Positions 1 to 64,000 of a DNA stretch of 64,000 bases are shown piece after piece. The position numbers were made by a program, and so were the translations under genes. Numbering within the stretch: the stretch's first letter is position 1; the number at the start of each line of letters is the position of its first letter. This stretch comes from a virus. The DNA lies in the IMG/VR virus record IMGVR_UViG_3300050821_006345, positions 68,192 through 132,191 of that record; one strand, given 5' to 3'. The notes below the pieces were generated by a model that worked only from the letters and a program-made list of their open reading frames with translations, was not told the DNA's origin and did no database searches.

Positions 1-1496
1 TTAAAATAGACGGCGGGCAGTCCGAGATAGCCGAACACACCATTGATGGTAATGCGCTCCAGCCGGTTAGTGATGGTTAGGACGCGCACACCCGAGCCCG
101 CATAGGCGTAATGATCAACATTGTTATTTGTGGTGGCGGAGACAAAAACATCCTCGACCAGCACGTCATTCATGCCGCCCCATGTGAAGGCTGGAATGCT
201 CGTGTTGGTAACACCGTTGAGATAACCAAGCTGCTCATCCGGCGCGATGGTCACAGTATCATCACCGCCATTTCCGTGCATTCTGGCGATGTGAAGGAAT
301 CCGGTGTTCGGCCCCCAATTATGGCTCAAATCAGTCCCAAAAGAATAGTAAGTGGAATTTTGCCAGATGTCGTGTTGGTAAATGTTTTCTGAGTGTGAAG
401 TCGTTATTGCAAAATTTGGGTTGCCATAAAAATAAATGTCATCGAGTTCGCAGTTTGTAATTGACGAAACAAAAACGCCCGCACCACCCCCGGTATAATT
501 GCCGGCACGATATTGGTTGGTTCCGTTTGCGTTTAGTGCAAAATTGCCGATGCGGATATTGAAGTTTCCGGGAACTTGGTTTGACCAGTTCAGGTTGGCA
601 ATTGCCGGGCAAGGAATGTTATTGTTCGTTCCCAAGTTGGTTGCCACAAAAAAACCAGAGCCCATCCCAACTCCAAGGAAGGCCACGTTGTTTGGAACAA
701 AGATTGTTTTGTCAATCAACTCTGAATTGGAAATGGTCGTGTCATTCCAAAATGTGCCGCCGCCCGCCGCAGACAAGACCAGCAGGTTTGAATTGATGGC
801 GGTGGACGCGCCGGTGCCGCCGCCGGTGTAAAAATTGCAGTTCTGCGGCACTCCGCATTGCGAGGCAATCATCCCACGGCCAGAATACCAAGCGTTCGTC
901 ACCGCGCCGGCGGCGGCGATGGCGGACACCGTGTTGGTGAATCCGGGCGTGTTGACCTGTGAAACATCAAACTTTCCAGACACGTTGTTGGACGTGACCG
1001 TGACCGAGGTTGGCAGCGCGCCAGCCGTCACGCCGGTCGCTGGAACGACATCCGCATTAGTCGCGTGCGTGGCCTGCGCCACCGCCGTGCTGACCTGACT
1101 GCCGAGAATCGTGCCGGATAGATTCGCGGCGGATGTAGCCAACGGCACCGTGCCAGTCACCAGCGAACCCGCCACAGGAGCGGTATTGGTCGTCGCGGCG
1201 GATAGATTTCCAGAACCAACTCCAGCAGCAGGCACGGATACAGCGGTCGCCGCGCTTCCGGTCGTGCTGTTCGTCAGCGTGCCGATGAGGTTAGTGCCGT
1301 TTAACGGCGACCCGTTCGTGAGCGTTCCACCAATCGGAAGGCCGTTTGTGCCAACCACGGAAGCAACGTTGGTGATGGTCTGGCCACCGGCGTCCAGCGG
1401 GGTCTGAAGCAGTCCGTTGGCGATGGGAAATTTCGCAGCGGACGCCGAAAGTGCAAATGACGCCAAAAACATGGCGACTGTAAGTCTTAATCGCAT
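1..1496 (-). CDS. Tail spike/depolymerase-like beta-helix protein with N-terminal signal peptide (partial, runs off window)
   Basis: Manual translation from ATG at 1496 is open to the window edge: MRLRLTVAMFLASFALSASAAKFP..., then a T/N/G-rich linker and a pectin-lyase-like region (GGDDTVTI). It is absent from the ORF track because it has no stop in the window. Confidence 0.65.
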   Translation of the reverse strand, partial: MRLRLTVAMFLASFALSASAAKFPIANGLLQTPLDAGGQTITNVASVVGTNGLPIGGTLTNGSPLNGTNLIGTLTNSTTGSAATAVSVPAAGVGSGNLSAATTNTAPVAGSLVTGTVPLATSAANLSGTILGSQVSTAVAQATHATNADVVPATGVTAGALPTSVTVTSNNVSGKFDVSQVNTPGFTNTVSAIAAAGAVTNAWYSGRGMIASQCGVPQNCNFYTGGGTGASTAINSNLLVLSAAGGGTFWNDTTISNSELIDKTIFVPNNVAFLGVGMGSGFFVATNLGTNNNIPCPAIANLNWSNQVPGNFNIRIGNFALNANGTNQYRAGNYTGGGAGVFVSSITNCELDDIYFYGNPNFAITTSHSENIYQHDIWQNSTYYSFGTDLSHNWGPNTGFLHIARMHGNGGDDTVTIAPDEQLGYLNGVTNTSIPAFTWGGMNDVLVEDVFVSATTNNNVDHYAYAGSGVRVLTITNRLERITINGVFGYLGLPAVYF

Positions 1497-1545
1497 TCCG
1501 CCAATATAATGTCTCAAAATCATTTCACAACTCCGACTTTACCGC

Positions 1546-2082
1546 TTACGGTGCGGCCATCCAGTTCAGGACATAAAGACCTGAATCCGTTAATCCGTTC
1601 ATGGTGAACGTCCAGCCGTCACTGGTCGGTGAACCGGAAAGCGTGGCATATAAAACCAGTCCGTTCGCTGGCGACTGAACAGTCATTAAAACCTTGGTGG
1701 GAGTGAACGGCAGTGCCAGACCGGTCAGGGATGCGCCCTGCGAACTGTTGGGTATGGAATATGCTCCTGTTGCTGAATTGATGTAGACGACTGATCCTGT
1801 CAAAAGCTGATCTACAGAGTATGTTCCAGTAGACGGAACCGAGATGTTGATGGTTGATGGACTGGATGAATTATTGTAGCCAAATGAAATTGTGTAAAGG
1901 CCAGGCTCAAGCGTCATCGACCAGTATCCGGTGGACGGATTGGTTTTGACCCTGGCCGTGAATGAGGCAATCAGAATCCCGCCAGCCATCGCGGTCGGTC
2001 CGGATGAGGAGATGGCCACCACCTCCGCATAAAGCGGGTCGGCGTCCACATCAAGGAGCGTTCCATATACTGTCACTGCCAT
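1546..2082 (-). CDS. Tail-associated structural protein (Ig/prealbumin-like N-terminus plus C-terminal lectin-like module)
   Basis: TNPSTGYWSMTLEPGLYTISF beta-sandwich motif; C-terminal ~70 aa shared with 5139..6071; lies in the tail module. Confidence 0.55.
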   Translation of the reverse strand: MAVTVYGTLLDVDADPLYAEVVAISSSGPTAMAGGILIASFTARVKTNPSTGYWSMTLEPGLYTISFGYNNSSSPSTINISVPSTGTYSVDQLLTGSVVYINSATGAYSIPNSSQGASLTGLALPFTPTKVLMTVQSPANGLVLYATLSGSPTSDGWTFTMNGLTDSGLYVLNWMAAP

Positions 2083-2648
2083 AAAATCGCGTTTGTAATC
2101 GTGCCGCCGTTAATTATGAATGTGTCGTTCGTTGAAATCGGCTCGCAAAAATTATTCGTAACCGGAATCCAGTATCCGACTCCTGAATTGGTGTGGAAAA
2201 GGGTGCCGCCCGTTGCATATCCCCTCCAAAACCCCTTGCGCCCAAGATTTGTGTAAAGCACCCCGACAGAATATTGATTTGTCGGGTTTGATGTTGTTGT
2301 GAAAGATGGATTGTTTGTGGCTGGCTGATAGCCAAGATTGACGCCTACCGTCGGGGTAACTGTTCCATCAGAGTTTGTCACCATTGAATTGGTCAATGGA
2401 GCGACGGATACAAACCCCTTTAGCACTGGAGTGTTGGTTGAAACCGCCCCTGAAAAAGTGCCGCTGAATGTTCCGGAGAGGTTTGCATTGGTGTCGTTGT
2501 TGGCAATCAGTCCGGTATTGGCCTTAAGCTGAGCAATATTGGTGGAGTTCACTACGTTGGTTCCGGCCCAATCCTGAATGTTCCAGTTTGCGGCAAACAG
2601 GCTGAATGCCAAAAAACAAAGCGCGAAAGATAGGGCAATTATTTTCAT
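2073..2648 (-). CDS. Signal-peptide-bearing TN-rich protein in the tail module
   Basis: MKIIALSFALCFLAFSLFAA leader; overlaps or abuts both neighbouring genes. Confidence 0.55.
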   Translation of the reverse strand: MKIIALSFALCFLAFSLFAANWNIQDWAGTNVVNSTNIAQLKANTGLIANNDTNANLSGTFSGTFSGAVSTNTPVLKGFVSVAPLTNSMVTNSDGTVTPTVGVNLGYQPATNNPSFTTTSNPTNQYSVGVLYTNLGRKGFWRGYATGGTLFHTNSGVGYWIPVTNNFCEPISTNDTFIINGGTITNAILWQ

Positions 2649-3640
2649 TATGACCAGCCTCCGGTTGATGGAACTGAATATGTTCCGGTTGTTTTAATCA
2701 TGGTTTTTATGTAAACGCCGCCTGTAATCATAACGTATTGGTCGCCAGCCTTGCCTGAAAGCAATGCCGAATTCGGGTCTGCTGATCCAGTGTATGTGGT
2801 CGGCAGCTGCGTTAACGCCTGAAGTGCCGCGATGTTGGCCGTGATGGTCGCCAGACTGATGCCGGTCGGATACCTTGCGTCACCAGCCGCCACCGTCAGG
2901 TAGGTCGGCGTGAAAACCGATGCTGGCGCGGGCATGGCAATGCCGGTGTCGATGATGGATGACTGGCCGTATCCGACCTGCTGCTCGGTCGAGTAATTCT
3001 CGTAAATCGTGGCCGTGATTGCGCTTGTGCCAGATCCGTTAAGCGTCGCCGTGGTTGCCGTGGCGGTGAACTGGCCGGAGGTGGTGAGCGTGGTCGAGCC
3101 ACAGACAATGGATGTGTCGTTTGCTCCTTTTGTCCAATAGTAGGATGCTCCGACGACCAGGCCGGCTGCGGTCGCTGCGCCGGCCACATAGCTGCCCGCT
3201 GGCGCATAGTTGGTGTCGCCGATGAAATTGCTGGTCGCAACCAAAGAAGCCCAAAGATACGCCTGCGATCCGGAGACGTAGATGTTCGTGGCCGCTCCTG
3301 TGAAAACCACAATGCAGTGCTGGTCAGTTCCAGCGCTCCAGTTGTTTATGGTCAATCCAGTGTTCCATGCCACACCACCCTCTGGAAGATAGGAGGCCGT
3401 GCCAGCCACGGCCTGCGTCAGAATCGGGCCATTCTGACCGTTGATGTCCATGAAGTTAACCGTCATGGTCGCCCAGCTGGTGATGTCAATCAAAGCCCCA
3501 TTCAGAAAGAATCCAAGCTCGAACTGGATGTCCGCGCCGCGAACCAGCGATGGAATGCCTCCAGTGATCTGGTCAACCAGTGTTCCCTGCTGGGCAAGAT
3601 CAACGGCGATTCTTATTCTTTGGCGTTTCTGGCTGCTCAT
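2648..3640 (-). CDS. Baseplate/tail fibre anchor protein (BppU-like N-terminus)
   Basis: RGADIQFELGFFLNGALIDITSWATMTV pattern, T/G/A-rich body, position in the tail module. Confidence 0.5.
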   Translation of the reverse strand: MSSQKRQRIRIAVDLAQQGTLVDQITGGIPSLVRGADIQFELGFFLNGALIDITSWATMTVNFMDINGQNGPILTQAVAGTASYLPEGGVAWNTGLTINNWSAGTDQHCIVVFTGAATNIYVSGSQAYLWASLVATSNFIGDTNYAPAGSYVAGAATAAGLVVGASYYWTKGANDTSIVCGSTTLTTSGQFTATATTATLNGSGTSAITATIYENYSTEQQVGYGQSSIIDTGIAMPAPASVFTPTYLTVAAGDARYPTGISLATITANIAALQALTQLPTTYTGSADPNSALLSGKAGDQYVMITGGVYIKTMIKTTGTYSVPSTGGWS

Positions 3641-4068
3641 GGTGCGATATTAACGCTTGAAATTAACCCACCGCTGATGGAATACGAGTGGGAAGTTGTC
3701 CGTCCAGTGTGCTTGGACTCGGTGGTCTTCACCACAGCGTTCGTTAAATAGTAATTTGTGCCGCCAACCGTCTGGAAAACTACGGTGCCTCCTCCCGGAA
3801 TTGTTGATGCGTGAAGCAGGATATATGATTCGGCCAGTTGAACCGTTGAAAAATATCTCGTAACACTGAACGAAACCGAGGTCTGCATATTTCCACGGTC
3901 GCTATCCCTTGCCGCCATCGCCCTTAACGCCTGCCGAACCTGTGTATTGCGTTCGGTGTGGATGGCCAGGCCATTGGGCGAACTTATGCCGCCGGGCGCG
4001 AGAATGAATGTGGCCGGATTAGGAAGGGGTGTGCCAGCTGAAACTACTGCGTTGATGGTGACAATCAT
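3637..4068 (-). CDS. Putative distal tail/baseplate protein
   Basis: Beta-rich 143-aa ORF directly after the tail tube gene; assignment is by position only. Confidence 0.4.
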   Translation of the reverse strand: MIVTINAVVSAGTPLPNPATFILAPGGISSPNGLAIHTERNTQVRQALRAMAARDSDRGNMQTSVSFSVTRYFSTVQLAESYILLHASTIPGGGTVVFQTVGGTNYYLTNAVVKTTESKHTGRTTSHSYSISGGLISSVNIAP

Positions 4069-4083
4069 GTCTCATCGCCGTCA

Positions 4084-5085
4084 TTAGTTCACGGTGATCG
4101 CGTAAGCCGGTTGCAGCACGTTGGACGTCAGATAACGCAGCGTGGTGAACTGAATCTGTGGAACGCGGTTTGCAATCAGGCCGTAGTCATATCCAATCTG
4201 GAGTATGGATGAGTTGCCAAGGGTTACGTTGGCCGAGCCGGACGGAGTTCCATTGGACGGAACGATTGAAAGCAAATTGCCAGACAGCAGGCTCTGGCCG
4301 CGATCGGCTCCGGTGTTCTGCATGTTCAGAATCGCAGTCAAAGTGGTTTCGGAAACAGTCAGAGGCGAGCAGGTCGCGGTCGCGACGTTATCGCCGACCG
4401 TGAAGTCCACGATACCGTATTCGTCGGCCTCGACCGGCGTGGTTGACACGTTAAAGTTCACCGAAAATCCGTCCTTGGTATCATAAACCGCAAGGCTCGG
4501 AGATCCGGTCAGCGTCCAAGTCGGGACAGAATAAGAGGCGGTCGCTCCCCAGCCGCCAACGTAAGGCGTGGTTCGGATGGATGAAGGACTGAAGGCGTAG
4601 GAGCCGAACGAAGCTGTGGCCTCGGTATAAAGACTGTTGTTGGTCGACCACAGAACGCCTTCCTTGCCAATCGCCGTGAATGTGATTGGCCCGACAATGG
4701 TCTTCACTGCGGAAAGCATCATTGATGGCTGCTTGGTCACCACTGCACCGTAGAACGTGTATTGATAGCCCGTCTTTGGGATGATCTGGATTTGCGGGTT
4801 TCCTGCGCCAATCAGCGAGTCTCCTGGATTCTTGCTGCCGTGCGGCCAGAGGACTCCGGCCATCGCCGTTGTAAGCTCGCCGGTTGGAGTCCATGTGATT
4901 TCAACTGAACGCTGGTTGGTTCTCTTGTCCACGACGCCATAAAGCGAGGTGGCGATGTCGAACGTCTGGTTGGCAAGACGAACCTGAATGTCGCCCTGCG
5001 AGTAAAGTGTGGTTGGCGAGCCAACAGCCGGAGTGTAGATAATTACGGCTGGCCCACGGATGATAGATGCGCGTGTCAATGACAT
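4084..5085 (-). CDS. Major tail tube protein
   Basis: 333 aa, S/T-rich and beta-rich, with two similar halves; follows the tail-terminator-like gene. Confidence 0.65.
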   Translation of the reverse strand: MSLTRASIIRGPAVIIYTPAVGSPTTLYSQGDIQVRLANQTFDIATSLYGVVDKRTNQRSVEITWTPTGELTTAMAGVLWPHGSKNPGDSLIGAGNPQIQIIPKTGYQYTFYGAVVTKQPSMMLSAVKTIVGPITFTAIGKEGVLWSTNNSLYTEATASFGSYAFSPSSIRTTPYVGGWGATASYSVPTWTLTGSPSLAVYDTKDGFSVNFNVSTTPVEADEYGIVDFTVGDNVATATCSPLTVSETTLTAILNMQNTGADRGQSLLSGNLLSIVPSNGTPSGSANVTLGNSSILQIGYDYGLIANRVPQIQFTTLRYLTSNVLQPAYAITVN

Positions 5086-5138
5086 GAAATTAAAATAAGC
5101 CGATTATCCGGTCTCGCAAACGAAAGATTACCGCGAGG

Positions 5139-6071
5139 TTATGGTGCAGTTGCCTTGGCCTCTTTGCTCGTTAATTGTCCAGCCAGCCATGCCGATGTCC
5201 TGATTTTAGTCCCGCTTGAAACAGTGGACATCGATGATGGCGAAAAGGCCGTCCAGTTCAGGACATAACTTGTATCGTCGGTAAAGCCGTTAAGATTGAA
5301 TCCCCACCCGTTACTGGTGATTGACCCGAATTCAGAAGCATCTAGAATCAAGTCTCCGGTCAATGTGGAAACGGTCATCACAGCGGCAGAGGGAGTGAAT
5401 GGAAGTGCAAGACCAGTTAGCGTCCCGGTGTTCACCCCGTTCGGAATTGAGTATGTGCCGGAAATCTGGTAGCCAAGCCAGACGGAGGCAGAGGGATTGC
5501 CCGGAGACGGAGTTGACCCGTCGGTGGTGTAAAAAATGGCAGCACCTGGAGTGGAGCAGGAAAGCGCAAAAGTATCGCCGCTGAAGGCAATGACCGGAGT
5601 GGCCACTTGGTTGATCGTGTAGTCAAAGCCTCCGGCGGTCTTGAATCGGACATCGTAGCAGAGGAGCTTGCCAACTGTGCCTCCGGGCGCGATTGTGATG
5701 CTGGGAGTATCCAATACCACCACCTCACTTATTCCAAGAGGTTCAAACTGGTGCAGCGTTACGGCGACCATCTCGGCAACTTCAGAGGCTTGCTTTCCGG
5801 TTCCAGATGTTGACCGATTAAGAATGACGTTCTCTACTGTGCGGCAAATTATTTTGATGTCATTAAAATACGGCTTTAGATAATTCGGGAAAGCTGCGTT
5901 GGCTGTTGGAGTAATCACAATGACGCAAATGCCTAATTTCGCCAAGGCCGTCTGGATCGCATTTTCAATATCTCCAGTCTGCTCCGTGATTATGGTCACG
6001 TTGCTGAAGTAGGGTGTCGCGGCCAGTTGGTCGGCGCATCCCTGCTGGATTCCTTTTAAGATGCTGCTCAT
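5139..6071 (-). CDS. Tail terminator/completion-like protein fused to an Fn3-associated (chitobiase C-terminal-like) domain
   Basis: N-terminal ~150 aa resembles a tail terminator; VATPVI...LSCSTPGAAIFYTTDGSTP is the CHB_HEX_C/Fn3_assoc signature. Confidence 0.6.
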   Translation of the reverse strand: MSSILKGIQQGCADQLAATPYFSNVTIITEQTGDIENAIQTALAKLGICVIVITPTANAAFPNYLKPYFNDIKIICRTVENVILNRSTSGTGKQASEVAEMVAVTLHQFEPLGISEVVVLDTPSITIAPGGTVGKLLCYDVRFKTAGGFDYTINQVATPVIAFSGDTFALSCSTPGAAIFYTTDGSTPSPGNPSASVWLGYQISGTYSIPNGVNTGTLTGLALPFTPSAAVMTVSTLTGDLILDASEFGSITSNGWGFNLNGFTDDTSYVLNWTAFSPSSMSTVSSGTKIRTSAWLAGQLTSKEAKATAP

Positions 6072-6126
6072 TGCCTTAATGTAAATGGCTTTTGTTTAAA
6101 AGCAATTGCATCGTTGCCGCTCCAGT

Positions 6127-6903
6127 TTATCTTGTATCCTTTTTCCATATTGTGAATCCACCATAGAGGCTGAAAATTTTGTAATTAAAACAGATGGCCT
6201 GTTGCATTGGATCGCTCAAGTCGAATGATGCAACCGGGCGGATATGATCCAAATTCCATTTTCCGTGTCCGTTTCCTCGGTTTGCCCAAGTCATTCCATC
6301 TTTGAATTTACTTTCAATTCTCGCCTTAAAATCGTCCAGCGAACAGCCAAGAAGCTCGCGGGCTTTCTTGCTCTTGCCTTTCCCTTTAATGAAATCCGCA
6401 ATCCTTCCGCGCAAAGAAATTGCAATTCTTAATTTAATGGCACCCGGAGTCATAGACTTCCGATATTTTCTTGCCCTCTCGCGCTCTTTAATTCTTGCCT
6501 CCGGCTTAAGCCGAAATTTTCTAGCTCTTGCTAAAATATTTTCCCTATCTCTCTTGTATCTCTCGCGATTGCGCGCTTGTATTTTTGCTTTTTGCAGTTC
6601 AGTTGGTGGCTTTACAGGTTTTCGATAAATCACGCCACCCTCATATTCCATTAAAGTGATTGCATTGGTGCAGTTTTCAAAATCGTCGGCGGCGTGTTCT
6701 GCGGCATACTGGATGCGTCGTTTAGCTAGAATATCTTCACCTTTTTCCTCCCAGTATTTCGGCGCATATTCCGCCAGATACGCCTTCATATACGCGGAGT
6801 TCTTCTCCTTGTTTTTGCCGCGCCATTTCTGTTGCTGTGCCGCTCTTTTAGCCCTCACCGCCTCCCGCTGTTCCTCTGGATAATCTTCAATTCTCTTTGA
6901 CAT
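6127..6903 (-). pseudogene. HNH/endonuclease VII-like homing endonuclease, frameshifted near the C-terminus
   Basis: LLGCS...KFKDGMTWANRG...WNLDHIRPVASFDL motif; the expected QPLWWIHN continues in another frame at ~6175. Confidence 0.7.
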
Positions 6904-7319
6904 GCCACACATTCTGCCTCACACTAAAACGAACGCAAGTGCCACATTGCCATTAGGTTCTGGTAGCACCTCCACGTCCGCAAACAAGCGGCAGATTGTC
7001 CTTGTGCCGAAATGAGCCTTGCGGTAATCTTCCACTTGCCACGCGATCCAAGATGGATTTTATTACTGGCGTTAGATGCTGATTAAAATCCAGCTTGGCG
7101 GAACATAGCGGTCGAATTTCTAATTTGCCCGTCCGTTTGACCGAAAGGTCATGCTCTCTGCCAAGAGTGATTTTAACCGGACGGGCATTTCTTTTGCCGT
7201 CATTCATCGGCTAATGCACGATGAGCGGCCAACCAAATCCAACATCAAACCTGCCGAACCCACGGCAACGCTCCCGTTGAGCTTGGGAATGTTTGGTGTG
7301 TTTTGCGAAATATAGAATA

Positions 7320-7763
7320 ATGTCGGTAGGATGGCATTCCCCGACCAACTTCGAGACCGAGGACAAACTCGGCCCAATACACAACCCCGCCTTCGGGAAA
7401 CCGGAGTGGCGGCAGTCTGATGCGGTAAAAATCACCGCCCGATACAAGCTGGGTGCGAAGGTCGGAAGCAAGATTGTCATACGCGAAAGAGGACAGACCC
7501 CAATCCTATGAAATGGGGCGGTCAGGCGTAGCCAAAGCAAGAGTCCGCAAGATCGGCACACTAAACATTATCGGCCAGCAATCGCGGTCGCCAGCTAAAC
7601 GAACATCAGACACTCGTGATAAACCATTAAAACGGTGCGAGCAGGCTCTAACGCGGCGGATTGCGGCAGAAACCAGACCTGAAATGTCTCTGGCTAGTGG
7701 CCGCGTGTATTATGGCCGACGTAGGTGTGGTTAGGCAGTTAGACGCTTAACCGTTACCGATGT
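7320..7763 (+). ncRNA. Large structured ncRNA candidate (~445 nt)
   Basis: Terminal helix ATGTCGGTA..GATGG / CCGTT.ACCGATGT, many internal helices, a GAAA tetraloop, crossing long-range pairings, and no credible ORF. Confidence 0.6.
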
Positions 7764-7819
7764 TCTTCAGTTTCTGTTTGAAATGTTAAAGATTTAACGG
7801 CATACTCCGACCAGAATTT

Positions 7820-8248
7820 GTGGCAAAAATCATCAAAATCTACTTTGACGGAGGATGTTCTCCCAATCCCGGCCAAGCCTACGGGTCATTCCACATTTTG
7901 AACGGCGACCAAGAGCTTTTCTACCGCAGTCGAGTTCCTTTCGGTTTCGGAACGAATAACTTTGCCGAATTCACCGCCCTGACGATGGCGTTAAAAACAT
8001 TGGCAGACGACATGGCCGAACATGACGCCGATCCGAAAGAATACAACCTCTTTATTGAATCCGACTCCAGAATTGTCGTCAACCGCCTGACCAAGAAGAA
8101 CAAAATCCACAAGAAACCCAGAATGGTGGAAGCCAGCACCAGAATGTTTAATCTGGCCTGTGGCTGCTTGGATTACATGAAGCGGTTCAAATCGGTTGAA
8201 GTCGTCTGGAAGAAGCGGGATGCCAACGTCGAGCGTTTTGGCCACTAA
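7820..8248 (+). CDS. Ribonuclease HI-like protein
   Basis: IYFDGGCSPNPG, TNNFAEFTAL and ESDSRIVVN catalytic motifs. Confidence 0.9.
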   Translation: MAKIIKIYFDGGCSPNPGQAYGSFHILNGDQELFYRSRVPFGFGTNNFAEFTALTMALKTLADDMAEHDADPKEYNLFIESDSRIVVNRLTKKNKIHKKPRMVEASTRMFNLACGCLDYMKRFKSVEVVWKKRDANVERFGH

Positions 8249-9018
8249 TAAACGTCGGTTGCCCGGATAAACGCCGGATCTTGGTAGATGCTTCCGGTTT
8301 CTTTAGGCAATGTGACGTTGTGCAAATACGCCTTCAGCGAGTTAATCGCGGCCTCCGTCATCGCTTCCTCCGATGGCAGCACGGTCGGGTCGGGTTGTTG
8401 CGTCACCGATTCCACCAGCCAGTAAAACACGGTTCCTTCACTGTGCTGAATTTTACGTCCACGAGGCTCGGTTGGCTCGTATTCGCCCTTGTAAAATTTG
8501 CCTCCTCGTTTACGTCTTCTCGATGCCGATCCGCTTCGCGTCTCCGCAAATTCATGGTTCTGCCAGTGTGCGCCAGTAACGTCGTCTGAATCATCGTCAG
8601 AGGCTTTAAGTCCTACGACGCCGATTTTACCGGATTTCTGTCGGCCAAAAAACGGAACAAGATTTGCGAATTCGGTCGGTGAATGGCCGTAGGCTTCGGG
8701 CGTTGCTGGGATCGAGAGGTAGTGTGCGAAAACGGGTTTAATCTCTCCGCCCAAAAGTCTCTGACGCATTCCGGTCTGATTGATAACGACCGATGCCTCG
8801 TCCTCGCCATACTCCATCGTTATGCCATCCGCCGCCTTCTGGTAAAAATTCGATTTGAAAGCCTCGCCGAATGGATTGGTTCGGTCAAGGTTGAGATTCG
8901 ACAAATACGCGCTTAAGTAAGCATGGACGCCATCGGCTGCCGCTGCGGTTGCTTCAGAGCGGTCGTCGCCTAGAGAAAGAAGCGCGCCTAAATTCGGAAG
9001 GTCGATGGTGTATGGCAT
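8245..9018 (-). CDS. Virion morphogenesis/neck protein (Mu gpG-like)
   Basis: RQRLLGGEIKP...YLSIP and YWLVESVTQQPDPTVLP motifs; lies between adaptor and tail genes. Confidence 0.55.
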   Translation of the reverse strand: MPYTIDLPNLGALLSLGDDRSEATAAAADGVHAYLSAYLSNLNLDRTNPFGEAFKSNFYQKAADGITMEYGEDEASVVINQTGMRQRLLGGEIKPVFAHYLSIPATPEAYGHSPTEFANLVPFFGRQKSGKIGVVGLKASDDDSDDVTGAHWQNHEFAETRSGSASRRRKRGGKFYKGEYEPTEPRGRKIQHSEGTVFYWLVESVTQQPDPTVLPSEEAMTEAAINSLKAYLHNVTLPKETGSIYQDPAFIRATDVY

Positions 9019-9020
9019 GG

Positions 9021-11600
9021 TTAAGCCTTGTGTGGCCGAATTTGCCAGTCCACTTCAGAATGCTGTGCCAGATGTTTAATCGGAATCTTAAAGCTTGTTA
9101 AATCACGGCCTTCGCCCCAGTAGCTCGCCGCGTGGCTCTTGTCCGGTGAAACAAAGATGCCTTCTGGATATTCTCCTGCCTTAATCTTTGAAATGACATC
9201 CGATGGCTGGCTGGTATAAACGCGCACCTGCTTGTCTCCGATACCCATCGCCTCATTCACCAAGTCCATCGTTTCCGGAGTTGCCTCGTCGTTTCCTTCA
9301 AACATCTCCTTTTTGCCGTCCTTGCTTAATAGCAGTCCGACTGTGTTTGGGTCGTTCTTGGCCGAAATATAAACCGGAACCGGCCAGACGCCGTCAGGAT
9401 TGTCGTCAAACAACGCCTGACTGGTTACGAGCCTTCTGGTTAAGTCTTTTTGATTGAATGGAATATCCCCCATCAGTTTGTGAACTTCGTCGTTCAGGTC
9501 ATTGGCCAGTTTCAGAACGTGGTCTCCAGCTGGCTTGTTCTCGAAGTCGGCCAGAGTTTCAAGATGAATCTGGTCGTCACTTTTCCTCCCACGGGAGAAT
9601 CTGGACTCTCGGTCAAGGTTCTCCTTCACGTCGTCCCACGTTATCGGATGCGGTGATGATTCGCCTTTCGGCAGGCTTCCTCCAACTTGACCCACCCGTC
9701 CTTCGTGGCCTTCAAACGAATTGAGAAGCCGTTTTTTAAGTGCGGCCTTTCTGGTTCGTGAGTTGGCGAGTTTTACAACTGGCTTCGGAAACTGGCCAGC
9801 AACCGGCTTGCTTAAATCACCGCCCTTGATCCACTGCTCAAACTGGCCGAAATCCAATTTTGTAACAGCACCGATTCTCTCATGTCCCCTTCCATCGGAG
9901 AACGCCCGCTTGTAGCAGTCGGTCGCCTGCTTCTCGTCTTGAAAGCCAATCATGCACTTTCTCTCGTCTGGATTTCCAGTCTCCGCGTCCACTTGATCGA
10001 TGACAAACACGGAAGCGGTGTCGCTTGGATTGGTGGATAAATAGCAGTCCAGCAAGTCTCCATCTTGGGTGCCTTTTTTCGTCCCCTTCACCCCGCCATA
10101 ATCACTCGGCATGACCACCGTCCAAACCTTGCCGTCTTTGCCGATTCCAGAACGGACACTTCCGGCCAGTGACTCAATACTAATTCCGAGCGTTTTGTAG
10201 GTGGTGTGGGTTTGGCGATAATTTCCGGCCTTGGATTGTTTTGGCGTGGGAACGCGGCCAAGTCCTTTGTGCGGCAGGGCGTTGGTGATTTTTAATTCTG
10301 GCCTTTTGCCAACAATCACTTCTTCGTATGTTCCCGTTAAGCCGACGTTGACAGCCACAATATCGTCCACTGGAATAGACTTGGTGATTATATTTCCGCC
10401 GTATTGCTCTGCACCAGACTTGGTTGTTGCCCAGTTCTTTGTGGCCTTCTGCTTCTGCAATCCTTCCGACCGATACAGCGTCATTGAATCTCCAAAGTTG
10501 CTGCGAAGCTCATTTCTTGTTGGCGTGAAGCAGTCGTATAATTCAGATGCGGAAACCCGGCTGTTTCGGCCATCCATTATGTTGTCAACCGCCGTGTTTG
10601 TTCCCATGCCAACTCCGATCGCAGCCTCGGTGATTGCGTTGTAAACATCCCGATTTTTCATCAGGTCGTTTCTGGCCGTTAAAACAACCGAGGATGGGAT
10701 TGCGCTTTTCCGGTCGGCAGGAGACTTTATATCCTCGATGGTCTTCGGCCTTGCCAAGTCGTAACGCAGCGAGTTGGCCTCGGCGTTCAGTGCGATAAAT
10801 CTGGACGCCTCCGATGCTGTTAAGCCGCCCTTTTGAGCCAGCGGCATGATTTCGGATTTGATGGCGTTTAATCGGCCAATCATAGTCGGCCTGTCGGTGA
10901 CGTGGCCTTTTAAGCCAGATCCGACCCCGCCGTTAGCCACCACAACCACCGGATTTGCCTTCCAGCGGCCTATTACGGCGTTCAGAAGCTCGAACTGCGG
11001 CTTGGGGGACACCGTTTTCGGCAAATAAGCGTTTAACAGGCCGTGTAGCGTTGCCCGGATGGTCTTGGGCGAGGCTTTGGCCTTCAGCAGGGCGGAAGCG
11101 GTGTTTTTAATGGCCAGAGGAAGCGGAATGGCGAAGTTTTTAACCTTCTCGTCCATGTTTACATGATAAACATCAGCCGTCTTGTCTCCGAGAAGTTTTC
11201 TGGCAGTCAGCCTATGATTTCCATCGGCGATGTATTGCTTGCCTCCTTTTTGAACCACCACCGGCTTGTCAAGCTGGTCGTCTGATGGCTCGGATGCCTT
11301 TCTTGAGTCATCTCCGCGTTCAATGATGTCTTTTACTTTTGGCTCAAAGAACTCGTTGGTTCCGGTAAGATCGTCCAGATTGACGGTTTTCACTGTTTTT
11401 GGACCGCGCAGACGACGCCTTAATTCTTCCGTATCGTAGGGTGCCGCATGATCGCCGGATTTGAATATACTGTGCGTCCAGTTTTTCTCATCTGGAAGCC
11501 GTGGCAGTTTTTCAAGAGATGATAGCGCGCCAGCCTTTCGCACCTCCCACGCCTTCTTGACGCCCACACTTGTGCCTGCGTTGAGTAGCTTCCGCTTCAT
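9021..11600 (-). CDS. Polyvalent multidomain head-region protein (ParB-like domain, inorganic-pyrophosphatase-like domain, possible ART-like domains)
   Basis: YIADGNHRL (ParB/Srx); DYGGVKGT...DGDLLDCYL...VIDQVD...DERKCMIGF (InPase of polyvalent proteins); LYR..S/W..A..Y-type segments. Confidence 0.7.
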   Translation of the reverse strand: MKRKLLNAGTSVGVKKAWEVRKAGALSSLEKLPRLPDEKNWTHSIFKSGDHAAPYDTEELRRRLRGPKTVKTVNLDDLTGTNEFFEPKVKDIIERGDDSRKASEPSDDQLDKPVVVQKGGKQYIADGNHRLTARKLLGDKTADVYHVNMDEKVKNFAIPLPLAIKNTASALLKAKASPKTIRATLHGLLNAYLPKTVSPKPQFELLNAVIGRWKANPVVVVANGGVGSGLKGHVTDRPTMIGRLNAIKSEIMPLAQKGGLTASEASRFIALNAEANSLRYDLARPKTIEDIKSPADRKSAIPSSVVLTARNDLMKNRDVYNAITEAAIGVGMGTNTAVDNIMDGRNSRVSASELYDCFTPTRNELRSNFGDSMTLYRSEGLQKQKATKNWATTKSGAEQYGGNIITKSIPVDDIVAVNVGLTGTYEEVIVGKRPELKITNALPHKGLGRVPTPKQSKAGNYRQTHTTYKTLGISIESLAGSVRSGIGKDGKVWTVVMPSDYGGVKGTKKGTQDGDLLDCYLSTNPSDTASVFVIDQVDAETGNPDERKCMIGFQDEKQATDCYKRAFSDGRGHERIGAVTKLDFGQFEQWIKGGDLSKPVAGQFPKPVVKLANSRTRKAALKKRLLNSFEGHEGRVGQVGGSLPKGESSPHPITWDDVKENLDRESRFSRGRKSDDQIHLETLADFENKPAGDHVLKLANDLNDEVHKLMGDIPFNQKDLTRRLVTSQALFDDNPDGVWPVPVYISAKNDPNTVGLLLSKDGKKEMFEGNDEATPETMDLVNEAMGIGDKQVRVYTSQPSDVISKIKAGEYPEGIFVSPDKSHAASYWGEGRDLTSFKIPIKHLAQHSEVDWQIRPHKA

Positions 11601-11608
11601 GGCGTTAA

Positions 11609-12082
11609 TCAGAACTCCCGTTCAGCACGTCGGCCAAACCCACGATGGAAACCGCATGTGTTGAAGCTCGGCTTGGAATAGCCCAGAACTGTAGTGTCAA
11701 GGTTGTTTGGGTCTGCTGCCTCAACAATTAATTTTGCCTGTGCCACATCGTTGAATATCTGCCACGCCCGGTTCGCATTTACCCGACGGAAATTCTGCTC
11801 GTCGATGACCGTTCCGGCGGCACGGCTCATGATGGCCAGAATGATGATGTCCACTGCCGGGCCAATGAGTGCTTCCGGCAGTGTGATGCCTGCGCCCATC
11901 GGGACATTGTTCAAATTTCTCGCGATCAGCGACCTTGCAGTTGTTACCACCTGATTGATAACTCCTGCGATGGGATCGCCCTGCGTCGGAGACTGTTCGA
12001 GCGCGGCTCCGCGAAACCCGTCAAGCTCAGGGCCAGATATTTTCAGAAGCAAATCATCGGTCGTTAAATTGCGCCATGCCAT
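11609..12082 (-). CDS. Head-tail adaptor, Mu gp36/DUF1320-like
   Basis: Start re-assigned to MAWRNLTTDD; LPEALIGPAVDIII...RAWQIFNDVAQAK pattern. Confidence 0.7.
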   Translation of the reverse strand: MAWRNLTTDDLLLKISGPELDGFRGAALEQSPTQGDPIAGVINQVVTTARSLIARNLNNVPMGAGITLPEALIGPAVDIIILAIMSRAAGTVIDEQNFRRVNANRAWQIFNDVAQAKLIVEAADPNNLDTTVLGYSKPSFNTCGFHRGFGRRAEREF

Positions 12083-12207
12083 AATTGAATCAAGATTAAG
12101 CCACGTCTCGGCCAAACACAACCACGACATTTCACTTGCCAACCGGAAGCGGAATTGCCAATCTGATGGCCGATAATATATGAGAAATCCGAATGGCAAA
12201 CAGGCAG

Positions 12208-12235
12208 TTGACAAACCGCAGCGGTGCGGTATTCT
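12208..12235 (+). promoter_or_regulatory. Sigma70-like promoter with palindromic spacer
   Basis: TTGACA-16-TATTCT; spacer contains CCGCA-GCGG-TGCGG; followed by GGAGG and ATG at 12247. Confidence 0.65.
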
Positions 12236-12246
12236 GGAGGCGTGAA

Positions 12247-12441
12247 ATGCGAAACAAAATCAAAAATCCAGCCGCTGTTGCCCTTGGCAGGCTTGGTGGA
12301 GCAAAAGCAAGCGAGAAGCAAAAAATGGCAGCTCGTGAAAATGGCAAGCGGGGAGGTCGCCCAAGGCATCACCAGAAAGGCCGGAATTTACGCGATCATC
12401 AACAACAAGACGGGGAAGCGTTACATCGGCCAGACGAATAA
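12247..12441 (+). CDS. Small basic peptide (KNPAAVALGRLGG...GGRPR)
   Basis: Good SD and ATG; recurring phage small-protein motif with an AT-hook-like GRPR. Confidence 0.6.
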   Translation: MRNKIKNPAAVALGRLGGAKASEKQKMAARENGKRGGRPRHHQKGRNLRDHQQQDGEALHRPDE

Positions 12442-13219
12442 TTTCAGCTTTCGGAAAGGCAAGCACATCGGTTATCTGCGGAGCAACTCCCACATCAATC
12501 CACACCTTCAACGTGCGTTTAACTTGGACGGCGAGGAAAGCTTTGAATTTACGATTCTTGAAGTAGTGGTGGATGGAGACATTAATGCAGCCGAGGTGCG
12601 ATGGATTGCTATGTTTAATTCAGACAATCCTGAATTTGGATACAACTGCACTTCTGGAGGCAAATATGCACCACTCAATCGTGCCGCACTGGATGCAATC
12701 AGTAAGAAGCTTTCTGGAAGACCGCTTGCTCCAGAACATCGAGCAAAAATAAGCGCATCCAACAAAGGCAGAATTATTAGTGCAGAAAGCCGAAGAAGGC
12801 TGTCCGTTACGTTAAAGGCCAAATACGACAGATGCGAGATGCCTTGGTTTGTGCCTACATATTTTTCTGGAGAACAACATGGAATGTTTGGCAAAACACA
12901 CACGCCAGAAGCACGCGCAAAGATTTCATCTGCGAGAATGGGCAAAACATATTATGAAGTAATGTCAAAAGAAACGGCAGATAGGTTGATAGCACAACGG
13001 AAGGCAATGGTCGGCGATAAGAATCCAAATTACATTCACGTCGATTTAGAAGCCGTGATTTCAAGAATACAGGGCGGTGAATTCGTAGAAGATATTGTTA
13101 AATCACTTGCTATTTCAAAGACACAATTGCACTATAAGTTCAAGCGAAAATACAACTGCCCGCCGGTTGAATACGTCAATAAATTAAAATATGAAAATTG
13201 CGACAATCGAAACAATTAA
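12341..13219 (+). CDS. GIY-YIG homing endonuclease with NUMOD3 repeats
   Basis: GIYAIIN...RYIGQT, GYN.TSGG, and repeated H..E.RAKIS segments; start uncertain. Confidence 0.9.
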   Translation: MASGEVAQGITRKAGIYAIINNKTGKRYIGQTNNFSFRKGKHIGYLRSNSHINPHLQRAFNLDGEESFEFTILEVVVDGDINAAEVRWIAMFNSDNPEFGYNCTSGGKYAPLNRAALDAISKKLSGRPLAPEHRAKISASNKGRIISAESRRRLSVTLKAKYDRCEMPWFVPTYFSGEQHGMFGKTHTPEARAKISSARMGKTYYEVMSKETADRLIAQRKAMVGDKNPNYIHVDLEAVISRIQGGEFVEDIVKSLAISKTQLHYKFKRKYNCPPVEYVNKLKYENCDNRNN

Positions 13220-14174
13220 GTCAGTCCGCAAGCATCCGAACGCGGATTCCTTGGATATTTGCTCGGTTCTGGGTTTTGAATGCATCACCAAGATCGGCCA
13301 GTTCAAAGAAGGCGATGTTGTAGCTTTCCTGCAACCAGATTCAGTGCTTCCGCCCGATAAGGAGTGGTCTGCGTTCTATCGCTCAAAATCAAACAGAATT
13401 AAGGCGATTCGCCTGCGTTCGTGCTGGTCGGAAGGCGTCGCTGAATCACTCGCAACCGTTGGCTATACTGGGCAGATTGAAATTGGCCGAGAAATCTCGC
13501 AGGACATCGGAGTCACCCACTACGAGCCACCACTGCCTCAAGACCTGTCGGCCAAGGGACTGCTTCCGTTCGGCATCCCGCCCACAGATGAAGAGCGAGT
13601 GAATAATCTCGAAGCGATTCCCTACGGCGAAATCGTGGACGTGACGCTCAAGATTGACGGACAAAGCTGGTCGGCATACAACGCCATGGCGCGCGATTCC
13701 GATGGCAACTTCATGCCGCCAGTCTCCGGCGTGTGCGGGCGGCGACTGGAGTATAAATTGGACTGCGACAATCACTATACGCGCAACTTCAAAAAATACG
13801 CGCATATTTTTGGCAAAAACCACAATCTGGTGAACGTCTGCTTTCGTGCAGAACAATATGGCTTTGGAATCCAAAGCTCGGCCAACAACCCGCACAGTAA
13901 GCTTCCGGTGGATTTGGCATTTTATTCAGTCTGGATGATGAACGACCGCAGATACGCACGCAAAGGAGAGTCTTTTTACGCTTACGACTTCTTCCCCAAA
14001 TTCGGAATTCCAACAGCGCCAGTCATTGAGCGGGACGTTGTTCTGACACCGGAACTGGTTGCAAAATACGCGGATGGCAAAGAGATTAACGGGCAAAGTT
14101 ATGAAGGAGTTGTTATACAATGGAGTGGCGGATCGTTTAAGGTTTTATCAAAGGAATACGATTCAAAGAAATGA
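13191..14174 (+). CDS. RNA ligase, Rnl2/DRB0094 family
   Basis: N-terminal HPNADSLD tRNA-binding-like domain; motif I KIDGQS; EGVVI; FKVLSKEY. Confidence 0.9.
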   Translation: MKIATIETIKSVRKHPNADSLDICSVLGFECITKIGQFKEGDVVAFLQPDSVLPPDKEWSAFYRSKSNRIKAIRLRSCWSEGVAESLATVGYTGQIEIGREISQDIGVTHYEPPLPQDLSAKGLLPFGIPPTDEERVNNLEAIPYGEIVDVTLKIDGQSWSAYNAMARDSDGNFMPPVSGVCGRRLEYKLDCDNHYTRNFKKYAHIFGKNHNLVNVCFRAEQYGFGIQSSANNPHSKLPVDLAFYSVWMMNDRRYARKGESFYAYDFFPKFGIPTAPVIERDVVLTPELVAKYADGKEINGQSYEGVVIQWSGGSFKVLSKEYDSKK

Positions 14175-15736
14175 GAACGCCGGCCGACATGGTTAAATTC
14201 ACCAAGCAGTCAGAAAATGATTATCTGATCGTTTTCGAGAACGGCATCTGCCTTGGTCATTTGCTGAAAGAGGTTGACGGCTACTTTGTTTATTATCCAG
14301 AGACTCGCGGCGGATTCATGGAGTCTTGGATTATGCGGATTATCGCAGATAAAATGGATGACCTGAACCGCGATTGGGACGAGACCGCGAGGCGCGAAAT
14401 CGGAGGCCAATCATGAGCGAACCCGCCAACAAGAAGCATTTCGTGGTCATCAAGCCGTATCAATACGATGGAGATGTTGCCTTTGGTTTCTGGAACTCAT
14501 CGTTCAAAGCCTACGAGCTTGGCGATGGGGATTGTTACACGATTGACCAGCTGAAGGAATCGTGGTCGGATGCCAAGTTTCTTTCGTGGACTGAAATGGA
14601 GAACAAATTCAAGTGACATGGAACAACAGAATCTTCCGCCGCGTGCGGATTGCCGATTAAATGTCCGCAGTGCCGTGCCGTCTCGGTGCAAAATCGGCCC
14701 AAACGGAAGCTGCGAAGGATTCTCGGCCAATAAGGATACTGGAAAGAAGGATGGAGACTAAATGGCCTGTAACGACGCGCTCTGCGATGGCGGCGGAGAC
14801 AAGCGATGAACGTGATCCAGACATTTGAATTTGAAGCGAGAGGCGAGCGCACGGAACAGCCGCCATTCGTCAGCAGCAACTTGTTCCACATCACAACCAA
14901 AACACACAATGAAAAATCCACATATAATCGTAGGCGCTGGACACCGCTGCCTCTGCGGGACATACGGCATACCGGGCGGCACACCAGATAAAGCATATCC
15001 GCTCGGCTGCTCGTCCGTGCTGGACGCGCTCGACAGAATCACTGGCGACGGTGCCAGCATCCTCAAGGCTGTAATCGTGCCGCTCGTAGAAGATAGACCG
15101 ATGCCGATGGACGACAATATCGTGCTGGCGGGACACCTCTACGAACAATACTGCCAAGCTGTCGGTGGCTTCGCGTTCAACGGCGACCCGCTGCCGAATT
15201 GGGAAACATTCCGTGGCGACCCGACAAAACAAAAACAGAGTGACGCATGTGTGGCTGTCGCCTCTTGCGCCTCGAACCGACTGTTGGCGGCGCAGTGATG
15301 TGGAACTACTGCATCGACCTGCCCGATGGCCAAGTTTGTGATGAATGTGGCCAGCGAAAGACGCGCGATATACGATGCAAAGCGGCTATGTTCGGTTATG
15401 CTCGATGCTCGCAGATCGCCGGACATTCTGGCCAGCATTTCTCCATGCACGGCGGAACGCCCCACCGCTGGGATCACAATAAACCAACCACGCCACCATC
15501 GACGCCTCCGTGACGGCCAAAGAAAACCAAATCATCAAGGATTGCCGACGATGGCTCTGTCGGGCCGTGGTGGTTACTTTCACCGATGAAGACTACGACT
15601 GGCGTTATTTTCGCATCGAGCGGGTTTCCGGCCAGAAGATAGCCTTCACCGGCATGACGGACGCGGATGGAAACAAACACGACGGAGATTTCTTCTGGGT
15701 CAAGGCAAGCGAGATTGAAAGCGTTACACTGAGGGA

Positions 15737-16072
15737 ATGATTTACGTTGACCAACTTCGGATCTGGCCTACCAAAATTCGATGCTTCAAGAAAGGATCGT
15801 GCCATCTATTTGCGGACACCGAGGAGGAGCTTCACGAATTTGCTGCTGAAATCGGCCTAAAGAAATCCTATTTCCAAAATGGACGGAATCTGGCCCATTA
15901 CGACCTTAATAAATCACGGAGAAAACACGCGCTTGCTCTCGGGGCAAGCGAGCTTGAAGGACGCGAACTGCTGGCCAAATGGAAGGAAATAAGGACTACT
16001 TCAATTGCTGGGCCTGTTGCGAGATGTTTGGTTGAAAATACGGGCCTGCCGGATAACTCCCAAGTCCGTTGA
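15737..16072 (+). CDS. DUF4031-like protein
   Basis: IYVD...CHLFADTEEELHEFA..IGL...FQ...HYDL motif. Confidence 0.75.
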   Translation: MIYVDQLRIWPTKIRCFKKGSCHLFADTEEELHEFAAEIGLKKSYFQNGRNLAHYDLNKSRRKHALALGASELEGRELLAKWKEIRTTSIAGPVARCLVENTGLPDNSQVR

Positions 16073-16382
16073 TGTGATTCCACATAACGGCATCAATCCT
16101 TTGCTGGTCTGAAAATTGGACGTTTCTTAACTGACTATCTGCGTTGAATTGGGTCTCGATCTCGCCCTCCTTGGCCACGCGTTCGGAATGATCCGCCGCC
16201 ACCGAGGCAAGCAACGCATCGTATTTCTCCTGAAGCTTCTCAAGGTTGTCAATCTTGTCTTCCAGAGGCTTTAGCCTGCTCTCGGCCACCGCAGCAACCA
16301 TGCCAAGGATGAGAAGAATGACAATGACAAATTGTATCCAGTTTGCGGCAGTCAATGCCTTGGCCTCGCTATTTCCGTTCAT
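15996..16382 (-). CDS. Single-TM membrane protein with coiled coil (holin-like?)
   Basis: WIQFVIVILLILGMVAAVA hydrophobic helix followed by a coiled coil. Confidence 0.45.
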   Translation of the reverse strand: MNGNSEAKALTAANWIQFVIVILLILGMVAAVAESRLKPLEDKIDNLEKLQEKYDALLASVAADHSERVAKEGEIETQFNADSQLRNVQFSDQQRIDAVMWNHINGLGSYPAGPYFQPNISQQAQQLK

Positions 16383-16551
16383 GGTTACAATTTCTGCCAG
16401 TTCAAGAAATAATCAAATATAACATTGCCACGGCTAACGTCCGGCCTGTGAATTGTTTGTAATAATCACATTCAGTCGAAGATCGCTACTTCGTCAATGC
16501 AAATTCTCTTGTGTTTACGGACTGACGTCCTTCATTGAATATCTGGCCAAT

Positions 16552-17748
16552 TTATGCTCCAGTCGAACTTTGCTGATTCGGCACGTCCGTCTCCTGTGAC
16601 GTAGAGCGGGCAGCTAAACGCTCGGCCTTCCTTCTAGCCTTGTATGCTCGGTTGTATTCCACCAATGCGGCTCCGGTCGGGCCGTTTCTGCGCTTCACAA
16701 TTCCAAAAGCCTCTTCAGGAGTCCAGTTCAAATCTCTAATCCTATTGCAGATTTGTATTAAATCACCTCCGCGAATTGCAATGTGGTTCGCAATCGTGTC
16801 TGATTGTCCGGCAAGCGATATATTGGCCGATTGTGCATAGGAAGCGCATTCATTCAATTTAGCTAATTGCCTCGCCTCGACCTTTTGTTTCCGATAGCTT
16901 TTGTTGTAATCGCGAGATCTGTGCATCCTTTCCTCCGGCGTTAATCCAGCGTCATTCCAAGCCCTTCTTCCGGGCGGAGGGTCGATGCGTAATGCCTCTT
17001 TTAATGTCCAACCAAGCCGATGAATCCTAGCGTGAACCAAAGGATATTTCTGGTGAAATTCAGATGCTAAACTTTTTAGGGATCGTTTCTCGCCATTCCA
17101 ATCCACTGCCTTATCTGTTGGATTTCCTCCGCGAGATGAAAGCGGTGTGGCTACCGCCTGTTCTGGAGTCATTCCGTTCCGGATGCGCTTCCGAACGCAC
17201 ACTGGAGTCATTCCATTTTCTTCAGCAACCTCGTTTAATGGCCTTTCCTGTCCTTGAAACGTAATAATTTCAAGCAGTGGATATGTGTGCGGCTCCAGCC
17301 CAACGGCCTGTTCCGGTGTTAAACCGCTTCTTAATTTTGCGCGAATGGTGGTGTGCTGAATCCCATATTCTGCGGCGACATCCATCAGATACCTTCTTTG
17401 TCCAAGAAGCGTGATGTAACTTGAAACACGGCGATTTCTGTTCTGATCGTCAGGAGTCGCCCATCGGCAGTTTTCTGGCGAATAACCAAGGTTATTGTTC
17501 TTTCTTTCAAGAGTCATTCCATCTGGTCTCGGCCACATATCGCGAATAAAATCTACAACGGAAATCCTCCACCTGTCACAAACGGTGATTCCACGGCCTC
17601 CGTAATCTGGATATCCACCATTGCGAGGACTGTAGCACCGGCTAATCATATTAGACCAGATGCCTTTCAACTCGGCGACTTTTACTATTTCACTATCCGA
17701 CAGCGGTATTGTTTCGTTTGGCATGACGACACGATACCAGTATAACAA
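16552..17748 (-). CDS. HNH homing endonuclease with tandem HTH-like repeats
   Basis: YGGRGITVCDRW...TLERKNNNLGYSPENCRWAT motif; four repeats ending in T/PEQA-type segments. Confidence 0.88.
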   Translation of the reverse strand: MLYWYRVVMPNETIPLSDSEIVKVAELKGIWSNMISRCYSPRNGGYPDYGGRGITVCDRWRISVVDFIRDMWPRPDGMTLERKNNNLGYSPENCRWATPDDQNRNRRVSSYITLLGQRRYLMDVAAEYGIQHTTIRAKLRSGLTPEQAVGLEPHTYPLLEIITFQGQERPLNEVAEENGMTPVCVRKRIRNGMTPEQAVATPLSSRGGNPTDKAVDWNGEKRSLKSLASEFHQKYPLVHARIHRLGWTLKEALRIDPPPGRRAWNDAGLTPEERMHRSRDYNKSYRKQKVEARQLAKLNECASYAQSANISLAGQSDTIANHIAIRGGDLIQICNRIRDLNWTPEEAFGIVKRRNGPTGAALVEYNRAYKARRKAERLAARSTSQETDVPNQQSSTGA

Positions 17749-17785
17749 ACTATTTCAAGTTAAATCTTCACATGAATATAACAGC

Positions 17786-17820
17786 AAAAAACCCGCTCAA
17801 ACACAATGTTTAAGCGGGTT
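17786..17820 (-). terminator. Rho-independent terminator after the major capsid gene
   Basis: AACCCGCTTAAACA-loop-TGTTTGAGCGGGTT followed by a T run on the minus strand. Confidence 0.8.
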
Positions 17821-17835
17821 ATGAAATTGCTACTG

Positions 17836-18774
17836 TTACGGCCCTGTCGGATTCAAACGCACGGCGGCAGCACTGTTAGTAGTGTGTATGTCTTCCGACC
17901 AGTCAAATTTGGCAACCTCTGCCCTACCGTCCTCGCGGACATAGCTACCCGGCACCATGAAGTTGTTGATCAGGCGGAACGTCTTCATGAAGCTAGGGTC
18001 GCGGCGCGTTGGATTTTCCTTGCGTGCGAAGATCAGGACGCTGGTGTCGAGCAGGAAGTTCATCGATGCTGCGATGCCTTCGCTGGCCGAGTCGTAAACC
18101 ATGTAGGACACGCGGGTGTCAGGGTTGCCCAAGAACAGTCCAGAGGCGGTGTCCGGGGTGATGTTCGGGATTGCATTACCACCGGCGGTCACGAAACGTG
18201 AACGAACCGTTGGGTGATTCTTGAAATACATGTAGGCTGTGGCACCGAACAGAACGCCAACGCCCATCAACGAGCCGTATTTGGCGATCTTGATGACCGA
18301 CAGGATGGCGTTGTCGATGTCGGAAACTGGGTCGCCTGTTCCGGCGCGAGTCCAGTCAACCGATGAGCCGCCTCCGACCGCAACGAGAGCCGCGTCAATG
18401 ACGCTCTTTTCGTGGGCGAGGCCGGCGACTTCGGCGATCAGCGTGGCACCTTCCTGAAGGATGTTCTCCAACAGGTCTCCTTCCAGCTGTTCAAGATTGT
18501 CAACTGGAAAGTCCAGCGCGTGGGGGACGCAGTTGTAGGTCTTGTCCGTCATGTTAAACGAAAGCTCCACGGCACGTCCGCCGAGGCCACGGATGGTCTG
18601 GGGGAGGTGGAAGCGGTTCTTTTCGTCGTATTGCTTGTAGCGGCCAACAGAGGTCGCCACCGGCACGGTTGGCGCGAGGAATTCGGCCACGGGCTGGATT
18701 GAGTCCTGCGCCGCGCCCTGCGCGTATTGCTTCAGCATCGGGCTGCTGGAAATTGATTCGAGTCTTGATCCCAT
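17836..18774 (-). CDS. Major capsid protein
   Basis: 312 aa; VAEFLAPTVPV...YKQY and GDPVSDID..I patterns; follows scaffold and cement genes and precedes a terminator. Confidence 0.85.
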   Translation of the reverse strand: MGSRLESISSSPMLKQYAQGAAQDSIQPVAEFLAPTVPVATSVGRYKQYDEKNRFHLPQTIRGLGGRAVELSFNMTDKTYNCVPHALDFPVDNLEQLEGDLLENILQEGATLIAEVAGLAHEKSVIDAALVAVGGGSSVDWTRAGTGDPVSDIDNAILSVIKIAKYGSLMGVGVLFGATAYMYFKNHPTVRSRFVTAGGNAIPNITPDTASGLFLGNPDTRVSYMVYDSASEGIAASMNFLLDTSVLIFARKENPTRRDPSFMKTFRLINNFMVPGSYVREDGRAEVAKFDWSEDIHTTNSAAAVRLNPTGP

Positions 18775-18821
18775 AATGTTTGGTTATTTGGTGGTGGTGA
18801 TGTGTTGGTTAAATTTGACCG

Positions 18822-19259
18822 TTATTTCTTATACGGCCCAATGGGGCGGATAAGCAGGTATTGGCCTGCGACACCGGCCTCTTCGGTGATTCCGAATACC
18901 CAGTTGCCGGAGGAGGCAGGAACGGCCTGGCCTGATGCATCTGATTGAACCTCGATGCCGCCATTGATGGAGCCGGTTGAAATCACCCTGATTTGCTGGT
19001 CGCTTGAAAGCGGCAGGCAAGTAACGATTTGAAGGTCGTTCGTTGATTCGTTGGTGCTGGCCGAGTCGCCGACATTGGTGCCGCCTTCGAGCAACACATA
19101 GTGGGGCTGTGCGCCAGCGCCGGTGGTGTTCACCGTGGTCGGAGACGTGGATGCGTTGAGTGAAACAAGCGTTCCCTCAAGTCCCGTCAGGTTCGCCGAC
19201 GGAAGGCGAACGATGCGTCCCTTGGTGGTGTTGGATTGAATGAATGAGCTGGCTGCCAT
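18822..19259 (-). CDS. Capsid cement/decoration protein (DUF2190-like)
   Basis: GSINGGIEVQSDASGQAV...GITEEAGVAGQYL motif; directly upstream of the capsid gene. Confidence 0.75.
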   Translation of the reverse strand: MAASSFIQSNTTKGRIVRLPSANLTGLEGTLVSLNASTSPTTVNTTGAGAQPHYVLLEGGTNVGDSASTNESTNDLQIVTCLPLSSDQQIRVISTGSINGGIEVQSDASGQAVPASSGNWVFGITEEAGVAGQYLLIRPIGPYKK

Positions 19260-19294
19260 AATTTTGTTTTAGTTATGTTTGGTTGGAGATTGGT

Positions 19295-19900
19295 TTAGTT
19301 GACGATCTGCTGGCCGGCGACCATTTCAGCGCGGGCGTTCAGAAACGCCTGATTCCAGCCCATGCCCTTGTTGGTGGCCTGAATTTCGCGGGCGCGGTTG
19401 GAAACCTTCACCGAGAATTCCTCGGTTTCGCCGCTGTTCGCGTTCAAAATGGGTTCAGGCTGTGCGGCCTTGCTGGAGTTGTGCAGCGGAGCCTTGCGGG
19501 TCGGCTTCGGGTCAGCCACTGGCGCAGGTGCAGCCGCATTGGTCAGCTTGATGCCCTTCAGGAAGGCAAGACCGACTTCGCGGTTGTTCATCAGCATCGC
19601 CTTCACTCCGGCTTCGTCGCTGATTACATCCTTGAAACTCGCAACGTCGTTGTTCACGAGTGACTCAAGCATGGACTTGTTGGAGTTGGTCAATTTTTCA
19701 TTGGCCGCAGTCAACTGCTCAACCTGCTTGGTCGAATTCATCAAATTTTGTTCAGCCGAAATAAGCTGACCATCGGTCAACTCTTTGTAGGCGACCATGC
19801 TGGAAGTAAACTCGTTTACGGAATTCGCCAAAATTTCGTCTGAAGAACCGGCAGGAACACCCATCAAGGTTTCCAGTGTTTGCTTGTAATCAAGAGCCAT
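19295..19900 (-). CDS. Capsid scaffolding protein
   Basis: LMGVPAGSSDEIL start, coiled coil, C-terminal WNQAF helix; position equivalent to the Mu Z scaffold. Confidence 0.75.
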   Translation of the reverse strand: MALDYKQTLETLMGVPAGSSDEILANSVNEFTSSMVAYKELTDGQLISAEQNLMNSTKQVEQLTAANEKLTNSNKSMLESLVNNDVASFKDVISDEAGVKAMLMNNREVGLAFLKGIKLTNAAAPAPVADPKPTRKAPLHNSSKAAQPEPILNANSGETEEFSVKVSNRAREIQATNKGMGWNQAFLNARAEMVAGQQIVN

Positions 19901-20270
19901 AATTGTTTCGTAAATTGGTTTGTTGTTGTCTGGTCGCTACTTGCGGTTGCGAAAAATTTACAATGTGTTCTTGGCGTGTCAAAAATGACTTTACACACTA
20001 GCTATTTATTGGATGGCAGAAATTGGCAGAAACCATTGAGAATAAATGGCGGAATAAGCGTCGATGGAGAAGTCGAGAAACTTTACCAAAAGGTCGGTCT
20101 TGGACAAACCTCCACTTGCTATTGACTGGTCTGGCATTAGATTTTGGCCAGAAAAGAATTGTGTTAGTCCCACAATGAAACTACCATTACATCGCCGCTC
20201 AAGTGCCGCCGGATGCCGCAAGGCAACTTACCCGTCGGGGACTACACTCTGGGCGGCATTTTGATTATTT

Positions 20271-21232
20271 ATGAAGCAATACACGATTAATGGCAAAACA
20301 CAGTCACTCGAAGAATGGTCTGCGGAAACAGGATTAGGAACATTCGCTTTGGCGTATCGAATTAAAAATTGGCCAGAAGAAGATTGGATGCTCCAGCAAA
20401 AGAGCCAGTTTAAGATTGGAAGCAACAATGCTTTAATTGGATTGAGGGTTGGTAAATTAACAATTGAATCTTGCGTTGAGCCTCCCAACAATGTGAATCG
20501 TGGAGAGGTATTTGGACGTGTCTTTGCGACTGCGGAAACAAGAAGGACATTCATGGTTACAGCCTTACAAAGAAAGTTCCAGTGAGGAGTTGCGGATGCC
20601 TTCGGTCATACGACAGGGCTCTTGCCAAAAAGAAATCTTATTCATCTGAATACAAAATCGGCCAGAAGTTTAATGCTTTCACTGTTACAGGATGCGTCGA
20701 GCCATCCAACGGCAACAACGGTGGCGGTGTGTGGACTTGTGTTTGCGATTGCGGGAAAACAATGGCTAGAACCGGAAGGCAGCTAATTTACGGCAAGGGA
20801 CATCGCGGATGCACCCGGCCAGATTTGTATCGAAGAAGCAATGCTGACGACAAAAGACAGTTAACCATTAGCAATCAATACACACAGCACAAAAAGCGGT
20901 GCAAATTGAAGGGAATTGAACATCTTGATTTTACAGACTGGGAATCTGTTGTTTTCAGGCCGTGCCATTATTGCGGACTGATTGACGAGCGGTCTTACAC
21001 CAATAAATACATACAATCTTACGGCGAAGAAATCATCAATCTCTATAAGGTTAAGATAAACGGTGTGGACAGGCTTGATTCATCCATTGGATACACGCTT
21101 TCAAATTGCGTTCCGTGCTGCTTTTTCTGCAATACCGCAAAATATGCACACGAAGAAAATTACTTCCTGTCTAGGATAAAGCAGATTTATGAATTCAGAA
21201 GACTTGGGGAATTTACACCGACAGCGCCTTGA
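20271..21232 (+). pseudogene. HNH homing endonuclease split by a frameshift
   Basis: The first repeat IWTCLCDCGNKK...RSCGC is out of frame with the ATG at 20271 (shift ~20505); C-terminus has CHYCG...NGVDRLDSSIGYTLSNCVPCC..CN. Confidence 0.75.
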
Positions 21233-22943
21233 CGGGTAGGTTGGGCTTGTTGGTCAGCGCCACAGCCGAGAGTTCCTGTGGGATTAACCTGTCCGGCGTG
21301 CCGTCTTGAAGGCACATCGCCCTAGTAAAAACGGGACTCACAAAGCGGTATGTGCCGGAAGAAACAGCCCTGTCTCCTTCAGGAGTCAGCTTGGCGTGTC
21401 CCCACAATCCTGAAGCATCGTTGCGAAGGGCATCAATCCAGCCAGCGGCAGCCGTGTTCGGCGTGGTGTCTGAAGAATGGTCGAAATCCAAAATTATCAT
21501 GTGGTTGGGATCAACCGCACGTTGTGAATTGAATGCTGCAACCATCTGTGAGTGGCTGGAAGGAGAAAGAACTTGTGTAACGCCTGCGTTGGCATTCTCG
21601 TATTCACCAACAGGGCTGAGATGCATCCACCCAGAAGGATCTGCCTTGAAAGCACTGTTTGACAGACGCTCTCCTTTTATCTCCACCGCCTTGCCCACAA
21701 TCCTTTGCGCGTTGCTCAATTTTGCAGACCCGCTCCAGTCCGCTCCCGATTCCCATTGAAGGGTTTTCGGTGTCTGCACCTTGATGGTCTTGCTCTCTGG
21801 GTGATACGAGACAGTTGGAGGCGTGCGGTCTTTTCCTTCGGCACTGCGGTCGAGCTTTTGGTCAAATTGGGATGTCCGGTTGCCGCTGTGGTCTTCCGAA
21901 ACGATTGAAAGATGGTCGGTGGCCGCGTCGTGGTTGACGTGGATTTTGCCCTCCGGCACATTCATTGAACCGTTGCCTTTGCGCGTAATCCACTCTTTAT
22001 TCACGCCTTCGCTGGTTCCGCTGTTCACAATGGCCTTCTGCTCATCCGCCTTTTTCAGGTCGGATTTCTGCTCTTCCACCGTCGCCTGCTTTGGGTCGGT
22101 CACTGGCTTGGCCAGAGGAACGTCCTTGTTCATTATCTCGGTGTCTGGAGATGTAATGGGCGCAGGCATTGATGGTGCTTGAGGTGCTGGCATCGCATCA
22201 TCGTTTAGCATAGCATCGTCTGAGGCGTCGATGGGAGACGTAGAGTCGTTCTTTAATTTGGCAGGATTCGGCGCATTGTTGGCCATTACAGGGCTTTTCT
22301 TGAACCGCTCGATGGTCGACGCAAACGCTGGCTTGGCCGCGTTTAAGATTGAAGCTGGAATGAAGTTGGTTATGCGTCCCTGATGGTCGTAGGTTATCTG
22401 GCCGATTTTCGTGGACGAATTTCTGAATGAAGGGTCGCCAGCCTCCTCCGAGTGAAGCCGCGCCCGGCCCATGTGGTAGGCAATGCGTCCCATTGCGTTT
22501 GTTTTGCTTCCAAGCATGGAGTTCATTTCATCGCGATAATGAGTTGCGGCGGCCTTGTGTGCGTATTGTGCGGCAACGTGGTCTTTTGGTTTGCCGGTTT
22601 TGAAAGCCTTTTTAGTCAGTGTTTCTGCATTTTGTCCGGTGGCAAACGCGGACGATTCTTTATGCCTGCCAGAACCCGGCCCTCCGTTCAGCATAACGTC
22701 TTCACATTCTCCGCTGTTTCCAATGGAGGGATACTTCTTGGCCGCTTTTGCGCGGACTATTGCCTTCTCTTCTGGTGTGCCGAATTCAGACACGCGTGAA
22801 AGAGCTGCTCGTGCGTGACTTGGATTTTCGATTGGGTAGCGTCCGCCAGAAAGCGCGAAGTTTTCAGGCTTAATCTTTGAGCGCGCCTTGGCCGTCAGCT
22901 TGCCGTTCAGCATCGCCCACTTGTTGACAAGGTCGGTGAACAT
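21213..22943 (-). CDS. Prohead protease (Mu gpI-like) with a long modular N-terminal extension
   Basis: C-terminal ILDFDH...AAAGWI...GLWG...YRFVSPVF...VALTNKP motifs; N-terminal DUF6582-like FALSGGRYPIENPSHARAALSR. Confidence 0.85.
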   Translation of the reverse strand: MFTDLVNKWAMLNGKLTAKARSKIKPENFALSGGRYPIENPSHARAALSRVSEFGTPEEKAIVRAKAAKKYPSIGNSGECEDVMLNGGPGSGRHKESSAFATGQNAETLTKKAFKTGKPKDHVAAQYAHKAAATHYRDEMNSMLGSKTNAMGRIAYHMGRARLHSEEAGDPSFRNSSTKIGQITYDHQGRITNFIPASILNAAKPAFASTIERFKKSPVMANNAPNPAKLKNDSTSPIDASDDAMLNDDAMPAPQAPSMPAPITSPDTEIMNKDVPLAKPVTDPKQATVEEQKSDLKKADEQKAIVNSGTSEGVNKEWITRKGNGSMNVPEGKIHVNHDAATDHLSIVSEDHSGNRTSQFDQKLDRSAEGKDRTPPTVSYHPESKTIKVQTPKTLQWESGADWSGSAKLSNAQRIVGKAVEIKGERLSNSAFKADPSGWMHLSPVGEYENANAGVTQVLSPSSHSQMVAAFNSQRAVDPNHMIILDFDHSSDTTPNTAAAGWIDALRNDASGLWGHAKLTPEGDRAVSSGTYRFVSPVFTRAMCLQDGTPDRLIPQELSAVALTNKPNLPVKALSV

Positions 22944-22948
22944 TGGAG

Positions 22949-23647
22949 TTATTGCACTGAAGGTGCTTGGGTCGTTACCACAAGTTCCGCAGCCGGAGTG
23001 GTCAAATCTTGGTCGCCGTAGATGATCGTTGCTGCTGGCTGGTTGTCTTGGCCGGAAGGTGTGTTGGCATCATCGTCGTCATCGTCAAGGTCGATGTTCA
23101 TAATCGCATCATCGTCGCCCATTTCGCTGTTGGCCAGTTTCACCCTCATGGCTGAAAGTGCCGAGTGGTAGTTGCCGCGAATGGAAGGATAAACCGAGTT
23201 CTTCACCTTTTTCTTGGCCAGCGCGTCGCCATTCTTGGCATCAATCTGCTTCTGAATGAAGGCCGGAAGCGTCTTCTTCGCGTTGGTGATGGTCTTTCCG
23301 TCCGGCCCGACCGCAGGAGTTCCAGACTTTGGATTGGCCGTATCATGGCCACATTGACACGGAGATTGGCCGCAGGTGCATGGAGTCTTGCCGTCCATCA
23401 TCTCAAGGTCGGCGTTCTGCTTCGCCACTGTATTTTCACCCGCCTCCTTGGTGGGCGGGTTCTCAATGGTGGGCTGGGGCACGTTTGGAGCGGTGTTCGG
23501 GCCGCTGGCGTTGCGGAGCTTCGCTGCGCCGTAGACGGTCGATCCGTTTAGGGCGGCGACCTGCGCGGTCACCTTGGGTGAAAGTCCGTTCTTGAGTTTG
23601 CGCTTTTCGTCGCGCAGGCCATTGTTGTTTCGGAAAGCAATTTTCAT
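22949..23647 (-). CDS. Low-complexity head-associated protein
   Basis: Directly upstream of the protease gene; KKTLPAFIQKQID and CxCxxxxCxC motifs; repeated hydrophobic-x-N. Confidence 0.55.
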   Translation of the reverse strand: MKIAFRNNNGLRDEKRKLKNGLSPKVTAQVAALNGSTVYGAAKLRNASGPNTAPNVPQPTIENPPTKEAGENTVAKQNADLEMMDGKTPCTCGQSPCQCGHDTANPKSGTPAVGPDGKTITNAKKTLPAFIQKQIDAKNGDALAKKKVKNSVYPSIRGNYHSALSAMRVKLANSEMGDDDAIMNIDLDDDDDDANTPSGQDNQPAATIIYGDQDLTTPAAELVVTTQAPSVQ

Positions 23648-24200
23648 TGAAGGAATTTACCCCTTCAATCGGCCTGTGCAAATGCAAGATTACCGTGAGG
23701 CTTACTCGACTGGAGGAACGACTTCTCCGGCCCTCGCCTTGCGCTGCGTCAGTGGAAGATTATCCTCCTTGTAGGCGAACCACGCTGCGTTAAACTGCTC
23801 GATCTCGTCCTTGGAGTTCAGTGCGATGATGCCGCCAGTTGTTAGGACTTCGTGGCTGCCCTGAATGGCTGGTCGGCTGCCGGTGACGTAGTGGAGGGAG
23901 ATGTCTTTTGATCCGATTTTGATGGATTTAAATTTTTGGCTCATGATTTATGTTATTTGTAATGAACTGAAATTATAGGCTATTGCCGGCCGAACACAAG
24001 CCAATTCTGCTAATTGGAAAGAATTTCGGCGTAGATGCCCACGATGGTCATCTTTTCTATGGCCGTCGGATGCACGCGAGACTTCTCGGAGATTGAATCA
24101 AACCCATCGCCTATGTCCGCTGCGTCATCCAAGTCTCCTCCCTGCCTGTGTTCCGACCAGAACACCAGTGCCGTGGCAAACAAGAGCATTTCATTCGATG

Positions 24201-24839
24201 TCATGGCTGGCGCATATCGTCGTGGTCGCCGTCGCCTTGCGTTGGCGTAAGCGAATCTGCCTCGGCAAGAATGGATGCACGAAGCGTTTCCTCGGATGGA
24301 CGCGATACTCTGGCGGGCGGCCTTGGAGCAATGGTTCTCGCCGAGACAATCTCATCCATTTCGTTTCGCAATGCCTCTCTCATGGTCTCTGGAATCTGGC
24401 CAGTAGGAGCTACACCCGCATCGGACTCGCGTTTGTATTTAACCACTATCCCTTTCTGCTTCAGGTGAAATGGAACCGCGCGAGTGAATGACAATGCCTT
24501 CTCAAATTCTCCGCCGAACTTGTCCACCACCATCTTGGCGATTTCTCTGGCCGTTAATTCTGCGCCACGGTTAACCAGCAGGTCGCGGATGAACTTGGTC
24601 TTGTTGATGGCTGATTCTGTCGCAGGCCTGGCCACAGGAAACGCAGGAGTCTGCTTCTTGGCAACTTCTGCCAGCTGCTCTCCAGTCATCGGAATAAAAG
24701 TGAAGTTCTCGTAGATGCCGTATTCAACCGGCAGATGCTCGTTCATCCAGCGAATGCCTCCGGCAGGAAATACCTCCTCCATGCCGTCCTTGGACTGGCG
24801 GGCGTGACTTGCTCCAGATGGAAAAATGATTGGTGGCAT
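24201..24839 (-). CDS. Hypothetical protein, possible winged-helix
   Basis: NKTKFIRDLL...LTAREIAKMVV pattern; start re-assigned to MPPIIF. Confidence 0.4.
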   Translation of the reverse strand: MPPIIFPSGASHARQSKDGMEEVFPAGGIRWMNEHLPVEYGIYENFTFIPMTGEQLAEVAKKQTPAFPVARPATESAINKTKFIRDLLVNRGAELTAREIAKMVVDKFGGEFEKALSFTRAVPFHLKQKGIVVKYKRESDAGVAPTGQIPETMREALRNEMDEIVSARTIAPRPPARVSRPSEETLRASILAEADSLTPTQGDGDHDDMRQP

Positions 24840-25683
24840 ATCGTTGCGAAATAGTTTAGGAAACAGTCTCGGCGTTGGCAAGAATTTGTTTGTTCTTTTC
24901 GGTATCTTGCGCCCAAAAATCGTCTGGCATTGCCTGCTGCCCTGCAACATCCTCTGTAAGATTGATTTGCAGACGCAATGCTTCAGTAAGTTTAGCGATG
25001 TGCTTTGCGGCATGGGTCATTAGTGCTGCGTTGGCCTTCTGCATCTCATCCCATCCTTGCGGAGCAAACTGCACCCACTTTTCATAGCCGAACATCACGC
25101 GGATGTCATTCGGAGATTGCGGGTGTGGAGTTGGATTGTAAGAGCCATCGCGATAACCGCTGACCAGCGTGAAGATTTGCTGTGTTCCTGGACGCAACTT
25201 ATGCTCGACGTGATTGGTGACTGGATCTGGAACGTCGCCGTAAAGCTGAAGTCCTGCACCAGAATCATACTGCCATCGAAGATTCTTGCTGGCCTTGCTG
25301 ACGACTTCTTGCAAATTCATATTGAAATCAGCTTAAGAATTTATGGCCGCAGAGTCAACTTTATTTATAGGTGCAATAGGCGAACGACGAGGAAATCGGC
25401 CACATGACCGACGGATTGCTTCTGGCGTATTTGATTGCCAGTTTCCTCGAGTGGAAAATCCGGCAAATTGAGAAGTGCGGTTTGCGGCTTACGGAAGGCT
25501 TCAGGTGCAGCGAATGAAAATGATGGTTCAGTGTTCTTTCCTCCGCAACCCACCTCTGACTCTTGTAATTCCAGATTCGGTTCGTGCGCGAATAAACAAT
25601 CCACCGATCCTTGGCCGGAGGCCATTTACATTCTGGCGGCTTCCGATAATTCGGATTCAATGGATTGTCGTTGTCGCGCATTG

Positions 25684-26298
25684 TCAGACGAATAGCTGTG
25701 GATTCGGATTGACGGTTGGAATGTTTCTGGACTGGCCGGTGCAAATCAAATGCACATTAGATGTTGATGCGTTAAATTTCCTCGCAATCTTCCTATATGA
25801 CAATCCAGTTTCTTCTCTCATTTTGCGAATTTCACCCACTTGTTTGTCGGAAAGCTTAACCGACCCGTTGTTTTCTCCAATCTGGTCGTTTCCGTGGCGC
25901 ACACGATCCTCCTGATTTTCGGTTGGCGTTGCCCACTTCAGGTTGTCAAGGCGGTTATCTGCTCTGTTCCCGTTTTTATGGCATCCGTAATATCCGTCTG
26001 GCCGAGGGCCAATGAATGCCAGAAGCACCAGCTCGTGAACACCATCGTGTTTGTGAGGCATTCCATCCATTGTCATAGTTACATATCTATAACCATTTAT
26101 TAAGCCTCCCCACAATATATGCGGCTCATAGTTTCTGTTCGGAAGCTTCTTGCGGACGCGATCAGATGCAAGACTGTGCCTGCGGACTCTTCCCATGTTG
26201 GAGACATCGTATGGATAACCTGCGTGAGGAGATGGCATCCATATTTCTCCTGAAATTATTCTCGTGTCCCACGCCGTCCTGTTTGGATGTGACTTCAT
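25684..26298 (-). CDS. NUMOD4-HNH homing endonuclease
   Basis: YDVSNMGRVR; VHELVLLAFIGPRP...CHKNGNRADNRLDNLKWAT; C-terminal HTH. Confidence 0.9.
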   Translation of the reverse strand: MKSHPNRTAWDTRIISGEIWMPSPHAGYPYDVSNMGRVRRHSLASDRVRKKLPNRNYEPHILWGGLINGYRYVTMTMDGMPHKHDGVHELVLLAFIGPRPDGYYGCHKNGNRADNRLDNLKWATPTENQEDRVRHGNDQIGENNGSVKLSDKQVGEIRKMREETGLSYRKIARKFNASTSNVHLICTGQSRNIPTVNPNPQLFV

Positions 26299-27581
26299 AA
26301 TGTGAACGTCCCGCCAACAAACTCATACCCAAGAGATTTATAAACTTCCAGCCTCTTTTGGGAGTGGCGGCTTGCTAAACTGTGGAAGCCGTCAGTCCAG
26401 TCATAAATCAGACCATATTCCTTGCCTGGGAAAGAACGCAAAACACGACCTGTTCTTTGGGTGACGCGCGCCGAACTACGTCCTGCTGAAAGCATGATTA
26501 AAACATTGCTCCGTGGAAAATTTGCGCCCTCATCTAGGAGTGATGTAGAGACGATGGTTTTTATTTCTCCGGAGTTAAACTTTTCCAATGCGGATCGGCG
26601 CGCTTTTATTCCCATCTTGCTATGCACCACCACCGCGTCTGGAATCCTATCTGCGAGTTCTTTTCCATGTTCAACTTGGTTCACCAGCACAATCACGCTG
26701 TCGTTCTTGTGCCTGATGGCCATTCCAATCGCCTCCTCGTTCCGCGTCCGGTTTTCAACGATTCCAAGCTTGACCAGAAATTGCCATGCAATTTGCCCCT
26801 TCATTTCTTGCTCCATGCCGTAAAGCTCGCTGGCGCATTTATGGATTGATTCGGCGGACGCACCAGCAGAGCGAAGTCGGCCAATCTCCGCCTCCTTCTT
26901 TTTTAACGCTCCGGCCATCCACCAGTTCCTGCGCTTCTTGCATTCCATTATTATCTGAATGTCCATCATGTCGCCAATGCCTCGGTCTGTTCCGTTAAGC
27001 ATAATCACTTTTGCAGGAGCAAGGTTGGTCTGCACGTCTTCTCGCGTGATTGTGTGGTGTTCTCCATCAAAGAAAGACATCAGTGTTTTATATGCTTCCT
27101 CGTCCTCTGGAATCGTGGCTGTGAATCCCCAAAACGCACCGCGACAGGTTTCGACTTGAGACTGCCACTGGAGTGCGGTTGCCAAATGATGAATTTCGTC
27201 CCCAATGAGGACGTCGCGATCTGACCAGTCGGTGTTCGCTGCTGCACACGCAACCTTCAGGTCAATCTTTGCACCATCACCTTCGTGGCATCGTGCTTCC
27301 CATTCAGCTTTTGCCTTGGTTGGTTCTACTTTTATGCCGTAGAAGATTTGAAGCATGGCCTCGTATGCTTGACCACATTGCTCTAATGTATTAGCAAGCC
27401 ACCCCACCATTGCCTTTCTGTTGCGATTCTTTGCCATCACCACGCGATGCAAAGCTCCTGCGGCAATGCAGGTCTTTCCAGAAGCAGCCGGGGCCTCAAT
27501 TATGCCCCTCGGCCTCGACGCCAGCCACTCAATGGCCGGAGGTTGATAGACGCGCCACTGGAAGTCAGTGAATGAACTCAT
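26295..27581 (-). CDS. SF2 DEAD/DEAH helicase
   Basis: APAASGKT, DEIHH, TAT, LLDEGANFP and QRTGRVLR motifs. Confidence 0.9.
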   Translation of the reverse strand: MSSFTDFQWRVYQPPAIEWLASRPRGIIEAPAASGKTCIAAGALHRVVMAKNRNRKAMVGWLANTLEQCGQAYEAMLQIFYGIKVEPTKAKAEWEARCHEGDGAKIDLKVACAAANTDWSDRDVLIGDEIHHLATALQWQSQVETCRGAFWGFTATIPEDEEAYKTLMSFFDGEHHTITREDVQTNLAPAKVIMLNGTDRGIGDMMDIQIIMECKKRRNWWMAGALKKKEAEIGRLRSAGASAESIHKCASELYGMEQEMKGQIAWQFLVKLGIVENRTRNEEAIGMAIRHKNDSVIVLVNQVEHGKELADRIPDAVVVHSKMGIKARRSALEKFNSGEIKTIVSTSLLDEGANFPRSNVLIMLSAGRSSARVTQRTGRVLRSFPGKEYGLIYDWTDGFHSLASRHSQKRLEVYKSLGYEFVGGTFTL

Positions 27582-27914
27582 CGGTTACAAGGCGGTGGTT
27601 CTTTGTGGCAGCAAATTTCACCGCACTTTGGACAATAGTAATAAAATCCAAACGCACTCCATTTGGCAATTTCTTTGCAGCATTCGCTGGTTAGAATATC
27701 CAGCTTTTTAAGTTTTGGCCTTTTCACGGTCGCTTAATATCGGTGTGGCGGATGGTAAGCGTTGCGCCTTCCGATATGCCTTTGCCGTCCACTTTCACGG
27801 AGTAGAACTGCCAGCCTTTCGGCACGATGTTCTTTTCCTCGACGTAGGTCAAGATGTCCTGCGCGGTTAGCTCAACCGTTATCGTCGTGGCCAGTTCGGT
27901 GGATATTTTCATGG

Positions 27915-28271
27915 TTAGCACCAGCCGAATTTGTCTGTGATTTTATTAAACGCGGAATACCGACGCTCTTGGTGGTCATCCATTAGCTTTTGCTCTGCAT
28001 CCGTCCACTTCATAAAATCAGACGAGACTTTAGGAGGCTCAAAATACTTGCCGGTAAATACGTTTATCACGATGTCTTCCACTTCCATTTTGCGAATAAT
28101 TCCATCGCGACATTTGAACTTAACGGTTATGTCCTGCTTGCCTCCCGAATCAATGTCCATGTCTCGGTATGGCTCCATTAAGTCTGATAGAAGATTTTTA
28201 TCCAATACTCCTCGCTTGGCACACGCCATGACTGAAGATTCAAAAGCTGAAAATGCGGCATTGTTTCCCAT
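27915..28271 (-). CDS. Hypothetical protein
   Basis: Co-oriented ORF in a tightly packed operon; start approximate. Confidence 0.4.
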   Translation of the reverse strand: MGNNAAFSAFESSVMACAKRGVLDKNLLSDLMEPYRDMDIDSGGKQDITVKFKCRDGIIRKMEVEDIVINVFTGKYFEPPKVSSDFMKWTDAEQKLMDDHQERRYSAFNKITDKFGWC

Positions 28272-28275
28272 AATT

Positions 28276-29349
28276 TTACACGTTTTTACTGATTTCAAAA
28301 ATAAGTTTGTTCGGCGATCCGGCCTCCACCAGACACTTCATGTTGGCGGCCAGCAGCGCGTCCTTAAGGTCTTGCGTCACCTTGGTCGAGGCGTCCTTCG
28401 GAAACACCAGCACCCAGTGCGTGCCGATGTTGGTGAGTGACGACCTCCACTTGGCGTCCCTGATGCCGATTTTAGCTCCTCTGGCCACGTTCTCAATCTG
28501 CCTGTAAACCAGCTGCTGATCTTCATCGGTCTGGGTTGATTTTTTGCGCCACTTAAACGAGGCTTTTGCGGAGTTGGCCGTGCAGAGGATGTTCATCGTC
28601 CACAGACCGCCGGTGATTTGCTGAAGATCTGGATAGCCGAATCCAGCTGCGTAAAGCGCATCGCGCATCTCCCGACGCTCTTCCTTATTTGGTGTCTCGT
28701 CAAAGACAACCCGCCATCTCAAGGTGCTATTTGGCGACCGCTCCCATTTCAATTTGCCGGCGAATTTCGGAAACTTGGCGTTAAGATAATCCTGAAGCAC
28801 CATCCAGATATAGTTCTGCGGATCAATCTTTTTCACCGTCTCTTTCGGCTTCGTCGGCACAGTGGAAACCGGAGGAATGGCGTCGTCAACATCCTTGGCC
28901 TCGGTCGCCAAAGAATCAAAGAACTTCGACTCGACTCCGAGTGAATCCTTGATGGCATTATAAGTTGTCAGGGAAGATTCGGCATGGGACTTAACTGTGG
29001 ATTCCATCCGCTTTACATAGGCTTCCACTTCCTCGTCGGAATTTGGCAGGAAATATCCATCTCCATCTGAAAGCACTGGAATCTTGTATCGCACGCGGAG
29101 CGACCTGATTTCCTCCCTCACCACCCGGCACATGGTCTCGTAGAACTTGGCATGGAGGTCTTTGGCGTAGGCTGGATGAGATAGTTGCCAAGCATCGTTC
29201 TCGGCTATCTCCCGCTGGCCGATTCTCAAGCCTTCGCCCCAGTTGGCCTCAAGGATGGAGAGCATGACGACCTCATTGGGCTCAAGCATCTCGGTCGCGG
29301 TTTTAATCCGTTCCTTGACGCGGTCTTTTACTGGAAGCTGGTCGCTCAT
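28276..29349 (-). CDS. Hypothetical protein with N-terminal HTH-like domain
   Basis: RVVREEIRSLRV...IPVLS..DGYFL pattern. Confidence 0.5.
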   Translation of the reverse strand: MSDQLPVKDRVKERIKTATEMLEPNEVVMLSILEANWGEGLRIGQREIAENDAWQLSHPAYAKDLHAKFYETMCRVVREEIRSLRVRYKIPVLSDGDGYFLPNSDEEVEAYVKRMESTVKSHAESSLTTYNAIKDSLGVESKFFDSLATEAKDVDDAIPPVSTVPTKPKETVKKIDPQNYIWMVLQDYLNAKFPKFAGKLKWERSPNSTLRWRVVFDETPNKEERREMRDALYAAGFGYPDLQQITGGLWTMNILCTANSAKASFKWRKKSTQTDEDQQLVYRQIENVARGAKIGIRDAKWRSSLTNIGTHWVLVFPKDASTKVTQDLKDALLAANMKCLVEAGSPNKLIFEISKNV

Positions 29350-29531
29350 TTTATTTACAACGCTTGCATTTCCGTCCGCTGCGGTCTCCGTCGCGCCACT
29401 GGCTTAACTGGACACCACAGACCATCGTGGCGACCATCTGCGGGCCGAACCACCTCGGACGATGGATTATTCCGCCATGGCGGTTGGTTAAATTTACTGG
29501 AGATGGTTTAGCCATTTCATATCGTTGCACC

Positions 29532-29560
29532 AGTCTGCGAAAAACGGACGGACAAGTCAA
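29532..29560 (-). promoter_or_regulatory. Member of a repeated promoter family TTGACT-N17-CAnnCT
   Basis: Same architecture at 40229-40257, 49070-49098, 51155-51183, 57075-57103 and 58460-58488. Confidence 0.7.
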
Positions 29561-30111
29561 CGAAGCATTTTAGCGTTTTTCTCGGCATAAAATGCTTTCC
29601 AGTGACGCTCGTCCATGAATGGCGAATAATGCGGAACGCCATCGTCCAATATCAGCCTCCATTCTCTCCAAGGAGCCCAAGTTTCTTCTGGCGGCAGATC
29701 CGGCTCGCTTGGCAATCCTGCGGAAGATAGAATTAGTGATCGATGATTTAAAACAGCACTCTGATACTTACTCGAATAAACACCATCGTCCACCATAGAC
29801 TGCAATCGGTTTCTGTGAATTGCGTTATGGCAAAAATTACAAAGAGCAACCACTTGAGACATTGTAGCCACTCCTTCCTCCCAATAAAAATTATAGCATT
29901 CATGCGCTTCGAGCCACTGGCGGAATTTTGCATCCTGCTTCCTAACACCACAGGCCATGCACCGATATTCGGCCACCGAATACGTTTTCTCCCTCTCTTT
30001 GTCCCACCAAGTTTTGCCGTAAATCGTTCTTGGATTTACGCCGTGCAGTGGTTTAGGAAGCGTGGGGTGCAGTAAAAGAGACGGGTTTGGCACCACGAAA
30101 AACCTCCGCAA
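29557..30111 (-). CDS. HNH-like nuclease
   Basis: CMACG...LEAHE...VALCNFCHNAIH motif. Confidence 0.7.
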   Translation of the reverse strand: MRRFFVVPNPSLLLHPTLPKPLHGVNPRTIYGKTWWDKEREKTYSVAEYRCMACGVRKQDAKFRQWLEAHECYNFYWEEGVATMSQVVALCNFCHNAIHRNRLQSMVDDGVYSSKYQSAVLNHRSLILSSAGLPSEPDLPPEETWAPWREWRLILDDGVPHYSPFMDERHWKAFYAEKNAKMLR

Positions 30112-31222
30112 GTATTATGTCAATGTTGTTTAATTCGGTATATGGGAAATCATCAAATCGCACTCCGGGAGGGCCAGTCTTAAATAGCTTTTGAACCATG
30201 ATTTACTTTAATTCTTTTACTATTAAAGTCAACAGCTTCATTGGCTTACATTCCCATCGCTGTTCTTGCCTTCGCTAAACGAGCTTGGGCCATGCCTAGC
30301 TTTATTCGTATCGGCTTAACCTTTTCCATCGAAGAACCAGACAGCGCAGACAGTTGCTTCTTGAGGCTGGTCACCGTCTTCTTCTGAAACTCGAACTCGT
30401 CCTCCGGCGACCTTGCAAGGCGATACTTTGACCGGAAGGCGACGGCATCGGTCTTGGCGGGCATGATGATTGTCCCGTTGGCAATCCCCTTGGCGATAAT
30501 ATAGCGGCATTCATTTATGAATTCGGCATCCATTAGATTGGTGGTTCGGTGGCTTCAACTGGCTGGAAGATACCCGCCAGGTTTTCATGGACTTGGGGGG
30601 TGGTTTTGCTCTCCTGCTCGGCCAGTTTAACCTCAACGCAAGACGTGACCGAACCGTAGACGGCAAATGCAACGAGCCGAAAGGCGTCGACCAAGTTCGG
30701 CGCAGCCCCAACACTTTCCAGTCCGATCGGAGAGACTGTGAACACGAACCAATCGCGCTTGTCTTGGTTCTGGCGGATTACAAAAGCATCCCCCCCGGTT
30801 GGACATGGATTGCTTCCGGTGTGCCGGATTGAATAGCTTCCGTCGGGAAGCTCGTCAATCGTGGCGATGTAGTTAACGAGCGCAAGCGACTCGATGGCAA
30901 ACTGTTTTATGGTTGCTGGTTGCATGAGATTAAAGTGATTCTAATTCGGCGTGGATTTTCTTGATTCTTTCGGCCAAAATTGCAGAGCAGTCTGCCTTGA
31001 ATTTTAACAGAACTTCTTTAGGAATAAACTGAAGACTTGGAGAGCCGCCTGTGGATCGAATGCTGGCGCGAAAATCTGACGCCGCATCATCAGGCGATAG
31101 TTTATCAAATTGCTCAAGATCGTATGTTGCGTCTTCGGATTGTTGGATTAGTTCGTTGGCTCGTTTCAGTGCGTCTTTGGTCATAATGTTAGAATTTACG
31201 TTTGATGGTTCATCGGGTGAAA

Positions 31223-31687
31223 TTATTCTGGCGTGATTTGTTTTGGGTCTCGCTTGGACTTCTCCCATTCAGGGACGGTCTGCGAAAGGTTTTTCTTGTT
31301 GGCGTTATACCATTCCGATCCATCAACCTCTGTTATTTCTATCTCCGTCCTCTCCTCTTCTTTGGTCTTAACTTTGACCTGCTTGACCGTTCTATTGATT
31401 TCTGTTTCTGAATCGCCCTCCACGCATCCAGCATAGACAAGCGCATCTTCCAGAAACTTAATCCCGGCTTCAATGTTGGTTCTATCAAGCATGCGTCTGC
31501 GGAAGCTTGTAAAGCGGACGCGAGTGCGTCTTGGGCGATCTTCTTTTCCTTCGTCCGTCCCCAATGATTTAGGCTGAAGAGGTAGTTGAGGCTTGGGATT
31601 TTGTATTTTACGACTATCTTCATTTGCTATTTGCTCCTCTATTCGTTGTCGAAGCTCTGGTGTTAATTTGCCAAGGTTGAGTGCCAT
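31223..31687 (-). CDS. RusA-like Holliday junction resolvase (catalytic part)
   Basis: RRRMLDRTN...KFLEDALVYAGCVEGDS motif. Confidence 0.7.
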   Translation of the reverse strand: MALNLGKLTPELRQRIEEQIANEDSRKIQNPKPQLPLQPKSLGTDEGKEDRPRRTRVRFTSFRRRMLDRTNIEAGIKFLEDALVYAGCVEGDSETEINRTVKQVKVKTKEEERTEIEITEVDGSEWYNANKKNLSQTVPEWEKSKRDPKQITPE

Positions 31688-31880
31688 AGGTTACAGGTCG
31701 TCAATCTCGTCGCGGACTTCTTCTCCATCGTCCATGAGCCGCTTCAGTCTCAGGACAGTATATGGCCCATCTTGGTCGGTGCAGGCTCCGCCGAGTGTTG
31801 CGACGTCTTTTACCACTTCGATTGGCGATGTGACGACATCGAACCCAGTTTTAAGTATTTTGCCTAATAGCCCCATAACG

Positions 31881-32264
31881 TTATTGTTTTAAGCCTTGAA
31901 AGATTCGACTGCGCTTTCTGGCCGATTTTCTGGCCAGCGATTCCTCAACCACCTTCTGGCGGGCGTAATAGATCAGACAGGCCGCGATGTGCTTGCATTC
32001 AGACAAGATGCCAAGCTCCGCCTGCTTGTGCTTCCGATATTCAAAGTCCGAACACGTGCAACTTCCATTCCTGACATCGTTGCCGAACTCGTCGGCCACC
32101 GGCAGCGTCTCAAGGTCGACGCGATATGCATGGTCAAGCCACGTCTCACCATCGGCAGGGATGGCGTCCTCCTTCTCGACGTGGTAGGAGAGCGACTCGT
32201 GGTCAATCGGCTCCACTCGAAGCGGAACCAATCGCTGGGCTTTGTCTGGATGGTCTTCAGGCAT
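31881..32264 (-). CDS. SWIM zinc-finger protein
   Basis: CTCSDFEYR...CKHIAA motif. Confidence 0.75.
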   Translation of the reverse strand: MPEDHPDKAQRLVPLRVEPIDHESLSYHVEKEDAIPADGETWLDHAYRVDLETLPVADEFGNDVRNGSCTCSDFEYRKHKQAELGILSECKHIAACLIYYARQKVVEESLARKSARKRSRIFQGLKQ

Positions 32265-32343
32265 TGGCTGTAAATATAGAATAGCCTTTGTTTTGGCACA
32301 ATAAATACTTGATGTTTTCTTTATAGGTGCGACAATTATCTGG

Positions 32344-33093
32344 ATGAAAGATACTAGAATCTGCCGATTTTGCGGCACCGAATTTGCTGCGAAACATTAC
32401 AACGAGCATCTTTGCTCGGATGAGTGCAGGCGCAAGATTAATCACAAGCACTCGCATCACTGGGAAGGCCGATGTGAGCGCTGCGGCACAGGATTCAAAA
32501 CGCACAGAAAGTCTCAGAGATTTTGCTCGAAGGAGTGCTTTTACGCCACGAGGAACGAGGTTGTTTACAAAAACAAATGCGTGACGTGCGGATGTGATTT
32601 TGTAGTGGATTCCGATCATAGAAGAAAACAGACCTGTAGCCGCGATTGCCAGTTGAAGTTTATGTCCAATATTTCAAAATCCAATGCCGGATGCTTATCT
32701 GGCCTCGTCGCCGGAAGGCAGACACAATCAAAACGGCGAACCACAGTGCCAGAAAAGATTGGCTTTTCAATTCTGGACGCCATCGGCGTTAAATATGTGC
32801 CGCAGAAAATCATGTTTGATAAGTTTTGCGTTGATGCGTTCCTGCCAGAACAAAACGCCGTGGTTCAGTTTGATGGTGATTATTGGCACGGGCATCCAGA
32901 ACGATTTCCAGAGCCAGACAAACGCCAGAGGAATCAGATTTCAAAAGATAAATCACAGGACGCATATTTTAAGAAGTGCGACGTTCGTGTTGTAAGGCTT
33001 TGGGAATGCGACCTTAAGAAACGGCCAGATTGGTGCAGTAATCATATTAGTTCCTCGCTTCAGTTGGCACATCTCCAATGTCCGCAATGTTGA
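32344..33093 (+). CDS. Vsr/DUF559-like endonuclease with N-terminal CxxC repeats
   Basis: Three CxxCG..F..CS..C repeats; VDAFL...FDGDYWH...KD...VRLWE motif. Confidence 0.8.
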   Translation: MKDTRICRFCGTEFAAKHYNEHLCSDECRRKINHKHSHHWEGRCERCGTGFKTHRKSQRFCSKECFYATRNEVVYKNKCVTCGCDFVVDSDHRRKQTCSRDCQLKFMSNISKSNAGCLSGLVAGRQTQSKRRTTVPEKIGFSILDAIGVKYVPQKIMFDKFCVDAFLPEQNAVVQFDGDYWHGHPERFPEPDKRQRNQISKDKSQDAYFKKCDVRVVRLWECDLKKRPDWCSNHISSSLQLAHLQCPQC

Positions 33094-34336
33094 ATGGTTG
33101 GCCGTTTCTGGTGATTTGATATTCAATGGAGTTCTCTCCTGCGAATCGGTGAATGCGCGAAATAATCCGGTCGACGAACTTCGGGTCAAGTTCAATGCCG
33201 AAGAAATTTCTCTTGGTCTTGATACAGGCGATTGCTCCGCTGCCAGACCCGGCAAAGAAGTCGATGACGTTATCTCCTTCGTGGCTAGAGTTCTTTGTTG
33301 CTCGCTCGTAAATGGCGACGGGTTTGGCAGTCGGATGTTGAATTTGTGTTGTCGGCCTGTCAATATCCCACACATTGTTTTGTGTTCTGTCCTCAAGGGG
33401 ACAAAGCCGAGGTGCGCCCTCCTTCCACCCGTAGAAACATGGTTCCATCTTATTGTGAAAATCGCCCCTGGACATCACGGCGTGCGATTTATTCCAGATG
33501 ATGGTATTGCTCCACCAGAAGCCGCACTCCGGAAGAACCTGCATCATTATTCCCCACTCCTTCGTGGACATGAATGAATAAATATGCGCGCCGGGAAGCA
33601 TTGCGGCGGCGAAAGATGTAAACGCATCGCGCATGAATTGCCTAAAATCCTCCTGTGACATGGAATCATTCATTATCTGGCCAGATTCACCAGACTCCTC
33701 GACCGCGTTAGAAGACTGCGTGTAGCCAACATTATAGGGCGGATCTGAAACGGCCAAATGCGCCAATTCTCCGCTCATCACCTTGTTCACCACGTCAAGG
33801 CTAGTCGTGTCTCCACAGATAAGCCTAACTGTGGAATGGTCGGTTTTTATCTCATACAAATCTCCCACCACCGTCAGCGGCGTTCCCACCCCGCCTTCCG
33901 GCACGTCGTCGTCTCCTGCTGTCTGTGCGCCGCCGCCTTCGTCAATTCCAAATTCTTCAATGTCCACTCCCCATTCCATGAGTTTTTCAGAATCCCATGC
34001 GTTGTTCAAAATGTCTGCGTCAAAAATTCCATTTTGCACATTGTCTCTAATGCAAATTTCGTTTCGACGTTCTTCGGAAATATCCATGACCGCAACAGGC
34101 ACCTCTTCCATGCCGATGTGTTGGGCTGCTTTTAGGCGCATATTGCCGGCGAACACGACGTTGTCTGGAGTTATCAGCAATGGCCTCACAGTGAGATAAT
34201 CTCTGTTGGCCCGCAGCGAGTCACACAGGATTTTGAAGCTTGGCTCGTCAATTGTCCTCGGATTATTTTCGAGAGGAATCAGCGTATTGGTGCGGACGTA
34301 TTTTACTTCAAGTATTGGTTGGCGTTCAGTGGGCAT
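33047..34336 (-). CDS. ParB-fused amino (N6/N4) DNA methyltransferase
   Basis: NNPRTI/FAGNMRL ParB domain; DPPY, HPTAKP and DFFAGSGS motifs. Confidence 0.9.
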   Translation of the reverse strand: MPTERQPILEVKYVRTNTLIPLENNPRTIDEPSFKILCDSLRANRDYLTVRPLLITPDNVVFAGNMRLKAAQHIGMEEVPVAVMDISEERRNEICIRDNVQNGIFDADILNNAWDSEKLMEWGVDIEEFGIDEGGGAQTAGDDDVPEGGVGTPLTVVGDLYEIKTDHSTVRLICGDTTSLDVVNKVMSGELAHLAVSDPPYNVGYTQSSNAVEESGESGQIMNDSMSQEDFRQFMRDAFTSFAAAMLPGAHIYSFMSTKEWGIMMQVLPECGFWWSNTIIWNKSHAVMSRGDFHNKMEPCFYGWKEGAPRLCPLEDRTQNNVWDIDRPTTQIQHPTAKPVAIYERATKNSSHEGDNVIDFFAGSGSGAIACIKTKRNFFGIELDPKFVDRIISRIHRFAGENSIEYQITRNGQPFNIADIGDVPTEARN

Positions 34337-34600
34337 GATTAGTTTCCGTTAAATGATTTTCTTGCGGCGTCCATCTTGGCCAGTGGATCAGCCAGCTCTT
34401 GCCGGATAGTTTTCAGAAACGTCCGCAGTCCGGCTTCGTGCTTCCGCATATAAGCCTCGCCAAGAGTTTCATAGAACGCTTTAATAAATGATTCATCGCC
34501 ATATCCAGCCATCGCATCAAGCGCACGGGCTTCCTGCTCGTTCACGGTAAATTGAATGGCGATGTCCAGCGTTGGTTTTGCGGTTATTTTTGCCATAGAT

Positions 34601-35170
34601 TTATCTTTCGTTCAATTCCACTTCCACGTCCCGTCCGTTGCTCTTGGCCACGACGCGGAGAATTCTCGTCAATGACTGCTCCACGGTGTCGAAGGAGAGT
34701 GGCTCGCATCGTCTTTGGTTTGACGAGTGGGTTGTGCCGTCAAAGCCGTCGATCCAGAGACGGACAACCATCGTCTCCTGATTCACTTCCTTCACATCCA
34801 CTTCGCAGGCCGGAAAAGAAACGTCGAGGATCGGATTAAGAACCTTCATCAGGTCAGCCGGCTTCCATTCCTTGTTTAATTTGAACAGCTGACGGGGCGC
34901 GCGTTTTGATGTATCTGGCGTGGAAACGTGGACAACGCCGTCTTTTGCCTCGCCTCTCCACACGGCCATAGCATAGAGAACTTCCAGTGCGTTGACGTTC
35001 TTTCCGCCGGAACCGACGAGCTTCGGGTAGTCAACTTCAGAACACTCAACGCAGAACAGCAGCTTGTCACGCATCTCCTCCTCGGTGATTTTCAGCTTCT
35101 TGTGGTCGCTGGAGATGGACTGGACTAGGTTTTTGAAGGCCGCGAATCTTGGTGAATCTTTATCTGCCAT
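34601..35170 (-). CDS. KH-domain RNA-binding protein (KhpA-like)
   Basis: DYPKLVGSGGKNVNAL GxxG loop. Confidence 0.65.
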   Translation of the reverse strand: MADKDSPRFAAFKNLVQSISSDHKKLKITEEEMRDKLLFCVECSEVDYPKLVGSGGKNVNALEVLYAMAVWRGEAKDGVVHVSTPDTSKRAPRQLFKLNKEWKPADLMKVLNPILDVSFPACEVDVKEVNQETMVVRLWIDGFDGTTHSSNQRRCEPLSFDTVEQSLTRILRVVAKSNGRDVEVELNER

Positions 35171-35212
35171 ACGTTTGTTGGCAGTAATAGTAAGCCGAGG
35201 ATGTGTGGTCTG

Positions 35213-36808
35213 TCAAACCGTTTCTGTTTCAGCGATGATTTGCTCCACCAATTCTATGCGCTTTCCGATCCAGTTCATAACCGGAACCGCCATGCTGTTG
35301 CCCAGTGCTTTATATCTTGCACCGTCCGATGACATCTTTTTGCCGATTTGAAACAACGTAAAATCATCTAAAATCCCTGAAGTCTTTCGCACTCTCGGGG
35401 AGTCAATCTTCTGACTGCGTATCCTTTCACAACTCCGTGACGGTCTGCTGCCGTTAAATTTGGCGCAACCTCATTCATTGGCTCGGTTGCATTTCCTCCG
35501 TTCTCTGGCTTCCGGCCAATCCACGTTCCGGGTATGCCAAGCGCAGGAGTGATGATTGCCTTGCCTTCATCCACCCACTGATTGCCTCCCCACTTGCATC
35601 CATCGTTAGCGTTCAGTGTGGACATTAACTCCGGAATATATGCTCCGTGCCCATCGAGTTCAGTGGTGCTTCCACCGCCTTTTCTTTCACGCAAAGTTCC
35701 TGCCACTTCTTGAATCGCCACATAGGTCTGCTGCTTCATTCCGGGTTGTGCGGCCAAGGCTCCAGATACTTTTCCTCCTATTTCACGAACCTCGTCTCTT
35801 GAATTTTGTGCGAAGGCAATGACATCGCAATTAAACGAGCCTTCATACTTGCTCATATCCCGTGTGCCAAGACAGGCCGCAACTTCGGTTGGTCTGGCCT
35901 TGATTGATTTTCCAGAGTTCTGGTCTTGAATGTTGAATGCAACCGCCACAGCCACCCCATCTACTTGGCCGGACCGGATTGTAAATGCCGGATCGCCATC
36001 ATCGCCAATTCCGCATCCTTTTTTGTCCAAATCCAATCCAGAAATAGAGGTATCTGGCTGCTGTATTGGAATGGCGATTACTGGGTCTTGGCCTCTTGTT
36101 TCTCCGGTTCTTTCAAATCCCCTGCCACTTGCTCCAATGCACGGCGCAACGTCAAAGGCAGTGTCTTGCCCCGACGCTCTGCTCGGCGGAGAATTCCAGC
36201 ACAGGCTTTCGCGCTCAAGTAAAACCGCTGCGGCACGATGCCAGAGTCCTCCAATATGTCCGACAACAAACACACGGCGGCGTCTTTGGGCCACTCCGAA
36301 GTATTGAGCGTCCAGAACGCGCCACGCGACGCCATAAGCCGATGGATGTCCGGAGAGGACGCCGCTGTTTGACCATCCTTCGGCGGGAGGCTCGACCGCT
36401 TGGCCAGTGATGAGTCCCAGAAAGCTTGCAAAGTCTTTTCCTCCGTTGCTCGAAAAGACGCCGGGCACGTTCTCCCAGACCATCCACTTGGGCCGATACT
36501 TGGCAGCAATTGCGCCAAAGGTAAGCATGAGGTTGCCACGTGGGTCCGTCCAGTCCTTTTCGCAGTCCTGCGACGCTGAAGGATTGGCACGGGGTTCCTC
36601 CAACGAGAACATCAATGTCTGTTTCATAATTCCAATCGTTAAATTTTGTCATGTCGCCCAGATTTGGCACCTCTGGATAATGGTGTTTTAGAACGGCACA
36701 CGGAAACGGCTCGATTTCACTTACAAATTGACATTCCCAGCCAAGCGGAAGCCAAGCGGCAGAAGCGGCCTCGATACCAGAACAGACAGATGCAAATTTG
36801 AGTTTCAT
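35213..36808 (-). pseudogene. C5 cytosine DNA methyltransferase with two frameshifts
   Basis: SVCSGIEA and GTPCQSFS (frame 1); ENVPG, QRRRRVF and RRLTPRECERLQGF (frame 2); YKALGNSMAVPV (frame 3). Shifts at ~36550 and ~35369. Confidence 0.85.
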
Positions 36809-36811
36809 ATT

Positions 36812-38263
36812 TTATCTTTGCGGCACGTCGCCCTCAAAGTTGCTACACGACTCGAAGCGGGTGCAGTTTTTGGCGAACACCAGCTTAATCCGTCCGGTCG
36901 GCCCCTGCTTGTTCTTTCCCACGTCCAGACATACGCGGTAAATCGGCGCAAACTCGTCGGCCATATCTTCAGGGTCGCGGTAAAGCAGCCATGCTTGGTT
37001 CATGTCGTATTCAATGTCTCCGGAGCCTCTGAAGTCGCTCATCTTCGGATGCCAGTTTGCACTTGCATCTCTTGGCTTCGTGATGGCTGAAATACACACT
37101 ACTGGAACATTGGCCTCTTTTGCAAGACGTTTCACGGCGTGGGAAGCTGCTGTTGTGCGCTCGTAAATCTCACCCTTGGCTTGAAATAACTGGAGGTAGT
37201 CGAGGAAAATAATCTTTGCACCTCTCTGAATCATCCTTCTGGCCTTGGCGTGCATAGTGAACTCGTTTAATCCTCCGGATTCGTCAATCATCAGGCAATC
37301 TTTGGCAGCGTTGATTTTAAGCATCGCCACACCCAGTTTCTGCATATCTCCCTCGGTCGGTCTGCCGCGTCTTATCTCTGCGCCGTTAACGCGGGCATCA
37401 ATGCAAGCAAGACGATGAATCACAGTATCTGCCGGATCGTCCAACGAGAAGTATCCAATCGGCACTCTCTGGTTGACGGCGAGATGCGACATCATGCAAA
37501 GCGCCAACGAAGTTTTTCCCGAACTGGGACTTCCCCCGACCATAATCATCTCTTGTCCGAGCATTCCTCCAATCAGGTTGTCCAAGTCTTGAAAGCCTGT
37601 CTGGAGGCCGAAATGCTGGTTGCCATTGAACGCCGCCTCATACTGGCCGATGACCCTCTGCTGCACCGCGCGTATGTCCACAAGGTCGGCCTCGCGGCTC
37701 ACTGATTCACGGATGCCAAGAATTTCCTTTTCCACCGAATCCACCAGCTCATCCACGTCGCCCTCGTAATCATAAATGCGCCCGACCACCCCGCTGCAAG
37801 TCTGGATCAATTTACGCAGCAGATATTTTTCCCGGATTTTTTCGAGATAATACGATAGATTTGCCGCGCTCGGCACCGCATCCTGCAACTGACTCAAGTA
37901 GGCAATCCCACCGACCTGTTCCAATAACTGCCGGTCCTTCAAATTCTGCTGCACCGTGATGAGGTCAACCGGCATCCGCGCATTGAACATCTCCGCCAGC
38001 GTCTCGTAAATCGTCTGGTGACGCAGATCGTAGAAAGCCGACTTGCCGTCGTCCTTTAATTTTTCGATGCACTCGCCGATGCACTGGTTTGGATCCAGCA
38101 ACGCGCAGCCGAGCACGCCCATCTCCATCTGGAGGTCGTGCGGTGGCAGCCGGCCTGTAGATGATCGACCATGAGATTGTCTCTGACGCCGCGAACGGCG
38201 AGTCGCCTCGGCATCCGCCATCTGGTCTTCTGCCGCAGCTGATACTGAATCTATTTCAGGCAT
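36812..38263 (-). CDS. dnaB: Replicative DNA helicase
   Basis: RLPPH..EMGVLG, FYDLRHQTIY, GGIAYL, VPSAAN, Walker A GSPSSGKT, LDYLQL, FRGSGDIEYD and KNKQGPTG motifs. Confidence 0.92.
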   Translation of the reverse strand: MPEIDSVSAAAEDQMADAEATRRSRRQRQSHGRSSTGRLPPHDLQMEMGVLGCALLDPNQCIGECIEKLKDDGKSAFYDLRHQTIYETLAEMFNARMPVDLITVQQNLKDRQLLEQVGGIAYLSQLQDAVPSAANLSYYLEKIREKYLLRKLIQTCSGVVGRIYDYEGDVDELVDSVEKEILGIRESVSREADLVDIRAVQQRVIGQYEAAFNGNQHFGLQTGFQDLDNLIGGMLGQEMIMVGGSPSSGKTSLALCMMSHLAVNQRVPIGYFSLDDPADTVIHRLACIDARVNGAEIRRGRPTEGDMQKLGVAMLKINAAKDCLMIDESGGLNEFTMHAKARRMIQRGAKIIFLDYLQLFQAKGEIYERTTAASHAVKRLAKEANVPVVCISAITKPRDASANWHPKMSDFRGSGDIEYDMNQAWLLYRDPEDMADEFAPIYRVCLDVGKNKQGPTGRIKLVFAKNCTRFESCSNFEGDVPQR

Positions 38264-39009
38264 TAGGATTGTGTCCTTCGCCATTCAAAATAGGCCGACT
38301 GGTAGGTTTCAAATTCACCACCAGAAGAGAAATCACTAACTTTGGGCGGTTTGGCAAGCGTGAACTCCCGGCCAGCGGCTCTAAAAACGGCTTCTCCAGC
38401 GGCATTGGTGGGTCTGGCGGTTAAAACGCGACCAATGGCGACGTCGTGCGATTGCGACCATGCCCTAGCCCGTTCCACCTCGCCGTTCCAGTTGTTCAGC
38501 ATCGTCAGCAGGTCTTTGCGGGCATAAGTCTGGCTTTGCGGTGCGGCGTAGAACTTCTCCATTGAGAGCCAGTCAGCGTCGTTGGTTGCTCTTATGGCTG
38601 GAAGAATGGCAGAGTAAGCCTTCTGCTCCTTGGGCGTCATTGGCGTCTCGGCACGTCTCCGGAACAGCTTTTCCACACGAAGCTGAAGTGTGTCTTTCTC
38701 TCCCACTGGTCGTCTGGTGATTGGCCGACGCAGATTCACTTCACGCAGTCTCGCGATCCAGTTGTTTCCGGCCAGTTTTTCCAGCACGATATACCCGCAG
38801 TCTTTCAGGCGTCGAAATGACGCATCCACCTCCGTTGGCGTTGAAATTGAATTTTCGGCCAGAACTTCCTTTGATACCGGAGTCCCGTTCACCGTCTGGG
38901 AGAGCATCAGGTAAAGCCCGCGATCCGCCCAAGAAAGCCGCGCATCCCGCATCACCTCATCGCCCACCGCCAGTCTGATTGGCTTGGGATTTTCGATGAC
39001 AATGCTCAT
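38263..39009 (-). CDS. Putative replication initiator (HTH)
   Basis: DARLSWADRGLYLML...L...GYI HTH; TAATG-coupled to dnaB. Confidence 0.65.
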   Translation of the reverse strand: MSIVIENPKPIRLAVGDEVMRDARLSWADRGLYLMLSQTVNGTPVSKEVLAENSISTPTEVDASFRRLKDCGYIVLEKLAGNNWIARLREVNLRRPITRRPVGEKDTLQLRVEKLFRRRAETPMTPKEQKAYSAILPAIRATNDADWLSMEKFYAAPQSQTYARKDLLTMLNNWNGEVERARAWSQSHDVAIGRVLTARPTNAAGEAVFRAAGREFTLAKPPKVSDFSSGGEFETYQSAYFEWRRTQS

Positions 39010-39057
39010 GAGGTGGAGACTTTACAAAACAAAAACGATAGCTTCAAGTTAATAAAG

Positions 39058-39089
39058 AAAGAAAAGCCGGAGGCGATTAACCTCCGGCC
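39058..39089 (-). terminator. Rho-independent terminator
   Basis: GCCGGAGG-loop-CCTCCGGC followed by TTTTCTTT on the minus strand. Confidence 0.75.
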
Positions 39090-39493
39090 TGAAACCAACC
39101 GAAATCAATCAGTCGTGGTCGGTGTAGGAATCAACCGTCACGCCGTCCTTCTTGGCAGTCACATGGCAATGGTCGCCAAACATGGCCAGCAGGCAGTCCT
39201 CGCCGATTTCACCAAGCAGCTCCGACACCTTGTCGTATGCGGCGCGCGGCAGCTTGCCATCTTCCTCATCATCGCCACGAATGCCGTTAATTCTTATGCA
39301 GTCAGCATCGGTGTAGGCTGTGAAATAAAGCTCGTCGCCGTCATTGAAGTAGATTGTATATTGGTCGTATCCGAAGCTTTCCATTGCTGGATACTTGTCG
39401 AACAGTTCAGCGGCAGCGTCTTTGAACACGGCCTTCGCCTCCTTGGTCATCTCCTCCTTGAGATCGGCCATCTTCTTTTTGAGTTCTTGAATT

Positions 39494-39997
39494 TTAGTCA
39501 TAGGTCACTTGTCTTGTTTTGGTTATGGTTGGTTTGTCCAGCTTCTTGAATGAAGGCGGCGGTTCGCCATTGCCGTTGTTCATCCAGTCCTTCATTTCAA
39601 TCTCGGCCAGATAGTCTTGCGCCGTGGGAATGTATCGGCCACGGAAATCCTCGGAAATATGGTTTTCCGCCAAATCGCGGGTTGACACCATTTTCCCATC
39701 GCTGTTTTTGATGCACGTTCCGTGAGTTCGGCTGTTGTTCAAAAATTGAATCATTTCATCTTCAAACTCCTTCGGAAGATTGTATTTCTTGCGGAGCTTT
39801 TCAATCGTGTCAAAGTCCACGCTGAACAACTTTTCCATGACGAATGTGCCAAAAGAGTGGTGGAAAATTGCGCGATGTCTGTTATCTCCGAGCGATGCTT
39901 TTGACGAGTCCATCATCGTGTGCAACGGCTCATAATCGGAAACAACTCCGCCGTAACGCTTGACGCTGGATTGAGCGTGGATGTGTGGCTTGCTCAT
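39494..39997 (-). CDS. DUF6915-like protein
   Basis: PHIHAQSSVKRYGG...MDSSK...RHRAIFHHSFG...HISED motif. Confidence 0.7.
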   Translation of the reverse strand: MSKPHIHAQSSVKRYGGVVSDYEPLHTMMDSSKASLGDNRHRAIFHHSFGTFVMEKLFSVDFDTIEKLRKKYNLPKEFEDEMIQFLNNSRTHGTCIKNSDGKMVSTRDLAENHISEDFRGRYIPTAQDYLAEIEMKDWMNNGNGEPPPSFKKLDKPTITKTRQVTYD

Positions 39998-39998
39998 A

Positions 39999-40211
39999 TT
40001 AGCCAAAAGCCGATTTAATTGGAATTGAGGATGTGTTTCCGCCGTTTTCAAACTCGGCGAAGTTCAAATTCAAATACAGGTGGTCATCGTGCGGGTGAAC
40101 TGTCACGGATACTGGATTGGCCAAATAATCACTGCCTTTCGGCCTGAATTTAATCTTAACCGAATTTAGGTCGGATTCAACACCGACGATTTGAGTGTAT
40201 TGCACTTTCAT
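39999..40211 (-). CDS. Small hypothetical protein, paralogue of 54931..55140
   Basis: Shared YTQIVGVESD..SVKIKFRP.GSD...NP.SVTV.PH...L.L.L.FAEF..GGNT.S sequence. Confidence 0.6.
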   Translation of the reverse strand: MKVQYTQIVGVESDLNSVKIKFRPKGSDYLANPVSVTVHPHDDHLYLNLNFAEFENGGNTSSIPIKSAFG

Positions 40212-40261
40212 ATCTTTATCATGCAAACAGTCTGCGAAACCATGACCTGTTAGTCAACCGA

Positions 40262-41044
40262 TTAACTCTGGCGAATCTGAATGTCCGTCTCCTGCCAGCA
40301 CCTGATTCCGGCACACTGGAAGTTCTCGCCCAAGTCGGCCTTGATCGCCAGCTTGTTCTCGACCAGCGTGAAGTAGGAAGGATGATCGGCGTAGGCCGCA
40401 GCAGCGTCGGTCACTTCGTATCGCCACGGTTTCTTGTTGATTAACCCTTGCGGTTTGGCGACCGCTGGTGTTGGCATCATTGCCACAGAGATTGCCTCTA
40501 CGGCCACGTCCTCGGCTTGGTTGCGAAGGTCGATGGCCTTTTGATATTCGACTGGATGTGTTATCTCGGCTACGGCCTCGGTTGCCGGAAGGGTGGCCTC
40601 AACGGTTATTGCTTCTTGCTTAAGTGCTTCTTCCTCGGCCTGCAATCGGCGAAGCGTCTCGGCCTTTTGCCGTTCTTCCTCGGCCACACGAATCTCTTCT
40701 CGGTCGTTGAACTCCTTCAGCTCAAGTTTTACCAGTTTAATCTTGTTTTCAATTGGCCGGTTAAACCGCGTCTCAATGTCGAGGATGTTGGCCGCGATGT
40801 CCCTGACTGGTTTGCGGATGATCTGGCCGACTTTCTCCACCTCTTTAATCAGAGCGAGACCGTGCTGGCAGGCGAGAACGGCTTTGGCCTGCTGTTCCGG
40901 AGTCCTGACGTGAGTGGCTAGAACGGCGTCCAATGCTTCACAAATGGCTCGCTGACGCGACGGAGCGTCTGGAGCAAGCGAAACGCCGCCCCCGACGGTT
41001 GAGAGTATTAGGCCGCGAGTTCTCGCGTCTTGTTCGTTTGGCAT
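40262..41044 (-). CDS. Coiled-coil recombination/replication accessory protein
   Basis: Long coiled coil with C-terminal W.YEV.D....P.Y...I...AGIRCW pattern common in phages. Confidence 0.5.
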   Translation of the reverse strand: MPNEQDARTRGLILSTVGGGVSLAPDAPSRQRAICEALDAVLATHVRTPEQQAKAVLACQHGLALIKEVEKVGQIIRKPVRDIAANILDIETRFNRPIENKIKLVKLELKEFNDREEIRVAEEERQKAETLRRLQAEEEALKQEAITVEATLPATEAVAEITHPVEYQKAIDLRNQAEDVAVEAISVAMMPTPAVAKPQGLINKKPWRYEVTDAAAAYADHPSYFTLVENKLAIKADLGENFQCAGIRCWQETDIQIRQS

Positions 41045-41345
41045 ATCTTGGTTAGTTAAAATCCTTCAAACTCTGGCAGATTATCGAAGACCTCTTTGTG
41101 CATTTTGATTTGCTCGACCACCATGTCTGGTTCGTCGCCACAGCAATCTTTGGCATCTGCCTCGTTAAGATTGTAACGATGTGATTCCACCAAGTGTTGC
41201 CTTCCACACATCAATCAAAGAATCGTTGTAGTGCGGACAGTTCGGATGGTGGTTTGGAATCAGAAGTTTTCCTCCGATGGCCAGAGTATTCATTCCGTCC
41301 TGCGCCCAATTTTGGCTATATTTCACACATAAATTAATTATGAAA

Positions 41346-41471
41346 TTAACGAGGCTCGACATCAAGAGTTTTCACTCCCCTGAGAAGGCCGTAGGGACGT
41401 AAGCGGATAACCTGCAAATGTTTTGACGGAAATTGCCTTCTTCCTCACACTTGCACCCCGCGCCTCGTTAA
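41346..41471 (-). ncRNA. Structured intergenic element with pseudoknot
   Basis: 10-bp terminal inverted repeat TTAACGAGGC/GCCTCGTTAA enclosing further helices. Confidence 0.5.
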
Positions 41472-41474
41472 AAT

Positions 41475-42191
41475 TTAGTTTACAGACCGTTCAGGAATGT
41501 AGCCGGAGATGTCGTTCACCGGGAGTCTTGCGCCCAGCCCCTTCTTGTTGGCCTCGATGAACAGGCACGCCGTGGTCTTCTGGAGTGTCTCTGGAGTGAA
41601 CTTCTCGCCTGTCTCCTCCATCAGCTTGCCGTCGATGTAGTTCGCGGCCATTCCGCAGAGGATGTAAAGGTTGGCGATTTGGGCAATTCCACCGCGAGCC
41701 TTGGTCACGTCCTCGGCAGTCGGCAGAGTGGTTGCAGTCAGTGTCTGCGTTGATGGAAGCTGTGCCGGTGTTGGAAACGGCTGCGGAACAGTTGCTGTCG
41801 TTACAGCCGACTGCACAATCTGGCCGGGAACGATGGTCGCGTTTTTGCCGTCAATCTTCAGAATCTTTTCCAGCTGATGGCTGCGGTAGTTTTCCTTTTC
41901 AATGACGGAAACGCCGCGTCCGGTGCGGCCAAGCATGAAGGTGACTGACTGGCCGTTAAGGTGCGCCTGATCCGGCAGATTGCCGAACGTGAGCGGGATT
42001 GAGCCGCTGGCGTCGGTCAGGGTGGCGTCTTGGAATGAATACGGCCCGTATTTGCCGGTGCCTTCATTTCTACGGCCAATATTGCTGATGGTTCCGGCGA
42101 TGGAAGTCACCTGGGTGTCTTTGGCGAGGGTTGCGAGTTGAGCGACGTTGGAAACGGTCGCAGGTGGAATTTGTGGTCTGTCGAATGGCAT
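41475..42191 (-). CDS. OB-fold single-stranded DNA-binding protein (RPA-like)
   Basis: IAGTI...GKYGPYSFQDATLTDASGSIPLTF motif. Confidence 0.65.
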   Translation of the reverse strand: MPFDRPQIPPATVSNVAQLATLAKDTQVTSIAGTISNIGRRNEGTGKYGPYSFQDATLTDASGSIPLTFGNLPDQAHLNGQSVTFMLGRTGRGVSVIEKENYRSHQLEKILKIDGKNATIVPGQIVQSAVTTATVPQPFPTPAQLPSTQTLTATTLPTAEDVTKARGGIAQIANLYILCGMAANYIDGKLMEETGEKFTPETLQKTTACLFIEANKKGLGARLPVNDISGYIPERSVN

Positions 42192-42323
42192 GATGTTTCT
42201 CTGGTTAATGATTTTTGTTCTTATTCGTTATTAACGATGCCGAAAATTTACACCAGAGAGGTGTGGTCTGTCAAACGGAAACTAATCGTTGTCCGCAAGT
42301 GTCACAAACGAAGGCGGTTGGAG

Positions 42324-43856
42324 CTACTTTACGCTCGCCTCGTATTCGGCAAACTCCGGCATTTCAACAATCAATTTTTCCAGCGCGTTGATGATTTTAT
42401 CATCGCCCGTTTTCGCCACGTTCATTATCGCGTCCACAAACTTACCTTGCGCTCCACGAACGGCCAGTTTCTGATTGCGAAGCGACTGTGCCCAATCACC
42501 GTAAGCGGCATAAGGATCGTTCGGATCGGGCTGTCCGTCTTGACCTCCGCCTTGCTGGTTCGGATCGCCGTTCGGATTATTTGGGTCTTGCGGCATCTCG
42601 GCCTCTTCCAGTGTGTAGCCGGTTTTTTCTTCAAGCTGGTCTTGGTCAATCTTGTAACCAATCTGGTTAAGCTGAACTGCGTCAAGGATGACTTGGCTTG
42701 GCTGCTCGTTCTCCATGTCGTCAAATGCCAGCTCAAAATAAACCATGTGATCCTGGCCGGGGAACTGCTCGTCGAGGATGTTCTTGTCGAACTGCTTCTG
42801 AAAACATTCGGAAATCTCGATGGCCTCGCCCATCGCGATGTCGTAGAAAGCTCCCTCGTGGGCAGAAGCCTGACCAGAACCTCCAGAACCAAGTCCGGCG
42901 TCTGACGTTAGCGACGTTAATAGACCTCCGGTGGCTGCAAGGACAATCTGCTGGTCTTGATAGTCAAGGTGGTCTCTGAAAGGATTCTTACCCCTCATCG
43001 CAGTATCGAGAGGAACAATTTTAGCTCCATTACCAATGACGCCACGTCCATCAGAAATAACCTTGTCGGCCATCTGCTGGTATTCCTCGGTTCTGCCTAC
43101 TCCCGCAGGAAGCTCGATGAAGATGGGCGGGATGCCGAACGTCTCGATGAAGCCGTCCCAGTCCTTTTGAGAAAGATTCTTCCGCATGAAGCAAATTGTG
43201 GCGATTTCGTTAATCGGGTCATCGACTTCCCGAACGATAAAGTTTTCTGGGTCAATCTCGACGCCAAGTGTGGTTTGCAGAGATTTCGAGTTGTAGAGCC
43301 ATGCTTTTGACGGAAATCTGCGAACCCAATACCATTGTGGGACTGGCTCTAAATGGCAAACGTCGCCGTTTTCGTCGTAATGTTTTTCCAAATGGGAGAA
43401 GCCCATAAAATCGGCGTCAGATAAAAATTCTATGGAGTTCTTTAGGTTGTCGATGTTATCGTAAGCCTCGTGAAGAGCCTCTTGCTGATTCTTGGCCTTC
43501 TTCTCATCTACTCCGGCTTTGACTTTAATCTCCCAGTCAAGTTTGGCGAGTGCGCCCATGCGACGCTGGCGAACGGCGCGCAAGGTGGCGTCTCTTTTAG
43601 AAACGAAGCGGAACAACCAAGCCAAATCTGGATAGTATCCCCTTTCAGCCATTGAAAGGTAGTTTGCTACCCTGTGCATAGTCAGTCCGGCGAGAGGATT
43701 GATCGCCACTCTACTTGGGAGAATATCGCGAGCATAGAGAGCCGGTGTGCCATAACCGTTTGACACCGGCTGCGCGAACGCCTTTTTTCTATAAACCTGC
43801 TGCATAGCTAAACGTAGTGCTCGAATCCTTTCCGCACAAGTGGAAGATTGCGCCAC
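42324..43856 (-). CDS. Portal protein, DUF935/Mu gp29-like
   Basis: AERG...L...D..L.AV..RR.AL..LDWEI, DWDGFIETFGIP and GGLLTS...AHE motifs. Confidence 0.9.
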   Translation of the reverse strand: MAQSSTCAERIRALRLAMQQVYRKKAFAQPVSNGYGTPALYARDILPSRVAINPLAGLTMHRVANYLSMAERGYYPDLAWLFRFVSKRDATLRAVRQRRMGALAKLDWEIKVKAGVDEKKAKNQQEALHEAYDNIDNLKNSIEFLSDADFMGFSHLEKHYDENGDVCHLEPVPQWYWVRRFPSKAWLYNSKSLQTTLGVEIDPENFIVREVDDPINEIATICFMRKNLSQKDWDGFIETFGIPPIFIELPAGVGRTEEYQQMADKVISDGRGVIGNGAKIVPLDTAMRGKNPFRDHLDYQDQQIVLAATGGLLTSLTSDAGLGSGGSGQASAHEGAFYDIAMGEAIEISECFQKQFDKNILDEQFPGQDHMVYFELAFDDMENEQPSQVILDAVQLNQIGYKIDQDQLEEKTGYTLEEAEMPQDPNNPNGDPNQQGGGQDGQPDPNDPYAAYGDWAQSLRNQKLAVRGAQGKFVDAIMNVAKTGDDKIINALEKLIVEMPEFAEYEASVK

Positions 43857-44882
43857 TTAATTATTCTCTGTGGATTTTGACAATGCTGCTGTGCGAAGTG
43901 TTTTTAAGAAATCACCATCTGTTTCCATGTCGAAATGATCCTTCTTTGAATAATTATCCTTCGCCCAAAGCGGCTGAAGGTTCATCCAGAAAAAGCACAC
44001 CTTCGCGTCTTCGTCTTTAGTCATATCAAAGTATGAAACCGGCACGCGATGATCTATATGCCATCCATAAACTCCATGATTGTCCCATGTCATTCCGGGC
44101 TTGAATTGTGACTCAATGTGGTGCACGAGATAATCTCGCGAGCATCCTACCAGTTCATTAATGTGATGCTTGCTCCCGGTCTCCTCGAACACCTGCCTCA
44201 ACCTAGCACGGAGCGATCTTGCTATCTTGTGCCTTGGAGATTTTTGGGTGCGGTAATAATACTCTAGGCAAAGAGCGTTTAACCGATCCATATTTTCACT
44301 TCGATATTCGGCATTTCGTTTACGGTCGCATTCGATGCACTCAGACATGCGGCCATCGGCGTGGCGATTGCTTTTCCTAAATTCTTCCAGAGGTTTTAAT
44401 TCTCCGCAAATCTTGCAGTTCTTCGGCAATTTTAACGCGAGGAATTTCTTCTTTTCGGCACGTCTGGATGCAGTGAGTGCAGTGGCCATTGGGCCAATCT
44501 TCTGGCGGTATCGTTCCCTAGATTTCTCGGTTAATCGCACACTATTCTTGGCGCGAAATTCTGCATCTTTTATACTCTTGCAGCTACGGCACTCTCCGGC
44601 CAATCCATCGCGTGCGTGTGATGAAGTGCATTTGTTGAACTCTGTTGTTACCTTAAGATCTTTACACGCATAGCAAACTTTGGCTGGTAATCCATTGATT
44701 TCAAGTTTTGGCCGCTCGGCATCCGTCCGTTGACGTTTCAGCAGTCCCTTGCACTTCATTGAGCAACACTCGTTTGTGTTTTTCTTCTGCCACGGCGTGA
44801 ATACTGTTCCGCAAAAAGCACACGGCTTTGGGATTCCCTTGCGGGTCGTTAGCGGCTTGTTTGGATTTCTTGGTCTTCCCAT
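43857..44882 (-). CDS. HNH/endonuclease VII-like homing endonuclease with CxxC repeats
   Basis: LVGCS...IESQFKPGMTWDNHG..GWHIDHRVP...NLQPLWAKDN motif. Confidence 0.88.
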   Translation of the reverse strand: MGRPRNPNKPLTTRKGIPKPCAFCGTVFTPWQKKNTNECCSMKCKGLLKRQRTDAERPKLEINGLPAKVCYACKDLKVTTEFNKCTSSHARDGLAGECRSCKSIKDAEFRAKNSVRLTEKSRERYRQKIGPMATALTASRRAEKKKFLALKLPKNCKICGELKPLEEFRKSNRHADGRMSECIECDRKRNAEYRSENMDRLNALCLEYYYRTQKSPRHKIARSLRARLRQVFEETGSKHHINELVGCSRDYLVHHIESQFKPGMTWDNHGVYGWHIDHRVPVSYFDMTKDEDAKVCFFWMNLQPLWAKDNYSKKDHFDMETDGDFLKTLRTAALSKSTENN

Positions 44883-44945
44883 GCCACAATACTGCCTTCA
44901 CCGCCCACTAAAGCAAGTGCCACATTGCCATTGCCTTGCACGACG

Positions 44946-44976
44946 AAAAAGGCCGGAAGCGGTTAAGCCTCCGGCC
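44946..44976 (-). terminator. Rho-independent terminator
   Basis: GGCCGGAGGC-loop-GCTTCCGGCC followed by TTTTT. Confidence 0.75.
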
Positions 44977-44981
44977 AGTGA

Positions 44982-45872
44982 TTAAGAGCAAACCGACGGA
45001 GCGGCATCGCAATGCTTTAACGAATCATCGTCTCCGTCATTCCATCGGATTGTTGCAGCGGTGTCCACCACCGGAGGCGCATTGAGAACCGTCCATTTGG
45101 TTGGCCGTTTCCAGAATCCAAACAGGTTGTCTTTCTGCGATGGTTCAAAGCTGGCCGAGAATTTCACTATCTGGCCTTTTTCAGGATGCTCGTTGCTTGG
45201 GCCGTTTCCGTAGACCTTCGCGCCGTTTCCAAGGTCAACCAGCACCTTGTCAATCGTGCCGCCATATCGCGAGTATTCATTCGGCACTTTCTTGACGTTC
45301 AGAATCGTTCCGGTGACTTCCTGCTTGCCGGTCGGACAAGTTCCGGTGGCCGAGGCTCGCTTGGCCTTGTCGTCCTCGTGCAGTTTGACCAGAAACTCGA
45401 TCTGTTTATCCGAGAGGCCATAGGAACGCAGCTTGCTGGCGATGTCTTGGGCGCAACGATTGATGCCCGTTCTCGCCCAGTCCAAGGCTGGAATCGCTTC
45501 AGGATGGTCGCGGCGGAACTCCTTCTCGCGGGCATTGCAAAGAGCGCGTTCGGCCATTGCGACGCTCGCATTCTCAATCGTGGAACTCTGGCCGCGCAGG
45601 AAGTCAATCTTGTTGGCGCACTGCCGACCGACGTAGTAAATCTCGGTCGTGGGCTTATGCTCGACGATACAGGCGTATTTAAGCTGCTGGCCGCAGCAGT
45701 CGCACCGGCAGCCATCGGTCGGAATAACCGCACGGTCAAAGGCCGCTTGGTCGTAAATCTCATATTCGTAAACCGCCCGGCCTTCTTCGTCCTCGTCGCA
45801 CTGGTAAATCACAGCGGCAACGGAAAGGTCTTTGATTGGCAGGACTTTGATTGTTGTTGGCATATCTTTCAT
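44982..45872 (-). CDS. Hypothetical protein with Zn ribbon and OB-like C-terminus
   Basis: CDCCG...YVGRQC; LSDKQI; GFWKRP motifs; start re-assigned. Confidence 0.5.
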   Translation of the reverse strand: MKDMPTTIKVLPIKDLSVAAVIYQCDEDEEGRAVYEYEIYDQAAFDRAVIPTDGCRCDCCGQQLKYACIVEHKPTTEIYYVGRQCANKIDFLRGQSSTIENASVAMAERALCNAREKEFRRDHPEAIPALDWARTGINRCAQDIASKLRSYGLSDKQIEFLVKLHEDDKAKRASATGTCPTGKQEVTGTILNVKKVPNEYSRYGGTIDKVLVDLGNGAKVYGNGPSNEHPEKGQIVKFSASFEPSQKDNLFGFWKRPTKWTVLNAPPVVDTAATIRWNDGDDDSLKHCDAAPSVCS

Positions 45873-46002
45873 ACGCCACCATTTGCCACCTATGCCGTGA
45901 ATGTCAACCGTAATAATCACAATTCGCACAAGTCTTTGACACGTAAAACAATAAAAGCGCAGAAAGATTGCTCCTTCTGCGCCGATTGTTTGGATTATTG
46001 GC

Positions 46003-46530
46003 TTAAAACTCGAATCCAATGCCAAGGCTGTAGCGAAACCCGCCGGAGCCTTTGGAAACGAAGTCGTAGTTAAGATTCGCCGCGATGTAGGAGTCGTCCG
46101 AGATGTAGTATTGTGCGATAAACTCCGGCCCCGTGCGCCAGAAGTCTCCGTCGCCGTAGACGTTGCCAGCAGACCATCCGGGTTCGGCATAGAGATTGCT
46201 GCTCTTGATATGCATCACCCAGTCTGCATCCACGTCGGTTGATCCGGCAAGCTTTGGTTGCCAGTAAAGGCTCTGGCTTGCGCCCACCCACAACGCCCGA
46301 GCGGATTTGATTGGGTCGGCTGAGATAGAAACGTCAAATCCTCCTTCTGTGTGGCCGCGAATCGTTGTTCCGTCGGCTCCCAGCGTCAGGTCGTATTTGG
46401 TCACGTCGGTCGTGTTGGTTGAATCCAGAGTCACTGGCTCGACGTTGGTTATGGTCTGGGCGTTGGCCGGGCAGCATCCTCCAAGGACGGAGGCGATGAA
46501 AGCCGCAAGGATAATTGTTAGTTTCTTCAT
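46003..46530 (-). CDS. Outer-membrane beta-barrel protein
   Basis: Signal peptide, alternating amphipathic strands, and C-terminal beta-signal YSLGIGFEF. Confidence 0.7.
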   Translation of the reverse strand: MKKLTIILAAFIASVLGGCCPANAQTITNVEPVTLDSTNTTDVTKYDLTLGADGTTIRGHTEGGFDVSISADPIKSARALWVGASQSLYWQPKLAGSTDVDADWVMHIKSSNLYAEPGWSAGNVYGDGDFWRTGPEFIAQYYISDDSYIAANLNYDFVSKGSGGFRYSLGIGFEF

Positions 46531-46567
46531 ATTGTTATCGGTTGGTCGTTTCTGTTGGTTGAGGTTG

Positions 46568-47074
46568 TTAATTTACTGCATTCAAAAGAGCGAACTCTCC
46601 GAAATGTTCTATTGCTGCGTTGTTGTATGCTATTGCCGCGTCACTCTCCAAGGAGAAGACACCAAGATATTTTCCCTTCTTATTGACACAAATTGCGGCC
46701 TGCCATTTTTGAATTCTTCCAATCCACGATACACCTTTGAATTTGCTTTTGCAGCCCGGCGCCTTTCGTCGGTTTTGTCCGTTCTGAGCGCGTGTGGATG
46801 GACGAAGGTTTATTCGCTGATTGTTCAATCCGTCACCGTCTTTATGATCCACCACATCAACGCCAATTTCAGCCGCAATCAGTCGGTGCATTTTAATGTG
46901 TTTTTGAATCGGATTTGCCTTACCACCGCCAAGATATGCGTTTCTGGCGGCATAGTAAATGGTTCGGTTTTTTAGTTTATAAGTTTCGGTTGACCATCCC
47001 CATTGATTAAGCCATTCAAAATCGCAATCATCAACCAGTGCGACCTTGCCATGCGTTAGTGGAATTTCCTTCAT
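46568..47074 (-). CDS. HNH-AP2 homing endonuclease
   Basis: MHRLI...VDHKDGDGLNNQRINLR; SKFKGV...YLGVF...AAIAYN.AA..HFGEFA motifs. Confidence 0.92.
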   Translation of the reverse strand: MKEIPLTHGKVALVDDCDFEWLNQWGWSTETYKLKNRTIYYAARNAYLGGGKANPIQKHIKMHRLIAAEIGVDVVDHKDGDGLNNQRINLRPSTRAQNGQNRRKAPGCKSKFKGVSWIGRIQKWQAAICVNKKGKYLGVFSLESDAAIAYNNAAIEHFGEFALLNAVN

Positions 47075-47076
47075 TA

Positions 47077-48147
47077 TTAATCGCTATTGAACGGTATCAC
47101 GGCAGTGAATATAAGAACCTTGGCAAGCACCATGGTCTGCTCCTTGGTGATGTTGTTTCCTGTCAGGTCGATGGTCACCGCCGAGTTGAGAGTGTCTCCA
47201 TCAGCGTTCAATGTGTCCTTGTAATTCATCGTTCCCGTGAGGCCGGGAATCGTGGTGTCGGTGGTGAAGAACGCTGAATCATCGGCTGGTGCGGTAAACG
47301 CGGCATTTTCATTTGGTGGCGGCTCGTTTAGACGCATATCAAAATCATAATGCCCCAGTCCGTTGGCCTTGCGATTCGGGTCTTCCACCCATCGAATGGT
47401 TCCGGCGATGCGGTCAATCTGGACACGGCCTGTCGGGTCGGTGTATTGGGCGGTCATGTTGTTAAGCAGCCAGCAATTTTTGTCGTAATCATAATACATT
47501 TGGCCATTCATCGTCACCGGCTGATACCTTTGAGTAGGCCCTGCCGCAATCACGGTTTGCGAAAAGTCCATTTTGTCATACTTCTTAACCACCACAGTTG
47601 AGTTCTTGCCGTTGATTGACCGCGTGATGCTCACAGCTTCGCATTGGAATGTGTCCATCCAGTTTGATGGTCTGGACAATGGATGCCCGATGGCCACTCC
47701 GCCAAACTTGCTTGCGAATCCTCCTGCGTTTCCCATCGGCAGGATATCCACCGAAAGCGAGCCTTGGTCGTAATGGTAAACGCCATCGGATGAAATTGGC
47801 ACCATTCCATAGAGCTTTCCGATGTTCTTTGTCTGTGCCGGATTCCGTGGATTGACCACATCGCACGCCACGTCGTAATGAAGCGTTCGTGGCTGCGTCA
47901 CTGCCTTTGAAATCCAGCCATCGATGATTTGCGGTCGGTCTGTCATCTTGCCGTGAAATAGGGCGGAGTTGGCGACGTTGATGTTGATGTCATACACGTC
48001 CTGAATCCCCTTGGTGTTGGGCGGACTCTGATGGGTGTTGAACACGATGCCCATGGTTCCCTTGATGAAGGTGGGCGGGAGGTTGCTCTGGGCGAATGCG
48101 CCGACCGCAAATGCGAGAATCAGGAATGTTGCGAATGTTGTTTTCAT
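47077..48147 (-). CDS. Secreted beta-rich protein
   Basis: Signal peptide MKTTFATFLILAFAVGAFAQ. Confidence 0.6.
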   Translation of the reverse strand: MKTTFATFLILAFAVGAFAQSNLPPTFIKGTMGIVFNTHQSPPNTKGIQDVYDININVANSALFHGKMTDRPQIIDGWISKAVTQPRTLHYDVACDVVNPRNPAQTKNIGKLYGMVPISSDGVYHYDQGSLSVDILPMGNAGGFASKFGGVAIGHPLSRPSNWMDTFQCEAVSITRSINGKNSTVVVKKYDKMDFSQTVIAAGPTQRYQPVTMNGQMYYDYDKNCWLLNNMTAQYTDPTGRVQIDRIAGTIRWVEDPNRKANGLGHYDFDMRLNEPPPNENAAFTAPADDSAFFTTDTTIPGLTGTMNYKDTLNADGDTLNSAVTIDLTGNNITKEQTMVLAKVLIFTAVIPFNSD

Positions 48148-48321
48148 TTTCGTATCGTTTTTGTCTTTCGTTGGTGGTTGGTTATTGCTGCGACGTTTCT
48201 TGGCCGTCGTTAAAGCTGTCCGTGTTGTTTCCATGATGGGCGATGACATACACGACCAGCAAAATCACGATGACCACCACGCTGCCGATTATTTTGTATT
48301 TCATGTTGTTATTTGATTTGT

Positions 48322-49059
48322 TTAATGTTTGTTCTTGGGCATGGGAGCGTCAACAACCACCTCTGCGTCCGTCACCTGTTCAGGCGTCTTGCCGTCGTCA
48401 AGCGCCGTGTCTAGCGATGCTAGAGCAGTGTTGTAGTTGTTCTGAATCGCGTCAAACGCCGTGTCAGACTTCAGCTTGGCGTAGAACTCGCCTTCGGTCA
48501 GGCCGGATGATTCGCGGGCACTGGCTGCCGCAAGACCTGCATCCCAAATCATTTTAGCACGGTCAATCTGGTCGCCAAAAAGGCCAAGCTGCTTGTGCGC
48601 CTCATTCCACTTCTTGCAGCGGTCGACATACACGCGCTTCAGATCGGCCAAGTCGCCGCTTAACTTGACATAGCTTGGGTCGTTCTTGCCATACTTGTCT
48701 GCAATGGCGTCCACGCGGTCAGAGAAAGTTCTTATCTGGCCGTTAAGGTTTTCAATGGCGGTTTTGCGGTTGTCCAATGCGATGGTCTTGTCTCGCAGGT
48801 CGCCCTGAAGGGTCTGGATTGGATTCTTTGCGGCTTCGGCTGTAATGAGCCTTAATCGCAGGTTGCCAGCCTTTTGTGCAACCCATGGTGCGAAGAAGAT
48901 GACGCCGCAGCCGATTGAGCCAGCCACAATCAGACCGACCAGGCCAGTGACGACGGTGGCTGCGATTGGAGCGAAGAAGAAGGCGGCGACACAAAGGAGT
49001 CCGACCTTCACGAGGGTTTCTGTCCGTTTCCGTTTTTTATCAATATCTATTTGATTCAT
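48322..49059 (-). CDS. Two-TM membrane protein with long coiled coil
   Basis: Hydrophobic hairpin followed by a PspA-like coiled coil. Confidence 0.55.
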   Translation of the reverse strand: MNQIDIDKKRKRTETLVKVGLLCVAAFFFAPIAATVVTGLVGLIVAGSIGCGVIFFAPWVAQKAGNLRLRLITAEAAKNPIQTLQGDLRDKTIALDNRKTAIENLNGQIRTFSDRVDAIADKYGKNDPSYVKLSGDLADLKRVYVDRCKKWNEAHKQLGLFGDQIDRAKMIWDAGLAAASARESSGLTEGEFYAKLKSDTAFDAIQNNYNTALASLDTALDDGKTPEQVTDAEVVVDAPMPKNKH

Positions 49060-49111
49060 GTTTAGTTGAAGGATGAGAAAATAATCGGCTTAAGTCAACC
49101 GAAATTAATAA

Positions 49112-49867
49112 TTAAATCAGGTCGCCTTGCGTGGACTTCACTTGGACTGGTGCGGAGATGAGCTGCGGCTGGTCTAGCTCGGCCTGAATGCGGTCGCGGC
49201 CAATCGCGCAGTATTCTTCGAGCAGCTCGCAGCCCACGAATTTTCTTCCCATGCGGACGGCCACGGCTCCGGTGGTGAAGCTGCCGCCAAACGGATCGAA
49301 TATCAGGTCGCCCGGCTCGCTGCTAATTTCGATTAGTTGGGCAATAACGTGTTCGGCCTTTTCCGTTGGGTGCCCAAATTGCGGAGGCTTGACGTCAACG
49401 AACTTCACCTTCCGGTAATGGTCGTATGGGCTGATCGGAGAAAAGTAACAGTCCTTTCCCCTCATGAAAAGGCAAAGCTCGGTGTCTGGCAGATACTTGT
49501 TGTTCTTGGCCGGAATCGGGTTTCGTTTCGCCATGATAAGCAAATCCCACGATTCGATGCCTTCGGCCTTCATCCACGTCAGGTAGTCCAGCAGGTTATT
49601 CTTGGCCGCGAAGAAGTAGCCGTGGTTGCACACGCTCCAGATTTGCGGCATGAAGTTCTGCGGGACGAACGTGTCAATGTCAATTTTCCCAATGTTTGCC
49701 AGACCAGACCGTTCTGCGTGGATTCCACCGCCAACGACGTTAATCGAATACGGAGGATCTGCACAAATCAATTTAACGCCAAGAGTCTTAATTTGGTCAA
49801 TGAATGTTCGGCAATCTCCGTTAAGGATTTTTGCGCGTCCACAGGAAGATTCCCAGAAATAGTTCAC
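49112..49867 (-). CDS. Amino (N6/N4) DNA methyltransferase
   Basis: ADPPY, HPTEK and DPFGGSFTT motifs. Confidence 0.88.
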   Translation of the reverse strand: MNYFWESSCGRAKILNGDCRTFIDQIKTLGVKLICADPPYSINVVGGGIHAERSGLANIGKIDIDTFVPQNFMPQIWSVCNHGYFFAAKNNLLDYLTWMKAEGIESWDLLIMAKRNPIPAKNNKYLPDTELCLFMRGKDCYFSPISPYDHYRKVKFVDVKPPQFGHPTEKAEHVIAQLIEISSEPGDLIFDPFGGSFTTGAVAVRMGRKFVGCELLEEYCAIGRDRIQAELDQPQLISAPVQVKSTQGDLI

Positions 49868-50487
49868 GTCTCAATGGCGGTTAAAAGGTCTTCCCATAAC
49901 GCCCACGGAACTACCGCCCGTTCCGCACTCCCTTTGATTCCTTGCGTGCCAGTCTTTGCACCTCTTGGCGCAGCCTCATGATCAGGATTTCCGTTGTGGC
50001 ACATCGGTCTTGGATTCCAGTTCGGAACAGCTCCCCACAGGTCGGTCGGCTTCATTCGTTTGTCACCATACCGGCAGTAGGTGATGGTTGTTATTGGCAG
50101 GTCGGCCACGCAAGGAAGCTTCCTTAACATTCCGCGTGGATTCTCAATCAGATAGCCTTTTGGAGGATTCAGTTCAAGAATCAGGTTCTTGGTATGCTCG
50201 ACCAGTTTCTGGTGAAGAACAGCCTGTGCTGTTTTAGGGACATAAGCTTTTGCTCCGCCACCCCAATGATGTCCCATTGAGGCGACCGAGAAACTTTCGC
50301 AAGGCGGGGAAGCCCAAATGAAGTCAAAGCCAACGAAGTCTGAAGCCGTGCATTTAAGAATGTCCGCAGTGATGTCGCAGCCGAACTTCGGATTATTGTC
50401 GAGCGTGACGTAGGTGTGGCCGCGAGCCTCAATCTTGCTTCGGCGTTGCGCTCCACCAAGTCCGGCAAACAGGTCAAGTATCCTCAC
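49864..50487 (-). CDS. Short C5-type DNA methyltransferase
   Basis: LDLFAG, WASPPCESFS, IENPRG and YC.YG...KPTDLW motifs. Confidence 0.8.
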   Translation of the reverse strand: MRILDLFAGLGGAQRRSKIEARGHTYVTLDNNPKFGCDITADILKCTASDFVGFDFIWASPPCESFSVASMGHHWGGGAKAYVPKTAQAVLHQKLVEHTKNLILELNPPKGYLIENPRGMLRKLPCVADLPITTITYCRYGDKRMKPTDLWGAVPNWNPRPMCHNGNPDHEAAPRGAKTGTQGIKGSAERAVVPWALWEDLLTAIET

Positions 50488-51222
50488 TCCGGCCTTGCGG
50501 CCATTTTCTTGGCACGCTTAAGTTTGCGAATCAATGATGTTGCGGTGATGATTCCACAGCAAACCAGCTCGTCAACCTCGGCAATCAAATCCTCAATCGC
50601 CTTCTTTTTGGCCGCTTTTAATTTTTCGTTTTTGCTCATAATTATCCAGTCTTTGTTTAAGTTTTCGCTCTTTTTTCAATCGCGCCTTCCAGATGGCCTC
50701 CAAGTCAAATTTTGTCATTGGCCGACCCTTGTGGTTTCTCGGAGTGTTGGCATCCGGAATTTCCATCACGTCACCGTTTGAAAGCGGAATGGAAAGCATC
50801 GTGGTCGCCAATATCGCTGCGGCCAGTCCTGTTTGCTTCATTCTCATTTGTCCTTCTTGGTTGGATTCTCGTCCTGAACCTGCTCGAAAATGTCCCAGAA
50901 GATTCTGGCCGCATAAAGCAGCTGCCAGATAGCCATGTCCGTCGATCCGTCGTCTGTTACATCGCACTGGCGAAAGTTCTTATGAAACCGCTCGTCAAGT
51001 TCCGGCAGTTTATCCTTCCACCGATTCAACAGATGCCACAAGGCACGTTCCGCAGGAATGTTCTTGTCCTTCGTGGCCTCGTCGTAAAGCTTAAGAAGCC
51101 TTTCGATGCGTGATTTTTCTTTTGGTGACATATCGTTATTGTTTCAACGCGGACAGATTGCGAAATCGGCCAGTCAAAGTCAATGTGAATAAGGCGGATG
51201 CTTAATGGCCTCCTGCGCCCGC

Positions 51223-51735
51223 TCAAATCTGGACGTGTTTCCACCTAACACCATGCACCACGTTCCATATTGCTCCGGGAACAACGCCAAACTCTTTAGC
51301 CAGCGCGCGGCCTCCGTTAAATGGACACCGCTTCTTAAAGCGACGTTTGATTTCACGGACTTTTTCTTCAGTTAAGATTGCGTTATATCTGTCCTCTCCG
51401 TTTTCCTTATGTGATCGGCCTTTGGCAATCATATCTAGCGCATTGTCTCGCTCTGTTCCGGCGAATAAATGGTTTGGATTGCAGCACGGAGGGTTATCGC
51501 AAGTGTGGCAAATATCCATTCCTTCTGGAATTGCACCATTGTGCAATTCATACGAAAACCGATGCGCTCCGATTTTCCTATCTCCGATCCACATATCTCC
51601 GTAATGATAAAACGGTGGAGGCCCGTGGCGACTTCCTTGCCACTCCCAGCAATCATTTTCTCCGAGTCGCTGAACGTTGGCCCAAAAGTGCTGAATTAGC
51701 TCCTGCCGGTTTCTTTTTATGATTACGCTCCGCAT
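51223..51735 (-). CDS. HNH homing endonuclease
   Basis: CWEWQG, AHRFSY, CHTCDNPPCCNPNHLFAGT..DN motifs; start uncertain. Confidence 0.9.
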   Translation of the reverse strand: MRSVIIKRNRQELIQHFWANVQRLGENDCWEWQGSRHGPPPFYHYGDMWIGDRKIGAHRFSYELHNGAIPEGMDICHTCDNPPCCNPNHLFAGTERDNALDMIAKGRSHKENGEDRYNAILTEEKVREIKRRFKKRCPFNGGRALAKEFGVVPGAIWNVVHGVRWKHVQI

Positions 51736-51865
51736 TTTTCCATCTCTGCAAAGACGCAGCTCGCGCCTGACTGGTGGTTCTTGATTTAGATTTACCAACT
51801 CCCGCGCTTCCGCCCTTGGAGCCGATTGACTTAAGATAGTTTGTAATGGTTGCATTCGTTGTCAT
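51653..51865 (-). CDS. Small basic peptide (YLKSIGSKGG...RW)
   Basis: ATG directly after a promoter; KGG-type motif. Confidence 0.55.
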   Translation of the reverse strand: MTTNATITNYLKSIGSKGGSAGVGKSKSRTTSQARAASLQRWKNAERNHKKKPAGANSALLGQRSATRRK

Positions 51866-51897
51866 AAATATACGCAAGCGGCTTGCGGATGCAAGTG

Positions 51898-52368
51898 CTA
51901 GATTTCACTTTTGTTCCATTGTCCCGCTTCACAAATCCAACCCCTCTGACGTGCCTCTGGAATATTTGAATGCACCCAGCGATGGCCTGCCTTGCTCATC
52001 GCGATCCAAAACCGCTGGTCGCGCAGCAAAGAGCCAAGGCGACCTCTGGAGTGGTGTATTTCAGTCAGTTTATCCGAAATCGGCCATCCGTAACGATTGC
52101 CATCTCGCAAATCGGCTATTGAGGCCACTACAGGACACCGTTCTCCACGCCCCACAGCCTCGCTGACGAACTTTCTCGCTTCTTTGGCGTAAAGACGCCG
52201 TTCGGATGCTTTCGTGTCAGAAACCGGCTTTATGCGCGTTTGGGTGCGTTTTATGGGAGTCCGCTTGATTGACTTGGCCGATTTTGGCTTGTTTGGCCGA
52301 ATCTGGTCTGGAAACGCAGTTTGCCAAAGCGCAGGACGACCTTTCTTGACGTAGCCTCGCAGTGCCAC
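51898..52368 (-). CDS. HNH-like protein
   Basis: CP...TEIHH.RGR.....W.....GHRWVH.N..EA...GW pattern. Confidence 0.6.
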   Translation of the reverse strand: MALRGYVKKGRPALWQTAFPDQIRPNKPKSAKSIKRTPIKRTQTRIKPVSDTKASERRLYAKEARKFVSEAVGRGERCPVVASIADLRDGNRYGWPISDKLTEIHHSRGRLGSLLRDQRFWIAMSKAGHRWVHSNIPEARQRGWICEAGQWNKSEI

Positions 52369-53221
52369 TTAACCGTTCCCCTCAAGCTCCGCCGGAAGCG
52401 AAGGTAGTTCCACGTATGTCCACCACGACCCTAATGTCTTGATTGGCTTCACATCCTCTTCCGACCATCCGAACAAAAGCATCTTGGGCTTTCCTTCGTC
52501 GATGTAAACCACCGGACGCCAGTTCTCGGTCGGGTAGTTCTTCTTGTCGGCCCTCTTCCACTTGTCCTCAAAGACCTGAACGTCCACCACATCCTTGAAC
52601 TCCCTCATCGCCCTCTGTTTCATTCGATAGTGCGATGTCTCCTCCTCGGTGAACAAAGCCTCGATGCGCTTTGAGCCGTCGGTGAATTTTAGCTCCACAA
52701 AGAATTTCATCTGGTTAGGAAATAACGTCGTCAATGGCCTTCTTCAAATCCGGCGTCCACCACGGAACATTCGTCATGTCCTGCTCGGAGATGAATCCCA
52801 AGAGTTGTGCCGCGAGGATCGTCCGCTCGATGATGCCTTGGCCGACCTCGAACGGATGCCAGCTTGTCACTGTGACGGTCGATCCTGTGGTTGTTCCGGT
52901 TTCCTTCGTCTTTTCATCCGTCAGAAACTTTTCAATCTCCTCGATGTCGGCCAGAGATTCGATTGTCTTCTTCCTTCTGATTCCGGCGCGCCCAATCTGG
53001 CCTTCACTGGTGGTGTAGGTGACGAAGTAGCGGTTGGTGGCCAGTTCCTGCTTCGTCCAGTTCTTATCCAGTTCGTCCATGGTCACTGGAATCTGAATCC
53101 CGGCGTCGGTTTGGAGCGTCACTTTTTTCATCACGGTATCATACACTTCCACGGCACCAAGCTGTGGAGGTTCGCCGTTTGATTTGTAAATGTCGCCGAT
53201 TTCTATTTTAGTTTTCATAAT

Positions 53222-54568
53222 TTAGGCCATTGAAATTTCTTCCGTCACAGGAATCCTGATAGATAGCTTGCGGCGATAGTATTGTCCGGCAATTGATCCA
53301 GCCTTGCCGCCAGCTGCGACGGTGACCGACCATCCTTCATGACGGTCGCTGCGCCATTCGTCGCCCTTGATAATCTGCTCTCCGTCCTCAAGCAGACGAT
53401 AGCCGTCTCCGGCCACTATTGCTGGCAATTCAGATTTAACTCTGCGCCGATAAATCGTGGTCGGATACGGAGGCTGGCCGACAATGTGGCCGGGAGAGAC
53501 TGTGATTGACCAGATGCCCCTGACTCCGAGCCACTGGTCTCCAGTTTGAACGGCATCGCCATCCTTTAATTGAACGTATCCTTCTCCAACGTCAACCTGC
53601 GACTCTGGTTTTGCTTCCGACTTTTCAATCAGCATCTTCTTGCGTCGGATTAACTGTGCTGCTCCGGCTGGATTGCCAAGATACTGGTCGTGGACTCGAC
53701 GCCAGCCATCTGGCGCTTTTACCTCATCCGAACCAATAAGAATCTCGGCTGGCAGAAGCCTGCGATACCCTTCACCAACGTCCTCGTCCGGCTCGGCCTC
53801 GGCAGCGGTGCAGGCCGGACCACATGGTGTCTCGCCCCCGTTGGATTCTTGCGACCAGAAGTGGAAGCAGTCGGGACAGAGAAAACTGCCAGACCCATCA
53901 GCCTCGGCGTTAAACCTCCCGCACGATGGACACTGGATGTCACCAGCGGCTGGCGTCTCGTCCTCAATGTCCCACTCTCGCTGTGCGCCGCTGTATTTCG
54001 TCGCTCCACCGTAAGGGCGATGGCTTGTGAAGTTCCAGTAGTTATTCGAGTATTCACAATCGCCAACCCTTGTGAACTGGCCGTAAGTTTTAACCGTTCC
54101 ATCTGGCCGCAGAACCACGAACCTGTTTCCGGTTGAAATATGGTTGAGGATGCCCTCTCCGCGCATAGAAACAATCCGCGCCAGAACCATCGAGTCGGAT
54201 GCGAACTCCGGATATTTCACTCCCGCAAGCTGCGCCATGTATTTCCAATCTTGGATTGTGCCGTTATGGAAGAACACCGGACAGTTGGTCACTCCGTCCA
54301 TGTCGGCGTTGTGCTTTCTTTTGACAACGAATGGATGGCACAGGGCGGGAATCACCTTGCCGACCGATGCAATGCGGAAATGGAAGATGTGCGGGAACGG
54401 CTTGTTGGCGACCAAGTCCTGCATCTGTTCTGCGGTGATTCCCTTCTTGAAATGGACAAATCCATTCTCCGCCCACGCCACGCCGCCGCCGTGAGGATTC
54501 TTGTCCTGACATTTATACAATGTAGGAAGGTCTGGGTCTTTAGTGGGAGCTACAACGATGACGCACAT
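53222..54568 (-). CDS. Class II glutamine amidotransferase with Zn ribbon and three C-terminal repeats
   Basis: N-terminal Cys2, NPHGGG, HFRIAS, HPF, HNG and SDS motifs; repeats G.GY..L..G..I..GD.W. Confidence 0.88.
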   Translation of the reverse strand: MCVIVVAPTKDPDLPTLYKCQDKNPHGGGVAWAENGFVHFKKGITAEQMQDLVANKPFPHIFHFRIASVGKVIPALCHPFVVKRKHNADMDGVTNCPVFFHNGTIQDWKYMAQLAGVKYPEFASDSMVLARIVSMRGEGILNHISTGNRFVVLRPDGTVKTYGQFTRVGDCEYSNNYWNFTSHRPYGGATKYSGAQREWDIEDETPAAGDIQCPSCGRFNAEADGSGSFLCPDCFHFWSQESNGGETPCGPACTAAEAEPDEDVGEGYRRLLPAEILIGSDEVKAPDGWRRVHDQYLGNPAGAAQLIRRKKMLIEKSEAKPESQVDVGEGYVQLKDGDAVQTGDQWLGVRGIWSITVSPGHIVGQPPYPTTIYRRRVKSELPAIVAGDGYRLLEDGEQIIKGDEWRSDRHEGWSVTVAAGGKAGSIAGQYYRRKLSIRIPVTEEISMA

Positions 54569-54930
54569 TTGATTTTATATTAAATTATTGCCCGCTGGCC
54601 GTTTTGAGTCAGGCCGAACATTGTTAATCCGTTTGCCGAGTTGACTGCACCGACAAGGCCAATTTGGCCGGCCTCTGAAATTGCGCTCATGATTTCCTCT
54701 TTCGTTAGGCCGGTTCGGGTCGCCAGACCGCCGACGCCGTGAACCTTGAACTGCTTGTTGTTCTTCATCTCAAGCAGGACAATCCGCGTCTCCCGATTGA
54801 GGCAGAAGTTGCGCGGACGGGCAAGGCCGCGATTGTCTCCGCCGCCTTCCGTATTATCCTTTGTTGTTCTCATGTTGTCGCTCATAACGTATTCCATTAA
54901 GCATGGTAAAACAATCCGCTCGTTGCAAGG

Positions 54931-55140
54931 CTAATTGACAGGACCGATAGAAAGTGATTTCGTGTTTCCTCCGTCGTTGAACTCCGCAAAGCTCAAACTC
55001 AAATGTAAATATGAGGCGTGGGGAGTAACTGTAACAGATTGTGGATTATCACTGGCGTCGCTTCCTTGCGGCCTGAATTTAATCTTAACCGAGACTTGAT
55101 CGGATTCAACTCCGACAATTTGAGTGTATGGCACATTCAT
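54931..55140 (-). CDS. Small hypothetical protein, paralogue of 39999..40211
   Basis: Clear pairwise similarity. Confidence 0.6.
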   Translation of the reverse strand: MNVPYTQIVGVESDQVSVKIKFRPQGSDASDNPQSVTVTPHASYLHLSLSFAEFNDGGNTKSLSIGPVN

Positions 55141-56282
55141 ATTTTATCTCCGTTCACAAATTTCTTTTTCAGCCGAATACCAAAGTTGGTGAAAACGTCA
55201 TAGGTCACCGAGTCCTTCAGCTTGGCCAGCTCATGGACACCGATGCGATCCGTTCCCTGACCGCCCATGATTGCCGCTTCGTCTCCAGTCTTGGCCTCTG
55301 GTATGCCGGTGACGTCCACCATCATTGAATCCATGGAGTTGCCACCGAGCGTCGGTGCTTTCTGGCCGTGAATTAAAACGTGGCCCTTGTTGCAAAGCCT
55401 CGGCATCCCGTCGCCGTAGCCCATCGGAAGCACAGCCACTCTCCGCTCTGACGTCGCCGTGTAATTCATTCCGTAACCCACGGTCTCGCCGCGTTTAACT
55501 TTCTGAATTGCGGCAATCTTGGCCTTGACGCTCATGACCTGACGGATGCCTTCAATCTTCCGGCAGCCAAAAGGAGTCACTCCTGTGTAAAGGATTCCAG
55601 AGCGCACCATATCGTATTGGGCGTGGGGAAGATTAAGATGGCCTCCGCTGTTGCAGGCCGAAACGATGCCGGGACTGATTCCTGCTGATTCCATCCCGCC
55701 GAGAACTGATTCAAACCGCTCCAGCTGAAGCATGGCGAACGTCTTGTCGGAAGCGTAAGACTTGGCGAAGTGGGTCATCGTGCCTTCAATCTGAATGTTG
55801 GCCATCAAAGCGACTTGAGAAATCAAAGGCATGGCCTCGTCCCACCGGACTCCGTATCGGCTCATGCCGGTTTGAATCTCAATGTGAACAGGAATCTGCC
55901 TTCCGATTTTCTCCGCAGATTGGTTTAATTTTGCGATGTTATTCAGGTCGCCGGAGCAGATGGTTATTCCATGCTCGGCGCAAAATTCAATTTCGGAAGG
56001 ATGCCGCTCGTAGAACAGAACAATCTTGCAGGCATCTGGCAGAAGTCCGCTGCTCCGCAGTTTCCACGCCTCGTCAACAGTTGAAACAGCAAGCCCCCAT
56101 GCTCCGGCTTGGAGTGCAAGCTGGCCAACCGTGACGGCATCGTGGCCGTAGGCGTCGTCTTTCAGCACGGCCAGATACTTTACCTTGGCCGGAATGTCGG
56201 CTCGGATTAGTTGAAGGTTCTTGCGAAGCTTGGCAACGTCAATCTCAACCCAAGCGGCACGGTCTGGAGGATTCACTGGCAT
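55137..56282 (-). CDS. alr: Alanine racemase
   Basis: AVLKDDAYGH (PLP lysine), TGMSRYG, THFA, NSGG, DMVRSG, VGYG, GYGDG and SMD motifs. Confidence 0.92.
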   Translation of the reverse strand: MPVNPPDRAAWVEIDVAKLRKNLQLIRADIPAKVKYLAVLKDDAYGHDAVTVGQLALQAGAWGLAVSTVDEAWKLRSSGLLPDACKIVLFYERHPSEIEFCAEHGITICSGDLNNIAKLNQSAEKIGRQIPVHIEIQTGMSRYGVRWDEAMPLISQVALMANIQIEGTMTHFAKSYASDKTFAMLQLERFESVLGGMESAGISPGIVSACNSGGHLNLPHAQYDMVRSGILYTGVTPFGCRKIEGIRQVMSVKAKIAAIQKVKRGETVGYGMNYTATSERRVAVLPMGYGDGMPRLCNKGHVLIHGQKAPTLGGNSMDSMMVDVTGIPEAKTGDEAAIMGGQGTDRIGVHELAKLKDSVTYDVFTNFGIRLKKKFVNGDKI

Positions 56283-56791
56283 ACTTCCTCCAGTAGATGG
56301 CGGGCTTCTCTGGCATCGCGGTAGTTATCGCCACCCGGATCAGGAACTGATTGGAAATCCTCCAGTTCTTCAATGTAGGCGGATGGCAGATTGTTTTGTT
56401 TTGCTCCGACAACGACAAGTTGCAGATACCAATCGTAAATCGGAAGCCCTCCGGCAGTCCGGTCGGAATTGTGAAAGGCGCAGACAACCACGCCAAGCTC
56501 CGGTGAATTGACGGACATCTCGAAAACCGAGTAGCCCTTTTCCATTTCAGAAAGCGCGGAAAACTCCGATTCCGGCATCTCGTAAATAACGCCCCAGACA
56601 CTGGATGCCTCGGCCACGACCAAATTTGCCTTGCCGCACTGCATTCCGTTCTTGCGGGTGGATATTTTGCCGAAGCAAATCTTCAGGCCGACGGCCTTGC
56701 CAGTGCCAATCTTCCTTGCACTTGGACATCTGGCCTGAATGCGCTCCTTGAGCAAATTCGATCCGTAGCTGAAATACTTAATCGCGTTCAT
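56273..56791 (-). CDS. Gamma-glutamylcyclotransferase (AIG2-like)
   Basis: YFSYGSNL, VWGVIY, E.GY and GA....LP..YI..L motifs. Confidence 0.88.
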   Translation of the reverse strand: MNAIKYFSYGSNLLKERIQARCPSARKIGTGKAVGLKICFGKISTRKNGMQCGKANLVVAEASSVWGVIYEMPESEFSALSEMEKGYSVFEMSVNSPELGVVVCAFHNSDRTAGGLPIYDWYLQLVVVGAKQNNLPSAYIEELEDFQSVPDPGGDNYRDAREARHLLEEVCQ

Positions 56792-57115
56792 GTAATTATT
56801 TTGAAGCCGCCGCGAGGCCCATGCCAATATACTTGTCAGCTTTTGGCTTCGTAAAATAAACAATCACGCCGCGTTTGGGAATGATTGGGAAATCCTCTGC
56901 CGAAAGCAGCCCACGAAGCAGGAATCTGTCTGTCACCAAACATTTTACCGGATTTTTTACATTGGCAGGAACCAAATCCTCTTCGCCAATTTTAGCCACG
57001 CTGTAACTTGATGTTTTATTCATATCGTTATTTTCTTTCCGCGTTTCGGATTCTTCACCCTCGACGCTGGACAGAGGATGCTTTATTGGCCAAAGCAAGT
57101 CAACCGAAATAATCT

Positions 57116-57775
57116 CTATTGCATCAGCTCCAGAAGCTCCGGAGGCAGCTCGCTCTTGCGGGCATGGCTCTGCGCGGTGAAGGCGACGTGGATTGGGCTG
57201 TTGGTCAGGTAGTCCTCGACGCACTTGACGATGCGGGTCACTCCGTCCACGGCAATGTTGACGTCCTTGAACGTCGGCAGCATCCGGCACTCCGCCGTCT
57301 TGTGAAGACCCCAGCAGAAGTTCCATTGCGTCCATCGTTCACCAGTTCCCTTGGACGTGGCTTTGATCTGCATCTCCGGCTTCCATTCTTTTTTGCAGAA
57401 CTTGTTTTCTCCGGCCAGCCGCGAGAAGAAATGCTTGTTGGTCGTCCGGCGTTTGCCCCATGCGGCCATCTCCTCAAGGAAGAATTCTTGGAAACGACGG
57501 TCGATGATTCGAGCGTAGTTAATCGGATTCTTCAGGCTGACATGGACGTGGAGGCCGCAGGTTGAGTTGGTGTGCGGCGGATAGACCCGCCTCATCCACT
57601 GGTCGAGTTCAATCAGATTCTCGGTCGGATGCGAAACATATTCTCTAGATGTTATGCCGGATTCGCTGAAGCTCACCGATCCGTCGGAGTGAGCCGAACC
57701 GGGTTCTGGTGGAGGAAGGTTTCCGCTGTTCCAGCCGCCCTCAATTTCAACGCCAACTTTGTGAATGTGGTTCAT
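57116..57775 (-). CDS. Amidoligase (COOH-NH2 ligase, glutamine synthetase-like fold)
   Basis: GVEIEG, DGSV, EYVS, TCGLHVHVS and TAECR motifs. Confidence 0.85.
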   Translation of the reverse strand: MNHIHKVGVEIEGGWNSGNLPPPEPGSAHSDGSVSFSESGITSREYVSHPTENLIELDQWMRRVYPPHTNSTCGLHVHVSLKNPINYARIIDRRFQEFFLEEMAAWGKRRTTNKHFFSRLAGENKFCKKEWKPEMQIKATSKGTGERWTQWNFCWGLHKTAECRMLPTFKDVNIAVDGVTRIVKCVEDYLTNSPIHVAFTAQSHARKSELPPELLELMQ

Positions 57776-58491
57776 ATTAAGCTTCAAGTGGAATTACCGC
57801 GTAAATTACAGCCTTGTCCGCATGACAAAGATTGCCTCTTGCCGTCACCGCTTGGCAATACTTTTCTTTTACCGCCTCAAGAACAATCTGAGAAAGCGGC
57901 TCTTCCGTATCGAATCCTTGGTTGCCATCGCAAATTTGGCCAGCCTCGGTTATCACCTTAATTGCGACCATGTATCGTTTCATGCTTCGTGATACCAGCA
58001 GGTGGTGATTACCTTGACCCGTGATTTCTCGACGAAATGGTTGTGCAGGTCGGTCGCAAACGACTGAAGACGGTCGGCAAACTCTTTCAGCACAGTCACA
58101 CCAGCCGGAGTCATGGCCGAAGGCGGAATGACGAACCTGACCCCGTCCTTGATGTCCTTGGCCTGAAGGAACGACGCATTTATGTTCGGCCCGTTGAAAA
58201 CAATGGCCTCTGGCGAATTTAGAATGACTCCGTGGGACTTTCCATTGTCTGCCAGCTTCTTGGCAATCGTGTTGTTGAAGCTGCGGCATTCGATACTGCA
58301 AAGCGTGAAGTTTGGATTCCTTGGTGAGCAGATTGGCGACCAGTCAATGTCCGACTGGATGTTCACCACCGTTCCCGATTCATTTCTTTCAACGCGAAGG
58401 ACTATGATTTTGGCTGATTGGATTGGCATTGGTCGTATCGTTGTTTAATTTGCGTGGACAGCTTGCGAAATAGTTCTGGCGAAGTCAACGG

Positions 58492-59097
58492 TCATCTGTG
58501 AAGAAAAAGCAGGTGGTCTGGATGACTTGAAAACAGGAAGCTGATGGGCGCAAGCGGAAGTGGTGCTTTTGGCTGGCGGATAAGTTTATGGCCGGATTCT
58601 TCGAGCGTCTTATTTCCGCGAGAATGATTTATGCTTTTCGTTACAAGGGCAAGGTTAGTCCAATCGTCGCTGCCTCCCCTTGATTTAGGGAGGCAATGTT
58701 CGATAGACCAATCGGACGGGCCGATTTTTTCTCCTGTTATTTGGCACGTGGAATTGTCCCTCGCCGCGAGGCCTTTTAAGTTCTTCTTCGGGACGCGCCT
58801 TCTCGTGGCATTATATTTTCCGAGGATTATGATGGTTGGACAGCGGAAATCAAAGTGCAGTGAATGAAGAACATCGTCGTCGGGTCTGGTTGGCCGAAAC
58901 TCCATTCCTGTTCTAATCGGCAGTGTAATCCACTGATCCCAGCGGCACGGATAAAACGCATTGACGTAGTCCTGAACGTCCAGAGCGGTCGCGACCCCGG
59001 TCATTATCATCGGAAGGCAGTGTTTTACTGATTGAATTTCATGGGCCTGCCACGAACGGTTCAAAACCAAAACATTCAGGTCTAATGCTGATTTCAT
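58492..59097 (-). CDS. HNH endonuclease
   Basis: VLVLNRSWQ, ARDNSTCQITG and IEH.LPKSRGG..DWTNL....IN motifs. Confidence 0.85.
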   Translation of the reverse strand: MKSALDLNVLVLNRSWQAHEIQSVKHCLPMIMTGVATALDVQDYVNAFYPCRWDQWITLPIRTGMEFRPTRPDDDVLHSLHFDFRCPTIIILGKYNATRRRVPKKNLKGLAARDNSTCQITGEKIGPSDWSIEHCLPKSRGGSDDWTNLALVTKSINHSRGNKTLEESGHKLIRQPKAPLPLAPISFLFSSHPDHLLFLHR

Positions 59098-59166
59098 TGA
59101 AGGAACATGGTGGTAAAACTAACGAAGAACTGCAAGAAGTAACCTCGATGAAGACTGAAAGGAAGG

Positions 59167-59243
59167 TGGCGATGCCGATTGGAGTTGCACCAACATGAAT
59201 CCGTTTAGGAAACGGAGCCGGGTCTATTTCCGGTGACGGCATC
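59167..59243 (-). tRNA. tRNA-Arg(CCT)
   Basis: GATGCCG/CGGCATC-GCCA acceptor; TCCGT-TTCCTAA-ACGGA anticodon arm; T-loop TGCAACT. Confidence 0.8.
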
Positions 59244-59247
59244 AAAT

Positions 59248-59335
59248 TGGCACCCGCTTCTGGATTTGCACCAGAGTGTGGATTGCTCCATGCTGATCCA
59301 AAGTCAGCTGCCTTCGACTACTCGGCCAAGCGGGA
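59248..59335 (-). tRNA. tRNA-Gln(TTG) with long variable arm
   Basis: GCTGA-CTTTGGA-TCAGC anticodon arm; V-arm TGGA-GCAA-TCCA; G73-CCA. Confidence 0.8.
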
Positions 59336-59546
59336 ATTAAATCTTTTGAACGTCCGGAGCGTCAATGTTCGGATAGCCGTTAGCCTTCGCCCAAGCAGTT
59401 ACTGCTTCGTCGCCATCCCATGTGTATTCATCGGCGTTCTCCCCGGCCTCGCGGTCAAGCGTGGCGATTATGTCGCCGGACTCGACATCGTAAAATTGAG
59501 CGATGTTGCCACGGTCGTCTACGTCGTATGGTTCTGTCATAAATTT

Positions 59547-59622
59547 TGGCGTTGCTGGCCGGGCTTCCACCGGCTAGGAACTGTTCGAGAAACAGTGCGC
59601 TCGTGTCTTTGCATTCAGCAAC
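59547..59622 (-). tRNA. tRNA-Glu(CTC), non-canonical elbow
   Basis: GTTGCTG/CAGCAAC-GCCA acceptor; ACTGT-TTCTCGA-ACAGT anticodon arm; T-loop TGGAAGC. Confidence 0.7.
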
Positions 59623-59628
59623 AATAAA

Positions 59629-59702
59629 TGGTCGTCGATCCGGTGTTTTCATCCGGAGCCTTCGCCTTATAAAGACGCCGCTCTCACTTGAGCTAATCGA
59701 CG
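59629..59702 (-). tRNA. tRNA-Ile(TAT)
   Basis: CGTCGAT/ATCGACG-ACCA acceptor; GCTC/GAGC D stem; loop TTTATAA; T-loop TGAAAAC. Confidence 0.7.
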
Positions 59703-60524
59703 GTAAATTAAAACTCCGGACATTTTCTCAGGACGCCGGAGAACTGCTAACAACCGGCTGGTCGCCGGAAATCTTCTTTTCCAAATAACGGATGCGTGAT
59801 TGAATGAGTGGTTTGGCCAGTTCGCCATCCGGCGTAATTTTCTCAAGCTCTTTCAATCCGGCCAGTTCAGCGTGGTCGCTCACTCCCTGCGGTTCTGGCT
59901 TCTGCTCTGGTTGTTTGGCAGTTTCCACGAAAAACCGTTTCAGCACCGCCAGTTCCTCCGGTTTCAGATTCACGTCCACCATCTGATGCTCGCCTTTCTC
60001 GTTCAAATTATCTGGCATGAACAGCTGAAGATGGTCTGTCTTCAGGTCGATGCGGTGAAAGAACATTCCAAGCATCTCACAGGCTTGGACGAGGATCGGC
60101 CCGTCAAAAACGCCCCAATGCTCCGGCACAAAGTCCTTCTGGCACTTGCTGCACCAAAGATGGTCTCTGTATTCAGAGTATTCGCAGTCGTTGTTGCCGC
60201 AGGCGCATCCGGGAATGCCGTAGATGGACGGCTTCTGGCAATACATCCATTCGCGCTTTTCTAATTTTGTTTCTTCGTTTGGCATATTAGGCTGTTTGGT
60301 TTCTGGCCAATCGCAATAGTCTGCGTTCGTAAAATTTGTTCACAAACTCCCAAACGCCGTCCTTAAAAAGAGCCAGTGCATTATAGTCGTTTGCTTCATC
60401 GGCCACTATTACAAATTCTTTCGGATGATTGCCGATGTGTTCAAGCATTGCTCGGCAGCCAAACAAACCTGACTGTTCGCGGCCTTTTTCATCTATCCAT
60501 ACTGCAATCGCATTCATAAATTGA

Positions 60525-60648
60525 TGGTCGTGCCGTGCGTCACTCGGCCATTCTTACTAACTGCCTACGGTTTTCAGAACTTCCCGATTGCAATCAGGTC
60601 GCCCACCGCGATTTAGCTTGCTCCGTCCGCGCCGGAGTCTGCCGACCA
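60525..60648 (-). ncRNA. Rod-like structured RNA candidate downstream of tmRNA
   Basis: TGGTCG/CGACCA ends, nested helices, apical CCTGATT/AATCGGG. Confidence 0.45.
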
Positions 60649-60650
60649 AA

Positions 60651-61051
60651 TGGAGGAGATGACGAGAGTCGAACTCGTGTCGAATGTTAATACTGCGCCA
60701 CTTCTATATGCTTTTCAGATTTTGTTCATCCCGACTTGATCCGCATCAAGTTGTCCGGGCAGTCGGCGTTAACCAGCCGTTGGCCGACCCTACTTTTGCT
60801 AGAGTCCACACCGCCCTGCTGGTTTCGTCGCTTCGCATAAGCAGGAGTCCTGCGGGCGACGGACTGGCACTTTAGGCCAATGCTGCTTCACCGCACGTGG
60901 CGGGTGTTCCGAAGAACTCCGCAACGCGGGCGAAGGCGCTATGAATCATCGTAGCATTTGTGTTTTGATGCGAATGATTAACGAGGCCAACGCATCGTCC
61001 TCGGCATATGGCGAACACAATGGTTATCATCCTCGATACCTTTGCATCCCC
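60651..61051 (-). ncRNA. ssrA: tmRNA
   Basis: 5' GGGGATG..AGG.ATCGA; 3' GACACGAGTTCGACTCTCGTCATCTCCTCCA with G3:U70; pk1 (CCGAGG/CCTCG, GATGCG/CGCATC); tag ORF 60955-60872 ending EAALA. Confidence 0.9.
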
Positions 61052-61531
61052 GTAAATTCTTAAATCACCTTCAGCGGCTTGTTTTCCATGTGGCCGAAAC
61101 ATCCGAACACATCCTGCTGCGGGATTGAAAACGAAAACACCTCGTCGCTGTCCGTGTGAATGGCGGCATTGACCATGTTCGGCATCGCCTTTAGCTTGGC
61201 TTTGGCCGATGCAAAATCAGGAGCATCAACGGCGACTCCGTGGACACTCATCGTTACAGTGCCGTTAAGTATGGATTCTGTAAGCAGGAACATCATGGCG
61301 TTGATCCTAAATAATTCCGCTTCAAAAAGCGAGCGGATTCTTTGGCCGATTTCACCACTTGATGCGGAGTCAGGTCGTCAAACCGTCCACCGCAGTCGTC
61401 CTTGTCAGACTTCAGATTAAACATGGTCGGTGTGGAGCTTGGCGCATTGCACTGGCGCACAAACTCGGCCTTGTCCTTCTTGGACAATTTCACCCAACCC
61501 TTCGGATATTTTGCTTTGCTCATAATTCAAA

Positions 61532-61620
61532 TGGCGGAAGCCGCAAGTCCTGCCCTCGATGCCGTTTCCGGCACAATCGGTGTAGCACACCGCTCCAGTC
61601 CTCGACATGGTTCAGCTTCC
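61532..61620 (-). tRNA. 8/4 allo-tRNA-like tRNA-Ser(GCT)
   Basis: 8-bp acceptor GGAAGCTG/CGGCTTCC, 4-bp T stem, extended D stem, V-arm GTGCCG-GAAA-CGGCAT, G73-CCA. Confidence 0.8.
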
Positions 61621-61654
61621 ATTAAATTCATTTTGATAAATTGGCCGCGCGAAG

Positions 61655-62023
61655 TCAACACGGAAGAACGATCTTCAGGCCGGCCTTGATTGCCACCGAA
61701 ACCATGTTTTTAGAACCGGGTGATTCACCGTTCCAGAAACAAACCAACGCTCCAGCATATTCGGATATTTCAGCGGCGTAGGCTGCCATCGCCTCGTTTC
61801 GCATCGGGCCAGCGGCCTTGCCATACCGATCCCAATCCGGTAAAAATCGCTTCACCGGAATGCCGCGCTGCCTCGCCCATTCCTCGCCGATTGCGTCCGA
61901 TCCTTTTGCGCCGCCGGAAATCACTTCCACTATCTTGAAGTCCAGCGCATCGAGGGCGTCAAAGGCGAACTGTGTGTCGACGAACGAGCGTGACCCGGCG
62001 ATTATGCACTTGTATTCTTTCAT
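61655..62023 (-). CDS. SLOG/YspA (DUF2493) family protein
   Basis: IIAGSR, VISGGAKGSD, AGPMRN..M and GS.NM motifs. Confidence 0.85.
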   Translation of the reverse strand: MKEYKCIIAGSRSFVDTQFAFDALDALDFKIVEVISGGAKGSDAIGEEWARQRGIPVKRFLPDWDRYGKAAGPMRNEAMAAYAAEISEYAGALVCFWNGESPGSKNMVSVAIKAGLKIVLPC

Positions 62024-62027
62024 AGAT

Positions 62028-62117
62028 TGGTGGCATCGGTGGTGCTTGCAACCACAACAAGGCTTTCGCCTACAACTTGGTTTGAGCAAGTTAGGTATCC
62101 ATTCCCGTCACGATGCC
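62028..62117 (-). tRNA. tRNA-Leu(CAA)
   Basis: ACTTG-CTCAAAC-CAAGT anticodon arm; long V-arm; A73-CCA. Confidence 0.85.
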
Positions 62118-62123
62118 GAAAAG

Positions 62124-62206
62124 TGGCCTATAAAAGATTTGCACTTTTAAGGACAAGCCGTTTTAAGTGGCTCGCTTCTGCTGGTTTCGCTTTCGTCCAA
62201 TAGGCC
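62124..62206 (-). tRNA. tRNA-Leu(TAA), atypical architecture, no encoded CCA
   Basis: GGCCTAT/ATAGGCC-A acceptor; loop CTTAAAA; extra GGAC/GTCC helix. Confidence 0.65.
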
Positions 62207-62211
62207 GTAAA

Positions 62212-62297
62212 TGGTGGTCGTGGAAAGACTTGCACTTTCAATAGGATTGCTCCTGAACGCCCCTCAAGCGTTTGCGTCTACATTGCGCCACACGACC
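62212..62297 (-). tRNA. tRNA-Leu(GAG)
   Basis: AACGC-TTGAGGG-GCGTT anticodon arm; V-arm AGGA-GCAA-TCCT; A73-CCA. Confidence 0.85.
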
Positions 62298-62298
62298 G

Positions 62299-62380
62299 TC
62301 GCTTCGGCAGAACTCGCATCTGCAATCCTTTCGGAATATGCTCCTGAAGCATACGCGCTTACTGATTTCGCCACGAAGCG
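62299..62380 (-). tRNA. tRNA-Leu(CAG), no encoded CCA
   Basis: TATGC-TTCAGGA-GCATA anticodon arm; V-arm TCC-GAAA-GGA; A73. Confidence 0.85.
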
Positions 62381-62386
62381 GAAAAT

Positions 62387-62462
62387 TGGTAGCGACGGAG
62401 GCGGTTGCAGCCCCATACACGATGCCCTAAACATCGTTGCGTTTCTATTAGCATACGTCGCC
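62387..62462 (-). tRNA. tRNA-Leu(TAG) with short variable loop
   Basis: CGATG-TTTAGGG-CATCG anticodon arm; 5-nt V loop; A73-CCA. Confidence 0.75.
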
Positions 62463-62517
62463 GACAAAATCGGTAAAATTATTCCTCACCACTCTCTTTC
62501 CTGTGGCACTTTGTTCA

Positions 62518-62820
62518 ATGGCCGTTTCCCGCGTCATCTTCAAAAGACCAAAAGTCGTGTATAAGCACATCCGGGAGATGGGAGTCGTTGGCCTCGCCTA
62601 CAACGACCGGCAGGACGACAAATACGGAACGGTGGAGGTTGATCCCCGTCAGTCCGATGCCGAATTCATAAAAACAACGGTGCATGAGCTGCTCCATTGG
62701 CACTTCCCAGACTTAACCGAGCGGCAGGTCGTTAAAATGGAGAAGGCGTTCGGCAAAAAAGTGTGGAACGCGGTTAGCCGGTTAAGGCGGAAGTGGAATA
62801 AGGCGAGCCTGCCAAGATAA
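62518..62820 (+). CDS. Small HExxH metallopeptidase-like protein
   Basis: VEVDPRQ...TTVHELLH motif. Confidence 0.65.
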   Translation: MAVSRVIFKRPKVVYKHIREMGVVGLAYNDRQDDKYGTVEVDPRQSDAEFIKTTVHELLHWHFPDLTERQVVKMEKAFGKKVWNAVSRLRRKWNKASLPR

Positions 62821-62875
62821 TTGCAATCTTCCCACCGATTTACGAAATCGGATTGTGCGCGTGCGGCAGGCAAAA

Positions 62876-62962
62876 TGGTGCAACCGAGGAGACTCGCACT
62901 CCTGATGGACTTTCGTCGTCGGCTTAAGAGGCCGTTCCGTTCGCTGCTCCGGGCACGATTGC
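62876..62962 (-). tRNA. tRNA-Lys(CTT) with long variable arm
   Basis: CGGC-CTCTTAA-GCCG anticodon arm; V-arm GAC-GAAA-GTC; A73-CCA. Confidence 0.8.
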
Positions 62963-62969
62963 AAAAGGA

Positions 62970-63057
62970 TGGTTCTTGCGGTGGGACTCGCACCCACGGT
63001 GGCATATTATGCGTCGGATTAAAAGTCCGGTCGAATCGCTACTCTCGGCACGCAAGA
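62970..63057 (-). tRNA. tRNA-Lys(TTT) with long variable arm
   Basis: CGGA-CTTTTAA-TCCG anticodon arm; V-arm GCAT-AAT-ATGC; A73-CCA. Confidence 0.8.
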
Positions 63058-63064
63058 ATGAAAT

Positions 63065-63134
63065 TGGTCGCTGCTATGGAAATCGCATCCATCTTGACGG
63101 CGTATGAAACCATCGTGTTCCTAGAACCGCAGCG
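63065..63134 (-). tRNA. tRNA with CAT anticodon (Met or Ile2), shortened D arm
   Basis: CGCTGC/GCAGCG-ACCA acceptor; GTTC-TAG-GAAC D arm; loop TTCATAC; T-loop TGCGATT. Confidence 0.65.
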
Positions 63135-63512
63135 GAAAGATTTGTGGGCGCGATAGTTTCGCCACAGCTCATTTAAGATAACCGCCGGACTTTCACCGGA
63201 ACTCCCACGAAATTAAGCGCCGACGTGATGCTATTTCACTACATCGCAAATGGGCTTTATGTTTCCAATGCCTCACGCGCACTTATGATGGAGTGCGAAG
63301 GATGCAAACGATGGCCGGTTATGCTCCGGCGTCTGCGGCTAAATCTATGGAGCCTGCACAGGGACGTCCGCCCTGCTCTCATCCTTACCGAGGACGCGCG
63401 TCGGTATCTACGCTTTACAGGCAAAGTGGTGGTGCGGAAACTGGGAGTTTCGCCCAGACAGACTGCTTGGAAGGCAGTCATGCTCAATTGACATCATTTC
63501 CGCATTAAAATA

Positions 63513-63586
63513 TGGAGGCCAACTCAGGACTTCCACCTGATACGCTTCGTTTGCTGCGAAGCCGCTCGTGTCTTTGCTTGTCGGCC
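63513..63586 (-). tRNA. tRNA-Cys(GCA), non-canonical elbow and A33
   Basis: GGCCGAC/GTTGGCC-TCCA acceptor (U73); CTTCG-CAGCAAA-CGAAG anticodon arm; T-loop TGGAAGT. Confidence 0.75.
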
Positions 63587-63679
63587 AAAAGTGTTCCGAT
63601 ATTTCCCGCCTCGGATTTACGCGAATTATTCATGCCTTTCGGCAACTCGCGAGGGCGCAGTCTCCATTGCTGGAGAAGT

Positions 63680-63754
63680 TGGGGCGAACGACGCTGCTTG
63701 CAAGCGCATAGGCGACCTTCACGGGGTCGGGCATTACGTTATGCTACGTTCGCC
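63680..63754 (-). tRNA. tRNA-His(GTG) with G-1:C73 and C33
   Basis: GGCGAACG/CGTTCGCC-CCA acceptor; CGACC-CCGTGAA-GGTCG anticodon arm; T-loop TGCAAGC. Confidence 0.8.
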
Positions 63755-64000
63755 ATCAAAATTGAAACGCCGCTCCCGTGACACCACGGGCATATTATTT
63801 GTGCGACAGAAGCAATTTTCTGCCAGCGGCTAAAATTCTAAACTATGGCCTTCCGCATCTGGTCAAACAGCGAGTGGCCGACATCCGGTGGCACTGGCTC
63901 TCTGCTCTCTGTTGGTCTGGCAGTTAAAAATGGGTTGGTCGGGGTCACCGTCCACGGACTCCACCGAGCGATTATCGCTTCAGGAAAGCATTTGTCCGGT

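What the first reader, a model, noticed from the sequence alone, without database searches (positions are those of the whole stretch)
59167..63754. An entire phage tRNA set with a rewired elbow: no TTC loop, all G55, and compensatory 19:56 swaps
Seen: all 15 folded tRNAs have G at position 55 (TGC in 11, TGG in 2, TGA in 1, GGC in 1), while the tmRNA keeps TTCGA. Most replace D-loop GG by AG. Glu and Cys have D-loop AC with T-loop G56 (C19:G56), and Ile has D-loop GT with A56 (U19:A56). This covariation argues for selection rather than decay. Known: G18:Psi55 and G19:C56 are near-universal and are read by TruB, RNase P, T-boxes and the ribosome; some toxins cut the T-loop. Inference: a parallel, nuclease-resistant tRNA pool that lets the phage evade host tRNA-destroying defence, or spares its own tRNAs while host tRNAs are destroyed. 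Standard scanners may miss or call many of these pseudo.
Basis: partly seen in the sequence, partly recalled or inferred. Interest (0 to 1): 0.88.

Follow-up and report, generated by a model that had tools for sequence, protein, structure and literature searches.

The report
Phage tRNA set with rewired elbow
This uncultured soil phage carries about 18 transfer-RNA genes that all replace tRNA's near-universal U55 (and mostly its partner G18) with a matched G55/A18 corner, a working-looking second tRNA design that lacks the site read by T-loop enzymes and by known T-loop-cutting nucleases.

Summary
On the minus strand of 59167-63754 I find 16 clear cloverleaf tRNAs plus two odd ones. All 18 have G at T-loop position 55, while the tmRNA between them keeps UUCGA.

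- **They look like working tRNAs.** Seven score above Rfam's tRNA threshold, 13 of the 16 encode CCA, and the His, Cys, Gln and Glu identity marks are present. Metatranscriptome contigs cover two tRNA blocks and the tmRNA.
- **The likely hosts are canonical.** In two Verrucomicrobiota genomes, 42 of 42 tRNAs examined have UUC and GG.
- **The covariation holds widely.** Among 366 unique viral tRNAs, G55 goes with D-loop AG and U55 with GG (158/13 against 3/137). Positions 19:56 also covary as Watson-Crick pairs.
- **The new elbow matches a known motif.** It is the YGNRA T-loop with an intercalating adenine, as in riboswitches.
- **Whole-set conversion recurs.** At least nine other viral arrays are 77-100% G55.

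The advantage is inferred, not shown. The most likely one is escape from T-loop-directed nucleases such as the published Cash Schlafen.

This scan has reported the same elbow in at least 12 other phage genomes. I found no paper describing it.

The parts
63680..63754 (-). tRNA-His (GUG), with G-1:C73 and encoded CCA. T-loop UGCAAGC (G55). D-loop is 6 nt with no GG.
   Evidence: The minimum-energy fold is a cloverleaf.
63513..63586 (-). tRNA-Cys (GCA), U73, CCA. T-loop UGGAAGU (G55, G56). D-loop contains AC (A18, C19).
63430..63503 (-). tRNA-Gly (UCC), CCA. T-loop CGAAACU (C54, G55, A56). D-loop has UU and no GG.
   Evidence: Rfam 45.1 bits.
63348..63422 (-). tRNA-Thr (GGU) candidate, CCA. T-loop CGGACGU (G55, G56). 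C at position 33.
   Evidence: cloverleaf minimum-energy fold.
63065..63134 (-). tRNA with CAU anticodon (Met, or Ile2-type), CCA. T-loop UGCGAUU. Very small D-arm.
62970..63057 (-). tRNA-Lys (UUU) with a long variable arm, CCA. T-loop UGCGAGU. D-loop AG.
   Evidence: Rfam 36.6 bits.
62876..62962 (-). tRNA-Lys (CUU) with a long variable arm, CCA. T-loop UGCGAGU. D-loop AG.
   Evidence: ARAGORN default; Rfam 35.8 bits.
62806..62871 (-). tRNA-Thr (CGU) candidate with no encoded CCA. T-loop UGCAAUU. Reduced D-arm.
62387..62462 (-). tRNA-Leu (UAG) with a short variable region, CCA. T-loop UGCAACC. D-loop AG.
62299..62380 (-). tRNA-Leu (CAG) with no encoded CCA. T-loop UGCGAGU. D-loop AG.
   Evidence: ARAGORN; Rfam 47.6 bits. 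RNA contigs reach into it.
62212..62297 (-). tRNA-Leu (GAG), CCA. T-loop UGCAAGU.
   Evidence: ARAGORN; Rfam 40.8 bits. Covered by RNA contigs.
62124..62206 (-). Atypical Leu (UAA)-like tRNA with extra bases before the D region. T-loop UGCAAAU.
   Evidence: Read. The fold is not a clean cloverleaf. Membership is uncertain.
62028..62117 (-). tRNA-Leu (CAA), CCA. T-loop UGCAAGC. The D-loop keeps GG, the only one of the 16 that does.
   Evidence: (-ps90).
61532..61620 (-). Ser (GCU)-like RNA with an 8-bp acceptor stem and a 4-bp T stem. T-loop GGCAGGA. Ends in CCA.
   Evidence: Read. The fold is not a cloverleaf. Membership is uncertain.
59629..59702 (-). tRNA-Ile (UAU), CCA. T-loop UGAAAAC (G55, A56). 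D-loop GU (U19 opposite A56).
   Evidence: Rfam 41.4 bits.
59547..59622 (-). tRNA-Glu (CUC), G73, CCA. T-loop UGGAAGC (G55, G56). D-loop AC. Homologous Glu tRNAs in two other viral arrays have AG with C56.
59248..59335 (-). tRNA-Gln (UUG) on a long-variable-arm scaffold, G73, CCA. T-loop UGCAAAU. D-loop AG.
   Evidence: ARAGORN; Rfam 46.6 bits. 81% identical over 69 nt to the tRNA-Tyr of Microcystis phage MaMV-DC.
59167..59243 (-). tRNA-Arg (CCU), CCA. T-loop UGCAACU. D-loop AG.
   Evidence: Fold z-score -3.7.
60651..61051 (-). tmRNA, used here as the comparator. It keeps the canonical T-loop GUUCGAC.
   Evidence: Rfam RF00023, 79.9 bits. RNA contigs of depth 12-70 cover it in four metatranscriptome runs.

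Best explanation
**What it is.** These are working phage tRNA genes whose elbow has been rebuilt.
- The tRNA-specific T-loop (U54-U55-C56-R57-A58, with G18 slotting in between 57 and 58) is replaced by the generic YGNRA T-loop.
- The YGNRA loop has G at its second position and takes an adenine from the partner loop, here A18.
- The outer 19:56 pair, which gives the elbow its flat face, is kept. It is usually G19:C56. In Cys, Glu and Ile it is a swapped Watson-Crick pair instead.
- The L-shape should therefore be preserved.

**What changes.** The U54-U55 dinucleotide and G18 are gone.
- TruB cannot make pseudouridine 55.
- Gm18 cannot be made.
- A nuclease that needs U54-U55 in the T-loop has no site.

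**Why the whole set changed (inferred).** The most likely reason is pressure from a trans-acting reader of the T-loop. The best candidate is a host T-loop nuclease of the Cash/Schlafen or CdiA-E479 kind. The result would be a phage-private tRNA pool that keeps translating while host tRNAs are cut.

**Shown versus inferred.**
- Shown: the sequence pattern, its covariation, its recurrence, and the canonical tRNAs of the likely host lineage.
- Inferred: the three-dimensional geometry, aminoacylation, and the selective agent.
For: **They look like real tRNAs**
- All 18 of 18 have G55, while the neighbouring tmRNA keeps UUCGA.
- Seven score 35.8-47.6 bits against RF00005, whose threshold is 29.
- 15 of 18 fold to a cloverleaf or near-cloverleaf as the minimum-energy structure.
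- 13 of 16 encode CCA.
- Identity marks are present: His has G-1:C73, Cys has U73, Gln and Glu have G73.
- Contigs from four soil metatranscriptome runs, at least 99% identical, cover the Leu block, the Thr/Lys block and the tmRNA.

**The likely host lineage is canonical**
- All 8 bacterial genomes that encode a relative of this phage's portal protein are Verrucomicrobiota.
- In two of them, 42 of 42 tRNAs examined are UUC with GG.
- TruB is present in 4 of 5 such genomes.

**Covariation**
- Among 366 unique viral tRNAs with C56: G55 goes with AG in 158, GG in 13 (12 of these read AGG) and other in 8.
- U55 goes with GG in 137, AG in 3 and other in 3.
- Within arrays that hold both kinds, the four counts are 103, 8, 1 and 91.
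- A56 goes with R-U in 11 of 14. G56 goes with R-C in 7 and R-U in 6 of 14, and never with R-G. U56 goes with R-A in 8 of 10.
- Matched pairs on one scaffold: the window's Glu (AC with G56) against Glu in L475 and G027 (AG with C56).
- A second matched pair: Met in G001 (A18/G55) against Met in Streptomyces phage Percastrophe (G18/U55).

**Structural match**
- 16 of 18 window T-loops fit YGNRA.
- A preprint reports this class (UGNRA 88.7%, CGNRA 10.9%) in FMN and cobalamin riboswitches, with an almost invariant intercalating adenine (10.1101/2022.12.26.521914, passages).

**Whole-set conversion**
- Of 22 arrays with at least 5 tRNAs, 13 are 0-36% G55 and 9 are 77-100%. None falls in between.
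- Stem identity within arrays is no higher in G55-rich arrays (0.375-0.50) than in U55 arrays (0.40-0.46). Recent duplication therefore does not explain the pattern.

**A selective agent exists in principle**
- CbCash cuts 5' of U55 at a UUC motif, and single U54 or U55 changes abolish cleavage. The authors call the fate of phage tRNAs an open question (PMC13462974, passages).
- CdiA-CT E479 cuts the T-loop between T and pseudouridine (PMC9086364, passages).
- Schlafen AlbA_2 domains occur in 3 of 5 genomes of the likely host lineage.
- The phage encodes RtcB, an RNA repair ligase.
Against: - There is no direct evidence of processing, charging or nuclease resistance.
- The RNA evidence comes from assembled contigs. 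These cannot show mature ends, and they span several genes.
- The host assignment is indirect. It rests on portal relatives at 39-45% identity, and only two host-lineage genomes were sampled for tRNAs.
- Schlafen domains are common in bacteria (5 of 14 control genomes). None was tied to T-loop cutting here.
- The window's own tmRNA keeps U54-U55. A pure T-loop sequence reader would still cut it.
- Arrays with intermediate or low G55 fractions exist (5 of 14, 3 of 20, 5 of 23 parsed). The state is therefore not strictly all-or-none.
- The arrays were reached through G55 T-arm patterns and through an HNH neighbour gene. The bimodal picture is not a population estimate.
- The Fisher statistic ignores relatedness among the sequences.
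- G55 tRNAs show a weak tendency to be each other's nearest same-anticodon relatives (101 against 56). Part of the pattern is therefore inherited rather than independently evolved.
Confidence: 0.45

Rival explanations
1. **Self-folding tRNAs that need no modification.** The YGNRA/A18 elbow is intrinsically stable. It does not need TruB, TrmA or TrmH, either as modifiers or as folding chaperones. A phage that floods the cell with tRNA would then get functional molecules at once. Nuclease escape would be a side effect.
For: - G55 and A18 remove the substrates of TruB and TrmH. This follows directly from the sequence.
- m5U54 and pseudouridine 55 occur in every E. coli tRNA. TrmA and TruB act as chaperones that raise aminoacylation (PMC11214086, abstract and opening text).
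- YGNRA T-loops work unmodified in riboswitches.
- No phage-encoded partner specific to G55 arrays was found.
Against: - It does not obviously predict near-complete conversion of a whole set, nor the 54:58 variants.
- Phages with large canonical arrays exist: 19 of 19 parsed in Percastrophe, 20 in Tunturi_5, 24 in Rctr197k.
- The likely host lineage has TruB.
Confidence: 0.22
2. **Neutral, compensated drift.** G18:U55 and A18:G55 are two roughly equal solutions. Phage tRNAs are under relaxed constraint. Whole-array states spread by descent, gene conversion or en-bloc transfer of arrays, with no specific advantage.
For: - A weak lineage signal exists. The nearest same-anticodon relative of a G55 tRNA is G55 in 101 cases, U55 in 56, and tied in 12.
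- The Glu tRNA has the same 7-nt acceptor strand in the window and in G027.
- One long-arm scaffold is reused for Tyr, Gln, Asn and His in different phages.
- Mixed arrays exist.
Against: - G55 is absent from all 42 tRNAs examined in the likely host lineage, and reviews call U55 universal. The two states are therefore not equivalent in cells.
- No array of the 22 sampled falls between 36% and 77% G55.
- Within-array similarity is not raised in G55-rich arrays.
- On the tree of the neighbouring HNH gene, the G55-rich state is scattered (6 changes).
Confidence: 0.18
3. **The phage destroys host tRNAs itself.** It would use a T-loop-directed nuclease of its own, and the G55 set would be its immune replacement pool.
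For: - The logic is the same as for the main explanation.
- This phage carries RtcB.
- An HNH nuclease gene abuts the array, and full-length relatives occur in the four other G55-rich phages compared.
Against: - The HNH family is very large: 3422 proteins at E of 1e-10 or better.
- It also neighbours U55 arrays, for example L462 with 1 of 19 G55.
- On its tree the G55-rich label is no more clustered than in shuffles (126-139 of 500 shuffles are as low).
- No Schlafen domain occurs in any of five G55-rich phages.
- RtcB found no relative in the other four.
Confidence: 0.07
4. **Not translational tRNAs.** They would be decoys, processing signals or decaying pseudogenes.
For: - Several members are strongly deviant: a mini D-arm in the CAU tRNA, non-U at position 33 in Cys, His and Thr-GGU, and the Leu-UAA-like and Ser-like RNAs.
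- Scanner scores are low.
Against: - The anticodons cover 12 amino acids, including all six Leu codons.
- CCA ends, identity marks and compensatory changes are present.
- The same elbow occurs in arrays that score 50-67 bits and that ARAGORN finds readily, for example 35 genes in the G034 array.
Confidence: 0.05
5. **Avoidance of restriction sites.** The canonical T-loop DNA carries TCGA or TTCGAA, and the rewiring would remove those sites.
For: TTCGAA is nearly absent from this phage (2 sites, observed/expected 0.09) and from G034 (1 site, 0.02).
Against: - TTCGAA is not depleted in three other G55-rich phages (0.66, 0.67, 1.08).
- TCGA itself is not depleted in G034 (1.02).
- The sites could be removed by changing the variable positions 57 or 59, without touching U55 or G18.
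Confidence: 0.02

Closest known systems
Canonical bacterial and phage elongator tRNA (Rfam RF00005), elbow G18-pseudouridine 55, G19-C56, T54-A58
   Same: - Cloverleaf fold, 7-nt anticodon and T-loops, and a 5-bp T stem closed by G53:C61.
- U54-A58 is kept in most.
- The 19:56 Watson-Crick pair is kept.
- CCA ends and identity marks are present.
- The genes are arranged in a phage tRNA array.
   Different: - Position 55 is G in 18 of 18.
- Position 18 is A in about 7 of 16.
- The TruB and TrmH sites are absent.
- Rfam scores are 36-48 bits, against 58-76 bits for tRNAs of the likely host lineage.
YGNRA T-loops of FMN and cobalamin riboswitches (preprint 10.1101/2022.12.26.521914; passages seen)
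   Same: - The five-base loop is U/C-G-N-R-A, followed by two flipped-out bases.
- An adenine from the partner loop slots between positions 4 and 5.
- 16 of 18 window T-loops fit this pattern.
- Arrays elsewhere also show GGCAG and CGCRA variants.
   Different: - Here the motif sits inside a tRNA and pairs with a D-loop rather than a riboswitch receptor.
- The geometry is inferred from sequence only.
tRNA-Tyr of Microcystis phages MaMV-DC / Ma-LMM01 type (cultured)
   Same: - It has the same long-arm scaffold, D-arm and UGCAAAU T-loop as the window's tRNA-Gln (81% identity over 69 nt).
- 58 of the 61 IMG/VR matches to that D-arm are this tRNA. Every one that reaches the T-loop has G55; one match is cut off before it.
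   Different: - It is a single tRNA in its phage, not a whole set.
- Its anticodon is GUA.
Phage tRNAs that escape anticodon nucleases (recalled: T5 and mycobacteriophage work; Azam et al. 2024 seen only as a reference entry)
   Same: Phage-encoded tRNAs differ from host tRNAs at the site a defence nuclease reads.
   Different: - Those changes lie in the anticodon loop and affect single isoacceptors.
- Here the change lies in the elbow and affects the whole set.
- Resistance is untested here.
Mitochondrial tRNAs with non-canonical elbows (recalled)
   Same: They lack G18, G19 and the T-pseudouridine-C sequence yet still work in translation.
   Different: Mitochondrial forms mostly lose the D/T-loop contact. 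These phage tRNAs keep a matched contact with strict covariation.

Membership tests
tRNA (Rfam RF00005) | Cloverleaf with a 7-bp acceptor stem, a 5-bp anticodon stem with a 7-nt loop, and a 5-bp T stem with a 7-nt loop | tested here: met
   16 meet it in my scan. 15 of 18 fold as a cloverleaf or near-cloverleaf at minimum energy. The Leu-UAA-like and Ser-like RNAs do not fit cleanly.
tRNA (Rfam RF00005) | Score at or above the family's gathering threshold (29 bits) | tested here: inconclusive
   7 of 18 reach 35.8-47.6 bits in the region-limited search. Only 2 are reported on the whole window at gathering settings.
tRNA (Rfam RF00005) | T-loop U54-U55-C56-R57-A58 | tested here: not met
   0 of 18 have U55, and 5 of the 16 also lack C56. 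U54 and A58 are kept in most.
tRNA (Rfam RF00005) | G18-G19 in the D-loop | tested here: not met
   1 of 16 has GG (Leu-CAA). 6-7 have AG, 2 have AC, 1 has GU, and the rest are irregular.
tRNA (Rfam RF00005) | Processing, aminoacylation and use on the ribosome | not testable with these tools
   Only assembled RNA contigs that cover some of the genes are available.
YGNRA-class T-loop with intercalating adenine | Loop sequence U/C-G-N-R-A followed by two further loop bases | tested here: met
   16 of 18 fit: UGCAA 8, UGCGA 4, UGGAA 2, UGAAA 1, CGAAA 1. The exceptions are CGGAC and GGCAG.
YGNRA-class T-loop with intercalating adenine | Adenine supplied by the partner loop | tested here: inconclusive
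   An A at the position of 18 is clear in 6-7 of 16 in the window. Across viral arrays it is seen in 158 of 179 G55/C56 tRNAs. The three-dimensional placement cannot be tested.
tmRNA (Rfam RF00023), comparator | Full-length match above the gathering threshold, with a tRNA-like domain | tested here: met
   79.9 bits against a threshold of 47. The T-loop is the canonical UUCGA.

The most novel reading that the evidence does not exclude
tRNA has a second, modification-free elbow design (A18:G55 on a YGNRA T-loop). Phages adopt it for whole tRNA sets, producing a private translation pool that host immunity aimed at the T-pseudouridine-C loop (Cash-type Schlafens and similar nucleases) cannot cut. 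This would be an arms race fought at the most conserved nucleotides of tRNA, recurring in many unrelated phages.
Probability: 0.4. Interest if true: 0.9.

Novelty: new variant of a known kind. Interest (0 to 1): 0.8.

Why it matters
- **It challenges a textbook universal.** U55 (as pseudouridine) and G18 are treated as universal in tRNA (reviews PMC7912444 and PMC4810234, passages). A natural, recurrent and strictly compensated alternative shows which parts of the elbow are structurally required and which are there for enzymes.
- **It makes an open question testable.** The 2026 Cash paper leaves open whether phage tRNAs escape T-loop-cutting immunity. This window supplies natural G55/A18 substrates and obvious revertants for that test.
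- **It affects annotation.** Default scanners found 4 of the 18 genes here.
- **It may be useful.** tRNAs that host T-loop enzymes cannot read could serve as scaffolds for engineering.

Tried and rejected
**Searches for close relatives of this phage**
- A 15-nt D-arm word shared by the window's Cys and Glu gave 58 IMG/VR matches. None is a tRNA; all are chance matches.
- The 185-aa ORF inside the array has no relative in IMG/VR.
- Portal relatives (20 contigs, 40-48% identity) carry no arrays. Only 1 tRNA match was found in 19 records. Conservation within this phage's own lineage could therefore not be tested.

**HNH gene as a G55-specific partner: rejected**
- The window ORF at 58492-59097 was the only ORF of this genome with a match in all four G55-rich phages compared and in neither control.
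- The family is very large.
- Many loci that carry it have no tRNAs within 10 kb, or have U55 arrays.
- The G55-rich label is not clustered on its tree (75 proteins collapsed to 47 unique rows, each trimmed to its last 235 residues).

**Other hypotheses and checks that gave nothing**
- Restriction-site avoidance is rejected.
- No phage-encoded Schlafen domain was found.
- No CCA-adding enzyme was found in this phage.
- 'The host lacks TruB' does not apply here: TruB is present in 4 of 5 host-lineage genomes.

**Cultured phages with a G55-rich array: none seen**
- BLAST of this array, of part of the G001 locus (L151) and of the G034 array found none.
- Tunturi_5 and Rctr197k are all UUC.
- The L471 array matched 508 records. 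I read only the listing and did not inspect their T-loops.

**RNA runs**
- No contig of the four metatranscriptome runs lay on 59100-60500 or on 63100-63800. This is no evidence of silence.

**Not tested**
- Supplementary files of the papers were not seen. They may hold the Cash mutant data and the T-loop tables.

Full report
**What is there.**
The window is the last 64 kb of a 132-kb IMG/VR virus record, estimated 78% complete. All the RNA genes discussed here lie on the minus strand between 63754 and 59167.
- A relaxed cloverleaf scan finds 16 tRNAs.
- Direct reading adds a Leu(UAA)-like and a Ser(GCU)-like RNA.
- Every one of the 18 has G as the second T-loop base: UGC in 12, UGG in 2, UGA, CGA, CGG and GGC in 1 each.
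- The tmRNA in their midst (Rfam 79.9 bits) keeps GUUCGAC.
- As controls, the opposite strand and the rest of the genome give only scattered weak hits without this pattern.
- ARAGORN at default settings sees 4 of them. Rfam at gathering settings on the whole window sees 2.

**Are they tRNAs?**
- Seven score 35.8-47.6 bits against RF00005 when the region is searched alone.
- 15 of 18 fold to a cloverleaf or near-cloverleaf at minimum energy, with z-scores from -0.04 to -3.7.
- 13 of 16 encode CCA.
- Identity marks fit. His has G-1:C73, Cys has U73, Gln and Glu have G73, and Leu, Lys, Met and Ile have A73 (the identity rules themselves are recalled).
- Contigs from four soil metatranscriptome runs, at least 99% identical, cover the tmRNA at depth 12-70. 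At depth 2-4 they cover the Leu block (62060-62350) and the Thr/Lys block (62766-63066).
- These contigs show presence in RNA libraries. They do not show mature ends or charging.

**Host comparison.**
- All 8 matches to the portal protein in the bacterial genome collection are Verrucomicrobiota MAGs, at 39-45% identity.
- In one of these genomes I examined 32 of its 43 tRNAs, and in another 10 of its 40. All 42 have UUC and GG. They score 58-76 bits against RF00005.
- TruB is present in 4 of 5 such genomes.
- The host assignment is indirect. Within its limits, the refuting condition 'the host shares G55' is not met.

**Wider occurrence and covariation.**
- The D-arm of the window's tRNA-Gln occurs exactly in 61 IMG/VR contigs. 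Of these, 58 are the tRNA-Tyr of Ma-LMM01/MaMV-DC-like Microcystis phages. Two others are Asn and His tRNAs on the same long-arm scaffold. Every match that reaches the T-loop has G55, and one is cut off before it.
- In G001, 5 of 23 parsed tRNAs have G55, and all 5 have AG. The 18 with U55 all have GG.
- A scan for the G55 version of a common T-arm returned more than 113 places. About 18 are tRNAs of eight specificities, and nearly all have AG.
- Its G55-G56 version returned tRNAs with AC in the D-loop.
- I pooled 366 unique parsed viral tRNAs. With C56, G55 goes with AG in 158, GG in 13 and other in 8. U55 goes with GG in 137, AG in 3 and other in 3 (Fisher 3e-68, uncorrected for relatedness).
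- Of the 13 G55 tRNAs classed as GG, 12 read AGG, which is A18-G19-G20.
- Positions 19:56 covary as Watson-Crick pairs. A56 goes with R-U in 11 of 14. G56 goes with R-C in 7 and R-U in 6 of 14, and never with R-G. U56 goes with R-A in 8 of 10. C56 goes with R-G in 317 of 328.
- The window's tRNA-Glu (AC with G56) has homologues in L475 and G027 that read AG with C56. The G027 homologue has the same acceptor strand. This is a direct compensatory swap.

**Structural reading.**
- Reviews describe U55/pseudouridine 55 as universal and G18 as its partner (PMC7912444, PMC4810234; passages).
- A preprint on T-loops reports that riboswitch T-loops are YGNRA (UGNRA 88.7%, CGNRA 10.9%). It also reports that the base slotting between loop positions 4 and 5 is almost always adenine, and that tRNA's UUCRA loop is the exception.
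- The phage tRNAs have therefore moved from the tRNA-specific class to the general class while keeping the outer 19:56 pair.
- Among G55 tRNAs the 54:58 pair is U-A in 134, C-A in 20, G-G in 20 and A-U in 14. This again matches T-loop variants named in that preprint.

**Whole sets.**
- Of 22 arrays with at least 5 parsed tRNAs, 13 are 0-36% G55 and 9 are 77-100% (for example 28 of 29 in a complete 275-kb phage, and 21 of 21 in L475). None lies in between. The window is 16 of 16.
- The sample is biased by how I reached the arrays.
- Stem identity within arrays is the same in G55-rich and U55 arrays. The nearest-relative test shows only a weak lineage signal. Recent duplication therefore does not explain the whole-set state.

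**Search for a partner.**
- Only one ORF of this genome has relatives in all four other G55-rich phages and in neither control. It is the HNH gene that abuts the array.
- That family is very large, also neighbours U55 arrays, and shows no clustering of the G55 state on its tree. I reject it as a specific partner.
- No Schlafen domain occurs in five G55-rich phages.
- RtcB is present here but not in the other four.
- Restriction avoidance fails as an explanation.

**Mechanism.**
- Published nucleases cut exactly this site. CbCash, a type III CRISPR-associated Schlafen, cuts 5' of U55 at UUC and is blocked by single U54 or U55 changes. Its authors leave the fate of phage tRNAs open (PMC13462974, passages).
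- CdiA-CT E479 cuts between T and pseudouridine in the T-loop (PMC9086364, passages).
- Schlafen domains occur in 3 of 5 host-lineage genomes.
- I therefore favour escape from T-loop-directed attack (0.45). Modification-independent folding (0.22) and neutral compensated drift (0.18) come next.

**Prior work.**
- Nine literature searches found no description of A18/G55 tRNAs.
- This scan's own earlier notes report the same elbow in at least 12 other phage genomes. One of them led me to look for the Cash paper.

Noticed in passing
window 58492-59097 (-): A 201-aa HNH_4 (IscB/Cas9-like HNH) protein directly abuts the tRNA array. Full-length relatives sit in or near the tRNA arrays of many unrelated phages, both G55-rich and canonical. 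It may be a homing endonuclease of tRNA arrays or a factor linked to them.
   Followed up: yes
IMG/VR loci L227-L304: About 40 tmRNA-like 3' ends (alanine-type acceptor ending in CCA) carry a UGC T-loop. Some may be host ssrA remnants at prophage ends. A family of roughly 70-nt RNAs looks like a tmRNA tRNA-like domain with no message part (L227, L232, L247, L258, L259, L261, L282, L285, L292, L298).
   Followed up: no
window 62970-63057, 62876-62962, 59248-59335; loci L236, L275, L004, L035: Lys and Gln tRNAs carry long, GNRA-capped variable arms, while Leu(UAG) has a short one. The same long-arm scaffold serves Tyr, Asn, His and Lys in other phages.
   Followed up: partly
G000:C1 about 7550-8776 (-), outside the window: The phage encodes an RtcB RNA ligase (PF01139, 164 bits). 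No CCA-adding enzyme was found.
   Followed up: partly
whole genome G000: TTCGAA occurs only twice (observed/expected 0.09) and GATC is at 0.40. A 275-kb G55-rich phage (G034) has a single TTCGAA.
   Followed up: partly
window 53222-57787 (-): A gene cluster lies just upstream of the array. It comprises a glutamine amidotransferase-like protein (weak match), alanine racemase (186 and 127 bits), an AIG2-like cyclotransferase and a weak amidoligase match.
   Followed up: no
window 63140-63347 and 63590-63679 (-): Non-coding stretches between tRNAs hold hairpins, including a GCAA-capped stem. They are not assigned to any RNA family.
   Followed up: no
arrays L475, L477, L478, L380, L469: T-loops reading GGCAG (G54...G58) and AGCRU (A54...U58) recur together with G55. 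These are further covarying versions of the 54:58 pair.
   Followed up: partly
window 60663-61007: The phage tmRNA is the best-covered part of the stretch in four soil metatranscriptome runs (contig depth 12-70).
   Followed up: partly

What the first reader, a model, noticed from the sequence alone, without database searches (positions are those of the whole stretch)
59248..63057. Variable-arm class switching: Lys and Gln tRNAs gain long arms, Leu(TAG) loses it
Seen: Lys(CTT), Lys(TTT) and Gln(TTG) have paired V-arms of about 15-16 nt and class-II-like D arms, whereas Leu(TAG) has a 5-nt loop. Known: bacterial long arms are restricted to Leu, Ser, Tyr and Sec; tRNA-Lys is the target of PrrC and PARIS AriB; SerRS reads the long arm. 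Inference: either shape disguise against anticodon nucleases, or deliberate missense decoding such as Ser at CAA via G73 plus a long arm, or Leu at Lys codons via A73.
Basis: partly seen in the sequence, partly recalled or inferred. Interest (0 to 1): 0.78.

Follow-up and report, generated by a model that had tools for sequence, protein, structure and literature searches.

The report
Phage tRNAs with swapped variable arms
A soil phage carries lysine and glutamine tRNAs with a long extra arm and a leucine tRNA without one, the reverse of the textbook rule, and similar long-armed lysine tRNAs occur in many other phages.

Summary
On the minus strand of a phage tRNA array, Lys(CUU), Lys(UUU) and Gln(UUG) have variable regions of 15, 16 and 16 nt that form a hairpin. 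Leu(UAG) has a 5-nt loop.

This is not a one-off. Pattern scans found long-armed tRNA-Lys in 14 of 41 IMG/VR loci and 58 of 67 metagenome loci (40 distinct sequences). They also occur in cultured phiCbK (88 and 91 nt). The stem sequence varies but pairing is kept. Among 185,579 species genomes, the G55-type pattern matched only one Opitutales assembly.

Gln(UUG) sits on a phage tRNA-Tyr scaffold that also carries Asn and His anticodons elsewhere. Short-armed Leu with A73 recurs in other phage arrays.

The acceptor ends follow the anticodon: Lys has A73, Gln has G73 plus a mismatched 1-72 pair, and Leu has A73. At conserved protein columns, AAA and AAG codons align with Lys and CAA mostly with Gln. 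None aligns with Ser or Tyr.

My reading is that these are cognately charged decoders with swapped bodies. Missense decoding is disfavoured. Escape from shape-reading host tRNA enzymes is plausible but untested; the phage does encode RtcB. I found no paper describing this.

The parts
59248..59335 (-). tRNA-Gln(UUG), 88 nt. Long variable arm, U1.U72 mismatch, G73, encoded CCA, G37, Ser/Tyr-type D arm.
   Evidence: ARAGORN default; Rfam tRNA 46.6 bits; 81% identical over 69 nt to tRNA-Tyr(GUA) of Microcystis phage MaMV-DC; dissection
59276..59291 (-). Variable region of Gln(UUG), 16 nt: 1 nt, a 4-bp stem, a 4-nt loop and a 3-nt tail.
62387..62462 (-). tRNA-Leu(UAG), 76 nt. Class-I shape with a 5-nt variable loop at 62415-62419, A73, encoded CCA.
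   Evidence: ARAGORN only at lowered threshold; not reported by Rfam at E<=1; minimum-energy fold is a cloverleaf
62876..62962 (-). tRNA-Lys(CUU), 87 nt. Long variable arm, A73, encoded CCA.
   Evidence: ARAGORN default; Rfam 35.8 bits; five-arm minimum-energy fold; covered without gaps by an RNA-library contig, 62766-63066
62904..62918 (-). Variable region of Lys(CUU), 15 nt: 1 nt, a 3-bp stem, a GAAA loop and a 4-nt tail.
62970..63057 (-). tRNA-Lys(UUU), 88 nt. Long variable arm, U1-A72, A73, encoded CCA.
   Evidence: ARAGORN at lowered threshold; Rfam 36.6 bits; five-arm minimum-energy fold; covered by the same RNA-library contig
62998..63013 (-). Variable region of Lys(UUU), 16 nt: 1 nt, a 4-bp stem, a 3-nt loop and a 4-nt tail.
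62028..62380 (-). Comparison set in the same array. Leu(CAA) 62028-62117, Leu(GAG) 62212-62297 and Leu(CAG) 62298-62380 keep long arms of 19, 16 and 13 nt. An aberrant Leu(UAA)-like gene at 62124-62206 has a short variable region.
60651..61051 (-). tmRNA gene inside the array. It gives context, showing a translation-support module.
   Evidence: Rfam RF00023 79.9 bits; RNA-library contigs in 4 of 4 metatranscriptome runs

Best explanation
These are real, transcribed phage elongator tRNAs in which the body of the molecule has been exchanged between the two structural classes. The parts that synthetases read for these amino acids were kept. Lys(CUU) and Lys(UUU) belong to a widespread phage family of long-armed tRNA-Lys. 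Gln(UUG) sits on a bacterial-type tRNA-Tyr scaffold that other phages have also re-aimed to Asn and His. Leu(UAG) is a Leu tRNA whose arm has shrunk to a loop, as in several other phage arrays.

I infer that they are charged with their cognate amino acids by the host LysRS, GlnRS and LeuRS, and that they read AAR, CAA and CUA codons in the ordinary sense. I further infer, with less confidence, why the changed shape is kept. It may make the phage's own tRNA supply a poor substrate for host defence enzymes that recognise tRNA shape or attack beside the variable region.

Shown: the structures, their conservation with compensatory changes, their presence in RNA libraries, and the normal meaning of the codons in the phage's genes. 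Inferred: the charging outcome and the selective reason.
For: Structure: see the observation check.

Family of long-armed Lys:
- The pattern scan of IMG/VR gave 41 loci, of which 14 hold a long-armed tRNA-Lys (11 distinct sequences, all A73 plus CCA).
- The metagenome scan gave 67 loci, of which 58 hold one (40 distinct, 84-93 nt). There are 31 UUU and 9 CUU anticodons. N73 is A in 28, U in 8, and 4 have no CCA. The anchored helix is at least 3 bp in 32 of 40.
- Cultured phage phiCbK has annotated tRNA-Lys genes of 88 and 91 nt. The same blastn query matched 17 records, 12 Caulobacter and 5 Brevundimonas phages, but I inspected only phiCbK.
- The second and third pairs of the arm's stem each show all four Watson-Crick types.
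- RNAalifold on 13 family members gives 20 cloverleaf pairs, 16 with compensatory changes.

Phage restriction: the G55-type pattern matched 2 stretches, both in 1 of 185,579 species genomes. That genome is a Nibricoccus (Opitutales) assembly, and the matches lie inside phage-like tRNA arrays.

Identity:
- Lys has U35 plus A73. Gln has U35, G36, G73, G10 and an open 1-72 pair. The only other long-armed Gln found has the same U1.U72, G73 and G37.
- The long-armed Asn has U1-A72 and G73, like its short neighbour. The long-armed His has C73.
- The review PMC9976931 (passages read) gives U35 plus A73 for Lys; the 1-72 pair, N73, 10-25, U35 and G36 for Gln; and A73 but not the arm for E. coli Leu.
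- All 9 short-armed phage Leu genes with an encoded CCA have A73.
- The one bacterial genome holding the family has a GlnRS gene (674.6 bits against a cut-off of 425.8).

Codons (together), counted at conserved columns:
- CAA, 15 columns: Q 10, H 2, G 1, L 1, E 1.
- AAA, 28 columns: K 23, R 3, G 1, D 1.
- AAG, 38 columns: K 24, R 6, Q 3, and 5 others.
- CTA, 7 columns: L 5, A 1, K 1.

Expression: contigs of four soil metatranscriptome runs lie on the tmRNA and on the Leu and Lys blocks. One spans both Lys genes with no gap and no joint.

Arms-race context:
- The phage encodes RtcB (Pfam E 4.4e-68).
- AbiEii and MenT3 are reported to prefer class II tRNAs (bioRxiv 10.64898/2026.01.19.700257, passage read).
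- AriB cuts Lys, Thr and Asn tRNAs at 40/41, next to where the arm emerges (PMC12409363, passages read).
Against: - No charging data exist, so cognate charging is inference from E. coli-type identity rules applied to an unknown host. The host is probably Verrucomicrobiota, judged only from the named nearest homologues.
- Lys(CUU) has G1-C72, A73 and U35, which are also the bacterial Tyr determinants named in the review. Some tyrosylation therefore cannot be excluded.
- Gln(UUG) has G73 plus a long arm, which is part of the Ser set.
- The discriminator does not always track identity. phiCbK's two long-armed Lys genes have U73, as do 8 of 36 metagenome family members with an encoded CCA.
- In the three host-like genes RtcB, DnaB and Alr, only 1 of 6 conserved CAA columns is Gln. 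The Gln signal for CAA comes from the helicase (4 of 4) and from portal-type genes (5 of 5).
- The codon test shows what the genes expect, not what this tRNA carries, because host tRNAs read the same codons.
- The RNA evidence is low-depth contigs (depth 2-4) that span several genes. They are precursor or possibly DNA carry-over, and they say nothing about the mature ends.
- The review says the G18:U55 elbow contact matters for E. coli LeuRS, yet the whole array has G at position 55.
- Nothing tested here links the arm to any nuclease.
Confidence: 0.58

Rival explanations
1. The swapped arms are a by-product of how phage arrays make new tRNA genes, with no benefit of their own. New genes arise by duplication of a class II gene (Tyr or Leu type) followed by re-aiming of the anticodon and acceptor end. 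The arm is kept only because LysRS and GlnRS do not care about it, and because an unpaired 15-nt loop would be worse than a helix.
For: Gln(UUG) is 73-74% identical over its whole length to a phage tRNA-Tyr and to a long-armed Asn, against 56-64% to most others. The same 18-nt D arm carries Tyr in 58 cases, Asn in 1 and His in 1. Every long-armed isotype on that scaffold keeps U35. Long and short versions of the same isotype sit side by side in some arrays, for example Asn in G001 and Lys in L125 and L114.
Against: Long-armed Lys is a distinct lineage, not close to any Tyr or Leu gene. It is kept across at least 40 distinct sequences with a conserved tail motif after the stem. It occurs with both the odd and the normal T loop. 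The opposite change, loss of the arm in Leu, recurs independently in 7 loci. Recurrent change in both directions is not what drift alone predicts.
Confidence: 0.22
2. The tRNAs are charged with a non-cognate amino acid (Ser or Tyr on Gln(UUG); Tyr or Leu on the Lys tRNAs) and cause deliberate or tolerated missense decoding.
For: Gln(UUG) has a long arm plus G73. Lys(CUU) has G1-C72, A73 and U35 on a Tyr-like arm layout (identity sets from PMC9976931). Precedents exist: nematode V-arm tRNAs with Gly or Ile anticodons are charged with Leu (PMC3333845, abstract seen in the listing), and allo-tRNAs insert Ser at sense codons (PMC5389517, abstract and passages).
Against: Of 15 conserved CAA columns, 0 are Ser or Tyr. 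Of 66 conserved AAA/AAG columns, 0 are Leu, Tyr or Ser. None of the three tRNAs has G1-C72 together with G2-C71. Both Lys isoacceptors carry the arm and the phage has no other Lys tRNA, so missense would hit every Lys codon the array serves. The family is conserved in many phages.
Confidence: 0.07
3. The long-armed tRNAs are not mainly decoders. They act as decoys for host tRNA nucleases, or as amino-acid donors for a tRNA-dependent transferase, with the arm serving as a handle.
For: An amidoligase, cyclotransferase, racemase and amidotransferase cluster lies just upstream (Alr and AIG2 domains). tRNA-dependent phage DNA modification is in print (PMC13219725, title and abstract seen in the listing). 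PMC12409363 raises the possibility that over-expressed viral tRNAs inhibit AriB (passage read).
Against: Both Lys anticodons (UUU and CUU) are kept in the window and across the family (31 and 9 of 40). That only matters for decoding. The anticodon loops are canonical for Lys. The genes sit in an array that otherwise supplies a broad set of anticodons, together with a tmRNA.
Confidence: 0.07
4. The extra nucleotides are removed from the mature RNA, or the genes are decaying pseudogenes.
For: Leu(UAG) is missed by Rfam and by ARAGORN at default settings. Several neighbouring genes in the array are aberrant.
Against: Compensatory changes keep the arm's helix across the family. No joint skipping the arm appears in the RNA-library contigs, although contigs can hide rare forms. 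No bacterial processing pathway for a 10-nt insert at this site is known to me (recalled).
Confidence: 0.03

Closest known systems
Nematode V-arm tRNAs (nev-tRNAs; PMC3333845, abstract seen)
   Same: They are class II-shaped tRNAs carrying anticodons of amino acids other than Leu, Ser or Tyr, and they are conserved within a lineage.
   Different: Those are eukaryotic and keep Leu identity, so they mis-decode Gly or Ile codons as Leu. Here the acceptor end follows the anticodon and the codons keep their normal meaning in the phage's genes.
allo-tRNAs and 8/4 tRNA-Ser and tRNA-His of bacteria and alphaproteobacterial phages (PMC5389517, abstract and passages read)
   Same: They are non-canonical tRNAs with long arms, found in metagenomes and in phage tRNA clusters. 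Some carry non-Ser anticodons.
   Different: They are defined by an 8/4 or 9/3 acceptor/T branch and are mostly serylated. The tRNAs here have the normal 7/5 branch. Supplementary figures of that paper, which show the phage clusters, could not be opened.
Phage T5 tRNA-Lys, Thr and Asn variants that resist the PARIS nuclease AriB (PMC11464382 listing; PMC12409363 passages read)
   Same: These are phage-encoded copies of targeted isotypes, altered so that a host tRNase no longer cuts them. Lys and Asn are among the isotypes that gain arms in phages.
   Different: T5 escapes by two base changes in the anticodon stem, not by a new arm. No nuclease has been tested against the long-armed forms.
Bacterial tRNA-Tyr (class II)
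   Same: Gln(UUG) shares its exact D arm and its arm layout (1 nt, a short stem, a 3-nt tail) with 58 phage tRNA-Tyr genes. The Lys arms have a similar layout, with a 3-4-nt tail.
   Different: The anticodon, the discriminator (G73 in Gln) and the first base pair differ.
Animal mitochondrial tRNA-Leu and tRNA-Ser without long arms (review PMC9976931, passage read)
   Same: They show precedent for Leu tRNAs of class I shape that are still leucylated.
   Different: That is an organellar system with a co-evolved synthetase. Here the tRNA must use a bacterial LeuRS.

Membership tests
Canonical bacterial class II tRNA (Leu, Ser, Tyr, Sec) | Variable region of 10 nt or more that forms a stem-loop | tested here: met
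   Lys(CUU) 15 nt, Lys(UUU) 16 nt and Gln(UUG) 16 nt, with 3-4-bp stems. Not met by Leu(UAG), which has 5 nt.
Canonical bacterial class II tRNA (Leu, Ser, Tyr, Sec) | Anticodon of Leu, Ser, Tyr or Sec | tested here: not met
   The anticodons are CUU, UUU and UUG, each in a 7-nt loop on a 5-bp stem.
allo-tRNA / 8/4 tRNAs | An 8/4 or 9/3 acceptor/T-stem branch | tested here: not met
   All four have a 7-bp acceptor and a 5-bp T stem. The consensus of 13 family members is also 7/5.
nev-tRNA-type mis-decoders | Identity elements of Leu or Ser combined with a foreign anticodon, so that codons are read as the wrong amino acid | tested here: inconclusive
   The codon columns show no Leu, Ser or Tyr signal, and the acceptor ends fit the anticodon. 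Actual charging could not be tested.
tRNA-Lys identity (E. coli set, PMC9976931) | U35 and A73 | tested here: met
   Both window genes meet it. In the wider family, 28 of 36 genes with an encoded CCA have A73 and 8 have U73. phiCbK's two genes have U73.
tRNA-Gln identity (E. coli GlnRS set, PMC9976931) | Weak or open 1-72 pair, discriminator G73, 10-25 pair, U35, G36 | tested here: met
   U1.U72, G73, G10-C25, U35 and G36 are all present, and the same holds in the second long-armed Gln. The 2-71 and 3-70 pairs are C-G; from recall, the E. coli tRNA has G-C at both.
tRNA-Ser identity (bacterial) | Long arm plus conserved G1-C72 and G2-C71; G73 of moderate weight | tested here: not met
   The arm is present, but none of the three has both pairs. 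Gln has U1.U72 and C2-G71. Lys(CUU) has G1-C72 and C2-G71. Lys(UUU) has U1-A72 and C2-G71. Only Gln has G73.
tRNA-Leu identity (E. coli set, PMC9976931) | A73; arm not required; D/T-loop contacts G18:U55 and G19-C56 | tested here: inconclusive
   Leu(UAG) has A73. Its T loop, however, has G at position 55, as does the whole array.
Phage long-armed tRNA-Lys family (defined here) | Lys anticodon; 7/5 branch; variable region of 15-21 nt made of 1 nt, a 2-7-bp stem and a 3-4-nt tail; a conserved 8-nt D loop | tested here: met
   Both window genes align with the family and share these features.

The most novel reading that the evidence does not exclude
Phages re-shape their own tRNAs between the two structural classes as a general counter-defence. 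A long arm is added to isotypes that host nucleases attack in or near the anticodon stem (Lys, Asn, Gln, His, Ile-UAU). The arm is removed from Leu, which class-II-preferring toxins such as the AbiEii/MenT nucleotidyltransferases attack. The synthetase-read ends stay untouched, so charging and decoding remain normal. That would make overall tRNA shape, not only anticodon-loop sequence, a battleground between phages and bacteria. It is directly testable in phiCbK and Caulobacter.
Probability: 0.3. Interest if true: 0.85.

Novelty: new variant of a known kind. Interest (0 to 1): 0.66.

Why it matters
The split of tRNAs into class I and class II, with long arms reserved for Leu, Ser, bacterial Tyr and Sec, is one of the most stable rules of tRNA biology. 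Here a conserved natural family of tRNA-Lys breaks the rule in one direction, with rarer Gln, Asn, His, Ile(UAU) and Pro forms. Phage Leu tRNAs break it in the other direction.

If these tRNAs are charged cognately, then bacterial LysRS and GlnRS tolerate a long arm and LeuRS needs none in vivo. That is useful for designing orthogonal tRNAs.

If the shape change defeats tRNA-directed immunity, it adds a new escape route to the known one of anticodon-loop and stem point mutations.

Long-armed Lys genes are present in cultured Caulobacter phages, so the question can be taken to the bench at once.

Tried and rejected
Class I LysRS idea. I wondered whether hosts of these phages use the class I LysRS, which (from recall) approaches tRNA from the side away from the variable region. 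The one bacterial genome that holds the family has no PF01921 match over the cut-off (best 20.6 bits against 27), so I dropped the idea.

Close relatives of this phage.
- The search for related loci with the 185-aa array ORF found nothing.
- The SLOG protein gave 6 distant loci.
- The portal gave 20 loci at 40-48% identity.
- blastn of the array against all loci held found nothing above about 82%.
- No syntenic array was therefore available to compare Gln(UUG) or Leu(UAG) gene by gene.

Long-armed Gln. The IMG/VR pattern scan gave 27 loci, only 4 of which hold such a tRNA, all with the same sequence. The Gln form is rare at this stringency.

Other searches. blastn of the two window Lys genes against cultured phages gave no match. 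MAFFT did not align the arms in register, so RNAalifold predicted no arm helix on alignment A1. I measured the helix with my own anchored-helix script instead.

RNA runs. Parts of the stretch without cover in the RNA runs are not used as evidence. The runs are soil metatranscriptomes of one year and may be one campaign.

Literature. Seven full-text searches found no paper describing long-armed Lys or Gln tRNAs, or short-armed Leu tRNAs, in phages. The supplements of PMC5389517, which show phage tRNA clusters, may bear on this.

The census of 305 distinct tRNA calls in 159 loci is a biased sample, because most loci were fetched by patterns aimed at odd tRNAs. It does not give a prevalence.

This report is the corrected one.

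Full report
WHAT IS THERE

The window is the last 64 kb of a 132,191-bp linear IMG/VR virus record, rated 78% complete. Portal, prohead protease, DnaB-type helicase and methyltransferase genes mark it as a tailed phage.

From about 59.2 kb to the end of the contig, the minus strand carries a tRNA array interleaved with small ORFs and a tmRNA gene (60651-61051, 79.9 bits). ARAGORN at default settings calls four tRNAs. Rfam at E<=1 calls seven, and ARAGORN at lowered thresholds calls up to thirteen.

The four genes of the finding are Gln(UUG) 59248-59335, Leu(UAG) 62387-62462, Lys(CUU) 62876-62962 and Lys(UUU) 62970-63057.

The two Lys genes fold into a five-arm cloverleaf as the minimum-energy structure, and Leu(UAG) folds into a four-arm one. 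Gln's cloverleaf rests on ARAGORN and Rfam, not on the minimum-energy fold. Leu(UAG) is the weakest call. Rfam does not report it, and ARAGORN needs a lowered threshold. Its stems, A73, encoded CCA, array-typical T loop and position 6 nt from the next Leu gene still make it a credible gene.

THE LONG-ARMED LYS IS A FAMILY

A degenerate pattern drawn from the two window genes specified the end of the D loop, the Lys anticodon loop, a long spacer and the T loop.
- In IMG/VR it matched 41 loci. Fourteen hold a tRNA-Lys of 87-91 nt (11 distinct sequences), all with A73 and an encoded CCA.
- A slightly longer pattern matched 67 metagenome loci, of which 58 hold such a gene (40 distinct sequences, 84-93 nt). 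There are 31 UUU and 9 CUU anticodons. N73 is A in 28 and U in 8, and 4 lack CCA.

The arm has a constant layout: one nucleotide, a stem, a loop and a 3-4-nt tail. The stem sequence is free. At the second and third stem pairs all four Watson-Crick types occur. An anchored helix beats shuffled sequence at p<0.05 in 16 of 18 genes of the first set (combined p about 8e-15) and in 28 of 40 genes of the second. RNAalifold on 13 members gives a 7/5 cloverleaf of 20 pairs, 16 with compensatory changes.

The family is not tied to the odd T loop. Members with a normal T loop exist (L122, L125). The cultured Caulobacter phage phiCbK has annotated tRNA-Lys genes of 88 and 91 nt with normal T loops.

Among one genome for each of 185,579 prokaryote species, the G55-type pattern matched only two stretches. 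Both lie in a single Nibricoccus (Opitutales) assembly, inside phage-like arrays of about 27 tRNAs.

GLN(UUG) SITS ON A TYR SCAFFOLD

Gln(UUG) is 81% identical over 69 nt to the tRNA-Tyr(GUA) of Microcystis phage MaMV-DC. Its 18-nt D arm occurs exactly in 61 IMG/VR loci. ARAGORN called a tRNA over it in 60 of them: 58 Tyr(GUA), one Asn(GUU) of 89 nt and one His(GUG) of 90 nt.

In whole-length comparisons Gln groups with that Tyr, that Asn and the only other long-armed Gln found (73-74% identity). The Lys genes group with other long-armed Lys genes (67-74%).

The second Gln, found in 4 of the 27 loci matched by the Gln pattern, shares the U1.U72 mismatch, G73 and G37.

LEU WITHOUT AN ARM ALSO RECURS

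In the loci fetched for other reasons, 11 of 43 distinct Leu calls are of class I length. They lie in 7 loci, including all four short Leu genes of the 168-kb phage G001. The 9 that encode CCA all have A73.

Other class switches seen in passing are Ile(UAU) of 92-93 nt, Pro of 89-90 nt and Asn of 88 nt. The sample is biased and gives no prevalence.

WHAT AMINO ACID DO THEY CARRY?

This cannot be computed, but three lines point to the cognate one.

First, the ends that synthetases read follow the anticodon. Lys has U35 and A73. Gln has U35, G36, G73, G10-C25 and an open first pair. Leu has A73. The long-armed Asn has U1-A72 and G73, like its short neighbour, and the long-armed His has C73.

The review PMC9976931 (passages read) supports these identity assignments.
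- For Lys it names U35 and A73, and it notes that G73 shifts such tRNAs towards Gln.
- For Gln it names the 1-72 and 3-70 pairs, the discriminator, the 10-25 pair, U35 and G36.
- E. coli Leu needs A73 but neither the anticodon nor the arm.
- Bacterial tRNA-Ser conserves G1-C72 and G2-C71, a combination that none of the three long-armed genes here has.

Second, the codons keep their meaning. I aligned four phage proteins (RtcB, DnaB, alanine racemase and a helicase) with 118-149 database homologues each. I aligned four more ORFs with homologues in fetched loci. I then counted columns with at least 70% consensus.
- CAA falls on Gln in 10 of 15 columns. The others are H 2, G 1, L 1 and E 1.
- AAA falls on Lys in 23 of 28 columns, plus R 3.
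- AAG falls on Lys in 24 of 38 columns, plus R 6.
- CTA falls on Leu in 5 of 7 columns.
- No Ser or Tyr column appears for any of these codons.

The CAA result is uneven. In the three host-like genes only 1 of 6 columns is Gln. In the helicase and the portal-type genes 9 of 9 are.

Third, both Lys isoacceptors are kept, here and across the family. That only matters for decoding.

Caveats apply. Lys(CUU) also carries the bacterial Tyr determinants G1-C72, A73 and U35. Gln has G73 plus an arm. Some family members have U73. The host is unknown, though the named nearest homologues of three proteins are all Verrucomicrobiota. The Nibricoccus genome has a GlnRS gene.

EXPRESSION

The stretch is 98% present in one soil DNA run, probably its source, and partly present in four soil metatranscriptome runs. 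Their contigs lie on the tmRNA in all four runs (depth 12-70) and on the Leu block. In one run a contig lies on 62766-63066. It spans both Lys genes with no gap or joint at the arm.

These are low-depth multi-gene contigs. They show that the region is present in RNA libraries with the arm in place, but they do not show the mature form.

WHY THE SHAPE?

This part is inference. The phage encodes RtcB in the other half of the genome (C1:7670-8851, Pfam E 4.4e-68). RtcB is an RNA ligase that, from recall, reseals tRNAs cut by anticodon nucleases. Together with a full private tRNA set and a tmRNA, it suggests pressure on the translation supply.

Published host enzymes do read shape or act beside the arm. 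AbiEii and MenT3 are reported to prefer class II tRNAs. AriB cuts Lys, Thr and Asn tRNAs between positions 40 and 41. Changes in both directions, arm gain in Lys-type isotypes and arm loss in Leu, recurring in unrelated arrays, fit escape better than drift. A duplication-and-re-aiming origin with a neutral arm remains a serious rival.

COMPARISON WITH WHAT IS KNOWN

The nearest described cases are the nematode V-arm tRNAs, which are Leu-charged mis-decoders, and the allo-tRNAs, which have an 8/4 or 9/3 branch and are mostly serylated. The tRNAs here have the 7/5 branch and cognate-looking ends, so they are members of neither group.

Seven full-text searches found no description of long-armed Lys or Gln, or of armless Leu, in phages. 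The genes have sat annotated in cultured-phage records such as phiCbK without comment that I could find. I rate this a new variant of a known kind.

OTHER NOTES OF THE SCAN

Other first-stage notes on this genome describe the array's odd elbow, the aberrant Leu(UAA) and the tmRNA. I saw the same features independently and did not pursue them.

Noticed in passing
window 59248-63753, minus strand: Every tRNA of the array that I dissected has U-G-C at T-loop positions 54-56 (G instead of the near-universal U55), and D loops with Y-A-G where G18-G19 normally sit. The same T loop occurs in MaMV-DC tRNA-Tyr, in many IMG/VR arrays and in the Nibricoccus arrays.
   Followed up: partly
window 62124-62206, minus strand: A Leu(UAA)-like gene with about 27 nt between the acceptor and anticodon stems, an A31.C39 mismatch or a 9-nt loop, and a variable region of only 6-7 nt. 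It is a second Leu gene in this array without a normal arm.
   Followed up: partly
window 62805-62875 and 63065-63137, minus strand: Thr(CGU)-like and Met(CAU) genes have perfect or near-perfect acceptor stems but only 13 nt where the D arm should be. This rests on ARAGORN at lowered threshold plus my own reading.
   Followed up: no
window 60651-61051, minus strand: The phage tmRNA is the best-covered part of the stretch in all four soil metatranscriptome runs (contig depth 12-70).
   Followed up: partly
G000:C1:7670-8851 (outside the window; L135): An RtcB RNA ligase gene sits next to an ATP-dependent ligase with a WGR domain (C1:8854-9999). Its nearest database homologues reach 64-75% identity; the one that carries a taxon name is from Opitutales.
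   Followed up: partly
L101 184-276, L114 2795-2886, L139 3758-3849, L140 7256-7347: A second conserved long-armed family: tRNA-Ile(UAU) of 92-93 nt. The arm's stem covaries while its loop keeps a constant 7-nt motif.
   Followed up: no
L089 (G001:C1:5500-22500): A 168-kb phage whose Leu(UAG), Leu(CAA), Leu(GAG) and Leu(UAA) genes are all 77-79 nt. It carries a long and a short Asn(GUU) side by side, plus a CUA-anticodon suppressor-type tRNA.
   Followed up: partly
G000:C1:940-3669 and 18307-20613 (outside the window): The large terminase is interrupted by an intein with a LAGLIDADG domain. A second ORF carries Hint and homing-endonuclease domains. A TnpB/Cas12f-like ORF lies at C1:15393-16772.
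   Followed up: no
L134 (phiCbK 46195-54273): In phiCbK many tRNAs, including Lys, Glu, one Gln and one Ser, have U73. The annotated tRNA-Trp is 84 nt because the call includes extra 5' bases.
   Followed up: no
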